Below, piece after piece: positions 1-53,855 of a stretch of 53,855 bases of DNA. The stretch lies in NCBI GenBank assembly GCA_044892505.1, contig CM097882.1:524716146-524770000 (forward strand), in the 5' to 3' direction. The DNA comes from Schmidtea nova. Its lineage: Eukaryota. The notes under the pieces are model-generated. The model made no database searches, was not told the origin of the DNA, and was given only the letters and a program-made list of their open reading frames with translations. The position numbers and the translations under genes were made by a program. How positions within the stretch are numbered: the stretch's first letter is position 1; every line of letters starts with the position of its first letter.

Positions 1-329
1 GGTGGGCACGCATGAGTTCAATGAGAGACAATTTCCGATAATTTATTTTTTAAAGAGCCACCATAGTAAAGTACACATGTTTTTTTTTTTCATTAATTTG
101 ATTAAAAAAGACTTAAACGCTATTAAAACAAAAAGAAAATAATTATTTCAAAATTTAAGTAACAAAAATATAATATAATAAAAATCCATTAATAAAAAGT
201 AATGAAAATCCATTAATAAAAAGTAATAAAAATCCTTGAATTAACGAAGACTCTTCGAATTCAATTTTCAAATTCAATTATCAATGAGCCGCAGTTTACT
301 CAACGAAGGGCCGCATTTGCCCACCGTTG
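1..329. mobile_element. Non-autonomous hAT (Charlie-like) MITE, left end cut by the window edge
   Basis: Window starts GGTGGGCA and 318-329 reads TGCCCACCGTTG (inverted). A subterminal GGGCCGCA motif typical of Charlie-type ends is present. No ORF; TSD not visible. Confidence 0.5.
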
Positions 330-1422
330 GTATATGTATATGTAATGCTATTGTCTGTTGGTCCGTCGTTATTTCTGTGTAATTTTATATAAATTTTTAA
401 AAAACAACCGCCATTTGACTGTCTTTATATAGAGCTAAGTGTTATTATTACAATGAGTATCCGTTATAAGTTGATTATATTGCTGCTTAGAAAAATAGTA
501 ATAATGAACATCATGAATCAAAGTTCTTCTTAGACATATCACTAGGCATTCCCCCTGCTTCATTTTATGCCAATATAAAAGTTGTATAATTTCCCAAATA
601 AATATATAACATTCAACATGACTATTAGGTACAAATTCTAATCACTAAGTGAAATTTATTTATCACAAACAATTAATAAAAGCATCTAATTAAGTATAAT
701 TAAGTTAAGATAATTTAAACCAAATTTTTATTAATTTTAACCCATAATATTGCACATCTGTACCATTTTTACTCAAGTGTTCGAAAGTCGCCTGGAAAGG
801 GTTACAAGTAAAGGTTATGGTCAAATTTTGTATATTTACGTTACAGCGGTACAAACATTGTGTAGAAAATGATTTGGATTGTATTATGAATAAAAATAAA
901 TATATGTCGCACCTCAAAGAGATCATTAGAGATTTTGATTGATAAATGCAATCTCGCGGATGAAAGGTTTAAAGAATTAATAAATTTCATTATTCACATA
1001 TTTAGCACAAACATTAAACAATCTGCGACTACTTCATAAGGATTCTGTCTGGAGTAGGATGATAAATAAATTATATATGTAATAATAATAATATTATTAA
1101 AACAAAAAGAAAACATTTATAATTATCATATAAAGATTAAATTATACTTTAAATTACACAACAAAGCTGCAAAATAATTAACGTGAATTTTTAACATAAA
1201 ATAATAAATATAAAGGATTTCGTTAAATTTCATTGTTAGAGGGGTTTTGTCCTTAAGGGGTAATGGGAATGTTGTCGGGATACTAATATAATACAATTGA
1301 ACGGCAATCTTAATATTAACTAGATAAACAAGGTAGAGTTTATTGCAACGACGACTAAAGATTATTATCATTATTAATTAATTCTTTAGTTTAAAGAAAT
1401 TTTTATAGGTCGTTCTCCTGTG

Positions 1423-1555
1423 NNNNNNNNNNNNNNNNNNNNNNNNNNNNNNNNNNNNNNNNNNNNNNNNNNNNNNNNNNNNNNNNNNNNNNNNNNNNNN
1501 NNNNNNNNNNNNNNNNNNNNNNNNNNNNNNNNNNNNNNNNNNNNNNNNNNNNNNN
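1423..1555. other. Assembly gap (N run)
   Basis: Run of N. Confidence 1.
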
Positions 1556-2395
1556 AAAAATTTTGGATCTTTAATCCATTGATAAAAAATAAATGACACT
1601 TCCTGAAATAAAAAAGAAGAGATCAAAGTAAAGCAAAATAAAATATCCTTATGATATATTTTATTGTTATTTTAATACAATTTAAATTGAAAAATCGCAA
1701 AGTTTTCTGTAAGTTTAGATTCTTTAGCTGCCGAGCAAACTTGCATTTTGTAAGCGACAACAAAGTTCATTTAAACAAATTATCGGTTAATACAAAAATA
1801 TTTTTATTTATCAATGTAAAATTGACATGTTAAATATATCATTATTATTAATTATCTATAAAATTATGTAAATAGAGTTATCTAATGAGAATCTGATTGC
1901 CAGGTGGGGGCCGCATGTCTCTCTCATTTCTATCGGCTTTCTCAATAACACATCCCTATATTCACTTTTCATGATCAATTAAATTAAATAGATCATATCG
2001 ATAATCGATGTTATGAAATCAAAATGTGAATAAATCCATTTGCACATTGTTTGCATGTAATTTTATGATTATTCCGAAAGCAAAAAAATAAAAAAAATCA
2101 ATGATCCATTATAATTGCAGAGATTAACTTCCGGTTTTATATATCGATTGGGAGTAGTGCACTCAGTGGGATGAATTTAATGTCACGATCACTTGTTTTA
2201 TCGATTTGTAAGGTTTTTCATAGCTTTATTCAATTTCAGATGGCTGTAAGCATTTTTATTAAACTTTTCTTAGATGCTGCAAAGGACAGCATATTTTTAG
2301 AATTATAATAATGATAATAATTATTAATATAATTATAATAATAATAATATTAATAATAATATTAATATCAATATCAATAATTTCCATAAGACTAT

Positions 2396-2600
2396 AGATC
2401 AAAATATTTTTAAACAAGTACACAATATTTCGGACCTGCCTTTATCAAGTGTGTATATACACACCTGATAAATGGTTGTGCCGAAATATTGTGTACTTGT
2501 TAAAATATAATTTTGATATTATTGATATTAATATTAAAAAAAGATCAAAGGTGAAACAAAAAGATAATTATGATAATATTAATACTAATAATAAGAATAA
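2396..2600. repeat. Inverted pair of Penelope-like pseudo-LTR ends (hairpin) with degenerate hammerhead motifs
   Basis: Arms GATCAAAA..ACACAATATTTCGG..TTTATCAAGTGTGT and ACACACCTGATAAA..GTGCCGAAATATTGTGT..TTTTGAT centred near 2456. Same family as 13037-13110, which follows a GIY-YIG ORF. Confidence 0.6.
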
Positions 2601-2912
2601 TAATATTTTTTTCGGCTGCTATGATGTATCAGCTCAGATAGATAGCTTACAATCTATCTGAGGTGTTTGCATTTTGGTTCTCACGTCTGTGTGCGTAATT
2701 CGTTATTCGGTTTTGAATTTTTTTGATTTTAATTTTTAATTCGTTTTGATTTTGTTCGAATTGGACTGGTTGTTTTATCAAATCATTTTTATTTGATTTG
2801 GTTTTTGAAAATAAAGTGTTATTTTGAAATTGTACTTGATAATAAAATAAACCTTGGAAATTTAAAATTGTTTGTCTTTTTGAATTGGTTTTTTAAACAA
2901 TTGTTATTTCCA

Positions 2913-3320
2913 ATGAATCTATCGAAAATAGTGAAGTAGAAGCTAATTGCATTGAATTAGCACTTGAAGAAAAATGCTAATCGTAAACGCTTGGAACAGA
3001 CGATTTGAACATTTTGATTGTAGTTTACAGTCAGTTGGGAAATGCTTATTTCTCATTGAGTGATTATGGCAAATTTTTTAAGGTGCCTTAGAGACTTTTC
3101 GGGTGAAGGAAAGACTAGTGGAAATATAAACAATACATTGAAGATATTGGGGATTTTCGACGAATTTTTCATAACAAAGCAAAGGCTACAAAATAAATTG
3201 GCAGACAGGATTTGAGTCAGTTTCCATTGCATATATAGGATGCTCTGGAGAAACCCGCGTTGTATAATCGTGAAAATCTTGATTTATGCAAGAAAATAGG
3301 TAATCGTGCAACTCAGGATT
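2913..3320 (+). pseudogene. GPSM1/2 (Pins/AGS3/LGN) N-terminal TPR region, disrupted and intronless fragment
   Basis: Translated blocks NCIELALE, GTDDLNILIVVYSQLGNAYFSLSDYGK, GEGKTSGNINNTLKILGIFDE, GRQDLSQFP and DALEKPALYNRENL match LGN/AGS3 motifs (CLELALEG, GTEDLKTLSAIYSQLGNAYF, GEAKASGNLGNTLKVLGNFDE) in the same order, with stops and deletions. Confidence 0.8.
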
Positions 3321-3355
3321 TGACATGTGCAAACATTACTATTAATTATTATTAC

Positions 3356-3420
<65 letters not shown>
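3356..3420. repeat. (AAT)n microsatellite abutting a Penelope-like pseudo-LTR
   Basis: About 21 perfect AAT units. Confidence 0.95.
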
Positions 3421-3601
3421 TCATAATTATCTTTTTTCACCTTTAATCTTTTTTTATTATTTATATCAATAATTCCCATAAGGATTACTATAGATCAAAA
3501 TTTCTTTAAACAATAACATAATATTTCGGCACAGCCTTTATCAAGTGTGTGCCGAAATATTGTGTTATTGTTTAAAGAAATTTTGATCTATAGTCATCAT
3601 T
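3421..3601 (-). repeat. Penelope-like pseudo-LTR copy (minus strand) with hammerhead motif at 3512-3550, joined to a short inverted copy
   Basis: Reverse complement of 3512-3550 is ACACACTTGATAAAGGCTGTGCCGAAATATTATGTTATT, nearly identical to 13040-13078. Confidence 0.65.
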
Positions 3602-3778
3602 NNNNNNNNNNNNNNNNNNNNNNNNNNNNNNNNNNNNNNNNNNNNNNNNNNNNNNNNNNNNNNNNNNNNNNNNNNNNNNNNNNNNNNNNNNNNNNNNNNN
3701 NNNNNNNNNNNNNNNNNNNNNNNNNNNNNNNNNNNNNNNNNNNNNNNNNNNNNNNNNNNNNNNNNNNNNNNNNNNNNN
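3602..3778. other. Assembly gap (N run)
   Basis: Run of N. Confidence 1.
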
Positions 3779-4168
3779 CAGTAAATTCAACATAAACGTG
3801 ATATATTTCGATTGTTTAACAATCTTCGTCAGGCAGCAATCAGATAATCAATAATAAAATAGAAAATATGCTTAATTTAATAATATTCATCTCAATACTA
3901 TAGCAAAATTTTAATTTTAAAATTTTAAAATTTTATTTATTTTTATTTTATTCTATTACATAAAATTTTTTAAAAAATTAATTAAAAAACAAACAACATT
4001 TTACATAGAACAACATACATATTATTTTAAAAAAATAAAATAAAATTTAATAAAATTTTAACATTCAACATAAAATTTACAAATTTAAAAAAAAAATTAA
4101 AATGTTTACAAAAAACAAACATAATTACACCACAAACACAATTCGCAACATCCAACCTTCAGTTCAAC

Positions 4169-4520
4169 CTTCCAGATCTTTCTTCGTCCACCACGAAGGT
4201 TCTAACAACTCTGAAAGTAATTGAACCAACAATAAATTGTTGCTGTAGATGGGCACTCTTGTTGGTAAACAGCTTTAGTTCAGAAAGAACCTCTTCTCTA
4301 TTCTTTCCTTTCAGAAAGAGAAAGCGAATAACACTACGGTATTGAATAGTTTCCAAAGGCATTTTTCGAATGTTCGCAAAAATATATTTAAACAATAATG
4401 GATTATTAAAACAAAATACATTTTCTTTACCTATATATGTTGAAGTTTAAATATGTCTGTATCAATTTTTTTACTATTATTATTTCTATATTAGTCTCAC
4501 GACTTATTGGGCGCACCACG
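4169..4520 (-). mobile_element. Truncated mariner (one TIR plus transposase N-terminus)
   Basis: TIR TTAGTCTCACGACTTATTGGGCGCACCACG followed by TA. Minus strand encodes MPLETIQYRSVIRFLFLKGK..VVDEERSGR. Near-identical to 24790-25138. Confidence 0.85.
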
Positions 4521-5395
4521 TATTTTCGACATAGTCTTTTCGAAGTGTGTACATGTAAATTTAGAAAATCACACTTAAAATTGGCTGTGTCGAAAATTCG
4601 TGTATTTCTTTTTAAAAAAATAGATCTAGTCTTTATAAAAAATAAAAATTTTATAATATATTCATATGTTATGAAAATTTGAAATTTGAAAATTAGCATT
4701 AAACGTAAAGAAGGGATTATTTAGCTTTTTAAAACATTTTTTTGAGGAGAAAATTCTGAACAGTGAAAACCTTTAATTTACCGACTCAAACGTTTAGACT
4801 TTCACTGTTCGTATGTTGGAGGTTGGTCTATATTTGTATTATTCCGTAAATGTAAACACTGATTAATTAGTTTGTAAATAATTTATTAAGGATTAATTTA
4901 ACGAGAGAATTGCTTCTCTAAATCCTTTATTAAACTTCCGATAGATCATTCCGCACAGCATGTTGATTAATAAGTTGATTACTACTTGCAAGTGCATCGC
5001 ACCAATTTTGATGGGTGTAAGCGTAGAAGGTTGGGATCTAAAGGTTTATTTGTAGTGATAAATGTTGTTGTTGGTTGCCTTTCTTGATCATGAATCTTAT
5101 TAAAAGAATTTTGGTATGAAAAAAACACTTGTAGTAAAATTAAAATTTTATTGACAATCTCAAATTAAGCTCTAAATTATGACCATAGGGAATAATGGAG
5201 TTGAATTATTTAGAAAAAGAAATTATATAAATAAGGAGAATTTTAATGTCACTCATATTTGATTATATTTTATTGATTTTTAAACTAATTGAAAAAATCT
5301 CTATTGATTATTGGAATTATATTTTTCACGTAAAAATAACTATTAATTAAGTCGATAAATATTAATAAAATTTTAATTTCTGCAGTTTTATTATT

Positions 5396-6595
5396 TTATA
5401 TTGATTTTGATTTTTGCATATAATAATANNNNNNNNNNNNNNNNNNNNNNNNNNNNNNNNNNNNNNNNNNNNNNNNNNNNNNNNNNNNNNNNNNNNNNNN
5501 NNNNNNNNNNNNNNNNNNNNNNNNNNNNNNNNNNNNNNNNNNNNNNNNNNNNNNNNNNNNNNNNNNNNNNNNNNNNNNNNNNNNNNNNNNNNNNNNNNNN
5601 NNNNNNNNNNNNNNNNNNNNNNNNNNNNNNNNNNNNNNNNNNNNNNNNNNNNNNNNNNNNNNNNNNNNNNNNNNNNNNNNNNNNNNNNNNNNNNNNNNNN
5701 NNNNNNNNNNNNNNNNNNNNNNNNNNNNNNNNNNNNNNNNNNNNNNNNNNNNNNNNNNNNNNNNNNNNNNNNNNNNNNNNNNNNNNNNNNNNNNNNNNNN
5801 NNNNNNNNNNNNNNNNNNNNNNNNNNNNNNNNNNNNNNNNNNNNNNNNNNNNNNNNNNNNNNNNNNNNNNNNNNNNNNNNNNNNNNNNNNNNNNNNNNNN
5901 NNNNNNNNNNNNNNNNNNNNNNNNNNNNNNNNNNNNNNNNNNNNNNNNNNNNNNNNNNNNNNNNNNNNNNNNNNNNNNNNNNNNNNNNNNNNNNNNNNNN
6001 NNNNNNNNNNNNNNNNNNNNNNNNNNNNNNNNNNNNNNNNNNNNNNNNNNNNNNNNNNNNNNNNNNNNNNNNNNNNNNNNNNNNNNNNNNNNNNNNNNNN
6101 NNNNNNNNNNNNNNNNNNNNNNNNNNNNNNNNNNNNNNNNNNNNNNNNNNNNNNNNNNNNNNNNNNNNNNNNNNNNNNNNNNNNNNNNNNNNNNNNNNNN
6201 NNNNNNNNNNNNNNNNNNNNNNNNNNNNNNNNNNNNNNNNNNNNNNNNNNNNNNNNNNNNNNNNNNNNNNNNATTGCAAATGGATGAAATATTATAAACA
6301 AATCCAATGTAATGGGATGCTTTTGCCAGCTTTGCCATCTCATTTTGGTAGAATCAAAAGGAATCGTTTCTTTGATGACTGTTAAAATAGTACTGACTAA
6401 CACCAAGCTATCGGAAATGGAAAGAGCCATCAGATACCAATTTGTTGTGCTGCAGCGCATTTGTTTCTGGCTCAGTACCAACAAACAGAGAATGTTGCCA
6501 ATGATGCCTATTGTGGAAAATGTTGGAACCAACACTCCAGAAATTGTGAAGCTTGCTAAATCATTATTAAACTGATTGGAATGAGAAACTTCCAT
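5396..6595 (-). CDS. Class A (rhodopsin-like) GPCR, FMRFamide/peptide-receptor-like; only N-terminus to TM3 visible, 3' end uncertain
   Basis: TM1 IGIIGNILCLLVL (GN motif), ICL1 KQMRCSTTNWYL and TM2 LMALSISDSLVL (LAxxD motif). The remainder lies in the 5429-6272 gap. Confidence 0.8.
   Translation of the reverse strand: MEVSHSNQFNNDLASFTISGVLVPTFSTIGIIGNILCLLVLSQKQMRCSTTNWYLMALSISDSLVLVSTILTVIKETIPFDSTKMRWQSWQKHPITLDLFIIFHPFAXXXXXXXXXXXXXXXXXXXXXXXXXXXXXXXXXXXXXXXXXXXXXXXXXXXXXXXXXXXXXXXXXXXXXXXXXXXXXXXXXXXXXXXXXXXXXXXXXXXXXXXXXXXXXXXXXXXXXXXXXXXXXXXXXXXXXXXXXXXXXXXXXXXXXXXXXXXXXXXXXXXXXXXXXXXXXXXXXXXXXXXXXXXXXXXXXXXXXXXXXXXXXXXXXXXXXXXXXXXXXXXXXXXXXXXXXXXXXXXXXXXXXXXXXXXXXXXXXXXXXXXXXXXXXXXXXXXXXXXXXXYYYMQKSKSI
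5429..6272. other. Assembly gap (N run) inside the GPCR
   Basis: Run of N, 844 nt. Confidence 1.
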
Positions 6596-7278
6596 TTCGC
6601 TTTTCAGATAATCAAAAGATTATTCATTTTAAATATTGATAAACCAAATGAAATTTTCTCATCGGAGTTTGATTGGATGAATTCGAATGAATTTGATTTC
6701 TGATTGGTTCGATGGAATTTCAACTGTGATTTTGGGTTTCATGTCTTTTTGTCTTGTTACTATTACAGTCGATTAATTGTAAATGAACTTTTGTGAAATT
6801 TACTACGCGATTTTATTGTCTTTTATCTTATTTGTGTATATTTCACTTGATTTAATCATATTCATAATCAATTAGAAGAAAATCTTTCTGCGTTATTGGA
6901 TCAAAAACAAAATACCTCAATAAGAAAAGCGGCGTTCTGTCAATTGAATGTTTAGGGAATTATTTTAAATTACTTTTAAATTTTTATCTAGTTTTTTTTA
7001 GTTTAATAAAATTAAGTCTTTTAGTGTTATGGATTCAATTTCTATACTTTATCAAGAATTTTTTAATTTTTTTTTATTATTTTTTTTTTAATTTATGTTG
7101 AATATATGTATAGAAAAGGTGAAATATATATTTATTTAAATAAAAAAATTGTCATTCACTTAAGTTGTCTTTTTTAAGACATTTTATAAAAAATCGTTTG
7201 ATATGATGACAGTATTATAAAAAAATCCCCATAAGCTGGCTTGATAAAACATAATTTGATTTAAACATATGCTATATA

Positions 7279-10015
7279 TAGGCTGACCATTCGTCCCTTT
7301 TTTCAAGGGACAGTCCCTTTTTTCAGTATGGCACTCCTTAAATTTAAATTTTTTTAAAGGGACGCAATTTGTCCCTTGTTCTCGCCATACTTCCCATAAA
7401 GTCCCTTATTTTATTCATATCTCTGAAATACCATATATTTATTGCAACGCGTGAAAATCATTCACAACGGCAAATCTCTTCATTTTTATATCTAACTACA
7501 TTGCAAATTCTATTATTTTGCAGCTACATACAATGCAGCTAGTAAGGGCAGCGACAATGCAATTTTTCTTATTGTGAACAGCACATTTAAATATCAATCG
7601 ATTTCTTATTGTGAATAGAAGAATGTCAAAAAAATGTCAAAAAAAATTTAAAACATATGTTTAAAATAAGTAAATAATTCGTTTTTCTGTTTATTTGAAT
7701 ATTTGTAGTTTAACTGAATATTTGAATATTTAAAGTTAACTTTGTATAAAAATTCTACTAATAATTAGTGAATAATGTTTTTTAAAGATTTTATAAGGAC
7801 ATATATTAGTTTTAATGTTTATTTGAATATTTTAACGTAAGTAACTTTAGATAATCTTAAAATGTTCTATTAATAGTTAGTGAATAATTTTTTTAAAGGA
7901 TGCCACCAAAGCGAAAATGTATTTTTAATGAATTACTAGAAAAAGAATATCCATTTATTAAAAAAACCTCAACAGATAGTGACGTAAGATGTTCCAAATG
8001 TTATGCTGAATTTTCAATTGCGAGCAGTGGCCGCTGGGACATATCGCAGCATTTAAAAAGTGTGAAACACAAAAAAGCTGATATTGCTGCAAGTAGTAGT
8101 AAAAACTTAAATTCATTTTTAAGAAATCAAAACTTTAACGATAGCGAAAAGAATTTGGCTCTTATTGAAGGTGCCTGGGCATATCACACAGTGCAACATA
8201 ATCATTCATTTCGTTCCACTGATTGCACGACAAAATTAATTAAGAAATGTTTCAATGAGAAATTCGCTTGTGCCAGAACAAAATCAGAGGCAATAATTTG
8301 CAATATTTTTACACCATTATCTTTAAATTCAATTGCAAATGATGTGTCTTCTGTGAATTTTTTAACTATTTATTCAGACTGTTCGAATCACGGAAGCGTC
8401 AAACTCTGCCCAATTCTGGGCAGATACTTTTTACCAAAACAAAGAATTGTTGTAAAAATTTTTGAAATTAAACAATTACCAGCAGAAACATCTGACATTA
8501 TAACAAGTTATATTAAGGAAGTTTTAATAAAATATGAAATAGCCAATAAATTGCTGGCTTTATGTGCTGATAATACCAATTGCAATTTTGGTGGCGCTGC
8601 GAGAAAAGGAAAAAATAATTTTTTCTATAAAATGAAAGAATCTATTGTAAGAGACTTAATTGGTGTAAATTGTGCTGGTCACATCGTGAACAATTGTATA
8701 CAAAGTGCAGTAGAAAATCTTCCTCTAGATGTGGAAGTTGTAATAGTTAAGATTTATTCATTTTTTTATATTTATTCAGTACGGATAGAAAAATTAAAGG
8801 AATTATGTGATTTCATAGATGTTGAGTACAAAAACTTATTAGGTTTTAGTAAGACTAGATGGCTTTCTCTTAGACCGGCTATTGAAAGAGTACTGAAACT
8901 ATTTCCTGCATTAAAATCTTTCTTTTTGAGCCAAGAAAAATGTCCTACCATTTTGAGAAATTTGTTTCAAGATCCATGTGCTGAAGTATGGTTAATTTTT
9001 GTACATTCTCAAAGTTCAACTTTTCATAACTATATTATTCAAATCGAATCAGAAAATATATCAATGATTGAAGTTGCAATTATTTTAAAAGAACTAAAAT
9101 TTAAATTAATACAAAGAAGAAATGAAACTTTTTTGCCCTTAAAAGTTCAAAATTTGATTACAGATTTAGAAAAAAATCAAGAAATTGATATTTTAAGATT
9201 CAAAAATACAGTGTTTGCTTTTTATGATACTTGTATAAAATATTTAAGCCAATGGACAAAAGAATTCGAAAATATACTTGTTGTTGAATGGATTTTGTTA
9301 CGAATTGTAATATCTTGGTCAAAAGTTGAAGACGGTTTAGTTTACATCTGTGCAAAAATACCGAATATTGACGATACCGAGTTGTTTGATGAAGTGTCGT
9401 GCATCACAAATTTTGCAACTGAGGAAAAGATAAATGATTGGAATGCAAATAATATATGTGGTGATAAAAGATGGGTGGAAATTTTTCAACATTTTGATGA
9501 ACAAAAAATTTCTTATAAAAATGTCTTGAAAATTGTCGAGTTTTGTTTCTGTTTACCAGGCTCAAATGCACCTACAGAACGAGTGTTCTCCATCATGAAT
9601 AATTTCTGGACAGCAGAAAAATCACAAATGAAAGTTGATACAATTAGATCACTATTAATATGCAAGTGCAATTTTGATCTCAATTGCATAGATTTTTATA
9701 ATTTTTTAAAAGAAGAAAAGGATCTTCTTAAAAAAATTCATTCTACTCAAAAATATTAAAAGTATAATTATATTTTATTTGTATTCTCTTAATTACATTG
9801 TTTTTTCTAGATACTAATTATGAAGATGCAATAATTTTTTGAAAACTAGTGATGAAGACCAAATATTATTTTGTAAAACAATAGTTATTAATTTGCGATA
9901 TTATTTTGTTTCTTATTTTACCTGAATAAAAAGAAGACTGTTTATGTTTAAAATTGGAAAATGTTTTACTTAAATGTTTGTCCCTTATTTTTTCTGTTCA
10001 AAAATGGTCACCGTA
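7279..10015 (+). mobile_element. Complete autonomous hAT DNA transposon (Blackjack-type TAGGGTGACC ends)
   Basis: Left end TAGGCTGACCAT, right end reverse complement TACGGTGACCAT. Perfect 8-bp TSD GCTATATA at 7271-7278 and 10016-10023. Subterminal GTCCC repeats. Confidence 0.92.
7900..9759 (+). CDS. hAT transposase, 619 aa, uninterrupted
   Basis: N-terminal BED-like zinc finger (CSKC..HLKSVKH), catalytic D in YSDCSNH and CADNTNCN, CxxH motif (CAGH), TRWLS, and C-terminal SNAPTERVFS with the catalytic E. Confidence 0.93.
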   Translation: MPPKRKCIFNELLEKEYPFIKKTSTDSDVRCSKCYAEFSIASSGRWDISQHLKSVKHKKADIAASSSKNLNSFLRNQNFNDSEKNLALIEGAWAYHTVQHNHSFRSTDCTTKLIKKCFNEKFACARTKSEAIICNIFTPLSLNSIANDVSSVNFLTIYSDCSNHGSVKLCPILGRYFLPKQRIVVKIFEIKQLPAETSDIITSYIKEVLIKYEIANKLLALCADNTNCNFGGAARKGKNNFFYKMKESIVRDLIGVNCAGHIVNNCIQSAVENLPLDVEVVIVKIYSFFYIYSVRIEKLKELCDFIDVEYKNLLGFSKTRWLSLRPAIERVLKLFPALKSFFLSQEKCPTILRNLFQDPCAEVWLIFVHSQSSTFHNYIIQIESENISMIEVAIILKELKFKLIQRRNETFLPLKVQNLITDLEKNQEIDILRFKNTVFAFYDTCIKYLSQWTKEFENILVVEWILLRIVISWSKVEDGLVYICAKIPNIDDTELFDEVSCITNFATEEKINDWNANNICGDKRWVEIFQHFDEQKISYKNVLKIVEFCFCLPGSNAPTERVFSIMNNFWTAEKSQMKVDTIRSLLICKCNFDLNCIDFYNFLKEEKDLLKKIHSTQKY

Positions 10016-10559
10016 GCTATATATCATATATAGCATATATATAATATATGTTTCATAATGTTTTGAAAGGAATCAACCAAATGAATCTGCAAAATATTTT
10101 ATGACATGAGGGTATTTTCAGATCCTCAATATATGAAATTAATGAAAATGATATCTTTCGCTAACCTGTTTTACGCTTCAATTTTACAAGGAAGCTGGAA
10201 GACTGATTTCATATAACAGCTAGAACAACGTATTAGGAAATCGGTGGATATGGATGCTGTGCTGAAAGATTTGTAAGCCATCAAAGGAAAACTTAGAAAT
10301 AACGTCGAAAATGGAATTTTTCAGTTATTTGGCCCACTATAACCTTCATTATTATCTATAATTTTCACCTTTGATCTTTTTGTTTTTTTTTCAGAAATTT
10401 TAATTTTATTTGAAAACTAGATCAATTTTTTTATTATTAAAAATGACAATTTCATCACCGCTCTAAATTACCTATAGATTATTTTGGTCATTATTTTCAA
10501 AGGTTTTTAAGTCTTTTTTGATACACTTAAAATTTGAAAGTATTTTTACAAACGAAGTA

Positions 10560-11829
10560 CGTGGTGTGCCCAATAAGTACTGTCACTCATAAAGAAAGGC
10601 ATTAGCAAAACTCATGATATTTTGAGGATTCAACAGGCACCCAACATCGAGTCTATTTCTCAAAATAATTTCCATGCAGGTCCATATACTTTTTCCAGCG
10701 AGATGCGAGTTTCAGAAAGGCTTTTCTGAATAATTCTTGAGGATTATTCTTGAAGAACTCCTCCACTGCACGACGAATATCTTCTTTGTCAGTAAAGTGC
10801 TTGCCTCTCAAGCTTCTTTTCAAGTGGTTGAACAAGTAAAAGTCCGAAGAAGCAAGATTTGGACTGTATGGAGGGTGCTTTAACAATTCTAGTCCACAGT
10901 CCTCGATTTTTGATCTGGAATCAGAACTTGTGTGAACCGGGGCGTTGTCATGCAGATATTAGAGCTTGCATACTCTGCTCTTCAGCCTCAGCTTTCTTGT
11001 CCTTTCCACCAGATTTGATTAATAGACACTGTCTATTCTCACACCGTTTTCAGCGAAATCTGTCAAAATAATGCTTTTGGCGTCCCAAAAGACAGATAGC
11101 ATCAAACATTTTCGGTGAGTTGCTGATGAACTCATTTTTTCGTACTAAACTCGATAGGCAATTTCCACTCGAGAGACTCTCTCTTGGACTCTGGGATGTA
11201 TAAAGACAGTTGTGTTTCGTCCTGAGTTATGAAATTTTCTAAAATCGCTCACCAAAACTGTCAAGAATTTTCAAGTTCTTTTCACAGCTTTCAAAACAAT
11301 TAAGCTGCAATTTAGCCATTAAAAACCGTGGAACGAACTGGGAACATAATTTGCGAATCCCGCAAGAGGCAAGGAAAGAAGAAACAGTGCCTTTACTAAC
11401 ATTTAGGCGAGATTTCAACTCTCTGCTGATAATTCTCCGCATTGACTGCATAATTTTCACCAGTTTTCCATTATTTCTTCCACACTTCTCTTCATCCACA
11501 ACTGAGGTTCTGCCATTCTGAAATTCACTGTACCAACGATTTATTGTGCGTTTTGATGGACGTTCTTCTTGGTAAACACCGCATAATTCAAAAATAACTC
11601 CTTCACGGTCTATTCCCTTCAAAATGAGAAAGCGGATGACACTGCGATATTGAACTGCTTCGAGAGACATTTTTGAATTAGTTCTCTGAACACAAACAAA
11701 AAAAACAGGAATATAATCAAACAAACTAATATTTCTATACTTATATAAACACAAGTATATTGGGTAAAATTTTAATATACATGTCATTTGTTTTCTATAT
11801 GAGTAACAGTACTTTTTAGGCGCACCACG
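10560..11829 (-). mobile_element. Full-length mariner with disrupted transposase (about 11670 to 10653)
   Basis: TIRs CGTGGTGTGCCCAATAAGT and ACTTTTTAGGCGCACCACG flanked by TA. MSLEAVQYRSVIRFL, RKLCSQFVPRFL and HPPYSPNLASSDFYLF lie in different frames. Confidence 0.9.
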
Positions 11830-11849
11830 TAACATTCTCACAATTTATT

Positions 11850-12485
11850 TGTTTTATCGTGAACCTAATCTTTCTAAAGAAGATATAGATACAGTTGATT
11901 GCATTATCAGTTCAAAATACAAGAGCAAAATATGATAGTATTTCTTTATTATTTCTGACAAATTCTCACTCTACTATAGTTATAAAACTGTGTCCCCTCT
12001 CCGTCATAATTTTCAATAGAAGATCAGTTAAATCCTGTTAAATCAATTCTACCAATAGCATGAGGAATAGCACATTGGTAGCACAGCTTGAATAGAAAGA
12101 TAGACAGTTAGAGCATTGAAAGTTTCAAACATGAGTGGATAATAATTTGATTGATTGGGACTTCCATCACCGTCAATGTGTGTTCTTCGTGAATCACTCT
12201 CAATTCATTGTAGAAAGAATGATGGGAAATCTTTTCCATATCATACCAGTCCGTAACGGCACCGTTTTTGATTGGGTATTTCAAAATAAGAACATCTCTC
12301 TCCAAGTGAGCTTCATCAATGGCTTAATTGTCTTTGAGTCACAAAACAACAATAACACCTTGATGACGATTTCACTCAAGAATAGAACGGAGAACAGCCC
12401 ATAGAACATCATTTTTAGTAAAAATAGCTTTGCATTTGCTGGATCCATTGCCAATAAGTAAAACAGAAACATCTTTTTCTGCCAT
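11850..12485 (-). pseudogene. Actin pseudogene fragment (about N-terminal two thirds, with stops and deletions)
   Basis: ATG at 12485: [62 protein letters not shown] matches actin [55 protein letters not shown]. In-frame stops present. Confidence 0.9.
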
Positions 12486-12559
12486 TTTGAAATCAAAAGT
12501 TTAATGAGAGAAAAAACGTTTATTAGTTTTCAAATTTAAAAGTCACACAAAATTCGAAA

Positions 12560-13010
12560 GTCAGAAATAATAAAAACAACTAAACAATTTCCAACCACCA
12601 ATTTCCAACATCTTCAAACATAAATGTCTTTGCCGTTCCACAACCCTATACTTTTGCTTTTCCAAAAATATAGTATATAAACTTTCTTGTCAAAAATGTG
12701 ACGCTACTTACATAGGAGAAACACATAGAACTTTTCGCACCCGACTTAATGAACACACTAAAAACAAAACCAGTAATTATTACGAACACTGGGAGAAAGT
12801 ACATAAAACAACTCCATCTATAGAAGAAACAAAATGCCAGATCCTACAAAAGGGATTAAAAATTCATTACAAAGATTAGCTTCCGAAACTTTATACATAA
12901 AAAAATACAAACCGTCCATCAACATTCAATTCACACAAAAAAATTAAAATAAATTTTTTTCATCCAATAAAATCATTATAAAATATAAAAAAATAATTAA
13001 GGTTACTATT
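12560..13010 (+). mobile_element. 5'-truncated Penelope-like retroelement, GIY-YIG endonuclease C-terminal fragment
   Basis: NIVYKLSCQKCDATYIGETHRTFRTRLNEH..ETLYIKKYKPSIN is the Penelope GIY-YIG signature (VYxxxCxxC..YIGET.R..R..EH). Confidence 0.85.
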
Positions 13011-13036
13011 TAGGATTAGGTCAATATGACGATAGA

Positions 13037-13078
13037 AATACACACTTGATAAAGGCTGTGCCGAAATATTGTGTTATT
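13037..13078 (+). ncRNA. Minimal type I hammerhead ribozyme in a Penelope-like pseudo-LTR
   Basis: AATA-C-ACAC [UUGAUAA] A GGC-UGU-GCC [GAAA] UA U U / GUGU-UAUU: helix I, core with U3/A8, 3-bp helix II, palindromic AUAU helix III, predicted cleavage after 13070. Located just downstream of the GIY-YIG ORF. Confidence 0.65.
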
Positions 13079-13537
13079 GTTTATAAAAAAATTTTGATCT
13101 ATAGTCATCATTATGATAATTATGGATAATAATAACTAAACAAAGCCTAGAAAAAAATCCAAATTAAAAGAATTACCAAGTAAATTCCAAAAACTAATCA
13201 CAGCTCTAGTCCAATTCCAACCAAAACCCACGCATACAGAATATACACACAATTTGACCCAGACTCAAACAACCTGCTTGAATGCAACTCTGAAATGCAC
13301 ACATGCGAATTGACCAATACCTTAGAATTCATTGCTCTTTAAGTAATATCCCTTATTTAATATTCATTATAGCTGTCAGAAGTTTAACTTTTGTGGTCAC
13401 ATTTTTACATATGGGATTCTGGCTCCAACTCCATCTCCTACTTGTGTAAGCCACTGTCTGCATATAACTTTCTCAGTTATTTAAAAACAAAATGACGAAT
13501 TATCTAAAATTACAGTTTTGTTCTTTATAGTCTAAAG

Positions 13538-15790
13538 CAGTCTTTCTCAAACTTTTTGCGTAAAATACCTTTTTGTTATTTATTTAATTTTTAAGTACCC
13601 CAGTAAAACTTTAAATATTCACATGCAACTAAAGCATTAATTTTGACGACTACATATAGTTATTATTTATATATATATAGTTATATATATATAGTTATTT
13701 ACTACATATAGTTATATAATAAAAACCAACGTTCCCTCTAATTTGAGCGGCTGAGCTGCCGAACCTAATAGTTTCCGGACACCTGAAATTTTTTTAATTT
13801 TTTTCCTCCAAATTTTCAGAATTTTTTACTTTTTGTTCTATGAAAATCAGATTTTGCTATTGCGAATTTGGTAATTTTTTGCTGTGAATTTCATTTTATA
13901 CAGTGAAGTTAGCAATGGCTGTGAGTTTATTGCCAAAAATTTTCCAGTTTGAAAGTTATTTTTTTATTATCATAACTTGTTTTTAGAGTTTTAATTTTAT
14001 TTAATAAAAAATATTTTCAAAAAAATTTGGCAGTTTTTCTTTTACTAACAAATAATTGCCCACATAAATTTTCTGCGGCTCATGTTGTGAAAAAATTAGA
14101 GGCTGCAACTGAAATATCTATTGTTGGCTTAATGCTGCTGCGAGCTAAAATTATATCATTTTTGGGGCACAACCTATTTCTAATTTTATTTCTTAATTCC
14201 GTTAGCACAGAAAAGCTAACTTCACACAAATACATAGTTAGAAGCCTCATTTCTTAATTCACTATACTCATTATTAGTATTTTTTCCAAAAAGTTAAATC
14301 ATCTTCTTCCATTTTCAATGTGTCATCTGCAGAAAACTGCATTAGTTTTTCCTTAGTAATATCTGAAATTCTAGCTTCTTCAATAAATTTGTCATTAAAT
14401 TCATTTATTCAAGGAAAATATTGTTTGAAGTTTAATTCTAAATTTGTTAAATGTGTGATTATTGTGGTTTTGAAACTTTCACTTAAAGTAATTTCGTTTT
14501 CTTGTACAAAGTTAACAATATTTTCTTCTTGAATGCATTTACTTTATCACGAGTTCCTAAAATATTTGAATTAACTCCCTGCAACTGAAGATTTAGGTCG
14601 TTGTTTATCAAAAAATATCAAAAAGATATGCCAATTTGCAAATCTATATTTCCTTTTCAAAACATTGAGCGTATTCAAGGTTTATTTCTCTTAGGAAAAC
14701 AGCAACCTCTGCTTTTAACGAAAATTCGATTTAATAGCTCNNNNNNNNNNNNNNNNNNNNNNNNNNNNNNNNNNNNNNNNNNNNNNNNNNNNNNNNNNNN
14801 NNNNNNNNNNNNNNNNNNNNNNNNNNNNNNNNNNNNNNNNNNNNNNNNNNNNNNNNNNNNNNNNNNNNNNNNNNNNNNNNNNNNNNNNNNNNNNNNNNNN
14901 NACGTTGTATTTGAGGTTTAAGTCCCAACATAGATGCTGCATCAGTGCAGACTGACACGTGCCATGTGCATTGTAAACCATTGTTTCAATTTGTTCTGCT
15001 GTAGTTCTCATATTTAGTTCTTTACATCTGTATATTTGTTCATTTATTCCTTGGACATCATTGTCATCAATATATCTAAAAGATACCATCATTTATGCGC
15101 TATTTCATAATGTCCGTCAATTCGTCAAGCTGTAATGCAAACTGTTTTATTAAAATTATTTTTTCGTTAACTTGTTTCATGATATCTTCCACTATATCAC
15201 TAATTATTCGTTTAATAGCATCATTCGAACATGTTTTGTTTTATTATATCTACTTCCGTTTTATCGAACATAATTTCTGCAATTTTTAAAGCACCAGGAA
15301 CAATAAGATTTTCAGCAATTGTATGCGCCTTCCTTGATTTTGTCACCAAGTGTGCAATTTCTAAAGATTTTTATAAAATTTTTTATGATAATTTAGTAAA
15401 CCTTTTCATTGAAATACTGGAATTATTAAAAATTTCTAATTTTCTCTGAAAAAAAATCAAGCGTTTCGTCTTCTAATTGAGGATGTTTTGTACGTAAGAG
15501 TCTTTTTAATAAGAACAGCTTCATACAGGGATTTGAGAGTTTTCGCAACTAATCACACAAACTGGCAAGGGGGAACTTTTGCTTTTGTAGTAAATCCGAA
15601 ATTGGGGAAATTTATATTATATCGACGAATATTTTTATTTATTAAAAGTTCGAAATTTTCATGTTTTTTTAAACTGGTTTTTCCAAATCTTCGGTATGTT
15701 CTTCTTCATTCTCCTGCTACGTATTCTCTTCAACACTAATTTTATACTCTTCTAATTCCACAGTACTTCTCTTATTTAATTTGATCAGAA
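13538..15790 (-). mobile_element. Degenerate Buster-type hAT (ZBED5/SCAND3-like transposase pseudogene)
   Basis: End CAGTCTTTCTCAAAC preceded by GTCTAAAG (nnnTAnnn site). Minus-strand blocks RTKHPQLEDE..FFQRKL, VTKSRKAHTIAENLIVPGA, LQLDELTD, VCTDAASMLG and YLCEVSFSVLTELRNKIRNRL. The other TIR was not found. Confidence 0.8.
14741..14900. other. Assembly gap (N run)
   Basis: Run of N. Confidence 1.
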
Positions 15791-16059
15791 ATCAGTTAAT
15801 TGCTACTTATAGGTTACCGAAAAAATTTAAATTTACATGAAAGTTATACAAACTTTTAATTAGTTCAACAAATATTGCTAATTAATTAAATTAACTTCAA
15901 TGTTTTTAAGTTCACTACAAAATATAAATTCAGCGCAAAATTCAGTAATATAATATCATTATGCCGAACAATATTTTTGTGGTTATTAAATCAAATTGTA
16001 ATTAACGTAGCAAATGTCAGCACCATATGCAATATTTTCTGCAATAAGCTTTTGGAATC

Positions 16060-17136
16060 GGGTATTATTATTTCGTCACTTAAATTAGAAACATGGTCAC
16101 TTATTTTTTATTAAATTTGTCTCTTTAATTACATAAATGTGCTCGTCATTTAATTAAATTGTCTATTAAATTTATTGAATGATCACTAGGTCTAAATGGT
16201 CTCTTTAATTAAAAAAGTTGTCTCTTAATTTATTTATTTAGTCACTTATTTTAATTTAATGGTCTAATTTTGTGATTAACGATCACTTATTAATTTTGTC
16301 TTACAATATCCATTAGATAATTATTTTGAATAATTATTTTACATAAATGTGCTCGTCATTTAATTAAATTGTCTATTAAATTTATTGAATGATCACTAGG
16401 TCTAAATGGTCTCTTTAATTAAAAAAGTTGTCTCTTAATTTGTTTATTTAGTCACTTATTTTAATTTAATGGTCTAATTTTGTGATTAACGATCACTTAT
16501 TAATTTTGTCTTACAATATCCATTAGATAATTATTTTGAATAATTATTTTACATAAATGTGCTCGTCATTTAATTAAATTGTCTATTAAATTTATTGAAT
16601 GATCACTAGGTCTAAATGGTCTCTTTAATTAAAAAAGTTGTCTCTTAATTTGTTTATTTAGTCACTTATTTTAATTTAATGGTCTAATTTTGTGATTAAC
16701 GATCACTTATTAATTTTGTCTTACAATATCCATTAGATAATTATTTTGAAAGTGAGCAAACGTAGAAAACGTTAGTTGGCCAAATTAAACTCAAAAATGA
16801 TCATCTTCTGTTTATTTTACTCTAAAATGTTAACTTAAATTTTGTGGCTATGGTTTGTCATTTTTCTTATTAAAATTTTTTTTACATAAAAATTCAATTA
16901 AATTTCAAATAAACATTTTGAACAGCTTACATTTTTTTATTTAAGTGACTATTAAAGTAATTTAAGTGACCATATTTGGTAAATTTAAGTGCTCACTTAT
17001 ATTTAATTTTGAGTGATCAAGTTAGTAATTTAAGTGACCAAATCTGTAATTGAAGTGATCGCTTATGATTTATTAAAGTGATCAAAAATATTAAGTGATC
17101 ATTTATGTAATTTAAGTGAGTGGATAATCACCACCC
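16060..17136. mobile_element. Non-autonomous Mutator/foldback-like element
   Basis: Imperfect TIRs GGGTATTATTATTTCGTCACTTAAATTA and (reverse complement) GGGTGGTGATTATCCACTCACTTAAATTA. TTTTGGAAT is repeated on both flanks (16050-16058, 17137-17145). Many G(A/G)TCACTTA motifs on the left are mirrored by TAAGTGA(C/T)C on the right. Confidence 0.65.
16129..16750. repeat. Tandem repeat, about 3 x 210 bp, nearly identical units
   Basis: ACATAAATGTGCTCGTC recurs at 16131, 16341 and 16551. Confidence 0.95.
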
Positions 17137-17373
17137 TTTTGGAATTTTTATTTGGAAGCATCATTAATTTGATATTAATTCGCGACAAGATTTTTTAATC
17201 TAAACTCAACAATCAATTAATGGTGAATTAAGTTTATTTTATACTCTATTTATATTTTTGTAGATAAAATCATGTCCGTTTTCAATTGAAAAATGGATGA
17301 ATTGTACCCAAAACTAATGACCCACTTTTCTTATTGTACAACAGACATTTTACTATTCAAAATCTGAGTGTTA

Positions 17374-18651
17374 CGTGGTGCGTTCAATAAGTACCCGACC
17401 AAAGGTAAAAAATGTAATGACAAATTTTAGTTTTTTTGTGTAAATAAATAAATAAATATAGGTATTAATTTCAGTTATTGTTTTATTTTATCAAACGCAT
17501 TAAAATTTTTATTGTGACATTTTGAATTTTAGTCGGTGTAATGATTTCAGACGTTGAGTATCGCAGCGTTATCAAGTTCTTTGTGTTGCAGAAGAAGACG
17601 TGCAGTGAAATCTACGATCTTTTGCAGTCAACTTACCTACATGACTCCCCATCTCTGACAACTGTTAAATATTGGGTCAGAGAGTTTAAAGGTGGTCGCA
17701 CCTCCGTTTTTGATCAAGAAAAATCAGGTCGGCCACCAGAAATTTTTCACACAGTTGATGAAAAATTGGAGAAGATTGTCCAAGAAGAGCGTCGAATCAC
17801 CATGAAAATGCTGTCAACGAAGCTCAACATCAGTTTTGGTACAGCCCACGCAAAATTGAAATACATGGGTATCAGAAAACTGTGCTCCAGATTCGTACCC
17901 CACTTCTTGACTGGTGAAATGATGCGAAACCGCTTGGAGTGCAGTCAGAACAACTTGAACCTGTGGGACCAGCATGGTGAGACTTTACTGGCAAATTTAA
18001 TAACGGAGGATGAAACCCCACTCAGTATGTATTTGCCGGAAACAAAGAGTGAGTCAGCAGAGTGGAAACTGCCTGGAGAGAAGCCATCTTTGAAGATGCG
18101 AACGGGGACAAGTCATGGGCGAGCGATGATGCTTTCCATTTTCTGGGATCATAAAGGTGTTATTCTCATTTATTTCGCGGATAAAGGCATCACCATCAAC
18201 GCTGCCTATTACAGCAAAGAATAGACGGAAGCAGAAGAATACGCCACTATGGTTTCTCCACGACAATGCGCCAGTGCACACAGCGGGCGTTTCTCGGGCC
18301 ACAATTGAAGGTGCTGGACTAGTGCTTGTGGATCATCCGCCGTACAGCCCAGATTTGGCACCAAGCAATTTTTACCTCTTTAGACACCTAAAGAAGCATT
18401 TGAGAGGCACCCAGTTTGGATCCAAAGACGATTTGAAGGTTGCCGTGGAGGATTTCTTCAATGCATGTCCCCGAGATTTCTTCAAAAATGCGTTTTCTGA
18501 GTTTATTATTCGTTGGCGGAAGTGTGTGGAGCGAAATGGACATTATGTTGAAAAATAATGCCTACATACGTTAAGCTTGTTGCGTTATAAAAATGGCCCA
18601 TTTTGGAATTCGTTTTCTTCGTCAGGTCGGGTACTTATTGAACGCACCACG
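17374..18651 (+). mobile_element. Full-length mariner (1,278 bp) with perfect 27-bp TIRs
   Basis: CGTGGTGCGTTCAATAAGTACCCGACC at both ends in inverted orientation, TA flanks. Confidence 0.95.
17541..18558 (+). pseudogene. Mariner DD34D transposase, frameshifted near 18220 and with the third Asp changed to Asn
   Basis: TEDET, HDNA, 34 residues, then YSPDLAPSNF. ORF split into 17541-18224 and a second frame ending at 18558. Confidence 0.9.
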
Positions 18652-19858
18652 TAACTCCTATCATTATACACCAACAGTCTGTAATTAAGGGCTACAAAGA
18701 TACTAAATACAGGCAGTTGGTGAGTAATACTATTTATTAAGTGCTTATTTTTTTAATTTAATTTTTTTAACTATATATTTAAGCTATTTTAGCATATTAT
18801 AAATTTATTTAATATTTAAAGTTATATACCAATTTATTTTATGTAGATATTTTTTACATATTTATAAAATACAGAAAAAAGTAAGTCATTATAATTTTAT
18901 TCGGTAATAAAATTACATTTGCTTATTTACATGTCCCCCAAGAATTCCTCTTTGAATAAAGTCTTTGGGAAGAACCTTTTAATATGATCATTATAATTTT
19001 TCAATTGAAAATATAATCCTTTTTCTAATTTTTCCTCCACAAATCTTTTGACTAATTCCATACGAATTTTATTATCAGCTTATCTTTTAAAAATCTGGAT
19101 ATTATTTTTGTGGATACATTGCAGCGAATTGTATCCAGGAAGTAGCCCAATAATTGTGATCCACAAAATCTAATAATTGTGTTCCATTTTTTCAGTTATT
19201 AGGCTGACATGTTTTCTGCTTCTTTTCCCTTATGTAAAAAGGCCAGTTTTTTCCACCTCGACACTATGTTTTAATAGATTTAGGTTCAAAACCCATTTAC
19301 CGGCCGAATTACTTGTATTTGTAATTTGTTGTCATTTTTAAAATCTCTATAAAACTTAAGTTAAAAATTAAAAATTGAAAATTGTTTTACGTTTTTTTGA
19401 TGTTTTCTTTCTACAGTTTCGGCGTTTGAGACATTGTAGCTTCATTTTCTACATTTCTAAAAATATTTTTTATTAAACTTTTTAATATAATTGTAAATTT
19501 ACATTTTTTCTTGATCCTCTCCAATAAATGTCATGGTTAATTCAGGCAAAGCTTCTGAAATATCTTCATAAATCATGATTATTTAAAATTTGAAAATCCC
19601 TTAATTAAAGACTGTTACTTAAATTATGTTCACGTGTTTGTACTTTTCATTATAGGTTTTTTGTGTGTTGTGTATGTGTTTTTTGACCTAATTTAGTTTT
19701 CTTATTTTCTATAGTATAGGCCCGTAATTTATGACTGCTTTTTTTCTTTGTCCTAATCTGTAGTAGGTTTGTATTTTTTTTCTATATATAAAATAATTTG
19801 TTATTATAGATACTTTAATTGTTGCCTGCCTGGCCTTTAATTTATGCCCTTTGGTATG

Positions 19859-19862
<4 letters not shown>

Positions 19863-19894
<32 letters not shown>
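19863..19894. repeat. (TA)n microsatellite
   Basis: About 16 TA units. Confidence 0.95.
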
Positions 19895-19896
<2 letters not shown>

Positions 19897-20169
19897 TACT
19901 ATCTCGATCGAAAACCTGAAAATTAGCAATAAAATGCTAAAATACCAAAACAGTTCAAATTAAGAAGGATTTCTAACAGGTTCAAATGTTTTACTCTTTA
20001 ATTTTACATTTACTTTAAATCTCATTTAAATTTTTATGCCTAGTTACCATGAAAATTTATGATCTACTTTAAATAAATTTAAGTTGACCTACTTTTTTAG
20101 GGTGGTTGACTTATGTCTGAAAGGCTCACATTTTACTAAATATAATATTTTGACAAATTTTGCGATACA

Positions 20170-20950
20170 CTGAAATATTAAGAGTATGTTAAACATCTTA
20201 CTTCAAAATCACTGTCAGAAACGAATAGGGAATGTCGCCTCGAAAGTGTGAAATTTGTGAGATACCAGAAACCACAATTTTCTCCAACTTTGAAATACCT
20301 TCATAAAAACAAATTTCAAAATCCAATCAACCGAAAATAAACTTATGTCTTTTGAATTTTTATTAAGTTTGGTCTTTGGTATGACTTACTGCATGAAGTA
20401 AATATTGTGAACAAGATATTTCAAAATTCCAATATAGATATTGGTATAGTAAATTTACATTCAAAAGACCTTTAAAATTCTTTGAAAAGTATTGTGAATC
20501 TGGAAATAGTCAAATCTTTTTTAATAACTGCAAAGTAAATAATTGAAAATCACACCTGGATTTAGGAATCAAGGAACTTGGCGAAAAAAACAATTTTTTA
20601 ATGAAGTAACCGACCAAGCCATTTCATCAGGCAAAGATTGTTCCTGAATTCAATATTTTACATCATAATCGACAGTAAGGTTATTTCTTTTAAGAAAAGA
20701 TTCGAAATTTATGACAAACATGAGACATCATATAGTTTTCTATATAATTCGAATAATATTCAGGAACTGACTGAAGAGGATCCTCTCAAATGTTACAAAC
20801 ACTTTAATGTCTCCTTGCAAGAAGATTTTTATTCCATTGATTTAAGAAATAAAATCAAAATTTGTCGTCAAGTTTAACCTTCCAAATTCACAATATTACA
20901 AATATTATATTATTTATTTATAAACTAATGTGTTACCCGTCAAAAATGAC
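20170..20950 (+). pseudogene. hAT (ZMYM1/Tip100-like) transposase relic
   Basis: Blocks LTSKSLSETNRECRLESVK (compare LKPLSxTRWESR..SV), EFLLSLVF/WYDLLHEVNIVNKIFQ and KRFEIYDK..SFLYN, broken by frameshifts. Confidence 0.6.
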
Positions 20951-21765
20951 GGAATTTTTGAAATATTTTTAATACTTTACTTTTTTTAAAGTAGAAAGTA
21001 GTATTATTAATCGTTAGATAGCTTTGGAAAAGATGCTTAAAATACTTTTTGTTTGAGCTTTCTATTATTTAAAATGACAGATGTATAATAAAAAAATGTC
21101 AAAAGAAACTGTCATGTAAAATAAATTCATCACAATTGGGAATGAGATAAAACGTACTATACACCGTTAAAAAGCTTTTGAAAAGATCTTTAAAACACTT
21201 TTAGTTTGAGCTATCTATATTAAGAAATAAAAATGTTATGAGTTAGCGAAAGCAGAGTTACACACAAACAAACAAACATACATCGGAAATTATATATGTA
21301 AATAATTTATTTGAATTGTATCACAATTTGGTTACTGTTCTCAAAATAATATTAACCTCACCAATTATCATCCAAAAATGACTTATTATTACTCAAAGAA
21401 ATATTTCAACTCTCTGAATATCACCTTTGAGTTCTTTTCGGTATAACGGACAAAAACAGTAAAAACATTTTTTTTTAATTTTATAATATAAATGATGAAA
21501 ATTAAATACTTCATTGACATATTTGTGTTACAGTTATCCTTTCTATTACCCGGTGTTTTCATAATATGGTATCCACATAACTTGCTTGAAAATTTACGAC
21601 ACGCCCTCCTTTTACGCAGGAGGTTTCGATATAACAACTCAATATCGACAACTCAAAATTATTTATGACGCATTAATTTTTTATGTACGTGTTAATATCG
21701 CATTCTATAGGCGAAAAGACACTTTTTTAGTACTGTCAGAGCAATATTTGTTGTTATGTGCAACG

Positions 21766-21830
21766 TGTATGTATGTATGTGTATGTATGTATGTGTATGT
21801 ATGTATGTATGTATGTATGTTTGTATGTAT
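21766..21830. repeat. (TGTA)n microsatellite
   Basis: Imperfect TGTA array. Confidence 0.9.
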
Positions 21831-22637
21831 AGGTCAGCCATTACCACTATTATTTGTATACATATTTACACCATAGATAGCTTAATTTACTTTCTCAAAT
21901 CGTCCAATTATAATACAGTTCAGTGGATCAAAACGAATATAAGGCGGTATGAATTAATGTGCTTTGTACTAATCCTGGGTTACTTATAATGGGTTTTCCA
22001 TATAACGCGGTACGCATTGATCGGGTTATAATAGGATTCACTGTACTGTATAATTTATACAGTAAAATTAAACTATTTATGAAAAGTTTCCCAGATTTCG
22101 GGAAAAATCAACAATTTAAATCTTAAAAAATCAATTATTTACTTTAAAATATAAAAATCAGGCAGAAATCTCTTCTTTGTTGTCGTTTCTGATGAAAATT
22201 ATTCTGTGAGAAATATGAATTCATCATTTTACTTGAAAAGTTTATCTTTAATCTACATCGCAAAGATAGTCTAGTGCCATCGTTCAGAAATTGTTTTTTT
22301 TTGACAATTCAAAGAAAATCTCAAATAGAATTGATCGATTTTGTTATTTCTATAAATTATACACGTTAAAAATTGAGTTTACAGAGAAATTCCAAAATTC
22401 CAATTATTGAGTTTGTCGTGAACTTAGAATCAGTTTTCATTGTGTTCAGATTGTTCTAAATCTTTACTATTTTTTTGACGTTAAAAGAAAAATTAAATAT
22501 TTTTTTCAAGAATTATATAAAATTTATTTAGAATTATATAGAAAAGGGTAAAGTCAAAATAGGCATGAACAACAATGTAATGAATTAATGAAGTAATTTT
22601 GTTGTGAAATTCAATTAGACATAATTGTATGACTAAA

Positions 22638-22838
22638 GATCAAAATTACTTTTTTATACACAATATTTCGGCACAGTCTTTATCAAGTGTGTATAAACAC
22701 ATTTTATTAAGTTTGTGCGGAAATATCGTGTATAAAAATAAAATTTTGATCTAGTAATTATGAATAATTATGAAAATTATAGATAAAAATAAAAAGAGAT
22801 CAAAGGTGAGACCAAAGGTGAGACCAAAAGATAATTAT
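22638..22838. repeat. Penelope-like pseudo-LTR inverted pair with hammerhead motif (minus copy 22657-22692)
   Basis: ACACAATATTTCGGCACAGTCTTTATCAAGTGTGT followed by a degenerate inverse, then AGATCAAAGGTGAGACCAAAAGATAATTAT as in the other copies. Confidence 0.6.
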
Positions 22839-23053
22839 GAAATTTTTATGGTTGTTTCAAAAGATTTGGAGGTTCTTGACTCATTTGAAAAAAAACTATT
22901 GATATCCAAAGAATATGAATGAGAGAATTCCTTTGGTTTCTTGACGTTCGAACTAGACAATTTATTGAACCGTCTGATCAAATGATGTATAATTTACATC
23001 TTTTAGTTTTTTCATCTTTTATCTCTTTTTCATTTTTAGAAATTTTTCTTTAA

Positions 23054-23600
23054 CCCCTTTACCGTGGAAAAAAAATTTTGTTATGCAAACAGTGTATTTA
23101 TTTCTTTCATAATTTGATATGTTATGTTGTCCTGGCCAAATAATATGTTTTTTAAGTGAAAATGAATTGTCTTTTAGAAATTGTGAGGAAAATAAGAAAA
23201 ACCTGAATTGTCGTACTCTTTTTAAAAAAATTTAAAAATTTTTTTAACACTTCTACAAATGTTCTCTACTAAATTGTATGGTTCGATAACGAACTAAACT
23301 GATTAGTATATATGATGTCAATTGTTTTTAGTAATCATATTTGGTGTGATAAACACCAAAACATGGAGCTGTTACATAGTGCTGTATCACACTCCGGACA
23401 GTAGTATCGTGTCTCTACGAAATTTTCTTCCATCGGGACCAGGTATGTTTCAACACACTTTACATCTCTTTGTTGATGTTTGTTTTACAGCATTAGCTGG
23501 AATAAACATAGGGAAATGTTGAGCAGTTAGACGTAGAGAATTACCGGTTTTGTTCGATGGTCTACTTCGGCGTTGCAATTGAAACACCAAAAGCCACAAC
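23054..23600 (-). mobile_element. piggyBac 3'-end relic (cysteine-rich C-terminal domain)
   Basis: TTAA followed by CCCCTTT at 23050-23060. Minus strand LRLTAQHFPMFIP..TSTKRCKVC..RRDT matches the piggyBac RLxxxHFP..RRCxVC CRD. Confidence 0.65.
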
Positions 23601-23759
23601 GCGCATACAGACGAGAGACTCACATCCAAATCACCAAATGCGTACACAGGAACGAGGTAAATACAACAAATGCGCGCAAACAGACGTGACCACCAAATAT
23701 TATCAAAATTCGTAGCTCATACAGGCGCGAAAACAAATTATTTCTCAATATAACTTTCT

Positions 23760-23980
23760 TTAACACTTATTCACTTTCTCCAAAGGTCCACTATTGATTT
23801 AAAATCCACTTCGAATAATTCTTGTTTCTTCACTGCAACAATTTTTTTCACATTTTACTTCAAATCATGCTTTTATTTAAATATTTTGTCATTAAATTCT
23901 TTCTTCAGATGATTGGAAAACTAAACATTACTAGGTGCAAGATCTCGGTTGTATGGTGAATGTTCCAAACTCACATTTTG
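23760..23980 (-). pseudogene. Mariner transposase C-terminal relic
   Basis: LEHSPYNRDLAPSNV*FSNHLKKEF..KHDLK. Confidence 0.65.
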
Positions 23981-24206
23981 CTATTATTTCCTGTGTTCAA
24001 TAAGATGTGTGGATTGGTGCCTGTAAAGGTCCTGGTTTCGTGACTTGTGTTATATGATCCTAACTTCATTGATCAAAATCGAAAGCAAACTTTCGTCAAT
24101 CTATCACCTCTGACGGTAAATACAATGGAACGAACTTGCTACACAATTTCCTGATTTTTAATTGATCCAACATAATACGTATTATTATCTTGCAAACATT
24201 TAGTTA

Positions 24207-25138
24207 CGTGGTGCGCCCAATAAGTCGTGAGACTAAAATAGAAAGACTTAAGATATCAACACAAAACTTTGTATTTAGAACAAGCATGGTAAATAGGCAT
24301 CATTTCTCAAAATAATTTCCTTCTGCACTGACACAATTTTCCCAGTGAATAATGAGGTTTTTGAAGGCGTTTTTGAAAGATTCTGGAGGCTTTTCTCCCA
24401 GAAAACTCTCCACGACTGCTCTCAAATCATGTTTGTTGGCAAACACCTGGCCCCGCAGATGCTTCTTGAGATGGTTAAACAGGAAAAAATCGGAGGGAGC
24501 CAAATCGAGGCTGTATGGTGGATAGGGAAGCAAATTAATCCCGCAACGCTCAATTTTGGCCATGGAAACGCTACTGGTATGGATGGGAGCATTATCGTGT
24601 AAAAAATAGAGATCACACACCCTGCTCTTGCGTCGTGCCGTCCCTGCTTGCTGCACGATGTTGGAGAGTATGCACAGTGCCTTTGCTCACATTTAGACGG
24701 GTTTTGAGCTCTCTCGTCGTTATTTTTCTCTCGTTTTGCACGATTGTCTGCAGCTTTTGCGTTATTTTTTCTTCAATTACTGAGGGTCTTCCAGATCTTT
24801 CTTCGTCTACCACGGAGGTTCTACCACTCTGAAAGTAATTGAACCAACGATAAATTGTTGCTGTGGGTGAGCACTCTTGTTGGTAAACAGCTTTTAGTTC
24901 AGAAAGAACCTCTTCTCTATTTTTCCTTTCAGAAAGAGAAAGCGAATAACGCTACGGTATTGAATAGTTTCCAGAGGCATTTTTCGAATGTTCGCAAAAA
25001 TATACTTAAGCAATAATGGATTATTAAAACAAAATACATTTTCTCTACCTATATATGTTGAAGTTTAAATATGTCTGTATCAATATTTTTACAATTATTA
25101 TTTCTATATTAGTCTCACGACTTAGTGGGCGCACCACG
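24207..25138 (-). mobile_element. Internally deleted mariner (932 bp)
   Basis: 30-bp TIRs CGTGGTGCGCCCAATAAGTCGTGAGACTAA with one mismatch, TA flanks. The N-terminal HTH region is joined near 24655 directly to HDNAP..PYSLDLAPSDF. Confidence 0.92.
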
Positions 25139-27435
25139 TATACTGAAAACTGCATTTGTGTGATTTTCCTACTCTTAGACACAATTTCTTTCAATTTTAC
25201 AAAGTTTTCTTAATCAATCTCTACAAATATTTCACGTTTTTGACTGTCAAAACACTTGTTCTGCTGGACAAAAACTCTCGGATTAGGTTATATATTGTGA
25301 CTCTTGAAAAAGTATGTCTTCAATCTTTTCACTAATTTCTTTCTTTTCTGCTTTATTTAAAAATTAAAAATTGATTCACGTATTCCATTGCATCAGACAT
25401 TCTTTTAAAAATCTCCGAATGACTAAAATTAAATATTAATACATAAAAGAATTATAGATTTATATCTTTTTAAATGTCTTATTTCAAATATAAAACATTT
25501 TTTGCTAACTTTATTTCTTTGCGAGCCTAAGCACTTTTTGACCTTATCACTTACAAGTATAATTGGAATTTTTTATATTTTTATCATGGTTATTAAATAG
25601 TGAAATGTGCGTTATTTGGCTAACAAAGAAATTACTTATCCCTGAAGCAATGAGTCATCATTATGAATCATTGATCTGACATAAAAGGAGTCAGGTTACA
25701 AGTTGATGCATCATACTCTTTGGTATAACTAATAACCTTTGTTCTACAGAGGTTCAAAAGGGTTATGTCAAAATGTCCATGAGTCATCATTATTGAAATA
25801 AATACTTATTAAAAATTTTCCAAGTCGAAACAAAGACCCGGCTCAACAGCTTTAACTAAAGGTCTTACGAAAAAGATCTATAGTGTTTTGGAATTCTAAT
25901 ACTTATTACAGAAAAATGTTTTGCAGGTTGCTTTCGGTGGCCTTAAATGGGTCCTTTTTTAAAATCGTTGTTTTGGCGCCATATATTTTAAATATTTAGT
26001 AAGTTTAAACAAAGAACTTTTTTCAAATTTTTTTCTAAGTCAGAACTAAGATCCTCTAACAAAGTGATTTTTAATTTTTAATTTTTAAATCAGAGACACC
26101 TCTAAATAAAGAACCTTTCCAAGTTTTTCCAATTCCGTTTAACAAAGAAATTTTTCGTAAACTTTTTCGAAGTCATGGCAAAGACAGCATGAAGCAAATG
26201 TCATATTAAAATTATTTTTAGTGTTTTGGAATAATGAAAAACCCTTTAGACTTTTATCTCTAAAAGTATTTTTTGATAATATCATTGCTTTGGCCGCAAA
26301 TTGGTTTTGAAGTCTTAGTTAACAATGCAATAGTATTTCACATGTATTGCACTTGGATTTAGATTAATAAAAAAAGATACAATATTACATTTATTTCTAG
26401 CTATTACAAATTGACATCAATAAATATATTTGCACGAACAAAAGTTCTTATTGGTGAATATTATTTGCATCAACCTTGAACCCTCGGATATTAATGGTTA
26501 AATACCATGATTCTTTTTTTAACTTCATCTCTCAGAATGTATCTCAGTATGCTACATAGTGTTCATCGAAAAATACATGAGAGTCAACTGGATATTTTGA
26601 TTGATTTTGTTTTATGCTCTTTTTTGAATGATTGTCATTATTTTCATTCTTCACTATATTACAAAGTTCGCATTCCATCTTTTCATCATCACTCACTTCG
26701 TTAATATTTAATGCATGTTCTGATATTTGAAGGACCTTTTACTTAAAACAAAAAAAATAATTCTTTAAGAAAACAAATTTTATAATAACAATCTAGCGGA
26801 TGAGCCTCCGGCCGATCTCTAACATCCTCGTGAATATGAGGCTAGATTTCGATATCGGGTTGACAGTTCGTTGGATAGTTCGGGAAAATCAACACCAAAC
26901 TTGTGAGCCAACACTGATTACCTGCATCGCAACAAGCTTTTTGTAATAAATTCTTAAAATTTTCGGAAAGAATTTCGATTATTCGCAAAAATTTCTCAAA
27001 TTTTCAAGAGTGTTTTAAAATACTGAAAATGGCATCTCTATTTATACCATTTTCAGAACATTTAATTTAATTGATGTAGTAAAACAAATGCTTCTAGAAT
27101 GTTCTTTTTATTTTATTTAATTTAATTTAAAAGTTAAATATTTATTTTTAGTAAAATAAGTTTATTTATGCATACAATTTTATTCTTTTCTTTAATAAAT
27201 TTTATTTTTATCCGAATTTTATATTTTACATAAATTTTAACTACTTTAATTTTAATTTTTACAATTTACCTTTACATTTTTTAAATTTATCTTAATTAAA
27301 TAATTAAAAATATCTGAATTTATAAATTTACTTAATTCTTTAATGAGTTTTTTTGGTAATTTGTTTTGTTTGTGATTTTCGCGGATGCTTCTTGCATTTG
27401 TTCAATTTGAATTTTTACTTTTGTTTTAATTAATT

Positions 27436-27536
27436 TTTTCTTGTGTGTTTCTAATTATTTTTGATTATTTGGTCAGCTCAGATATATTTTCTTGTGTGTT
27501 TCTAATTATTTTTGATTATTTGGTCAGCTCAGATAT
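27436..27536. repeat. Tandem duplication 2 x 51 bp
   Basis: TTTTCTTGTGTGTTTCTAATT..GGTCAGCTCAGATAT occurs twice. Confidence 0.85.
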
Positions 27537-28663
27537 TTGTTTATACTTCTTGCGTGGTCTCTACATATTATGTCCACTCTCGCTTCCAAATTAATGGGAT
27601 TCAGCTTTTGCCCAACAGTATGTTTGACTCAGAAATTTACTAAGTATTTTTCGTATGTCATTTATATAACTGGTTAATAAAAAAAATTTCATGACCTTCC
27701 TTTAGTAAAATTTGAAAAATTTTCCCAAAATTTTTCTTATTATAATTGGCAAGAATAAACTTTATTCCAATATCTTTTTTCGTGACCATCTTTTTGTAAA
27801 TTTTCAAAAATTTATCTTTGCACTTTTTTTTAATTTTAGCTTATACTTGATCGGAATTTTACTTATCGCTTTATGATTTATATTTATTTAACTTCACGTT
27901 AATATTTATGTTTTAAATCCCAATAAAAATTTATTGAAAATTTTGCCAAAGTTTGAATTAAGCATAAATCTTATTCCAATAAACAAACAATTACTGGCCT
28001 GACATGAATATCTCTGGTAACTAGAAAGTCGGTATCAAGTTTCTCCATGAAATCTCCACTAAGTCTGTACTCTATTTACTCTAGATACAAAAATGAGGAT
28101 GAAATCGATGGAAAGCACGGAAAAAATTACTTCCATTGAAATATTGAAATTGATAAATTTATTTTCGATTTTTCAAAATTTTGAAAATAAAACCGTCTAA
28201 TTGACAAAATTTCATCGATTGAAAAATATTTTAACTTTTTCTTGTTTTTTATGTTGTTTTTCAGAATTTTAAGAGTAATTACTTTTAGTGTTTTCCTCTT
28301 TCATCATTTCAATTTTTTTATTTTTTCCAGTTGGAGGTCTTGCAAAATAATAGCTTGTTTTGGTCGGAAAAAAGTTAAATAATTCTTTAGCAATATTATC
28401 AGAATGCCATTAAAACATTAAGATTATACGGCATTTTAATAATAGTTTTTTCTGCATAATAATTTTAGACTTGGGTTTCTCAAATTAGGTACGAGTAGGT
28501 AGATGTGAGTTCCATAAATCACTTTCAATTATACCCCCCAGTTTTCGACAAGTTTCGCGCGTTTGATTGATAATTTATCGAAATAGTATTCATTTTAAAG
28601 TGCAAATATATTTCAAAAAGTGCTATTATTGATTTTAAAGTGCTAAAAATTGCTAAGAAGTAG

Positions 28664-29789
28664 TGTTGGATGATGAAGGTAAGCCCATCAATACATTCCT
28701 CCTATCAGAAAATTATAGTGTGGGGGGCAACAAATACAGAGTGAACATTTATGCAGAGCCTGTCGATAAGACCAATATTCAAAAAGAAACAGAACCCAAT
28801 ATCAATCAGTACCCAGTGCACAATCAATCCAAGCACCAACCAGGATATCAACATCCATTTGATATTTGATTGACATTTGATATTTAATATTTGATCGACA
28901 TTTGATATTTAATATTTGATCGACATTTGATATTATTATTGGGAATGTTATTTCTTGTATATATTTCTAGTGTAAATATTTGACATTGGATATTATTATT
29001 TTAGTTGGGAATGCGATATATTAGTTTAGTTCTTTTAAATGTATAAAATTATTATTAATATTTATGTACTTTTTATTCTTTTAAATGTATATAATTTAAA
29101 AAATTATTATTAATATTTATGTACTTTTTAATGAAATATTTTATTATTTTAATTATACAGATATTAGAATCAACATAATTGTAGGAAATTATTTTAATTA
29201 TTTTGAAGCGGCAGCGAGTCAATATTAGAATCAACATAATTGTAGGAAATTATTTTAATTATTTTGAAGCGGCAGCGAGTCAACATTGTTCCAATAGCGA
29301 AATTATTTGAAATTATTTTAATTGTTGTAATTATTTCAACAACGAGTACGAAAAACTTTAGTATTTAAAGAAGGGAAAATTTCTAAAACTTGCCCACAAT
29401 TTTTGAAATTCAATTTCAATAAAATTTAGCGAAACAAACTTTCTCAAAGGGTAATCCTGAGAGAACTTAAAATATACGAACAGCACAAAAACGTTCAACA
29501 CGAAATTGTTATCGTTAAAATAAACATAATACATTCACTAAATAACAAGCACACAATAGGACACGCAAAAAATATCCTTTAAATAAAACAGTGTGAAAAT
29601 TTGAAAGCGTAATTGATAGTTTTTGATTTGAAAGTGTAATTGGTAACTTTTAGAGTAATTGAGAACTTTTGATTCTTAAATTTGGTAAATTTTATTATTG
29701 AATAAATTTTTCAAAAGACTTGATCTTATTTTTATATACGATAGTCTACACCAGTGCACGTTGAGATCTAAAAATCTTGGACCTCAACA
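28664..29789 (+). repeat. 5' LTR (1,126 bp)
   Basis: Direct repeat of 41513-42638. Internal 25-bp (28872-28934) and 2 x 61-bp (29161-29282) tandem repeats. Confidence 0.97.
29355..29425 (+). promoter_or_regulatory. Possible LTR TATA-like box and polyadenylation signal (U3/R region)
   Basis: TATTTAAA near 29362 and AATAAA near 29418; positional inference only. Confidence 0.3.
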
Positions 29790-29791
29790 TT

Positions 29792-29809
29792 TGGTGCCGC
29801 GAACCGGGA
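29792..29809 (+). promoter_or_regulatory. tRNA primer-binding site (best guess tRNA-Phe)
   Basis: TGGTGCCGCGAACCGGGA, 2 nt after the LTR. It begins with TGG (complement of CCA) and resembles invertebrate tRNA-Phe 3' ends. Confidence 0.8.
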
Positions 29810-30038
29810 CAATAAAATATCAGAATATCAATTGGGGGATAGGAATTGCGATCAGAGGGATATTGTAATATATATCGGGAAAATATATTTATCTAAATAT
29901 TATTGACCAAAACAGAAATTCAAAGATATACAAACATTTAAGGTTAACAATAACAAAATAGGTAAAAAGATAAAGAAAGTCATTATAGATAAGCCACCTG
30001 AAATATTGCACAAGTTGAGAAAAAAGATAATATACAAA

Positions 30039-33000
30039 ATGAGTAATAATAGTACAGGCAGCAGCAATAGTGGAAGTAACAGTAATACATACAACATAAG
30101 CAGCCATAATTTTATAAAAACATTACCAATAGAATCATATAAGGGAGACCCTGAAAAGTTCGACGACTTTTTTGCCGAAATCGCACAGTATGCAGAGGCT
30201 TGCGGATGGAAAACAAATGAATTAAAACAACGAATCCCATTATACTTAAAGGGATACGCATTACAGGCATACAATAATTTAGCATGTAAAGGCATTAATT
30301 ATCAAGAGTTAGTTACAAACCTTAGAAAAGAAATAGTAATAGATCGAGACTTACAAAAAATAAAATTTCAAAAATTTAGAAGTAGATACCAAGGAGCCAG
30401 AGAATCAGTAGGTGAATATATATACACGATAACAGAATTAGCAAAAAAGGCATTTGGTGCCGGAGATCACACTAGTAAATTAATTGAGGATCAGTTTTGG
30501 AACGGCATCCAAAAATACTTATACAAAGCATTAATTACAATTGAGTATGAAGACTTAAATGAGTTAGTTCAAAAGGCAAAACGCATTGAAGCAATACAAA
30601 GATATAGATTTAAACCAGAGGTAGATGCTGTAGAAGTTGAAAAACAACCCGAGGTAAAACCTGAGTTGAGAAATAAGGATGACAGTATTCCCTGGGAAGA
30701 AATGAAACAATTATACTTGAATTTTGTTAATAATAGAAGAAAATTTAGTCCTAATAGAAGCCAATCACCTGAAAACAGGGGAAGGTTTAATAGTCCAGGA
30801 AATAAAAATTTCGATAATAGAAATAGAAATAATTTTAAAGATAGCTATCAAAGAAACAATAATAGAGACAGTTTTAGAGACAATCGTTTTGATAGAGATA
30901 ATGATAGAGACAACAGAGATAATTTTAGAGATAGTCGTTCTGGTTATAACAGAAACAGTTACAGTGGATATAATAAAAATAATAGAGATAGTCGCTTCGA
31001 ATATAATAGAAGAGATAATAGATATAGAGATAATTCGAGAAATAGGCAAGATAGCCCAGTGAGGCGAAATACTTATAATAATGATGGTAGAGATAAAGTG
31101 AATTTTAATGGACAAATAAAATGTTATAATTGCCAAAAGTATGGCCACCTAGCAAAGGTATGTAATAAACCACGAGCAGATTCACCAATAAGAGTAAGAT
31201 TTAAAAATGAGCCTGAGATAAAACAAGTAAATAGTGCTGAGCTCGAATCAGCAAATAAAGAAATAAATATATTAAGAGAGGAACTAAAAGAATTTAAAAC
31301 TCAATATGGAAGACTTATTGAGAGAAAACTTGAAATGTCTATAAATGAATTTAGCACCTTTACAAATGAAGTAGATATTGATAATGATGAGTTAAAGGAA
31401 ATTAGAGAAGCAGATGAAATATTTCTTACAAAAGAAAATAGACAAAAAGAATTAATAGAGGAATTTAAAGAGGTATTGCATAAGCAACCGTTTGATGACA
31501 ATGAAACATTAAGAGTAATCAATAAAATACAGGTTAATGGGATTGATTTAGAGAGACTTAGAAATTTAATACCAATGATGGTAAAGAGACAAAATCTAAC
31601 GAGAGTATTTGAATTAGAAATAGAAATAAAGGAGATGCTGAAATGTTATGGAGAATATATAAGAAAAAATGAAAAATTGCATGAAACACTAAATGTAACG
31701 ATTGAATCAAATGATAATTATTTTTTTAGTATTAAACAAAAGATGCATCCTTGCACTAAAGTGAGCAAATTAAAACGAATGGTAAGAGCCAAATGGCCAG
31801 GAACCATAGGAGAGAAAGATGTAATAAAATTATATTTTAACGGAATAGAATTATTAAGTGATGAGTACTTAATCGATTATGGGATAAACCCAGTAAGTGA
31901 TAATATTGTGGTAGCCACAGTAGAAAAACAAATGATCAATGAAATAATGACGCCAGTACCGTCGGTTGAGTTGAGTATAAATGAAGAAAACGATTTTGAT
32001 AGATTATTTAGGCTATGGGATAAATCACCTAGCGAAACAAAGAAATCAGTAATGGATGAAGAAATTATATTTAAACCTATAGATGAAAAGTATAGTAACT
32101 TACAAGAAACAATAGAAAGAATAGCTGAGGAAGCAAAAACAAAAGATGCAGAAACATCAAAACGAGGTAGAGGAAGACCTCGAAAATCAGAAATAATAGA
32201 AAAATCGGAGAATAGGAAGACAGCAGAACGATTAAGAGAGATTGCAAATCAACATAAACATGAACAACCAGAGTATCAAGACGATAATAATGACGTAAAC
32301 AAAATAAAAGAAGTAATAAAAGCAATGAATATTAAGCTATTTCCAGAAACAAAGCCAACAGTACTTATTGAAAATATAACTGAAAGGATGATGTTAATTA
32401 AAAAGGATACTAAAGAACTAGCTACAGAGGAAGCAAATGAAAAAACAGTGTTAAAAATCATGTTTAATACAGGGATAGATAAAGATAAAATAATAACGGC
32501 CATGGCATACTTGGCCGCAAGATATAAAAAGCTCATAAAAGAAAATCCAAAAGAGCAATTAGAAAAAGTAGCAACAATGATGTTTAAAAGATTGAAAGTA
32601 GAGGCAATACCATGGATAAAAAAGAAAGGAGGATGGAAAGTATTATATGATAAAGATACGACGAATAAAGAGAGTGATACAGATGAGGTAATAAAACAAT
32701 TAATAAAGAAAGCAACAGTAAAACCAAAGACAGAGAGTAAATCGATAACCTCCATAGTAATAGTCATTATCACTTTGTTATTAGATTTAATCAAGGGAGG
32801 CAATGCAATGGTAGCATATGATTGTCAAAATCCAAAGTGGGGACAAAAATACTCACTGCTAGATGTTGAAAATTGCCCTGAAGCAAATCCAACTAAATTA
32901 ATCATGTCAGAGCCTCAAATATTCCATGTTTATCAAGAATCAGACTTTATTCATACAGAGGCCAAAGAGTGCATAGTAAAGTATCAGGAGGAAGCATATA

Positions 33001-36000
33001 TATGTCATGTTGGGGCAAGAACAGTGTTAAAACCTACGTGGACACCCGAAGCAGTAATATTGTCACCAATAGAGTGTGAAGATGCATTTAAAACAAAGAA
33101 AGTAAAATATAGCGGTCATAAAGGAATAGAATTAGAAGCAAGGATAGGGGCAAAAATGAGACAAGATGTAAATGTCGTGGGATGGACATCAAAAGGAGGA
33201 TATTGTGAAGGAGGAGAATATACAATATGGGGCGAAAAACTGAGTAATGTTGTAGTAAGGAGACACTACATGGTAGAACTGAGAAAGTTCAAAGCATCCT
33301 TCGACAGCAGCTCAAAGAAAATGATGATATACAAATTTTGTACATTAGAAGAATCTTATTGCGATACAGGAGAATCAATGCTAATATACAAAATAGATAA
33401 ATACGATTGTCAGTTAACAAAATTAAAATCATTAAAATTTAGGGAAATCAAAGGAAAACAGTTCACAGAAGTAGACTCAAAAAGGGTGAGAGATCAAAAA
33501 AGGAAAACAACAATTGTACAAGAAAAAGATACACCAACAATATATATGTCAGAATCTGAAAACGAAGCAATGAGGTTTGTTAGTAAAAGGAAAAGTGTAA
33601 AATGTGGTAAGGAAATAATACAAACTAATTATGAAGGGATATACATAAGCAAAGAGGAAGTCAAAGATGCAAAACAAAAAGTAAATAAATTCGACGTCAA
33701 ACTTGCATCATACTTCAACAATAAAATCGATTTTTTCTATCATAACCAACTAGTACAATTAGATAAAGTATATCAATCAACAATTATGAGCGATTGCAAA
33801 CTCAACAGAGAAATATTGAGGACAAAAATGGCAGTGGCGGTAACAAACCCAGATTTAATGGCACCAATAATCTTCTCAGAAGAAGGAACATTTGCAAGGA
33901 TAGTAGGAGAAGTGATACAGACATTTCAATGTAAACCTGTTAGTGTATCGTTAGCAACAAATAATCAGTGCACTAATGAATTACCGGTAATATATAAAGG
34001 AGAAAGGGTATACCTTCAACCAATTACTAGAATATTAACAGAAAAAACATATATACCGAGAAAAATAGAAAAATGCACTAACCTATTAGACCCATTATAC
34101 AAAATAAATGACGAAATGTGGATATCTATGTCAGATAGAAAAGAGGCAATGAAACCACTCAAATTAGAACTCATAGAGCTAGAAAAAAGATTAGAGTTTA
34201 AAGAAATCAACGATATGGACAGTAATGGTATATATACGAGAGAAGCTATAGAAAGTGCAAGAAAACACATGCTATTTCCAAACGAAAAAGAAAGAGTACT
34301 TTCAATAATGGTTAACAGAGTTATCGAAGGAAGTTACGGAGGAAATTACAACTTTGATGTGTTATTATCAAAAGAATACTTCAAAAAAGTAGCATATAAA
34401 GTACTATATAGCATATGGGGATACTTTGCAGTCCTTGGAAACATGTTTTCTACAATCTTAGGTATATATTATACGGTTGCATTACTAAAAATGATATGTT
34501 CTTCTCTAGTATCACTGAGACAGCTAAAACAAGTATTTGGAAATTCATATAAATTATTAGCATGTTTGTGCCCATTTATAGCTAAATATCTTATTACGGC
34601 GAAACACGACAAGGAAATACGTTTAATAAAAGTCCAAAGGAATGAAGAAAGGCAATTACTGGTAGATGATGAAAACGATGAGGAAATAATTAAAGCGCAT
34701 ATATCACATGAAGGAAATGTACCACAACAAGGACTATATGAGAACCAAAGAGAACAACTAAAAGAGCTACAAGAAAATATAGAAATCAAAATTCCTAGAG
34801 AAAACAAGAATTGTCACTGTGAACCTAAAAAGATATATGGTTGTTATAGCTTAGAAGTCGAAACAATGGAACGATTAGATGCAGCAAACGAAGCAAGACC
34901 AAGACTTAGAATAATTATAAACAATATAATCATAAATGCATTAGTAGATACAGGAGCAGCAACATCCTTAATTAGAGAAGATCAACTGACAGATGATCAA
35001 AAAAGAAATATTATGAGCACAACGGATAAAGTAGTATCGTTATCAGCACATCGTATTCCACTAAAGGGAGACATAGAACTAATAGTCGAAACACCAGAAC
35101 AGGTAATAAACCACATATTTAAAGTGGTGCAAGAATGTAATAGCATATGTATATTGGGAATCGATATACTCAACAAGTTAGAAAATTGCATTATAGATTT
35201 AACAGATAATACGATAAAGAGAAAAGCAATTAAACATAAATCCAAGTTCACAGAAGTTGTTGCATTAGAAGCATTTGAATTGGAATATGAATGCGATCAT
35301 ATAATTCCCTTAAAAGTTAACATCAAAAGTGAGGACACTTTTATTTTTGAGCCAGAAACGGCAATTATACAAAATCAGAATATAATGCTAACCAATGAAT
35401 GCGTAATTCCGAGAAAGGGAATAATACCATTGAGAATAGCAAATTATGAAAAAAGTAATGTTAAAATACACAAAGGTACGAAATTGGGAAAATTATTCAA
35501 AGGTGAATTAGAAAAAACGTACGAAGTCAGTGAAATAAGCGTGATGAATAATAACGGCAAGGGAGTAGTCGAACCTAGTAAGATAAATAATATAAAATCA
35601 TATGACAAAGTAAAAATTAATAATGAATACTTAACAATAACACAACAAGCACAACTACAAACATTGATAGATAAATATAGTGATGTTTTTGCAAAACACG
35701 AATTTGATCTAGGAGATACCGATATAATCAAACATGTAATAGATACAGGTAATGCGAGACCAATAAAACAAAGACCATACAGCGTACCATACAAGTTAAG
35801 AGAGGAAATAAAACGACAAATCAAAGAACTAAACGATGCAGGTGTAATAAAACAGAGTTTTTCACAGTGGGCATCACCCATTGTACCCGTTAAAAAGAAA
35901 GACGGAGAAATAAGAATGTGCATTGACTATCGTAAATTAAATGATGTAACAGTAAAAGACTCATACCCATTCCCAAAAGCACAAGAGCAATACGATAAAC

Positions 36001-39000
36001 TTAGGGATGCTAAGTATTTTTCAGTTATTGACGCAAATAAGGGATATGTGCAAATTCAAATGGAAGAAGGGGATGCGGAAAAAACAGCATTTGTTATCGA
36101 GGATGGTTTATATGAGTACACACGATTACCTTTCGGGTTAACTAACGCACCAGCTACATTTCAGCGCCTAATGAACACAATATTAGTAAATGTACAACAT
36201 TGCGCAGTTTACATGGATGATATACTAATATCATCAAAAACATTTGAGGAACACTTAAAAGATATAACAAATGTACTCGAGAGACTAAGAAAAGCAAAAA
36301 TTAAAATTAAACCAACTAAGTGTAAATGGGCAGAACCTTCGGCGTTATTTCTAGGGCATATAGTTACAGTAGAAGGGATAAAACCAAATCCAGAAAAAAT
36401 AGAAGTTGTAAAGAAATTCCCAATACCAAAAACAGTACAACAAGTACAAGGGTTTTTAGGTCTAACAGGGTACTATCGTAAATTCATACAAGATTATGCA
36501 AAGATAGCATCACCGATAATAGAACTAACAAAGGGAATTAGAACAAAAGGAGAATGCAAAAATGTGTTAATAGTACAAGAAATTAACAGCAAAGTTAACA
36601 AGATACAAAAGAAGTGGACAAAGGAACACCAAGAAGCATTCAATAAACTAAAAGAAAGATTGATAACAGCACCAGTGTTAAGATATCCAGATTTCGAAAA
36701 ACAGTTTATAGTAATGACGGATGCCAGCGGGAAAGCCGTAGGAGCAGTCTTAGGCCAAGAAGAAGAAAAAGGGAAAGATTACGTAATAGCATATGCCAGT
36801 AAAACATTAAAAGGAGCACAGCTGAGGTATTCAACAATAGAAAAAGAATGTTACGCAATAGTATTCGCCCTAAAACAATTCAAACCATACATATATGGGA
36901 CTGAAGTGATAATAAGAACTGACCATAAACCATTAGAAGGCTTATGGAAACATAAAGATACATCAAGTAGATTACTTAAATGGGCAATGAAAATACAAGA
37001 CATGCACCTAAAAATTATATATAAACCAGGTAGAATAAATAAAAACGCAGATGCACTATCAAGAATACCAGAATTAGGAGCACTTGAAATATTTGCACTA
37101 GTAGCAGAAAAACCAATCGATATATATGAGGAACAGATGAAAGACCCAGAGATCAGTAAAGTAAAAAATGAAATCAGAAAAGAAAACAATTCAAAGTATA
37201 AAATATCAAAGAAATTAGTAGTAATAGAAGATTTCAATGGTAAGCAACTAATAGTAGTACCTCAGAAATTAAGACAAATACTCCTACTACAATATCACGA
37301 TGGAGCATTAGGAGGTCACTTATCATCTAGAAAGACAGCAAGTAGATTATTACAAAAATATTACTGGGAAGAATTAAAGAAAGATGTTAAGAGATGGTGT
37401 AACGCGTGTACAATATGTGCAACAAGAAAAAATACAGGTACAAAAACAAAAGCGCCGTTACATCCCATTCCAGCAACGACATCACCAATGGAACTATGTG
37501 CAATGGATTTTCTATGTAAATTACCTACTACAATTAATGGGAATAAACATATACTAGTATTTAGTGATTATTTTACTAGATGGGCAGAAGCATTTCCAAC
37601 AAAAGACGAAACAGCAGAAACAGTTGCTAAATTGCTTATAGAAAAAATTATTTTCAAGATAGGCACACCCAAAAGATTATTAACAGATAAAGGAACAAAT
37701 TTTACTAGTGAATTAATAAAACGAGTAGCTAATATTTTTAACATGCAAAAGATCAACACAACAGCGTATCACCCTCAAACGGATGGACTAGTAGAAAGAT
37801 TTAATGGGACATTACTAAGCAGACTAGCTGTTTTTGTAGGAAAAAATCAAAATGATTGGGACGAATACATAAGTCAATGCACATACATTCATAATATCAC
37901 TCCAAACGAAACAACAGGGAATTCACCGTATTATTTAATGTTTTTAAGAGAACCAGCAACACCAATAGATACAATATTTGAACCTCGAGTATCACAATAT
38001 TTAGATGCACCAGATTATGTCACATTAATGCAGGAAAAACTGCAAGAAGTGTATAAAGTAGCCAATCTAAAAGTCAAATATAGACAAGAACAGTACAAAG
38101 CCGACTACGACAAAAATAGTAAACCACACAACTTTAAAGTAGGTGATAAGGTTAGACTTATGTCACCACAAGTAGGAAAGGGAAAGACAACAAAACTAGC
38201 AAGACCATATAAAGGTCCATATGAGGTAGTAAAAGTAATAAATGAGAATTTACATTTACAAAAGCATAAAAACGAGGATCCAATAGTAGTACATGTCAAC
38301 AGATGCAAGTTGGCGGAAGCCGAGGTCACGATAGATAAACCTCACAAGTATAATCTAAGATCTCATAACAAACTAATAATATCGGCTATCTTCTTAACAA
38401 TCATAACAATTGTTGGCTCAACCGAAACAATAGAATTTGACAAAGTATTAATAAAAATATCAACAAACGAAGTTAGAGCATTTATCATAAATAGAGGAGT
38501 AATTGATTTATACATGCAAACAACGAATGGGAAAAACCCAAAGATGATAAAAGGAAAAGACGACAGAACAACCAACGAAATCGAAAGAGGAAACTATATT
38601 AATTTCACAAAACTAACACCTAATACAATATACAAAATCTGCATACAGAGAAACACAGATACAACAACATGGAGATGCAAAAAAATAAAAACAGAACAAT
38701 TACCCAAGAATATAACAAAAAACCATAACATAACAAAAACACTCGATAGAATAAAAAGCACAACAACGACATCAGATAATATACTAAATACCACACCACA
38801 TACAAACGAAATAACAACAAGCACTGGAATAGCCAAATTCCAAAAACAATACAATGCCAAAAAACAAAAACAAGAACCTATCAAAATAAGGCAAGGAAGA
38901 CCAATAGTGATACATAACTTAGAGGAACTACAAGCATTTCGTAAAGAGGATAAAAAGCCACATTGGCCTTATTATGTCATCACAACATCAATAATATCAT

Positions 39001-39155
39001 TAGTAGTTTTAGCTTTAATAACTAGCGTACAAATTTATAAAAAGTACAAGTGGAAAAGGCAGCGGTATCGGAGCCGACTGGTCAGAAATGTACCAGGGCA
39101 TTTCCATTTGGGCAAATATATACCAGGTGAATATACAAAATCCACATTGGTATAA
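30039..39155 (+). CDS. Single Gag-accessory-Env-Pol-FN3 polyprotein (open from 30006; first ATG at 30039)
   Basis: More than 9 kb uninterrupted ORF; domains are listed separately. Confidence 0.95.
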   Translation: MSNNSTGSSNSGSNSNTYNISSHNFIKTLPIESYKGDPEKFDDFFAEIAQYAEACGWKTNELKQRIPLYLKGYALQAYNNLACKGINYQELVTNLRKEIVIDRDLQKIKFQKFRSRYQGARESVGEYIYTITELAKKAFGAGDHTSKLIEDQFWNGIQKYLYKALITIEYEDLNELVQKAKRIEAIQRYRFKPEVDAVEVEKQPEVKPELRNKDDSIPWEEMKQLYLNFVNNRRKFSPNRSQSPENRGRFNSPGNKNFDNRNRNNFKDSYQRNNNRDSFRDNRFDRDNDRDNRDNFRDSRSGYNRNSYSGYNKNNRDSRFEYNRRDNRYRDNSRNRQDSPVRRNTYNNDGRDKVNFNGQIKCYNCQKYGHLAKVCNKPRADSPIRVRFKNEPEIKQVNSAELESANKEINILREELKEFKTQYGRLIERKLEMSINEFSTFTNEVDIDNDELKEIREADEIFLTKENRQKELIEEFKEVLHKQPFDDNETLRVINKIQVNGIDLERLRNLIPMMVKRQNLTRVFELEIEIKEMLKCYGEYIRKNEKLHETLNVTIESNDNYFFSIKQKMHPCTKVSKLKRMVRAKWPGTIGEKDVIKLYFNGIELLSDEYLIDYGINPVSDNIVVATVEKQMINEIMTPVPSVELSINEENDFDRLFRLWDKSPSETKKSVMDEEIIFKPIDEKYSNLQETIERIAEEAKTKDAETSKRGRGRPRKSEIIEKSENRKTAERLREIANQHKHEQPEYQDDNNDVNKIKEVIKAMNIKLFPETKPTVLIENITERMMLIKKDTKELATEEANEKTVLKIMFNTGIDKDKIITAMAYLAARYKKLIKENPKEQLEKVATMMFKRLKVEAIPWIKKKGGWKVLYDKDTTNKESDTDEVIKQLIKKATVKPKTESKSITSIVIVIITLLLDLIKGGNAMVAYDCQNPKWGQKYSLLDVENCPEANPTKLIMSEPQIFHVYQESDFIHTEAKECIVKYQEEAYICHVGARTVLKPTWTPEAVILSPIECEDAFKTKKVKYSGHKGIELEARIGAKMRQDVNVVGWTSKGGYCEGGEYTIWGEKLSNVVVRRHYMVELRKFKASFDSSSKKMMIYKFCTLEESYCDTGESMLIYKIDKYDCQLTKLKSLKFREIKGKQFTEVDSKRVRDQKRKTTIVQEKDTPTIYMSESENEAMRFVSKRKSVKCGKEIIQTNYEGIYISKEEVKDAKQKVNKFDVKLASYFNNKIDFFYHNQLVQLDKVYQSTIMSDCKLNREILRTKMAVAVTNPDLMAPIIFSEEGTFARIVGEVIQTFQCKPVSVSLATNNQCTNELPVIYKGERVYLQPITRILTEKTYIPRKIEKCTNLLDPLYKINDEMWISMSDRKEAMKPLKLELIELEKRLEFKEINDMDSNGIYTREAIESARKHMLFPNEKERVLSIMVNRVIEGSYGGNYNFDVLLSKEYFKKVAYKVLYSIWGYFAVLGNMFSTILGIYYTVALLKMICSSLVSLRQLKQVFGNSYKLLACLCPFIAKYLITAKHDKEIRLIKVQRNEERQLLVDDENDEEIIKAHISHEGNVPQQGLYENQREQLKELQENIEIKIPRENKNCHCEPKKIYGCYSLEVETMERLDAANEARPRLRIIINNIIINALVDTGAATSLIREDQLTDDQKRNIMSTTDKVVSLSAHRIPLKGDIELIVETPEQVINHIFKVVQECNSICILGIDILNKLENCIIDLTDNTIKRKAIKHKSKFTEVVALEAFELEYECDHIIPLKVNIKSEDTFIFEPETAIIQNQNIMLTNECVIPRKGIIPLRIANYEKSNVKIHKGTKLGKLFKGELEKTYEVSEISVMNNNGKGVVEPSKINNIKSYDKVKINNEYLTITQQAQLQTLIDKYSDVFAKHEFDLGDTDIIKHVIDTGNARPIKQRPYSVPYKLREEIKRQIKELNDAGVIKQSFSQWASPIVPVKKKDGEIRMCIDYRKLNDVTVKDSYPFPKAQEQYDKLRDAKYFSVIDANKGYVQIQMEEGDAEKTAFVIEDGLYEYTRLPFGLTNAPATFQRLMNTILVNVQHCAVYMDDILISSKTFEEHLKDITNVLERLRKAKIKIKPTKCKWAEPSALFLGHIVTVEGIKPNPEKIEVVKKFPIPKTVQQVQGFLGLTGYYRKFIQDYAKIASPIIELTKGIRTKGECKNVLIVQEINSKVNKIQKKWTKEHQEAFNKLKERLITAPVLRYPDFEKQFIVMTDASGKAVGAVLGQEEEKGKDYVIAYASKTLKGAQLRYSTIEKECYAIVFALKQFKPYIYGTEVIIRTDHKPLEGLWKHKDTSSRLLKWAMKIQDMHLKIIYKPGRINKNADALSRIPELGALEIFALVAEKPIDIYEEQMKDPEISKVKNEIRKENNSKYKISKKLVVIEDFNGKQLIVVPQKLRQILLLQYHDGALGGHLSSRKTASRLLQKYYWEELKKDVKRWCNACTICATRKNTGTKTKAPLHPIPATTSPMELCAMDFLCKLPTTINGNKHILVFSDYFTRWAEAFPTKDETAETVAKLLIEKIIFKIGTPKRLLTDKGTNFTSELIKRVANIFNMQKINTTAYHPQTDGLVERFNGTLLSRLAVFVGKNQNDWDEYISQCTYIHNITPNETTGNSPYYLMFLREPATPIDTIFEPRVSQYLDAPDYVTLMQEKLQEVYKVANLKVKYRQEQYKADYDKNSKPHNFKVGDKVRLMSPQVGKGKTTKLARPYKGPYEVVKVINENLHLQKHKNEDPIVVHVNRCKLAEAEVTIDKPHKYNLRSHNKLIISAIFLTIITIVGSTETIEFDKVLIKISTNEVRAFIINRGVIDLYMQTTNGKNPKMIKGKDDRTTNEIERGNYINFTKLTPNTIYKICIQRNTDTTTWRCKKIKTEQLPKNITKNHNITKTLDRIKSTTTTSDNILNTTPHTNEITTSTGIAKFQKQYNAKKQKQEPIKIRQGRPIVIHNLEELQAFRKEDKKPHWPYYVITTSIISLVVLALITSVQIYKKYKWKRQRYRSRLVRNVPGHFHLGKYIPGEYTKSTLV
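30129..31163 (+). other. Gag: capsid-like region, R/D/N-rich linker and CCHC zinc knuckle
   Basis: IESYKGDPEKFDDFF..LYLKGYALQAY..QGARESVGEY (retrotransposon gag pattern); CYNCQKYGHLAKVC at 31122-31163. Confidence 0.9.
31689..31925 (+). other. Ubiquitin-like domain within the polyprotein
   Basis: TKVSKLKRMV..IKLYFNGIELLSDEYLIDYGI aligns with ubiquitin [30 protein letters not shown]. Confidence 0.7.
32160..32186 (+). other. AT-hook motif
   Basis: KRGRGRPRK. Confidence 0.75.
32290..32650 (+). other. Bcl-2-like domain
   Basis: BH1-like MFNTGIDKDKIITAMAY (compare LFRDGVNWGRIVAFF) and BH2-like IPWIKKKGGWKVLY (compare TWIQDNGGWDAFVELY) at Bcl-2-like spacing, followed by a hydrophobic tail. Confidence 0.6.
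32742..34600 (+). other. Internal signal peptide plus chuvirus-like envelope/fusion glycoprotein with C-terminal TM
   Basis: SITSIVIVIITLLLDLIKGGNA/MVAYDC..YSLLDVENC, 14 ectodomain Cys, LPVIYKGERVYLQPITRIL, GIYTREAIE, and hydrophobic segments at 34400-34590. Confidence 0.8.
34900..35210 (+). other. Retropepsin aspartic protease
   Basis: INALVDTGAATSLI and ICILGIDIL. Confidence 0.92.
35680..37075 (+). other. Reverse transcriptase and RNase H
   Basis: LPFGLTNAPATFQR and YMDD (36210-36221); RNase H TDASGKAVGAVL, EKECYAIV and TDHKPL. Confidence 0.97.
37290..38320 (+). other. Integrase (HHCC, DD35E, GPY/F)
   Basis: YHDGALGGH..CNACTIC, AMDF, TDKGTNF, GLVERFN and YKGPYEV. Confidence 0.96.
38365..39155 (+). 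other. C-terminal type I membrane protein: signal peptide, FN3-like domain, Thr-rich stalk, TM, basic tail
   Basis: LIISAIFLTIITIVGS; KLTPNTIYKICIQ (FN3 LxPxTxY motif); sequons NFT, NIT x2 and NTT; TM WPYYVITTSIISLVVLALITSVQIY; tail KKYKWKRQRYRSR. Confidence 0.7.
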
Positions 39156-39618
39156 TACGTTTTGGTCAATAATAATAATTAAAATCATATATATTCGTAT
39201 TTATATAGCGTATAAGGTTAAACCGACAATACGCCTTAAACAAAAAACTTTATCCTTTATTTTTAGAAAAGATTGCACGAGCAAAACAAAGCAAGTTCTA
39301 ACAAACTCCGAAAACCCAATCAATCTCGTGAATTCTACACACCAATCAAATCATTGCGACAACCATTCAAAAATCTCAAGAAATACAATCATCTCTTTTT
39401 TAAACTATCACAACAAACAATCAAAAAACCCTACTAATCATCTCCATACAAAATACCCAATCAATCTCGTCAATTCTATAAACCAATCGAATCGTTACGA
39501 CAATTACCCATATATCTCAATATATTCAATTATATCTCTGTTAAACTGTCAAAATCCTAGTAATCATCTCTCAAATCAATATCTCAAGAAATCAATTCAA
39601 TACCAATCAAAAACAAAG

Positions 39619-41718
39619 ATGAATCAAAATCAACCTCATTTCAATCACTCAAGAACCTACCAGAAATACACTTGTTTTATAAACAAACTCAACATGAGTT
39701 TTTACAAAAATCTACAGAACAAGATATGTACGGATGGAACCCCAATTACAATTCGCAGTTTCCCAAATCAAATATGCATCCCAAATGACATGAAAGTCGA
39801 AATAGAAGAACGGGAAATGCATCTGATAAAATTCAATGAGGCCCGAAGAGTGAAACTCAGAGAGCTTATTGGAACCTTCGACAAATACCAAAACGTCGAC
39901 AAAGAAGTTGCAGAAAACAAGAGAATCCCTCACAGACTAATATTCCACATGACAAAAACAGAAGTTGCAATAAGTCAAAATAAAATCCCGTTAATTGTCA
40001 CAAGCAACTGTTCAGCAGTTATCAAGTTAATAAGAAAAGACAGAAGCATGTCAAACGATTTCAATGAGCTGACAGTGCAGATGAACAACCTACCATGTGT
40101 GATAGCAATCGAAGTGCTATATATCCCGACAATCCCAAATCCGTTCATAAAATTAAACCCAATACATTCAATCCTACAAATAAATGAAGATATGATCAAT
40201 CAGAAGATATCATTCACGAATCAAGAGTTAACGACAGAAGAAAGGCATTCATTAACTGTAATGGTGGATATAAAAGTAGTACAAGATATAAACAAAAATC
40301 TCAGACCAGTGGAAATTTGTATCAGAAGCAGAAAAGGAGCAATTCTGTATAACAAATTCATCACCCCAAGAACGAAAGTAGAAAAATTCTACACGGAAAA
40401 AACTAAAGCTACAAAAGAAAACATAATTGGAAATGAAGACGAATATAAAGCCTTAAATGAAATTCGAAACATTCTCTATGGAAAGATCATAATTGGATTC
40501 AACATCATAGATAAGTTAAAACTATTGACGATAGATCTGGACAACATTATGGGCATAAGAGAAATGGCACAGGATCGATTCATGTGTTCTTTTGTAAAAA
40601 ACGTGGCCCCACCAAAAATAAAAATATCAAATTTGGCTTACCAGGTAATCAACTACCATAAAAGTTAACATAAAGATAAAAAGTTAAATGATATATTGAG
40701 ACAACCAGAACCATTCTCAACAAAGATCACCACAATGCTATTAAAAGTTATCTACGATATCACAGAAAATAAATGGGAAGAAGTTGTCAAATGGGATTCC
40801 GCAACACTTCTTAAAAAGAAACAAGTAAATGGAGAAGAACAACTAGAAACAATATTCGAAAACGAAACAGAGAGCGAAGCAGAAGGTGAGATAGAAAGTG
40901 AATATGAAGATGGAGAAGGCATGGAGCCGTCCCATAGAGAATCAACAAAAACCAATCATTACAAACCAAAAAAGTCATTCATGGAAGAGCTCATGGACAG
41001 TGACGACGATGAACTCATGATCATAAAAGAAGAAATACCACTTATCGCCCCAACTAGAGAAATCAAAGCAGAACCAAAAATTCAAAATATTCTATATGAA
41101 AGAATGGACGAATGTGACATAGATGATGAATATTTCTCAGCAGATGAAAACATAGAAGAACCTTCAACCAGCAGTAACGACATCAAAATGGAAGAAGATA
41201 GTGAAGAACCATCAACAAGTAATAAATACAACATAATGGAAGAGGATATCGGACCAGAACCAAACGTTGAAATGTTAGCCGACTGGACAGAACCAGAAGA
41301 ATTAGACTTCATAATAGACAAAGACAAAAAGTATGTCTCAGAAAAAGATCTCTGCACTCATTTTGGAAGACAAATTGAGCACGAGGAGACGATAAACCTT
41401 GCGATAAAAAATGGATTTCGAAAAACAACAATTCAAATAAAAGAGAAAAGAATTGATTTAATATTGTGTGACAAGGGTAATGAGGACATTACTTTGACGG
41501 CCCGGGGAGGAATGTTGGATGATGAAGGTAAGCCCATCAATACATTCCTCCTATCAGAAAATTATAGTGTGGGGGGCAACAAATACAGAGTGAACATTTA
41601 TGCAGAGCCTGTCGATAAGACCAATATTCAAAAAGAAACAGAACCCAATATCAATCAGTACCCAGTGCACAATCAATCCAAGCACCAACCAGGATATCAA
41701 CATCCATTTGATATTTGA
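39619..41718 (+). CDS. Accessory ORF2: unknown N-terminal domain, DEDDh (ISG20/REX4-like) pseudo-exonuclease, acidic region; one in-frame TAA at 40666-40668
   Basis: ORFs 39088-40668 and 40696-41718 are in the same frame. VMVDIKVV..PVEICIRSRKGAILYNKFITP..EIRNILYGKIIIGFNI follows the ISG20/REX4 pattern. Start codon uncertain (39619 or 39694). Confidence 0.6.
41504..41512 (+). promoter_or_regulatory. Polypurine tract
   Basis: GGGGAGGAA immediately before the 3' LTR TG. Confidence 0.85.
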
Positions 41719-42638
41719 TTGACATTTGATATTTAATATTTGATCGACATTTGATATTTAATATTTGATCGACATTTGATATTATTATTGGGAATGTTAT
41801 TTCTTGTATATATTTCTAGTGTAAATATTTGACATTGGATATTATTATTTTAGTTGGGAATGCGATATATTAGTTTAGTTCTTTTAAATGTATAAAATTA
41901 TTATTAATATTTATGTACTTTTTATTCTTTTAAATGTATATAATTTAAAAAATTATTATTAATATTTATGTACTTTTTAATGAAATATTTTATTATTTTA
42001 ATTATACAGATATTAGAATCAACATAATTGTAGGAAATTATTTTAATTATTTTGAAGCGGCAGCGAGTCAATATTAGAATCAACATAATTGTAGGAAATT
42101 ATTTTAATTATTTTGAAGCGGCAGCGAGTCAACATTGTTCCAATAGCGAAATTATTTGAAATTATTTTAATTGTTGTAATTATTTCAACAACGAGTACGA
42201 AAAACTTTAGTATTTAAAGAAGGGAAAATTTCTAAAACTTGCCCACAATTTTTGAAATTCAATTTCAATAAAATTTAGCGAAACAAACTTTCTCAAAGGG
42301 TAATCCTGAGAGAACTTAAAATATACGAACAGCACAAAAACGTTCAACACGAAATTGTTATCGTTAAAATAAACATAATACATTCACTAAATAACAAGCA
42401 CACAATAGGACACGCAAAAAATATCCTTTAAATAAAACAGTGTGAAAATTTGAAAGCGTAATTGATAGTTTTTGATTTGAAAGTGTAATTGGTAACTTTT
42501 AGAGTAATTGAGAACTTTTGATTCTTAAATTTGGTAAATTTTATTATTGAATAAATTTTTCAAAAGACTTGATCTTATTTTTATATACGATAGTCTACAC
42601 CAGTGCACGTTGAGATCTAAAAATCTTGGACCTCAACA
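41513..42638 (+). repeat. 3' LTR (1,126 bp)
   Basis: Direct repeat of the 5' LTR; no mismatch noticed by eye. Confidence 0.97.
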
Positions 42639-42644
42639 GTAGCA

Positions 42645-42890
42645 ATAAGGATCAAAGATCAATTATGATGCAATATAAGTCAAAGGTTGAATATAATGTA
42701 ATTGGGTCAAATGTAATGTAATTGAAGTTAAATATGACGTAATTGACTCGAATATGATATGATCTATGTCAAATAAGACGTTATCGGGGTTAAAAATGAT
42801 GTATACTGGGCCGATCATTACATAATAAGGTCAATTATTATGTTAAATACGTTGCTTATTGTGTAATATGGGTCATAGGTCAATTATTAC
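42645..42890. repeat. Degenerate approximately 20-bp minisatellite (AATATGATGTAATTGGGTCA-like)
   Basis: Recurrent ATATGA(T/C)GTAATTG and GGTCAA motifs. Confidence 0.4.
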
Positions 42891-43262
42891 TTAATCTCGG
42901 GGGTATTGTATCTGATGGAGACACATCATGCTACTCAAACATGCAAAGAGCCTGTTTTGATAAAGATTTCAAGAATTCTTTTGTTTGTATTCTAATAACT
43001 ACATTATATTTTCGGTGTTGTCACAAGTTATGATATTTTCTAAATTATACATTAATAAAAGGTTGATAACAAAAGTTCTTATACAAAAATTATATTTCAA
43101 AAAATGATAGTTACAATTTAAATTATCAAATTGTACAATATTTTGTAATCCTTAATAACATGAATTAATTTTTTTAATTTTTTTTGTTTAAAGCTAATAT
43201 GTTATTGTTATTTAAGATTATTTTAAATATATATTATCAAAAATTAATCTAAGTTACGAGAT

Positions 43263-45689
43263 AATCCATATTGCCATATGGCAACGCTAAGAAGTTATAC
43301 TGCTATTAGGATGTCAATTGTTAACATGATTGAAGTTATTGCAGTTTCTCCAATAATTCCACAATATCAGCAAAAATAATAAAAAGGCCATGAAAATTAG
43401 ATTTTAGCAATTTATTATGGAAATAAATTTTATTGTGATTTATGAGAATCTTCCAAACAATCGATACAAATACCAATTTTACATTTTTTACACATTGTTC
43501 TCATTATGGATTTACAGTTTTTGCCAGCATCGTCATTTTTTGTTATCCGGTATTTTTCCTACGAAAAATGATCTCTTCCATCTGATCTTACTTCTTCTGA
43601 TATCATTTTCATGATGGAGCTTTTCGGGGATAAAGATCTCCCTGCACCTTTTACCGCTTTTCCATATTGGCAAAGTTAAGTTAGTACAATTTCTCTTCGA
43701 AATCAAAATAGTGGAATTTCAAAACTTCCAAATTTCTGTTTAGGCATCCATGCATTATGAATGCATATATTTATTAGCCATGAAAAAAAGAGGTCAATAC
43801 CATATTTATTGCGTTTGTTTATACGATTTTTGGCAACATTTTCTTCCATTCTATCGATTCCACCCATGTATTTATTATATTCCCCCATACCTTATGGTCG
43901 TAACACTCCGATAATGTTTTATGTGCTAGAGAGTATCTTTTGACGGTCAAAAGTTGCGCAACGCTATTGCAATTCGAAACAATTGAGACATTATAATTAT
44001 CTACCCATTTCACAACAACTACTGCATCGTCTTTACAAATTGTATACTGATAAACTCCTCTATCATTCCTTTTAAATTCTTTATTTGAAGGTAGAATATT
44101 ATTTTTGAGAATTCTGTTCTCTCTTATTGTTTCCGTTGCGTGGTGTATTCGTTTTTTTGAATAACATAATAAATTCAGGTTGGTAAATAAATTATCAAAA
44201 TATAAATGATAGGGCAATGACTGCTTGTTATTGGGCAAAGAATTCAGCATCGTGAGTAAAGAAGTAACAGTTTTCCTAAAACTTTTTAAGTATCTATCGT
44301 TTGAAAATAAATTTCGAAATCCACAAGATATCCATTTACAGTGTTTAAACACCATACTTTATAGGCTAACCTAATCGGTTGTCCATGAATGTATTGCTTG
44401 CATCCGTGTTTACCGAAATACTTCACAATTTATTCGTAAAATGACAAATTCTTTTCGGGAATATAGTGTTTGTGAATGTTCGTTTTTACCATATTCCCCA
44501 AAGGTCGTAATTTTCCCATTTTGTCGCATTTATTTGGATTGGAGTGATCGCAAAAATGAAAAAAAGTCTTAAAATCTGTTCAAATCGATTTCTCCGCATA
44601 CTTCATTACTAGCTCATTGCCAATATCGTTATTCTTATCCCAATAAATTCTCTTTCCTGACAATTTATCATTAACGCTGAGAATCAATATTGTCACGAAA
44701 ATTTTAATTTCTTTGGAAGTTATTGCAGGATCTACACAATTATAAAATTGCGCGTATTCGTTTGAAGAACTCGTTAAAAAATAAATAATTTCTTCACTGA
44801 GAATTAATTCAAAGATATTTGAATAAGATGTGCTTGTAAAATCATGAACATGGACTGTAAAATTATCTTACACTGTAGCTTCAAATTGTTCTTCGATCCA
44901 TGCCCTTTCTTCATTTTCCTTCTAGGCAAATTCTTTTTCTATTCGATGAGTCCTTACAGCTTTTGCTTCTGATAACAACTGTATCCCATTCGAATTATCA
45001 TACTCACGCTCAACTTCATCTCCCAGAATCTTCATCCATAAGAACGGCTACCTCGAGTGGAGATAAAAAAACTGCCTTTATTGGTTTGTCGAAGTTTTCA
45101 TTTCTTTCCTCGTTTTCTGAAATCATGTCTAATGCTTTTATGGCAGTAAATCCATCCGCAAATCGAATACCCATGCTTCTAAAATAAAATTTTTTTACAA
45201 TATAAAATTGAATGGTCATAATAAATGATCCTAAATCTAAATAATATGTAATGATGGCGAAGTAATATTATTCTTTCGTTTTAGAAATAGCGTTGGGAAT
45301 AATTTAGCGTTGCCATTGGCAACACAAAGAATTCCGTCATGTTTCCTAAAAAAGTATAGTGGAGAGTAAAACTAATAACATTCATTTATAGTATGAAGGA
45401 TATAGAATATAATACTTAAGAATAAATTATTATTATTATTATTGCGAAATATGAGAAATAGTTACTTACCTCGCGTAATCATACATATCGCCGTCCATCA
45501 TAAAAAACACTAAAATAAACTAACTATTATTTCTCACAAAACTTCATTCGAACACATTTAACTGATTGTTACATCTCGACTGAGATTTATGTACATGCAA
45601 ACACTTCCCGGCACGATTTGCTTAAACAAAAAAGTGCAAAGTTGCAAATGACGATTCAATGCGCTATGATACCAAATGACAACAATTGG
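43263..45689 (-). mobile_element. Degenerate piggyBac (PGBD3-like) transposon; ends approximate
   Basis: Minus-strand YHLYFDNLFTN, TIRENR, VVVKWVDNYNV and YNKYMGGIDRM. Inverted TTGCCATATGGCAACGCTAA motifs at 43271 and 45304. TTAA at 45690. Confidence 0.75.
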
Positions 45690-46290
45690 TTAATAAGGGT
45701 AATTACTAATGAGATATTATATGACTGTACAATATCAATTATTTAAAACAAAAGGTAAAAATTTGAGTAAATTGATATTTAACATTCAACTGATTAACTT
45801 TTTGAAAGATTATTTTTATGTGCCTGATTCATTTCATGTAATGACTCGTATTCGCAGCATTAGCATAAGTTTGCATGCTCTAAATCGAAACAGATTTTTT
45901 ATTATAACGCATACTGATAACAGGATAGTAATCTTTTAATAGAATCTTTTAAGTAGATTAATAATAAAGATAAATTTAACAACTTCAAAACTAAAACTCA
46001 TGTGACTTACTTGATAGTAGTAGTGGCTTAAAATTGAACCCGCGAAATTTTTTAGTTGTTTTTATTTATTTTATATAATCTTATATAAATAATATTCTAT
46101 TAAAATTCATGATATAGCATCACTTAAACCTGGTATTCAAACTTGCGATCTTTCACAAATCATACGATACAAACCGCACTAATGGCGTTATTTATAAATA
46201 AGAGTTTGATTATAAATTTTCATTATTTTTAAAAGGACCAATATTTGTTATTACAAAAAAAATATTGATAAAAATAATAATGAAATTTCT

Positions 46291-47063
46291 GAAAAATTAA
46301 CAAGGTTAAAAAGCTTGACCGATGGGTACCTCACGAATTATGCGAATATCAGAAAACAAATCGTCTTCAAGCTTGTCTTTCTTTGTTTTTACGACAGAAA
46401 GCCGAACCATTTTTTAAACGTATCGTGACGTGTGACGAAAAATGGATTAGATCCGATAATCGTAAGCGATATTCTCAATGGTTGGATAAAAAGATGAAGC
46501 ACCTAGATTCTGTCCAAAGCCAAACGTTCACCAAAAGAAAATCATGGTATCCATCTGGTGGTCCTATGCTGGTATTATCCACTATACATTTTCAAAACCA
46601 GGAAAATCTATTACAGCAGAAACATACTGTACCCAATTAAAGGATATGATGAAGTTGCTCGCTATTAAGATTGGTCAATCGAGACAAACCAATTATCTTG
46701 CAAGACAACGCTCGACCACATGTTGCCAAAGCAACGCTGCTCCAACTGCAGGAGTTAGAACTGGAAACTCTCTGCCACCCACCGTATTCGCCAGGCCTTG
46801 CGCCAACAGACTATTATTTCTTCCGAGCTTTGGATCATTTCTTGGTTGGAAAAATATTCAATACAGATGCGGCTGCGAAAAACGCCTTTCATGATTTCAT
46901 CACCAGACTTCTTCGCTGCTGGAATAAACAAGTTACCATTAAGATCGCAGAACTGTGTTGATAGTTTTGGTAATTATTTTGAATAAATATATGGTATTTT
47001 GCTTCTTATATTGTAAATCAAAACGTTGATTAAAAATCCGACATTTCATACTTTATGATCTAA
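46291..47063 (+). mobile_element. 5'-truncated mariner (WVPHEL type, different from the other copies)
   Basis: KLDRWVPHEL, RIVTCDEKWI, LQDNARPHVA and HPPYSPGLAPTDYYFF. Right TIR-like end ..CATACTTTATGATCTAA followed by TA. Confidence 0.85.
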
Positions 47064-47193
47064 TAGAAACGAAAAGGTCAAGGTGAAAATATATGATGTG
47101 ATTGTTATTAAAAATTGTTGTATTTATCTATTGCATATTCTCATAAAAAACGTAGAAATCACAGGGTTTTATTACAAATGTTATAAGTAACTC

Positions 47194-48409
47194 TTATGAC
47201 TCAATCAGATCCAATAACTCGGCAGCACTCGGTCGACTTTGTGGATCCTGCGCCAAGCATGTGTCAATAAGTCTCTTGAAAGAATCAGGTCTTGTATCAG
47301 GAAATGTGTAATTAATTTTCCGGTTTTTTAAAAGTGTTTTTCCAATTTCTGCGCAACTTTGTCCTTGAAATGGCTCAACGCCTAGAATAACGAGTATAAA
47401 TTCAATTACGAAATTGCTTTATTACCCGTAACCAATTCCACTAGAATCGCCCCAAAAGACCATATATCAGCCTTTGAACCTAGTGTGTTACCCTCCTCGA
47501 ACACTTCAGGAGCCATGAAGTTATTAACAAATGGTTTTGACATTGTAAATCCACAGCTCAATAAATCAGAATTGACCCCTTGATAAAACTTAGACAGACT
47601 GAACCCTGATATTTTAATATTGTTTTCCTCGTCCAGCAAAACGTTGCTTGCTAACAAAAATGAGAAATAAACAGCAAATATCTTTTTTCACTCACATTTA
47701 AGGTTACAGTGAATAACAGCATTGTTGTGAAGGTAATTTATTCCTTCAAGCATTTGTTTAGACCATTTTTTAATCATCGAATTCACAACATGTCTATGAT
47801 GAATATAATCGTGAAGTGAACCCTACAATAAATGAAAGAAATTGTTTTTTTAAAGATTAAATAAAATTAATCAGACTCCAGCCATATATTCCATTCCCAT
47901 ATAAAATGACTCCAGGTCTTTATAAAAAGCCTTCAGTTGAACAATTCTAGGATTTGTATCCAATAGGGCGAACGAAATCAATTCTCGTATCATCGGCTTA
48001 AATGAATTGTCAGTCAGCGATTCCGTTGCATTATATTTCTTGATCATTATCATCTGACCTGTTTCATCTTTAGCCTTATATACCTTTGAATAAGATCCGT
48101 CCAATACACTACCACCACATTTATTTAGGGTTTTAACTCTTAATAATTGTTATTGAAATTAATTATTTATCCGACTACTTTTTATAAAGGCAATATTTTA
48201 TTGTACTCTCGTTTATTATTTTGTAGTTTCGAACTAATTTACTTTCTTCCAAATAATCAAATTGGTGAAATAAAACAAAATCTGTTTCGTCGTATCGGAT
48301 TTTTCGAGCTATCTGATTTTTCAGTTTCTGTACTGACACAGTGTTAGAAAATTTCACTGTAATTCTGTCACCTCTTTCAATAAGAGGAAGAATGAATGCC
48401 TCTCGGAAT
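47194..48409 (-). CDS. Spliced gene: ubiquitin-like domain fused to a predicted pseudokinase (5' end unresolved)
   Basis: Exons 48409-48179, 48138-47877, 47822-47696, 47650-47426 and 47381-47194 are joined in frame by GT-AG introns of 40, 54, 45 and 44 nt. Kinase motifs: GSYSKVYKA, IMIK, HCNLKSSN, KISGFS, MAPE, DIWSFG and RPSA. Confidence 0.8.
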
Positions 48410-51400
48410 CTGAATATAAAAGGTTGTAATACATTTACAGTTCGTGTAACAAAAGATTTTACACGGAGAATTAAAACTAAATGTCAAAATTTCTATGTTC
48501 AGTCAATTAATTAAGTTATTTTTTGTGTCAGTTCCTGCATCGTGTGAGCTATTTCTAAATAACAGAACAGTAATCATCCACAATATTTATATGATTTAAA
48601 AATTAAAAAAAGTATATATAATATCAGACAATTCAATAAAAATACTATATACCTCAATTTTAAAATTGCACCCATAATTCTTTGCTGGGAAGGGCTTCGA
48701 TTGTTCTAATATAAGTTTCATTTTCCAAAATTTGTGTTAATTTAAATTTGTGAAAGCTAAAAACACCCTGATCCATATATAATATATACCTGTGCATGTG
48801 TGTGGATATAAACGTAATTATGTATATTAGAAATTATTTGTGGCATTACATTTATTTATGGCTATCACTTAATAACGCACGAAATTAAATGAATTTGAAC
48901 CAATTTTTTATTAATATTGCACCAATTAAATAAATACATAATGAACAAAATTAAATTAGTTTTGTTGGTGTGTTGATAGGTGGTCTTAAACTTGGGGTTT
49001 ACTCGATGGACTGATTAGGGCAACCCGCCAACATAAAAACGTTAACCCGGTGCTAGTACCCGTGATTTGCCCCTAATTGTTCATCACGTTCGTGATGTAC
49101 TGTCTAGTGTAGGTCAATAGGGCAGGTGAGCTACCTCGCGATAACTATTCCCCTATCGTCCCTACGGGTTCGTTCTGACCGATAGAAGGTCTTAGCAGTT
49201 GTCATTATTTCCCCTGGATTTATATTTTAATTAGATTTATAATCCATCATACCTCACATACGTCCTCAACATTCCTCAATTAATAACTGTGTAAAACATC
49301 AAATACATTTATTTCACTCAAAAAATGCATTTGTATCAAATAAAAGTTTATTAATTGGCGTTCCGATAAGCCACTCAAAATATCAACTTGAATGCGCATT
49401 GTTTCAGCGAAGATCCGTCTCTCTCTTCGCCTTTTCACCTCCAATCTATTCCTTTTCTTTGGCTTCCCCGTCGCCGAACTAGTAGATGGTATTCCGTCGA
49501 TTATTGGTGCCAGTGCGGTTGGTATCACCTCCTCGGTTTGTGTTTCAAAAGTTATTGCCCATTTCGGTACCCACCTATCAAAGGTTCTAGATCGTATTTG
49601 TTCCTTCAAATACTTCTCTACGAAGTCATCTGAAACGATTTTTAGACAGCGATTCAGCTCCAGTCTAGTGGTGGAGATTTATGCTGTTTGCTCTCCTAAA
49701 GCCTGCTTTATCCGATCGTTTCTTTTCAGAACTTCATTCATTGCATCCAGACTAAACCAGGTCCATCACAGTTCCTCTCTCTCTAACATTTGGCAATTTA
49801 TTTTACCCTCCAGCAGCCTAATACATCGCTGCAACTGCTACTCGGTGGGCGAATCAATTTTCAGATTAAGGCTATCTATCTAAAAGTTACATGAAGGCTT
49901 AGCGATAGAAACTTTTTATGTTCATTTGTTTTTATTCACGCTGTAACTATCCCCTCAGAAAATTAATCATAATTCGGTGGCTTTCTATTCCATACTTATG
50001 TTCAGTCGTACCCTAGCTCATTTATCCTCATTCAATCATCATCGCAATGTTGACTAAGTTGGGCCTCATCTTCTTTCATTTCACTCACTCTATAAAATAA
50101 GGAAATCATTCTACAGACATTACAATCAAACGTGACGATTTCTATCTCTTGACAAATTGGTTTGCTATAAATTGTACAATATTAATAGTAATTGGTCTCT
50201 CTCATTTAGGTACATAAATTGCTCAGTCTTCCGCATACAAACCAGCCAACCGAACAAAACGTAAATTGACTGAATTAATTTTATTTATGGGCTACTCATC
50301 AATACTAACAAGGAAAAGTTTTCGTTTAAATCTCTATAATCCATCGACTTCCTCCAATGTCCAGTTGTCCTCGGTATTCCTGTACGACCAATCCTGTATT
50401 TCTTCCGCTTCTTCTTTGATAATGCCACTTGGGTAGTATATATCTGGATTTGGAGTCCAGCATAGTCTTGAGTTGTATATAAAGATTTCTTTGATTACTA
50501 TTTGTCGGGTCCAGTTTAAAAAATATCGCAATTCGCGGTATTCCCCGGTACCTAGCTGTCACAGCCTGTCAGGTAATACGTATCCTAGCCGGTGAAGATC
50601 GCGAGTCGGAATATGACAAAACGCGACCACCCACCATGGGGTCAACTCATTGTCGCGTAAAACGACGAACCATTTTTGAGAGATGATGTTCGAATTTTCG
50701 GATGGTCATAGTGGGCCTCCCTCATATCAGAGGTCTTCATTGGATTTTTCCCACAAGCTAAAAGGAACTTGGGTTTTGAATAATTTACGCCAGTTTTGGA
50801 TTTGGCGTTGCACATCGTTTAAAATTCTATGAGGGGCCTGCGTCAACGGCCAGAAACCAATCTGGTTGACCTTTTCGTTTCGGAAATAAATGGTGGGTTT
50901 CTTCCGCGCTGGTTTGGAATTCGGTTGGATATTCGTCGGCTTAGGTGTCATAACTGTATTTCTTATTCGAATTATAATTACAAAATGAAAAATTTTTATT
51001 TTTGTTTTCGTCAGAGTAAATTAGATTAGAATACTGAGAAAATAATGGCTTTTTCTATTCGATCGTTATGCAATTTGTTTTTCACGGTGCACTTTCCTTA
51101 ACAATAAATAATCCTAGAGAATGGTGCATATACAGTGCATATATTTAAATTTACAATTGAAGAGAATTATAGTGGCAGATGTTGGCCTTATTGATTGTGA
51201 TCGTATTTAGTAAGTCTCGACATGGATTATTTTTCTGAACGATCGATCCTCTGCGTGGAATTTACCGAGAATATTGGTTTGATCTACTGTGAACAGCTGT
51301 TTGAGTAATATCGAATGAATCGCTCCGAAATTAAATTGCAAATGACTTACTCACTCAATCTCGCCTTCCGAATACTCAACAATCTAAATTCATTTTACCT

Positions 51401-51870
51401 CGTCAACATTACTTCAATTTGTGCCAATCATCGTCAACTAGGGGTTTTCAGCATCAACAGAACAACTTCTAACCATTCATTCCTCGTCAATAACACGTAT
51501 CATCGAACGGAATAACAGGATTCAAATCAATTATGGAGTCACTAGTAATGTCTCAATCAGTACGCATTATATGGCATTTCTCGCTCAATGGAAAAAATCA
51601 AAAAAACTACGTGGTTCTGCCTCAATGGTCGGTTGCATGGACCAGAAGATACCCCTCTCGTCGGTTTATCGATTCCATCTTTGTGAACTTTATTGGTTTC
51701 CCTACGATTTGTGGTGATGTTAGATTACTACCGTGGATCACTATTTATATGTATTCCATCAATTATAATTTCCGCATTTTTGTGTTTTCATTTTATACTC
51801 TGCTACGGGGTTTTATCAATTTTGGTGCGCAATCTACGCTCAAATTTAAAGATTAGATAGTACAAGTAAT

Positions 51871-52482
51871 ATGATTTCGCAAAATACAGGTATGAAACTC
51901 AACAAGGTATATATGACTGAATTTGACTTCAGTATATATACTATTTCTGTAGCTGTCTCAGCCAATCAGAATGCTCCTTATGTTATAATAACTGACAGGT
52001 ATTTATTTTGTTGACAGTTTGTTGGATTATAATTAATGTCATTTTTTAAGCTTCGGGTTATCTAGGTAAATCTATTTCGTTTAATATTTATTTAAATTCC
52101 CTTTTAGATTCCATTATGTGATTGGAGTGCAACCGGTATATTTGATTGGGATTTTATTTTATTATTTACCTTAGTTAAAAATTTATGTTATTTCCTGGAA
52201 TCACAGGTAGTTGTAATTGTATTTTTATTGTATTTTATTGATTCCTTCCATTTTATGTTTTAGGTTCAGCCAACTATGCATGTATTGCCCCTGTTATTGC
52301 TCCTGTAAGTGTTTTCCTTTTATTGATTATCTCTTGTGTCATGATTATTTTTATTTTAGATTTTAGATTTTCTTGTTATTTCAGGTAATTTCCTATTGTT
52401 CAACTTATTTAGATATTAAATATTTTATTTATTTCCAGTACCGAGCCCTACTTGGCTGGCCCAACAGTTTGAACCAAAGTAA
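51871..52482 (+). CDS. Candidate micro-exon gene (8 exons, about 80 aa model)
   Basis: Exons 51871-51889, 51953-51998, 52051-52065, 52108-52135, 52175-52206, 52264-52304, 52367-52384 and 52439-52482. All donors are GTA and all acceptors are T-rich plus AG; the spliced frame is open from ATG to TAA. Confidence 0.45.
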
Positions 52483-53029
52483 AATTTTTTAAAATATTTC
52501 AACGGAACCGTTTATTTAGTCTAAACGTTTTACAAGACACAAGAAGTCCTTTCAGAAAAGTTTTACAAATAACAATGATTACAGAAGAAGAGTTTGAAGA
52601 CATCCCTAATTTTTGACGTATACCAGACGAAATAAATTGAATTGAAATAAATAAATCATAAAAAATATTTTGTTCCATTATTATTAAATTGCGGGTTCAT
52701 TTAAAACTAAATTTGGTGCAATAAGTAATTGTTGTTAATTTTTGCAGTATACCAGATGAAATAAAAATTAAAAAACGAAATTTGGTGCTAAACAATTTTT
52801 ATTGGTTCAGTATTTATTGGATTTGGTGTATCCATAATTTGGTTCAAATGGTATTATATTTGGTTCATTTTTAACTAAAATATTGGTTAAGTTAAATTAA
52901 ATTTGATGCACATAAAACTGAATTTGGTTCATTTAAAATTTTAATTTTTTGTAGGAGAACATTAGACAACGTACAGCCAGACTTTGTCAAATTTAATACC
53001 AACTCAAAAAAGTACAAATTCAATTGATT

Positions 53030-53285
53030 TGATTGTAAGATTTCAAACTAGGTCATAATGCATCGAAAGCTGCTTGTAATATCATCCAAGCATTTGACCA
53101 GGAGTCAATCAACGAACGTACAGATTTACATTAGTTCCAAAAATTTCGTAGTAGAGATGAGAGCCTTGAAGATGCTGAGGATCGCGGACGTCGTTCTGCA
53201 ATTGTCAACGACCAACTGAGGGCAATTATTAAAGCAGACCCACTCCAAACAACTCGAGAACTTTCAGAAGAACTGAACGTTGGCC
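53030..53285 (+). pseudogene. Mariner transposase N-terminal relic (Hsmar1-like HTH)
   Basis: FKLGHNASKAACNI..FQKFRSRDESLEDAEDRGR..NDQLRAIIKADPLQTTRELSEELNV. Confidence 0.8.
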
Positions 53286-53855
53286 AAAATGACGATCGGG
53301 GACGATGGTTCCCGTCATATTAATAGAATTGTCCTTACGTTCTCAGTGCTGAAATAGGTCTTCTTTAAACGCGAGGTGATTTCAGTATGATCGAATGATG
53401 TCTTTTCAATGCTCTTTCCGCGAATTGACTTTTTCGAACAACAATTCCTTGGCTCGAAGACTTGGAAAGTATTGTATAACACTACGAGTTAAATTTTTGA
53501 ACAGGGATTCGCCTTGTAAAGTGTCTCTCGGTTGGTAGTCTGGTTTATTCGATTTGGGATGGCGGTATTTAAACCTATTTTCTCTTGTTTTCATTAGCGC
53601 GTTTAAACAATTTGTTCTAGAACGAATTTCTCGATTTTTCCAAAATTAAATTTAACGATTTTAGGGAAAATTAAATATTATTTTTTGTAAAATTTTATTT
53701 TTAAATTAAAGTTTTTTACAACTTTAATTAAATTTGATAACTTTTTATTGATTTGAGGTTTTAAGATAAAAACGAAATATTCTTTCTAAAAATATATAAA
53801 TTTTTCCTGATTTGTAATTTTATTTTGCAAGTAATGTTTTTGTGTTATATTTGTG

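What the first reader, a model, noticed from the sequence alone, without database searches (positions are those of the whole stretch)
28664..42638. Intact retrovirus-like Ty3/gypsy element carrying a host-manipulation and entry cassette built into Gag-Pol
Seen in the sequence: complete cis-elements (LTRs, TSD, PBS, PPT) and one 3,049-aa ORF with Gag, Ubl, AT-hook, Bcl-2-like, glycoprotein, PR, RT, RH, IN and an FN3 membrane protein, plus a 3' ORF with an exonuclease-like fold. Established: Ty3/gypsy elements normally encode only Gag and Pol, and env-bearing ones (errantiviruses) usually carry env as a separate ORF after pol. Inference: this is an enveloped, potentially infectious retroelement that has gained large-DNA-virus-style accessory functions (cell-death control, ubiquitin mimicry, surface protein, RNA-sensing decoy). 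I do not know of a described element with this combination.
Basis: partly seen in the sequence, partly recalled or inferred. Interest (0 to 1): 0.93.

Follow-up and report, generated by a model that had tools for sequence, protein, structure and literature searches.

The report
Compact Burro-like enveloped gypsy retroelement
This is a real, very recently inserted retrovirus-like element whose single giant gene carries a viral entry protein and cell-death and ubiquitin-like modules between its capsid and enzyme parts. That unusual design was already described for the "Burro" elements of planarian flatworms, so this is a new member of a known kind.

Summary
Window 28664-42638 is a complete LTR element. 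Its two 1126-bp LTRs are identical and end TG..CA, it has a GTAG target duplication, a PBS and a PPT, and one uninterrupted 3049-codon ORF.

Tools support these ORF1 domains, in order:
- Gag with a CCHC knuckle
- a ubiquitin-like domain
- an AT-hook
- a Bcl-2-like domain (BH1-BH2)
- a full chuvirus-type class III fusion glycoprotein, with a leader and a TM anchor
- PR, RT, RH and IN
- a C-terminal membrane module (FN3 fold only suggested)

A 3' gene resembles the exonuclease ISG20. It carries one in-frame stop.

The novelty claim fails. Arkhipova & Yushenova 2019 (PMC6431247) describe planarian Burro/GYPSM1 elements with Gag, Ubi2/SUMO-like, BCL-2, an in-frame mononegavirus-like env, then PR-RT-RH-IN in one ORF.

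Here, at least 13 database polyproteins share this order. On Pol, all glycoprotein-bearing ones form one clade with this element.

Two features are absent from the passages of that description I read and recur in relatives: a membrane module after integrase (11 of 13) and the exonuclease-like 3' gene (three other loci, two element types).

The host was not identified. About 29% GC fits a planarian.

Verdict: new member of a known kind, moderate interest.

The parts
28660..28663 (+). Target-site duplication GTAG (left)
28664..29789 (+). 5' LTR, 1126 bp, TG..CA ends, internal 25-, 46-, 61- and 27-bp tandem repeats
   Evidence: 0 mismatches to the 3' LTR
29792..29809 (+). Primer-binding-site-like 18-mer starting TGG, two bases after the LTR
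   Evidence: the cognate tRNA was not identified (no tRNA in the window)
30006..39155 (+). ORF1, a single uninterrupted polyprotein frame (first ATG at 30039; 3038 aa from the ATG)
   Evidence: GC3 uniform at 0.18-0.28 across all segments
30039..31205 (+). Gag: capsid-like N-terminal part, an N/R/D-rich stretch, one CCHC knuckle (31122-31163)
   Evidence: The N-terminal part is homologous to the Gag of 29 relatives
31692..31955 (+). Ubiquitin-like domain (codons about 563-650); no C-terminal di-glycine
   Evidence: An iterated local HMM finds it upstream of G in 9 relatives. Profile A5 against PDB hits FAT10 at 3e-4, ISG15 at 2.5e-3 and ubiquitin at 3.6e-3. Relative P0008 hits Pfam ubiquitin at E 4e-5
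32160..32198 (+). AT-hook (RGRP core)
   Evidence: (E 0.049); also present in relative L009 (alignment)
32343..32660 (+). Bcl-2-like helical domain (BH1-BH2 region, invariant GGW)
   Evidence: Pfam Bcl-2 at E 6.7e-7, 30.2 bits against cut-off 31.4. Profile A3 against PDB hits Bcl-xL at 7e-5. It lies directly upstream of G in 4 relatives. The model is all-helical, pLDDT 64-75
32745..32804 (+). Internal hydrophobic leader directly before the mature glycoprotein
   Evidence: all 13 of 13 relatives have one at the same place
32757..34694 (+). Chuvirus-type class III fusion glycoprotein (ectodomain codons about 935-1467; TM anchor at 34407-34511)
   Evidence: PF24664 at E 6e-88. There are 1168 relatives. 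Model pLDDT is 90-97. Herpesvirus gB at E 7e-14. Chu-like virus G at E 3e-43. All 14 ectodomain Cys are conserved
34890..35183 (+). Aspartic protease (DTG)
35889..36365 (+). Reverse transcriptase (YMDD)
36615..37001 (+). RNase H
37257..38309 (+). Integrase (H2C2 zinc domain, core, SH3-like C-terminal part)
38346..39152 (+). Membrane module after integrase: hydrophobic leader, 7-strand beta region, T-rich linker, TM helix, short tail
   Evidence: The FN3-like fold is suggested only. There is no sequence homologue, but 11 of 13 relatives have two or more hydrophobic stretches after IN
39694..41718 (+). 3' accessory gene with an ISG20/RNase T-like (DEDDh-family) region. It is one frame interrupted by one in-frame stop, has an acidic repeat-bearing C-terminal part and ends inside the 3' LTR. 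The frame is also open upstream from 39088, overlapping the ORF1 end, with no homology there
41504..41512 (+). Polypurine tract GGGGAGGAA
41513..42638 (+). 3' LTR
42639..42642 (+). Target-site duplication GTAG (right)

Best explanation
The region is a full-length, very young Ty3/gypsy (Metaviridae) LTR retroelement. It belongs to the clade whose published representatives are the planarian Burro/GYPSM1 elements.

Shown: one 9.1-kb frame encodes, in order:
- Gag
- a ubiquitin-like domain
- an AT-hook
- a Bcl-2-like domain
- a complete chuvirus-type class III fusion glycoprotein, with its own hydrophobic leader and TM anchor
- PR, RT, RH and IN
- a second leader-ectodomain-TM module

An ISG20-like gene follows. 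It carries one in-frame stop.

Inferred mechanism: the frame is translated as one polytopic polyprotein at the ER.
- The four hydrophobic stretches alternate. Gag-Ubl-Bcl-2 and PR-RT-RH-IN therefore stay cytosolic, while the two ectodomains face the lumen.
- Signal peptidase and the element's protease separate the parts.
- The leader left behind would tail-anchor the Bcl-2-like product.
- Gag would then bud through membrane carrying the fusogen, allowing cell-to-cell spread.
- The Bcl-2-like and ubiquitin-like modules would delay host-cell death or adjust turnover.
- The role of the exonuclease-like gene is open. This copy does not keep all catalytic positions.
For: - Cis elements and an intact frame.
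- Glycoprotein identity and fold, with all 14 ectodomain cysteines conserved in 55-58 of 55-58 aligned rows.
- Bcl-2-like and ubiquitin-like domains at profile level.
- The same order gag..G..PR..RT..RH..IN in one protein in at least 13 database relatives.
- All 12 glycoprotein-bearing relatives plus this element form one Pol clade of 16 among 104 sequences.
- A leader before G in 13 of 13 relatives, a TM after G in 11 of 13, and a membrane module after IN in 11 of 13.
- Uniform GC3 across segments.
- The 3' gene is homologous to downstream ORFs of three loci, which represent two element types, L006/L011 and L007. One of them hits Pfam RNase_T.
- The published Burro architecture (PMC6431247), and BURRO1 described as abundant, active and piRNA-controlled (PMC8532177).
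Against: - No transcript, protein or particle data exist, so the polytopic-polyprotein route and any spread between cells are inference only.
- The host is unidentified, and no Burro reference sequence could be compared.
- Burro features are absent here: dUTPase, MATH, BIR, ankyrin, and a size above 30 kb.
- The Bcl-2 Pfam score is just under the curated cut-off, and only BH1-BH2 is matched.
- The tail fold is low confidence.
- The glycoprotein ectodomain has no N-x-S/T sequon.
- The 3' gene carries a stop and lacks some catalytic positions that a relative keeps.
Confidence: 0.75

Rival explanations
1. It is a purely intracellular retrotransposon, and the glycoprotein and accessory modules are passenger or decaying sequence with no role in the element's cycle.
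For: There is no expression or particle evidence. The ectodomain has zero N-glycosylation sequons. The 3' gene has a stop and degenerate motifs. The tail has no homologue.
Against: The 9.1-kb frame is intact. All 14 disulfide cysteines are kept. G is retained at 27-40% identity across a whole Pol clade, with leader and anchor in place. That pattern needs long purifying selection.
Confidence: 0.1
2. The same element, but the envelope protein is made from a spliced subgenomic RNA, as in retroviruses. The in-frame arrangement is then not used for translation of one polyprotein.
For: This is the usual retroviral and errantiviral way. Nothing here tests splicing. Some relatives have gag or G in separate ORFs (L004, L008 and L010).
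Against: In-frame continuity without a stop is kept in many diverged relatives. The count of hydrophobic stretches is even, which keeps the enzymes cytosolic. Neither would be needed if the parts were translated apart.
Confidence: 0.2
3. It is an assembly chimera, or a nested insertion of an endogenous RNA-virus glycoprotein into an ordinary gypsy element.
For: Glycoprotein-only endogenous viral elements are common (PMC7642597).
Against: The order and frame are the same in at least 13 independent contigs from ENA, JGI and Logan. GC3 is uniform. There are no internal LTRs or repeats flanking G.
Confidence: 0.02
4. It is an undescribed kind of element.
For: The AT-hook, the membrane module after IN and the ISG20-like gene are absent from the Burro passages I read. 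In the Pol tree, the 13 other sequences of the 14-member inner clade form its sister group.
Against: The defining combination (Gag, Ubl, BCL-2, in-frame mononegavirus-type env, Pol in one ORF) is published.
Confidence: 0.05

Closest known systems
Burro / GYPSM1 giant gypsy-like LTR elements of planarians (Jurka 2007; Grohme 2018; Arkhipova & Yushenova 2019, PMC6431247)
   Same: One giant ORF. Gag with CCHC at the N-terminus. A ubiquitin/SUMO-like domain, then BCL-2-like, then env with mononegavirus glycoprotein similarity in frame before PR-RT-RH-IN. Extra 3' ORFs. An AT-rich host genome.
   Different: 14 kb against more than 30 kb, and a 3049-codon ORF1 against 4873-5140 aa. One CCHC knuckle against 2-3. 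No MATH, BIR, ankyrin, Smc or dUTPase was found here. The AT-hook, the membrane module after IN and the ISG20-like gene do not appear in the passages I read. No direct sequence comparison was possible.
Anakin: BEL/Pao elements with a captured chuvirus glycoprotein in mosquitoes (Dezordi 2020, PMC7642597)
   Same: An LTR retroelement that captured a Jingchuvirales-type glycoprotein. Young copies with near-identical LTRs.
   Different: The Pol superfamily differs (BEL/Pao, not Ty3/gypsy). The text I searched does not describe env in frame between gag and pol, or Bcl-2 or Ubl modules.
Errantiviruses and env-carrying Ty3/gypsy of metazoans (Chary & Hayashi 2026, PMC13524379)
   Same: Ty3/gypsy Pol plus a viral fusogen. 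The gB-type env of that survey is also class III.
   Different: That survey's env classes are F-type and HSV gB-type. Env in gypsy-like elements is otherwise expressed as a separate ORF (PMC6431247). Here env is chuvirus-type and embedded between Gag and PR.
Bdelloid rotifer Vesta/Juno elements with an exonuclease ORF3 (Rodriguez 2017, PMC5408684)
   Same: An LTR element carrying a 3' gene of the DEDD exonuclease superfamily.
   Different: Those are DEDDy (RNase D/WRN-like). This one resembles DEDDh ISG20/RNase T, and in this copy it is probably not catalytic.

Membership tests
Ty3/gypsy (Metaviridae) LTR retroelement | LTRs with TG..CA ends, a 4-6 bp target duplication, a PBS and a PPT | tested here: met
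Ty3/gypsy (Metaviridae) LTR retroelement | Pol order PR-RT-RH-IN with gypsy-type RT_RNaseH and Integrase_H2C2, and Pol nested among gypsy Pol sequences | tested here: met
   No BEL/Pao or copia families were hit
Burro/GYPSM1-like clade | A single giant ORF with env in frame between gag and pol | tested here: met
   description in PMC6431247
Burro/GYPSM1-like clade | A ubiquitin/SUMO-like domain followed by a BCL-2-like domain upstream of env | tested here: met
Burro/GYPSM1-like clade | Env similar to mononegavirus fusion glycoproteins | tested here: met
Burro/GYPSM1-like clade | dUTPase between PR and RT; MATH_TRAF_C, BIR, ankyrin and Smc motifs; total length above 30 kb | tested here: not met
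   There are no such Pfam hits, and the element is 13,975 bp. Relatives P0008 and L004 do carry ankyrin repeats. I treat these as variable cargo, not as core features
Burro/GYPSM1-like clade | Sequence relatedness to Burro reference entries; a planarian host | not testable with these tools
The window's proteins are not in the collection. Window GC of about 29% matches the more than 70% A/T reported for S. mediterranea (PMC11410931)
Class III viral fusion glycoprotein | A gB / rhabdovirus-G-like ectodomain fold, with a leader and a C-terminal TM anchor | tested here: met
   Trimer state, fusion loops and activity were not tested
Bcl-2 family | BH1-BH2 helical core | tested here: met
   alignment A3 has an invariant GGW
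Bcl-2 family | A complete eight-helix bundle with a BH3-binding groove | tested here: inconclusive
   The model is helical but only at pLDDT 64-75. Foldseek output was taken up by the glycoprotein hits
DEDDh exonuclease (ISG20/RNase T) | Exo I, II and III motifs with the catalytic D, E, D, H and D | tested here: inconclusive
   Homology to ISG20 at E 4.6e-5. A relative hits RNase_T and keeps all the motifs, but this copy does not keep all of them and has one in-frame stop
Fibronectin type III domain (tail) | A seven-strand beta sandwich | tested here: inconclusive
   The model has pLDDT 49 and seven strands. The top Foldseek hits are FN3 but at E 0.015-0.07. There is no Pfam or PDB sequence hit
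Errantivirus (insect gypsy with F-type env) | Env as a separate ORF after pol, of baculovirus-F type | tested here: not met

The most novel reading that the evidence does not exclude
The clade may be a lineage of enveloped reverse-transcribing viruses of invertebrates that express everything from one polytopic polyprotein. On this reading it has two conserved membrane modules: the class III fusogen before PR, and a fast-evolving second surface protein after integrase. It would also have a recurrent ISG20-like gene. The last two traits were not in the Burro text I read. This copy would be a compact, early-branching and currently active member.
Probability: 0.3. Interest if true: 0.65.

Novelty: new member of a known kind. 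Interest (0 to 1): 0.45.

Why it matters
It gives a small, fully intact example (14 kb, identical LTRs) of a little-studied design in which a retroelement carries its entry protein and host-control modules inside Gag-Pol.

The survey shows the design is a clade-wide trait found in several public assemblies, not an oddity of one genome.

It also points to two recurrent parts worth describing: the membrane module after integrase and the exonuclease-like 3' gene. Both bear on how retrotransposons turn into viruses and how RNA-virus glycoproteins are reused.

Tried and rejected
- Long proteins matching the Ubl-to-G region by word search: none found. That was a sensitivity limit; the Pol-region search and full HMMER found them.
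- PDB sequence search with the glycoprotein alone: nothing.
- Exact look-ups of the window's proteins and of the 3' ORF: not in the collections, so the host stayed unidentified.
- tRNA and Rfam scans of the window: nothing.
- Other copies or solo LTRs in the window: none.
- LTR-PBS junction in IMG/VR: no match.
- LTR pairs in relatives' contigs: none, as the contigs are partial.
- Sample accessions in the literature: no hits.
- Grohme 2018: not held in the library.
- Pfam on relatives' tails: nothing useful.
I dropped it and did not resend that stretch to any tool.
- dUTPase, MATH, BIR and ankyrin were looked for in this element and not found.
- The second DTG, at codon 1913, lies in the conserved RT N-terminal stretch and is not a second protease.
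- No contig was taken to be human.

Full report
**1. Observation**

The element is real and sits at the stated coordinates.
- Offset comparison shows two 1126-bp direct repeats, at 28664-29789 and 41513-42638, with no mismatch and TG..CA ends.
- GTAG flanks both sides.
- A TGG-initiated 18-mer lies two bases after the 5' LTR.
- GGGGAGGAA abuts the 3' LTR.
- ORF1 (30006-39155) has 3049 codons without a stop. Its first ATG is at 30039.
- No other copy or solo LTR is in the window.
- The flanks hold hAT, mariner and piggyBac-like fragments.
- Window GC is 0.18-0.37, about 0.29 overall.

**2. Domains of ORF1**

Pfam gives zf-CCHC, RVP, RVT_1, RT_RNaseH(_2), Integrase_H2C2 and rve. It also gives Monjiviricetes_fusion PF24664 over the whole profile, between Gag and PR, at E 6e-88. 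The catalytic motifs are present.

*Glycoprotein.*
- Full HMMER against 1.84 billion representatives finds 1168 relatives.
- The closest, at 27-40% identity, lie inside long proteins.
- Free-standing glycoproteins of about 650 aa follow at 22-28% identity. One sits in a genuine N..G-L mononegavirus contig.
- With a 59-row alignment, AlphaFold2 models the ectodomain at pLDDT 90-97.
- Foldseek matches herpesvirus gB at E 7e-14 and chu-like, chuvirus, xinmovirus and qin-related virus glycoproteins at E 3e-43 to 1e-31.
- All 14 ectodomain cysteines are cysteine in 55-58 of 55-58 aligned rows.

*Bcl-2-like.*
- Pfam scores 30.2 bits against a cut-off of 31.4.
- A five-sequence family profile hits Bcl-xL at E 7e-5 over BH1-BH2, and 121 PDB sequences match at E up to 1.
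- GGW is invariant in the alignment.

*Ubiquitin-like.*
- A five-sequence profile hits FAT10, ISG15 and ubiquitin at E 3e-4 to 4e-3. Nearly all top hits have the ubiquitin fold.
- Relative P0008 hits Pfam ubiquitin at the same place.

*AT-hook.* It has an RGRP core, weakly supported by Pfam and shared with one relative.

*Tail after integrase.*
- It has a hydrophobic leader, seven predicted strands, a T-rich linker and a TM helix.
- The model is poor (pLDDT 49), and the FN3 hits reach only E 0.015.

**3. 3' region**

- The frame from 39694 aligns end to end with downstream ORFs of two relatives' loci. A further locus, L011, carries the same gene.
- It matches ISG20 (PDB 1wlj) at E 4.6e-5.
- One relative's ORF hits Pfam RNase_T and keeps the DEDDh motif set.
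- This copy does not keep all catalytic positions.
- The gene is interrupted once by an in-frame stop. I cannot tell whether that is native.
- Its acidic, repeat-bearing end runs into the 3' LTR.

**4. Relatives**

- I searched the Pol region among proteins of 1.7-5.3 kaa. The best matches, at 41-44% identity and 99% coverage, are giant polyproteins that also carry PF24664. They are P0005, P0006, P0008, P0010-P0012, P0014-P0016 and others, from ENA, JGI and Logan assemblies.
- Local mapping shows the order gag..G..PR..RT..RH..IN in one protein.
- The ubiquitin-like segment lies upstream of G in 9 relatives. The Bcl-2-like segment lies directly upstream of G in 4.
- In a neighbour-joining tree of RT to IN (104 sequences, 787 columns), all 12 glycoprotein-bearing relatives and this element form one clade of 16. 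The other three members are short gene calls. This fits one capture in one gypsy lineage.
- A hydrophobic leader precedes G in 13 of 13 relatives, and a TM follows G in 11 of 13.
- In 11 of 13, two or more hydrophobic stretches follow integrase, although those tails barely align. The membrane module after IN is therefore an architectural trait of the clade.

**5. Mechanism**

The domain set, the intact frame and the four alternating hydrophobic stretches are shown. The following steps are inferred:
- ER-bound translation of one polytopic polyprotein, with the enzymes and Gag in the cytosol and both ectodomains in the lumen.
- Cleavage by signal peptidase and by the element's protease.
- Tail-anchoring of the Bcl-2-like product by the retained leader.
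- Budding with the fusogen.

A spliced env mRNA remains possible.

**6. Comparison with known elements**

Arkhipova & Yushenova 2019 (PMC6431247) describe Burro/GYPSM1 of Schmidtea mediterranea and Dugesia tigrina. These have one ORF of 4873-5140 aa: Gag with CCHC knuckles, Ubi2/SUMO-like, BCL-2, env with hits to mononegavirus fusion glycoproteins in frame before PR, then dUTPase, RT, RH and IN, plus accessory ORFs. BURRO1 is reported as abundant, active and piRNA-controlled (PMC8532177). The core design is therefore known.

This element differs in these ways:
- It is compact, at 14 kb.
- It lacks dUTPase, MATH, BIR and ankyrin.
- It has an AT-hook.

The membrane module after IN and the ISG20-like gene are not in the passages I read.

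Other env-carrying retroelements differ:
- The Ty3/gypsy survey of Chary & Hayashi classes env as F-type or gB-type.
- Chuvirus glycoproteins were linked to BEL/Pao elements in mosquitoes.

**7. Verdict**

- The novelty claim is not supported. This is a new member of a known kind.
- The host is not identified. A planarian is an inference from base composition and from the only published precedent.

Noticed in passing
P0024 (database protein, 2524 aa): A chromodomain-bearing gypsy polyprotein carries a rhabdovirus glycoprotein fusion domain (PF00974, E 7.5e-6) after integrase and the chromodomain in the same protein. This looks like a separate glycoprotein capture in another gypsy lineage.
   Followed up: partly
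window 32808-34406 (G ectodomain): There is no N-x-S/T sequon in 531 residues, against about 2.7 expected from composition. Element-borne relatives have 0-2, and free viral glycoproteins have a median of 3. The depletion is weak and its meaning is unclear.
   Followed up: partly
window 7900-9759 (+), 11239-11841 (-), 17541-18558 (+), 43819-44355 (-): The neighbourhood holds hAT-like, mariner-like (HTH_48, Transposase_1, DDE_3) and piggyBac-like ORFs. No host gene was recognised in the window.
   Followed up: partly
window 39311-39554: Two copies of a 103-nt unit at 79% identity, 141 nt apart, lie in the stretch between the ORF1 end and the homology start of the 3' gene.
   Followed up: no
L004 17034-24564: A relative's contig continues into genes with bacterial-type Pfam hits (Bac_luciferase, NAD_binding, MnhB). 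This may be a chimeric metagenome contig or foreign genes next to the element.
   Followed up: no
L004, L008, L010 (all ENA ERZ25039515): One assembly holds at least three diverged members of the clade. Some have gag, G or Pol in separate ORFs and carry extra protease-like and ankyrin modules.
   Followed up: partly
L006 and L011: The same element type (identical tblastn identities to the window's segments) turns up in an ENA and a JGI metagenome assembly, both at about 29% GC.
   Followed up: partly
window 27433-27534: There are two tandem copies of a 51-nt unit just upstream of the element.
   Followed up: no

Follow-up and report, generated by a model that had tools for sequence, protein, structure and literature searches.

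According to our analysis, the window (the whole stretch of 53,855 nucleotides of Schmidtea nova DNA examined here) carries a 13,975 bp (~14 kb) Ty3/gypsy LTR retrotransposon, for which we demonstrate the reading frame, the domain order, the fold predictions, the copy number and the purifying selection. We suggest, with a probability of roughly 0.8 for the statement as a whole, that it is a recent copy of the GAG-ENV-POL type already published for flatworms, and that its ORF1 polyprotein threads through the ER membrane and thereby releases a class III env. The features are:

28660..28663 (+) and 42639-42642: target-site duplication, left and right copies (4 bp, GTAG)
28664..29789 (+): 5' LTR, 1,126 bp, TGTTG...CAACA, 0 mismatches to the 3' LTR
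29792..29809 (+): primer-binding-site-like 18-mer beginning with TGG, common to sister families
29907..39155 (+): ORF1, 3,082 codons from stop to stop, first Met at 30039
30099..31163 (+): Gag, including a capsid-like region and a zinc knuckle of CCHC type (Retrotrans_gag E 0.022, weak)
31122-31163 (+): zinc knuckle zf-CCHC, aa 404-420, before env (E 0.0013, under its cut-off)
31689..31934 (+): ubiquitin/SUMO-like domain (Ubl), predicted fold (PF11976 E 0.027)
32271..32660 (+): domain with predicted Bcl-2 fold, carrying BH1- and BH2-like motifs
32742..32807 (+): internal signal peptide of env (hydropathy 2.12), its position kept in relatives
32808..34403 (+): env ectodomain, class III (gB-type, chuvirus-like), 533 residues, 14 Cys
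34404..34517 (+): membrane-proximal part of env and its TM, by hydropathy; a long helix in the model
34890..35183 (+): aspartic protease with DTG (PF00077, RVP, E 7.7e-7)
35889..37001 (+): Ty3/gypsy-type reverse transcriptase with YMDD, and RNase H (Pfam RVT_1, RNase H)
37257..38309 (+): integrase with HHCC, core and GPY region (Pfam rve)
38361..39152 (+): second predicted membrane protein, after integrase; signal peptide by hydropathy, basic tail, 4 sequons
38412-38711 (+): its FN3-like domain (Atlas FN3 matches 0.89, a lead only; fn3 E 0.11)
38712-38831 (+): its S/T-rich stretch
38964-39041 (+): its transmembrane segment
39022..41718 (+): ORF2, first Met considered 39619; N-terminal domain without assignment, acidic tail entering the 3' LTR
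about 40200-40800 (+): DEDDh/REXO4-like exonuclease fold in ORF2, predicted (Atlas RNase_T 0.93, 26 of 30 matches)
41504..41512 (+): polypurine tract
41513..42638 (+): 3' LTR

The identical LTRs and the intact target-site duplication point to recent copying. LTRs with TG...CA ends, the duplication, the primer-binding site (PBS) and the polypurine tract, as well as the PR-RT-RH-IN order with a Ty3-type RT, place the element among Ty3/gypsy elements (Metaviridae). The initial annotation had also called the RT Ty3/gypsy-type, and both the Pfam domains and the closest solved relatives agree with it, these being 4ol8 (E 3e-79) and, nearly as good, Ty3 Gag-Pol 7q5b (E 2.6e-78), a match far above those to caulimoviral and retroviral RTs. 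The PBS 15-mer is matched 3,028 times across the genome, with no tRNA gene at any of the 12 loci scanned; an LTR-like end precedes the site in all 12 loci fetched, and a gag match accompanies 11 of them.

A predicted class III glycoprotein within the polyprotein

ORF1 reads Gag-Ubl-Bcl2-Env-PR-RT-RH-IN-second membrane protein without internal stop or frameshift. The chuvirus-like glycoprotein which the initial annotation had seen between Gag and protease indeed lies in this single frame, open throughout 29907-39155, and the signal peptide, the AYDC and SLLDVxxC motifs, the 14 ectodomain cysteines and the C-terminal TM that it listed could all be located by position or hydropathy. The motifs SITSIV, AYDC and SLLDV..C start at 32742, 32814 and 32853, hydrophobic peaks fall at aa 943-971 (signal) and aa 1509-1537 (TM), and cleavage is predicted before the Met at 32808. 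The C-terminal hydrophobic stretch comprises 38 residues, for which a single membrane pass is assumed.

The glycoprotein identity is borne out by the Pfam profile PF24664 (Monjiviricetes_fusion), matched at E 3.7e-87 (293 bits, where the cut-off is 27). The comparison of the predicted model (pLDDT 90.7) with class III fusogens, proposed earlier, gave gB and chu-like G as the closest folds: chu-like virus glycoproteins make up most of the best predicted viral neighbours (E down to 2.4e-41), and among solved structures herpes gB comes closest (E 5e-14; at E <= 0.001 the PDB gives 115 matches, those listed being all gB), at Foldseek TM-scores of only ~0.4 and an rmsd of ~10 A. When env was compared with the PDB by sequence, only chance matches came up; the kinship is visible by fold alone. 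As far as the model can tell, env thus appears to have the gB/G/GP64-like fold of class III viral fusogens. No R-x-K/R-R site is present in the ectodomain.

The lack of a usable sequon had been thought odd for a viral glycoprotein. The absence is real, NPT at aa 994 being the sole N-x-S/T of the ectodomain, and its oddity is slight: 0 sequons are observed against 2.65 expected (P ~0.07, 300 shuffles). Across the env clade 39 are observed and 65 expected (22 rows, 3 of them with none), while outside it the figures are 367 and 401 (104 rows, none at zero), the rows being related and 2 too-short ones left out in all. Sequon depletion as a special signal was rejected on the mildness of the effect. 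Judged from the sequences, the missing sequons look like a mild trait of the clade and no sign against translocation.

Published relatives and the origin of env

Flatworm elements that place env between Gag and pol have been published before, and the present one adds a family to them. According to the available parts of the two accounts, planarian Burro (2019) has an in-frame env that follows Ubl and BCL2 and separates gag from pol (PMC6431247), and gypsy GAG-ENV-POL elements with chuvirus-like gB-type env, which are not monophyletic, occur in Nematoda, Bryozoa and Platyhelminthes (PMC13524379); the position of env, taken at first for a novelty, is therefore not one. With Burro/GYPSM1 (Arkhipova and Yushenova, PMC6431247) our element shares Gag-CCHC, a Ubi2/SUMO-like domain (PF11976), a BCL2-like domain, env and PR-RT-RH-IN in one polyprotein. 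Burro, however, as described there, exceeds 30 kb with an ORF1 of 4,873 aa; at 13,975 bp and 3,082 aa the present element falls short of this giant size and is Burro-like, not Burro. Unlike Burro, its ORF1 gave no MATH, BIR, ankyrin or dUTPase match in a Pfam scan (up to E 1). The Burro env is described in the same source as resembling gypsy Env and the fusion proteins of mononegaviruses, and may or may not share the fusogen class.

Closer still are the Platyhelminthes C1a errantiviruses, among them Smed_errantivirus_3 (Chary and Hayashi, PMC13524379), which, in what is available of the account, likewise combine Ty3/gypsy POL, HSV/gB-type env, GAG-ENV-POL order and multiple copies. Our element belongs with them by its env between gag and pol, by a predicted gB-like ectodomain flanked by signal peptide and TM, and by sequence: about 175 of 246 positions (~70%, counted by eye, not computed) agree with the Smed_errantivirus_3 domain I-II row of supplementary file 2 in the available material, where, for scale, 12 pairwise rows among six Schmidtea elements give 31-64%. 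At ~30% divergence from this env Smed_errantivirus_3 would represent a sister family. The available rows give no tRNA type or LTRs for it, whereas our element clearly has both LTRs and a PBS-like site.

The same domain order recurs in other polyproteins at 25-39% env identity. Nematode ERVs are said to have a continuous gag-env-pro-pol frame. Those of Sacco et al. 2022 (as cited in the available part of PMC13524379) are, like our element, metaviruses with ENV before POL, and live in a different host phylum. Anakin elements (Dezordi et al., PMC7642597) carry a Chuviridae glycoprotein, a family homologous to this env according to the accessible text of PMC13524379; their backbone is BEL/Pao, whereas the RT here is Ty3-like, with no BEL/Pao Pfam family matched.

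The initial annotation had proposed an independent env capture at an atypical position, which may be taken to mean that this element alone acquired a chuvirus glycoprotein gene, recently and at a site without precedent. The PF24664 match and the prevalence of chu-like G among the closest viral folds are what such an event would leave, but stand-alone glycoproteins are only ~22-29% identical to this env, whereas the closer retroelement polyproteins reach 31-41% and sister families 72-73%. Moreover, in a quick, midpoint-rooted tree that included 40 of 102 stand-alone glycoproteins, env falls into one 23-row clade (SH-aLRT 99) with all retroelement polyproteins sampled, on a long stem of 0.72, and published relatives have the same order. 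Already contradicted by these data, a recent capture is very improbable. The place of env within one clade of similar polyproteins rather indicates, from sequence comparison, an old capture common to that clade, and what may well stand of the earlier claim is independence from the BEL/Pao Anakin capture.

Selection, copies and the proposed topology

Still more improbable, and likewise contradicted, is the notion of env as a functionless passenger or an assembly artefact. The best-scoring 73 of 3,821 candidate env matches in the genome are all 99-100% identical, 67 of them without a stop in env, and dozens of such copies are dispersed. Families D and E, as well as polyproteins from other sources, keep env in the same reading frame. 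The env dN/dS of 0.02-0.05, far below 1, means strong purifying selection: relative to subfamily C the ectodomain has 24 synonymous and 2 non-synonymous changes, and between families D and E the env ectodomain has 0.049, comparable with 0.029 for capsid, 0.025 for RT and 0.054 for IN. Among 129 Bcl-2/protease pairs (21 of 150 Bcl-2 matches stayed unpaired) env-length spacing is kept in 123, while 1 is 373 bp short and 5 are longer; no env-only deletion was found among these pairs by a method blind to derivatives that also lack the protease. A profile search with PF07253, for an F-type env such as Burro might have in this slot, gave no genome match, and its controls gave none either.

What env is retained for is a separate matter, and a role within a single cell or at direct cell contact (Gag anchoring, budding into internal membranes or fusion of neighbour cells), with no free infectious particle, seems to us rather unlikely. 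It would suit a chain that joins Gag to env, the scarcity of glycan sites, and a multi-copy derivative without env and pol in which Gag is fused in frame to the signal and the terminal TM with basic tail; by retaining the Gag-membrane linkage this derivative suggests that anchoring in the membrane is important in its own right. An anchor would, however, need less than a 533-residue ectodomain with 14 Cys conserved almost like RT. The derivative has multiplied, and env is thus not needed in cis; among 7 copies of it pN/pS is 1.18 for Ubl, 1.12 for Bcl-2 and 0.22 for capsid, so that Ubl and Bcl-2, on few changes, give no sign of constraint.

We keep to the probable threading of ORF1 through the ER membrane. 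Gag, Ubl and Bcl-2 would remain cytosolic, the internal signal peptide would open translocation and be cut by signal peptidase, and the ectodomain would fold in the lumen before the TM brings the chain back into the cytosol; there PR, RT and IN would be freed by the protease of the element. The hydrophobic segments of ORF1 do alternate in a way that places Gag and Pol on the same side. A second signal behind integrase would start the small membrane protein with the FN3-like domain. Barring splicing of the RNA, the element would produce as much Env as Gag and Pol, and env would allow fusion of particles with cells and movement between cells. As a compact, young, high-copy version of the Burro-like layout, the element makes selection on env measurable, for which no quantification was found in the available parts of published accounts of such elements.

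Additional domains and proteins

The initial annotation overlooked the Ubl and Bcl-2-fold domains between Gag and env. Their model, built with 16 related rows, has a mean pLDDT of 59 and mostly 70-89 inside both domains. The Ubl aligns at VIA-align Z 10-11 with rmsd ~2 A across 70-77 residues. For the Bcl-2 domain all top 15 rows are of the Bcl-2 family (Z 12.5, close to where caution is due with helical folds; 129 aligned at rmsd 3.4 A), and the sequence evidence is concordant, PF00452 reaching E 2e-6, under the cut-off in this copy and over it in some others. A helical Bcl-2 fold with BH1/BH2, as predicted from model and sequence, would qualify it for the Bcl-2 family; it would modulate host cell death, and ties the element to reports of Burro1 affecting stem-cell survival (cited in the accessible part of PMC13465017).

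The signal-to-TM unit behind integrase had also escaped notice. How gB-type errantiviruses achieve entry is stated to be unknown in the available text of PMC13524379, and the unit, as a second predicted membrane protein, offers a concrete candidate for a partner. Herpesviruses, where gB is paired with other glycoproteins, offer a model. It is tempting, though as a joint proposal we find it unlikely on balance, to see in the element an entry machine of two proteins encoded as a single chain, with a conserved, glycan-poor class III fusogen and a fast-evolving, glycosylated FN3/mucin-like attachment protein after integrase, and in the env/pol-less derivative a satellite riding in its particles.

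The FN3-like S/T-rich membrane protein, the exonuclease-like ORF2, the recombining subfamilies that share env and the env/pol-less multi-copy derivative are likely undescribed: no description of the four was found in the available parts of published accounts of such elements, and the main text of PMC13524379, as far as accessible, does not mention fibronectin, exonuclease, ubiquitin or a single ORF. A stop at 40666-40668 interrupts ORF2 in the present copy; most other copies have it open, and a Pfam scan gave no match for it. Read against the motifs of such exonucleases, its exonuclease-like fold seems to have partly lost the acidic residues. Bdelloid Juno/Vesta LTR elements similarly have an extra DEDD-fold ORF after pol, a DEDDy exonuclease ORF3 that, according to the available part of PMC5408684, keeps its catalytic residues, whereas the ORF2 fold is REXO4/ISG20-like.

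An env insert within a recent gypsy element

The element that carries the insert is bounded by LTRs at 28664-29789 and 41513-42638, which align over 1,126 bp with 0 mismatches, and a GTAG target duplication flanks it on both sides. Its 5' LTR is followed by a TGG-starting site, its 3' LTR is preceded by a purine tract, and it holds a single stop-to-stop frame of 3,082 codons (29907-39155, window translation). This is a real element, under selection and recently mobile. The primer-site 15-mer occurs genome-wide 2,411 times on one strand versus 617 on the other, an excess which may possibly come from a tandem array.

A chuviral glycoprotein in frame upstream of a Ty3/gypsy-type pol had been suggested in the initial annotation, and the profile search bore out this identity (PF24664, Monjiviricetes fusion glycoprotein, E 3.7e-87), as did the RT, which among named proteins resembles Ty3 Gag-Pol most (E 2.6e-78), and the Pfam order PR-RT-RH-IN. 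The motifs are where they had been described, with the signal at 32742, AYDC at 32814, 14 cysteines and a TM near aa 1509-1537. A model of env built from a 116-row alignment (mean pLDDT 90.7) was compared with known folds, as had been proposed; among solved structures herpesvirus gB was the best match (E 5e-14, TM about 0.4), and among predicted viral folds chu-like virus glycoproteins made up most of the best matches (E down to 2.4e-41, TM up to 0.66). By the profile, the gB and chu-like folds, the Ty3-like RT and the pol order, the insert is a class III, chuvirus-like env lying in frame before the pol of a gypsy element.

NPT is indeed the sole N-x-S/T in env, and the absence of usable sequons is real (0 observed versus 2.65 expected, P about 0.07). 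As an oddity it fades, being a mild trait of the env clade (39 versus 65 expected, 22 rows; outside the clade, 367 versus 401 in 104 rows), and it does not argue against a luminal ectodomain.

Origin and maintenance of the insert

Word-indexed protein searches returned 11 proteins, including 7 long polyproteins that combine env and protease, and a full HMMER search gave 1,215 matches at E <= 0.001; in the polyproteins scanned, env lies upstream of the protease. Two to four protease-like repeats occur in each of the relatives P0005, P0006, P0008, P0010, P0011 and P0017, and C2H2 fingers in some of them. In a quick env tree (63 rows, midpoint root) the window env, the related families D and E, all 14 retroelement polyproteins and six fragments form one clade (SH-aLRT 99, stem 0.72), separate from 40 stand-alone glycoproteins, and the env capture is old. 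This single clade, together with published GAG-ENV-POL layouts, contradicts the earlier idea of a capture specific to this element at a new position. According to section 7 of PMC6431247, the env of planarian Burro follows Gag, a PF11976 Ubl and BCL2 in frame, ahead of the protease, and Burro is presented there as the first element with an env placed in frame between gag and pol. From Nematoda, Bryozoa and Platyhelminthes, PMC13524379 reports gypsy elements of GAG-ENV-POL order whose env is of gB type, and it also reports a mosquito chuvirus-like glycoprotein adjoining gypsy POL. The window element shares the Gag-Ubl-BCL2-env layout described for Burro, but is not a member by size and accessory domains. 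About 175 of 246 env positions, counted by eye, agree with the Smed_errantivirus_3 row in PMC13524379, a likeness that also points to a planarian as the probable host. The element is a GAG-ENV-POL errantivirus, compact and Burro-like, with Smed_errantivirus_3 as a close relative, and its layout is already known.

Among the 73 scored env matches in the genome, which are the best of 3,821 candidates and biased to intact copies, all are 99-100% identical, 67 are stop-free and 26 lie in frames of at least 3,054 codons. The env-length spacing from Bcl-2 to protease is kept in 123 of 129 paired matches (21 of 150 were unpaired). Subfamilies have ORF1 in common, with unalike LTRs and with ORF2s 63-79% identical; a nearly identical ORF1 core beside unalike LTRs and ORF2s was seen when loci L063-L070 and L075-L076 were compared with 28664-42638. 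Since the synonymous distance between the window element and subfamily C also varies along ORF1 (env 0.075; capsid, RT and IN 0.23-0.30), we read this patchiness as pointing to recombination between subfamilies.

In env, the window element and subfamily C differ by 24 synonymous and 2 non-synonymous changes. Families D and E, with env 72-73% identical, ORF1 of 2,992-2,993 aa and the same domain order, give dN/dS values which, at dS about 1, are approximate bounds: 0.049 for env, 0.029 for capsid and 0.025 for RT, versus 0.18 for Ubl, 0.30 for Bcl-2 and 0.33 for the post-integrase region. The low env ratio and the 24 versus 2 changes therefore show strong constraint on env, and the predicted second membrane protein, encoded past the integrase, evolves faster.

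Flanking domains, a deleted derivative and a possible mechanism

Two domains are predicted to lie between the zinc knuckle and env. One is a Ubl (Z 10-11, rmsd about 2 A); the other has a Bcl-2 fold (Z 12.5, rmsd 3.4 A over 129 residues), and all top 15 rows of its structure comparison are of the Bcl-2 family. Sequence agrees with this predicted Bcl-2 fold: PF00452 matches at E 2e-6, below the cut-off in the window copy and above it in some others, and Bcl-xL gives a 74-residue ungapped match (E 0.05). Nine stronger Bcl-2 matches elsewhere in the genome (L143-L151), in short frames, are likely host genes. An AT-hook-like KRGRGRPRK (E 0.11-0.14) lies between Ubl and Bcl-2 at 32160-32190, and a similar GRP motif precedes env in several relatives.

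Past the integrase there is a second signal peptide, followed by FN3-like and S/T-rich stretches, a TM and finally a basic tail. This unit holds four sequons, and its FN3-like assignment (Atlas 0.89, fn3 E 0.11) is a lead only. Families D and E have a similar unit; by eye, P0005 and P0009 also have one and P0010 lacks it. ORF2 (39022-41718) gave no match in a Pfam scan, and its predicted fold is of REXO4/ISG20-like exonuclease type (Atlas 0.93, 26 of 30 matches); PMC5408684 mentions extra DEDD-fold ORFs in rotifer elements. The window ORF2 is interrupted by a stop at 40666-40668, a site whose exact context was matched in 13 of 30 loci and reads as a sense codon in 12 of these 13. ORF2 extends into the 3' LTR (41513-41718), which makes the beginning of each LTR coding.

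A 6.9-kb D-type copy (G000:C1:40796200-40813100, minus strand; L099-L100) lacks env and pol, has Gag-Ubl-Bcl-2 and the env signal fused in frame to the last TM, and retains ORF2. The junction is spanned by all 40 scored matches (of 125 candidates) at 96-100% identity. Among 20 plus-strand copies fetched, ORF1 is open in 7 (981-1,001 codons) and a 636-codon ORF2 in 5; pN/pS among those 7 is 0.22 for capsid and about 1.1 for Ubl and Bcl-2. The derivative is likely a non-autonomous family mobilised in trans. Its copies differ from each other in their 5' parts. We found no published description of the FN3-like unit, ORF2 or the derivative, on the thin basis of term searches in PMC13524379 and PMC5408684, section 7 of PMC6431247 and general searches aimed elsewhere; Grohme 2018, Jurka 2007, Sacco 2022, Lee 2026 or their supplements may already cover them.

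Taking in mind this anatomy and general knowledge of membrane polyproteins, it would be logical to suggest that Gag-Ubl-Bcl-2 is synthesised in the cytosol, after which the internal signal would open translocation, with cleavage before aa 968, and the env ectodomain would fold and form its disulphides in the lumen. The env TM would then halt transfer, leaving Pol cytosolic to be released by the element protease, and the second signal and TM would give one further small membrane protein; particles may bud carrying env and enter other cells. Such topology requires a single crossing by the 38-residue hydrophobic stretch, and the stretch after it peaks at only 1.1. That the system comprises a fusogen plus an attachment protein, with the derivative as satellite, we consider rather unlikely.

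Other repeats in the window

Further repeats of the window are as follows.

7897-9759, frame of 620 codons that weakly matches the hAT dimerisation domain (E 8e-4)
11239-11844, minus strand, Mariner/Tc1-type transposase fragment (profile match)
17526-18224, plus strand, Mariner/Tc1-type transposase fragment (profile match)
17370-17425 and 18600-18655, 56-nt inverted arms (repeat comparison)
43819-44358, minus strand, transposase fragment with DDE_Tnp_1_7 match (E 1e-7)
16129-16758, three 210-bp tandem copies (repeat comparison)
4304-4523 and 24922-25141, dispersed 220-bp repeat (repeat comparison)
3480-3601, palindrome with 59-bp arms, related copies near 2400, 13040 and 22660

The frame at 7897-9759 is likely a hAT transposase, and the palindrome and its related copies are likely MITEs.

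Follow-up and report, generated by a model that had tools for sequence, protein, structure and literature searches.

The window analysed here, a stretch of 53,855 nucleotides of Schmidtea nova DNA (contig CM097882.1 of assembly GCA_044892505.1), contains an intact LTR element of approximately 14 kb at positions 28664-42638. Leaving aside the region directly behind the integrase (IN), which is described below, the features of this element are:

28660-28663: target-site duplication GTAG, directly before the 5' LTR
28664-29789, + strand: 5' LTR (TG...CA, 1,126 bp), with 0 mismatches to the 3' LTR over 1,126 bp
29792-29809, + strand: primer-binding site-like stretch (TGG...) right after the 5' LTR
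29907-39155, + strand: single polyprotein ORF of 3,082 codons from stop to stop, first Met at 30039
30039-31166, + strand: Gag region with a single CCHC zinc knuckle at its end (PF00098, aa 404-420; E 0.0013, short of the cut-off)
31692-31946, + strand: ubiquitin/SUMO-like domain (PF11976, E 0.004, below the cut-off)
32439-32636, + strand: Bcl-2-like domain (PF00452, E 3.7e-7, 31.1 bits against a cut-off of 31.4)
32733-32819, + strand: internal signal 1, ahead of G (hydropathy 2.12)
32757-34694, + strand: chuvirus/gB-type (class III) fusion glycoprotein G (PF24664, E 6e-88, aa 951-1596)
34431-34517, + strand: transmembrane helix (TM) of G, from hydropathy
34890-38366, + strand: protease (PR), reverse transcriptase (RT), RNase H (RH) and IN, ending GPY...HKYNLRSH (PF00077, PF00078, PF17917/17919, PF17921, PF00665)
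39022-41718, + strand: downstream frame that contains a region like RNase T/DEDDh exonucleases; a stop at 40666-40668 divides it into 548 and 349 codons
41513-42638, + strand: 3' LTR, followed by GTAG at 42639-42642

Because the LTRs are identical and are accompanied by the target-site duplication and the primer-binding site-like stretch, the insertion must be very recent. The LTR carries a 61-bp tandem duplication (29161-29287), and the end of the downstream frame extends about 200 bases into it (41513-41718, counterpart in the other LTR 28664-28869). The exonuclease-like assignment of this frame comes from the atlas (0.92), with no Pfam match. A homologue in the second element family introduced below (L053:7387-8835) is 26-27% identical; DxE, GHDL and HxxxxD motifs can be read in that homologue, and the window version appears degenerate. 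Just 3' of the polyprotein stop lies a 103-bp direct repeat (39311-39554, 79%). The remainder of the window contains DNA transposon fragments, with transposase fragments (hAT-like, two mariner-like, one piggyBac/IS4-like) at 7897-9759, 11239-11844, 17526-18224 and 43819-44358, and three near-identical 210-bp tandem copies at 16129-16758.

The TG...CA LTRs, a duplication of the 4-6 bp class, the TGG after the 5' LTR and, from Pfam domains and motif, the order PR-RT-RH-IN with a GPY/F motif are those of Ty3/gypsy (Metaviridae) elements. One protease match was found by Pfam. The N-terminal part of Gag resembles that of three related proteins (P0004, P0005 and P0007, see below), and a region similar to the ubiquitin/SUMO-like domain is present in P0004-P0007; the segment holding this domain and the Bcl-2-like domain (31692-32636) is under purifying selection, and an AT-hook-like KRGRGRPRK also lies between Gag and G. 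The earlier note had placed the probable fusogen elsewhere than at the usual env position, and rightly so, as G lies between gag and pol and has the class III domain, signal and TM of a gB-type ENV.

Elements of this kind are known. Chary and Hayashi (eLife 2026, PMC13524379) describe GAG-ENV-POL elements with an ENV of the HSV gB type from flatworms, nematodes and bryozoans; those of platyhelminths include Smed_errantivirus_3, with which our element shares the Gypsy-order Pol, the class III G between gag and pol, a multicopy state and a length of about 14 kb, as well as long identical runs in domains I-II of G when the two are compared by eye, a likeness that suggests a planarian host. The giant planarian LTR elements Burro/GYPSM1 (>30 kb, with a 4,873-aa ORF; Arkhipova and Yushenova, GBE 2019, PMC6431247), as far as the text portion goes, likewise have one long polyprotein with Gag, Ubi2/SUMO-like and BCL-2-like domains, an in-frame env between gag and pol, PR-RT-RH-IN and accessory ORFs. 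Our element also combines a ubiquitin-like domain, a Bcl-2-like domain (both matches lying below the curated cut-offs) and an in-frame env in one polyprotein, but the MATH, BIR, ankyrin and dUTPase-like domains given for Burro in that text have no Pfam match in it. Given a span of 28664-42638 rather than >30 kb and the lack of MATH, BIR and ankyrin cargo, it is Burro-like and not Burro. Troyka was ruled out as its identity by different termini and no env, on the text consulted in PMC12440569. We class it as a compact errantivirus of the GAG-ENV-POL kind with Burro-like features, a known element type, and as a young, many-copy, virus-like retrotransposon.

Anakin, a BEL/Pao element with a chuvirus G, was reportedly described by Dezordi in 2020. 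Like ours it is an LTR element with a Jingchuvirales-like glycoprotein, it differs in being BEL/Pao, and the relevant passages of PMC10084718 mention no second glycoprotein; nematode ENV-POL elements (Sacco 2022, as cited in the text of PMC13524379) also pair an LTR element with such a glycoprotein. In the post-pol position, LTR elements of bdelloid rotifers carry an ORF3 for a short TM-bearing protein or a DEDDy exonuclease (Rodriguez 2017, PMC5408684), comparable in kind to what follows pol in our element; according to the text portion of that paper the rotifer ORF3s are separate and replace env, whereas the TM protein of our element continues the IN chain, bears a fibronectin type III (FN3) head and occurs alongside a fusogen.

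A predicted membrane protein module behind the integrase

According to the earlier note, the frame continues past the typical pol terminus into a complete type I membrane protein. We found that it indeed passes HKYNLRSH (38343-38366) and adds 262 residues from 38367, within the same 3,082-codon ORF, in the following order:

38367-38420, + strand: internal signal 2, with a basic n-region and a hydrophobic core (Kyte-Doolittle peak 1.88 at 38361-38432)
38421-38702, + strand: predicted FN3 domain, about 95 residues of beta type that contain LTPNTIY; an NFT sequon and a pair of Cys residues in it are conserved
38703-38963, + strand: stalk, Thr-rich and then Lys/Gln-rich, variable in length, with 1-3 sequons
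38964-39041, + strand: transmembrane helix (Kyte-Doolittle 2.22), then a basic stop-transfer run
39042-39155, + strand: cytosolic tail ending STLV, a class I PDZ-binding-like [S/T]-x-V, then the stop

The hydropathy peaks support the signal-like stretch and the TM helix that the note had read, and together with the sequons they fit a type I membrane glycoprotein whose insertion and cleavage are predicted. Small residues occupy the predicted -3/-1 positions of signal 2, and the cleavage site is presumably near 38420, where the von Heijne rule would place it. Two details of the earlier description need correcting. Four sequons exist, as it had claimed for the stalk, but only three of them (38709, 38727 and 38787 in the window copy, 1 to 3 among copies) are in the stalk, the fourth (NFT at 38601) lying inside the FN3 domain. 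Only some 40 residues of the stalk are Thr/Ser-rich (40-43%) and the remainder is Lys/Gln-rich, which makes the term mucin too strong.

The FN3-like domain had been proposed from an LxPxTxY motif, here LTPNTIY. AlphaFold2 modelling of 38418-38702 with 16 close sequences predicted an all-beta sandwich with the seven strands of an FN3 domain (mean pLDDT 76.8, pTM 0.69; pLDDT of the five models 38-77, two of them above 75). The best Foldseek match was an NCAM2 FN3 domain (E 4.2e-4) and the best VIA match an sDscam FNIII domain (Z 8.4, rmsd 2.8, 80 aligned), the top VIA ranks being sDscam, IFNAR2 D2 (Z 8.3), fibronectin and NCAM2 at Z 8.1-8.4. FN3 domains make up most of both lists, at identities of 10-18%, and a Z of 8.4 would only just exceed the range usual for a common beta-sandwich. 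An Ig/FN3-type fold is thus supported by prediction, as the note had expected, but no particular relative is, given such identities and a modest Z. By sequence, PF00041 (fn3), which is marked by a Trp in strand B, a Tyr in strand C and LxPxTxY, gave no Pfam match to the module, a PDB search returned nothing below E 0.02, and a profile including the relatives matched this LxPxTxY motif in multi-FN3 proteins. The structural matches in BFVD were FN3-type proteins of phages and giant viruses, with no retroelement among them.

The note had also suggested capture from a host cell-surface gene. FNDC5/irisin, FNDC9, NCAM2, sDscam and contactins share with the module the succession of signal, FN3, stalk, TM and short tail, as well as the fold, and the FN3 fold makes a capture plausible; they differ in that, at 10-18% identity, homology at the sequence level is lacking, and in that the module sits inside a retroelement polyprotein. 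No donor emerged from homologue, profile or PDB sequence searches: stand-alone homologues of the tail were absent among 402 candidates of 144-459 aa and, as weaker evidence, among 7,998 candidates of 486-2,000 aa. A profile search of 1.84 billion representatives returned 81 matches. Two of them, P0003 and P0009, belong to tails of elements; queries with gag, G, pol or tail picked out none of the rest, and those seven that were inspected are long proteins, in most of which LxPxTxY motifs recur. The capture is therefore untraceable to any one host gene and, if it took place, plausibly old.

Conservation among copies and relatives

In a search of genome G000, 146 matches were scored among 1,047 candidates (75-100% identical), 29 of them, by hand count, in open frames of >3,000 codons with no flagged stop. 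Exact patterns, which detect only the closer subfamilies, matched the fused IN-module junction 119 times, and 0 times the integrase-end motif with any base but A after it, a pattern that would have caught a stop. At 52 loci chosen by tail match (51 distinct places, window included) the junction was contiguous and in frame in all 52, so the segment is present in other copies as the earlier note required, and the tail exceeded 250 residues in 48. The NFT sequon and both Cys residues of the FN3 pair were kept in 47/48 full-length tails.

Pairwise dN/dS values (Nei-Gojobori, window against ten divergent copies, the pairs not being independent) were 0.23-0.47 for FN3, 0.30-0.81 for the TM and 0-0.51 for the cytosolic tail, all of which are under purifying selection, and 0.61-1.25, about 1, for the stalk, the sequence of which is nearly neutral. 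By comparison, IN gave 0.01-0.14 and G 0.01-0.04 in the two full-length copies that have diverged most. The module has 21 distinct indels, each a multiple of three and each within the stalk, whereas 27/73 are in frame in the 500 bases after the stop, a comparison biased by the choice of loci with full-length matches. In loci L041-L052 the synonymous distance to the window varied from 0 to 0.6 between domains within one copy, and since it is so uneven along the ORF of single copies, recombination between subfamilies is evidently frequent.

A neutral, functionless read-through into captured or random sequence has in its favour the near-neutral stalk and the premature tail stops in 4/52 loci. Against it stand the dN/dS below 1 in FN3, TM and tail, seen in two families, the in-frame indels, subject to the bias just given, and the retention of the layout across lineages whose G proteins are only 35-40% identical; such an origin is largely refuted and barely credible. 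The junction and the module are confirmed not to be due to chance and, judged by selection, the module is functional.

With G as query, a search among long proteins returned six relatives, P0002-P0007, which were 35-39% identical. P0002-P0005 each end, after IN, in a signal, an ectodomain, a Thr-rich spacer, a TM and a tail, and P0004 and P0005 have approximately three ectodomain repeats as judged by eye; P0006 is without the module and P0007 stops before RT. An extra protease-like domain sits between IN and the signal in the relatives that have the module, and in P0002-P0006 the retropepsin-like domains number two or three, with one behind G and another behind IN. Genome G000 also contains a second family (L053-L062), abundant and G-bearing, with open frames of about 3,400 codons, which is 38-40% identical to the window's element in G and 54-55% in RT. 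The layout of signal, ectodomain and TM is present in 10/10 of its loci, with an ectodomain of 320 residues, longer than the window's; between its two subfamilies the ectodomain shows a dN of 0.19-0.31 at a dS of 1.3-1.8, and is hence under purifying selection. In a tree of RT-RH-IN, four deep lineages were sampled and the module is found in each: it is clade-wide across all four. A tail of the P0009 type was not found in G000 with the query used for it.

The ectodomain sequences of different lineages show no significant likeness. Compared with shuffled sequences, the similarity of the window ectodomain gave 3/500 for P0003 and 30/500 for P0005, and was not above shuffles for P0002 and P0004; profile-profile comparison between lineage ectodomains with hhalign gave no signal (probability 0.1-0.2%), and the model of the second-family ectodomain was discarded (pLDDT 32). 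Because the ectodomains can barely be aligned and that model failed, homology and an FN3 fold in the relatives have their basis in the layout and in a partial motif resembling LxPxTxY; the modules probably share an FN3 origin.

The end of the module is conserved as well. [S/T]-x-V at the C-terminus is the signature of class I PDZ-binding proteins, and 47/48 full-length tails end in this way, with T-L-V, T-Q-V or T-S-V; elsewhere the ends are T-F-V (second family), T-T-V (P0004), T-A-V (P0009) and S-W-V (P0005), and the P0002/P0003 lineage is without one. Such ends therefore occur in 3/4 deep lineages, compared with 1.1% of tripeptides in these tails (p about 6e-6, for a motif noticed post hoc). 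The sequence is that of a putative class I PDZ ligand (C-terminal [S/T]-x-hydrophobic), and it argues for a C-terminus that would be free, cytosolic and bound by host scaffolds. The clade-wide module, the roughly three repeats of some relatives and this usual end had been overlooked in the earlier note.

Synthesis and possible roles of the module

The module occupies the position where env usually lies, and the earlier note had suggested that a spliced subgenomic RNA would express it. An RNA that is spliced or internally started, as for a canonical env, would make the fusion to IN incidental, and a Met is present inside signal 2 in 12/52 loci, all from older subfamilies and none with a long open frame. 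Our data do not bear this suggestion out. Among 23 AG sites at 38150-38360, none has a pyrimidine tract beyond background (the best fraction, 0.56, coincides with the 95th percentile for the ORF's ordinary YAG sites), Met is absent from the first 8 residues of signal 2 in 12/12 loci with a long open frame and from the signal of P0005, and no copy within reach of the exact patterns has a stop after the integrase-end motif. The module has neither a separate ORF with an acceptor nor a start of its own, and separate translation is very improbable. With no acceptor and no Met in intact copies, release by signal peptidase is the likelier route.

Signals before and TMs after both G and the module make the hydrophobic segments alternate, which is consistent with a four-pass topology. 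The polyprotein would cross the ER membrane at signal 1, at the TM of G, at signal 2 and at the TM of the module, leaving Gag cytosolic, G luminal, PR-RT-RH-IN cytosolic, FN3 and stalk luminal and the tail cytosolic. Signal peptidase would then free G and the FN3 protein, and the element protease would free Gag and the enzymes from the signal stubs; flavivirus and alphavirus polyproteins, which have a multi-pass ER topology with such processing, offer an analogy. Since the ORF has no frameshift or stop, G and the FN3 protein would be produced in equal numbers and in the same membrane. We consider this anatomy and processing route highly probable.

What the protein does is a matter on which we are more tentative. 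The reading that we favour, at somewhat less than even odds, is that the module, the conserved final block of the Gag-Env-Pol polyprotein, assists the class III fusogen G at cell contacts as its partner in attachment or adhesion. It would be excised as a second type I glycoprotein with an FN3 head, a flexible stalk, a TM and a PDZ-binding-like tail; the stalk would hold the head away from the membrane and the [S/T]-x-V end would link the protein to host PDZ scaffolds at junctions, which would concentrate G where cells touch and aid transfer to neighbouring or stem cells. By analogy, the fusogen hardly varies whereas the Ig-like head changes faster, and fusion/attachment pairs such as herpes gB/gD show the same contrast. 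Counting against this reading, baculovirus GP64 and rhabdovirus G are class III fusogens that bind and fuse unaided, and the dN/dS of FN3, being below 1, gives no sign of the diversifying selection expected of a receptor binder in an arms race.

The module might instead be an accessory surface protein that modulates the host and not an entry factor. It would imitate a host FN3 receptor, as a decoy or in a dominant-negative way, and so block superinfection, damp signalling or reroute a restriction factor via its PDZ-binding-like tail. Several host-type modules (Bcl-2-like, ubiquitin-like, exonuclease-like) are carried by the element; the layout of single FN3, stalk and TM resembles FNDC5/FNDC9-type proteins and cytokine-receptor domains, with atlas values of 0.87-0.88, below that tool's reliability line, and the IFNAR2 D2 match cited above; and the cytosolic tail is conserved. 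Nevertheless, no specific host paralogue to mimic was found, and production in a fixed one-to-one ratio to G and the structural proteins would better fit a component of the particle or budding site, which leaves the decoy a real but rather unlikely candidate.

An assembly role is unlikely, and a little more so. Signal 2 and the TM would tie Pol to the membrane of G and the tail would sort the assembly site, while FN3 and stalk would be a folded unit that keeps distance in the lumen or helps G to fold, and would bind nothing on target cells. The conservation of signal, TM and tail beside an ectodomain that ranges from one to about three repeats and cannot be aligned between lineages agrees with such a role, as does the nearly neutral stalk. 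Purifying selection on FN3, with its conserved Cys pair and sequon, speaks against a mere spacer, and the cleavable-looking end of signal 2 would part the luminal portion from IN.

A bolder form of the attachment reading, possible but on the unlikely side, would have the whole clade of invertebrate LTR elements use a two-glycoprotein envelope made from a four-pass polyprotein, in which a gB-type fusogen is paired with an FN3 adhesion mimic whose PDZ-binding tail sits at junctions, forming a synapse for spread into stem or germ cells. If true, this would be the attachment/fusion split of herpesviruses and paramyxoviruses in a retroelement, with processing in the style of flaviviruses.

The text of PMC13524379 and PMC6431247 reports no fibronectin-type or second membrane protein after IN, and in particular the text of PMC6431247 names no FN3 or TM module there for Burro. 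A literature search, which did not extend to Repbase reports and figures, returned no paper joining FN3 with such retroelements and, on PDZ, only unrelated titles. The element type is already known; its predicted second glycoprotein, conserved and ending in a PDZ-binding-like motif, seems not to have been described before.

Env-bearing LTR elements have been described as having a single envelope protein for both binding and fusion. If a second, conserved glycoprotein stands at the surface in a one-to-one ratio to a gB-type fusogen, it would supply the partner on which gB-like fusogens depend in herpesviruses. With the whole of Pol held between two predicted membrane anchors, it also becomes a testable question how RT and IN are released and enter the particle. 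At 262 aa the module is small, young copies are abundant, and the motif at the end of its tail is a direct handle on host partners. The second glycoprotein bears on whether Burro-like and GAG-ENV-POL elements are infectious and on how they move between cells.
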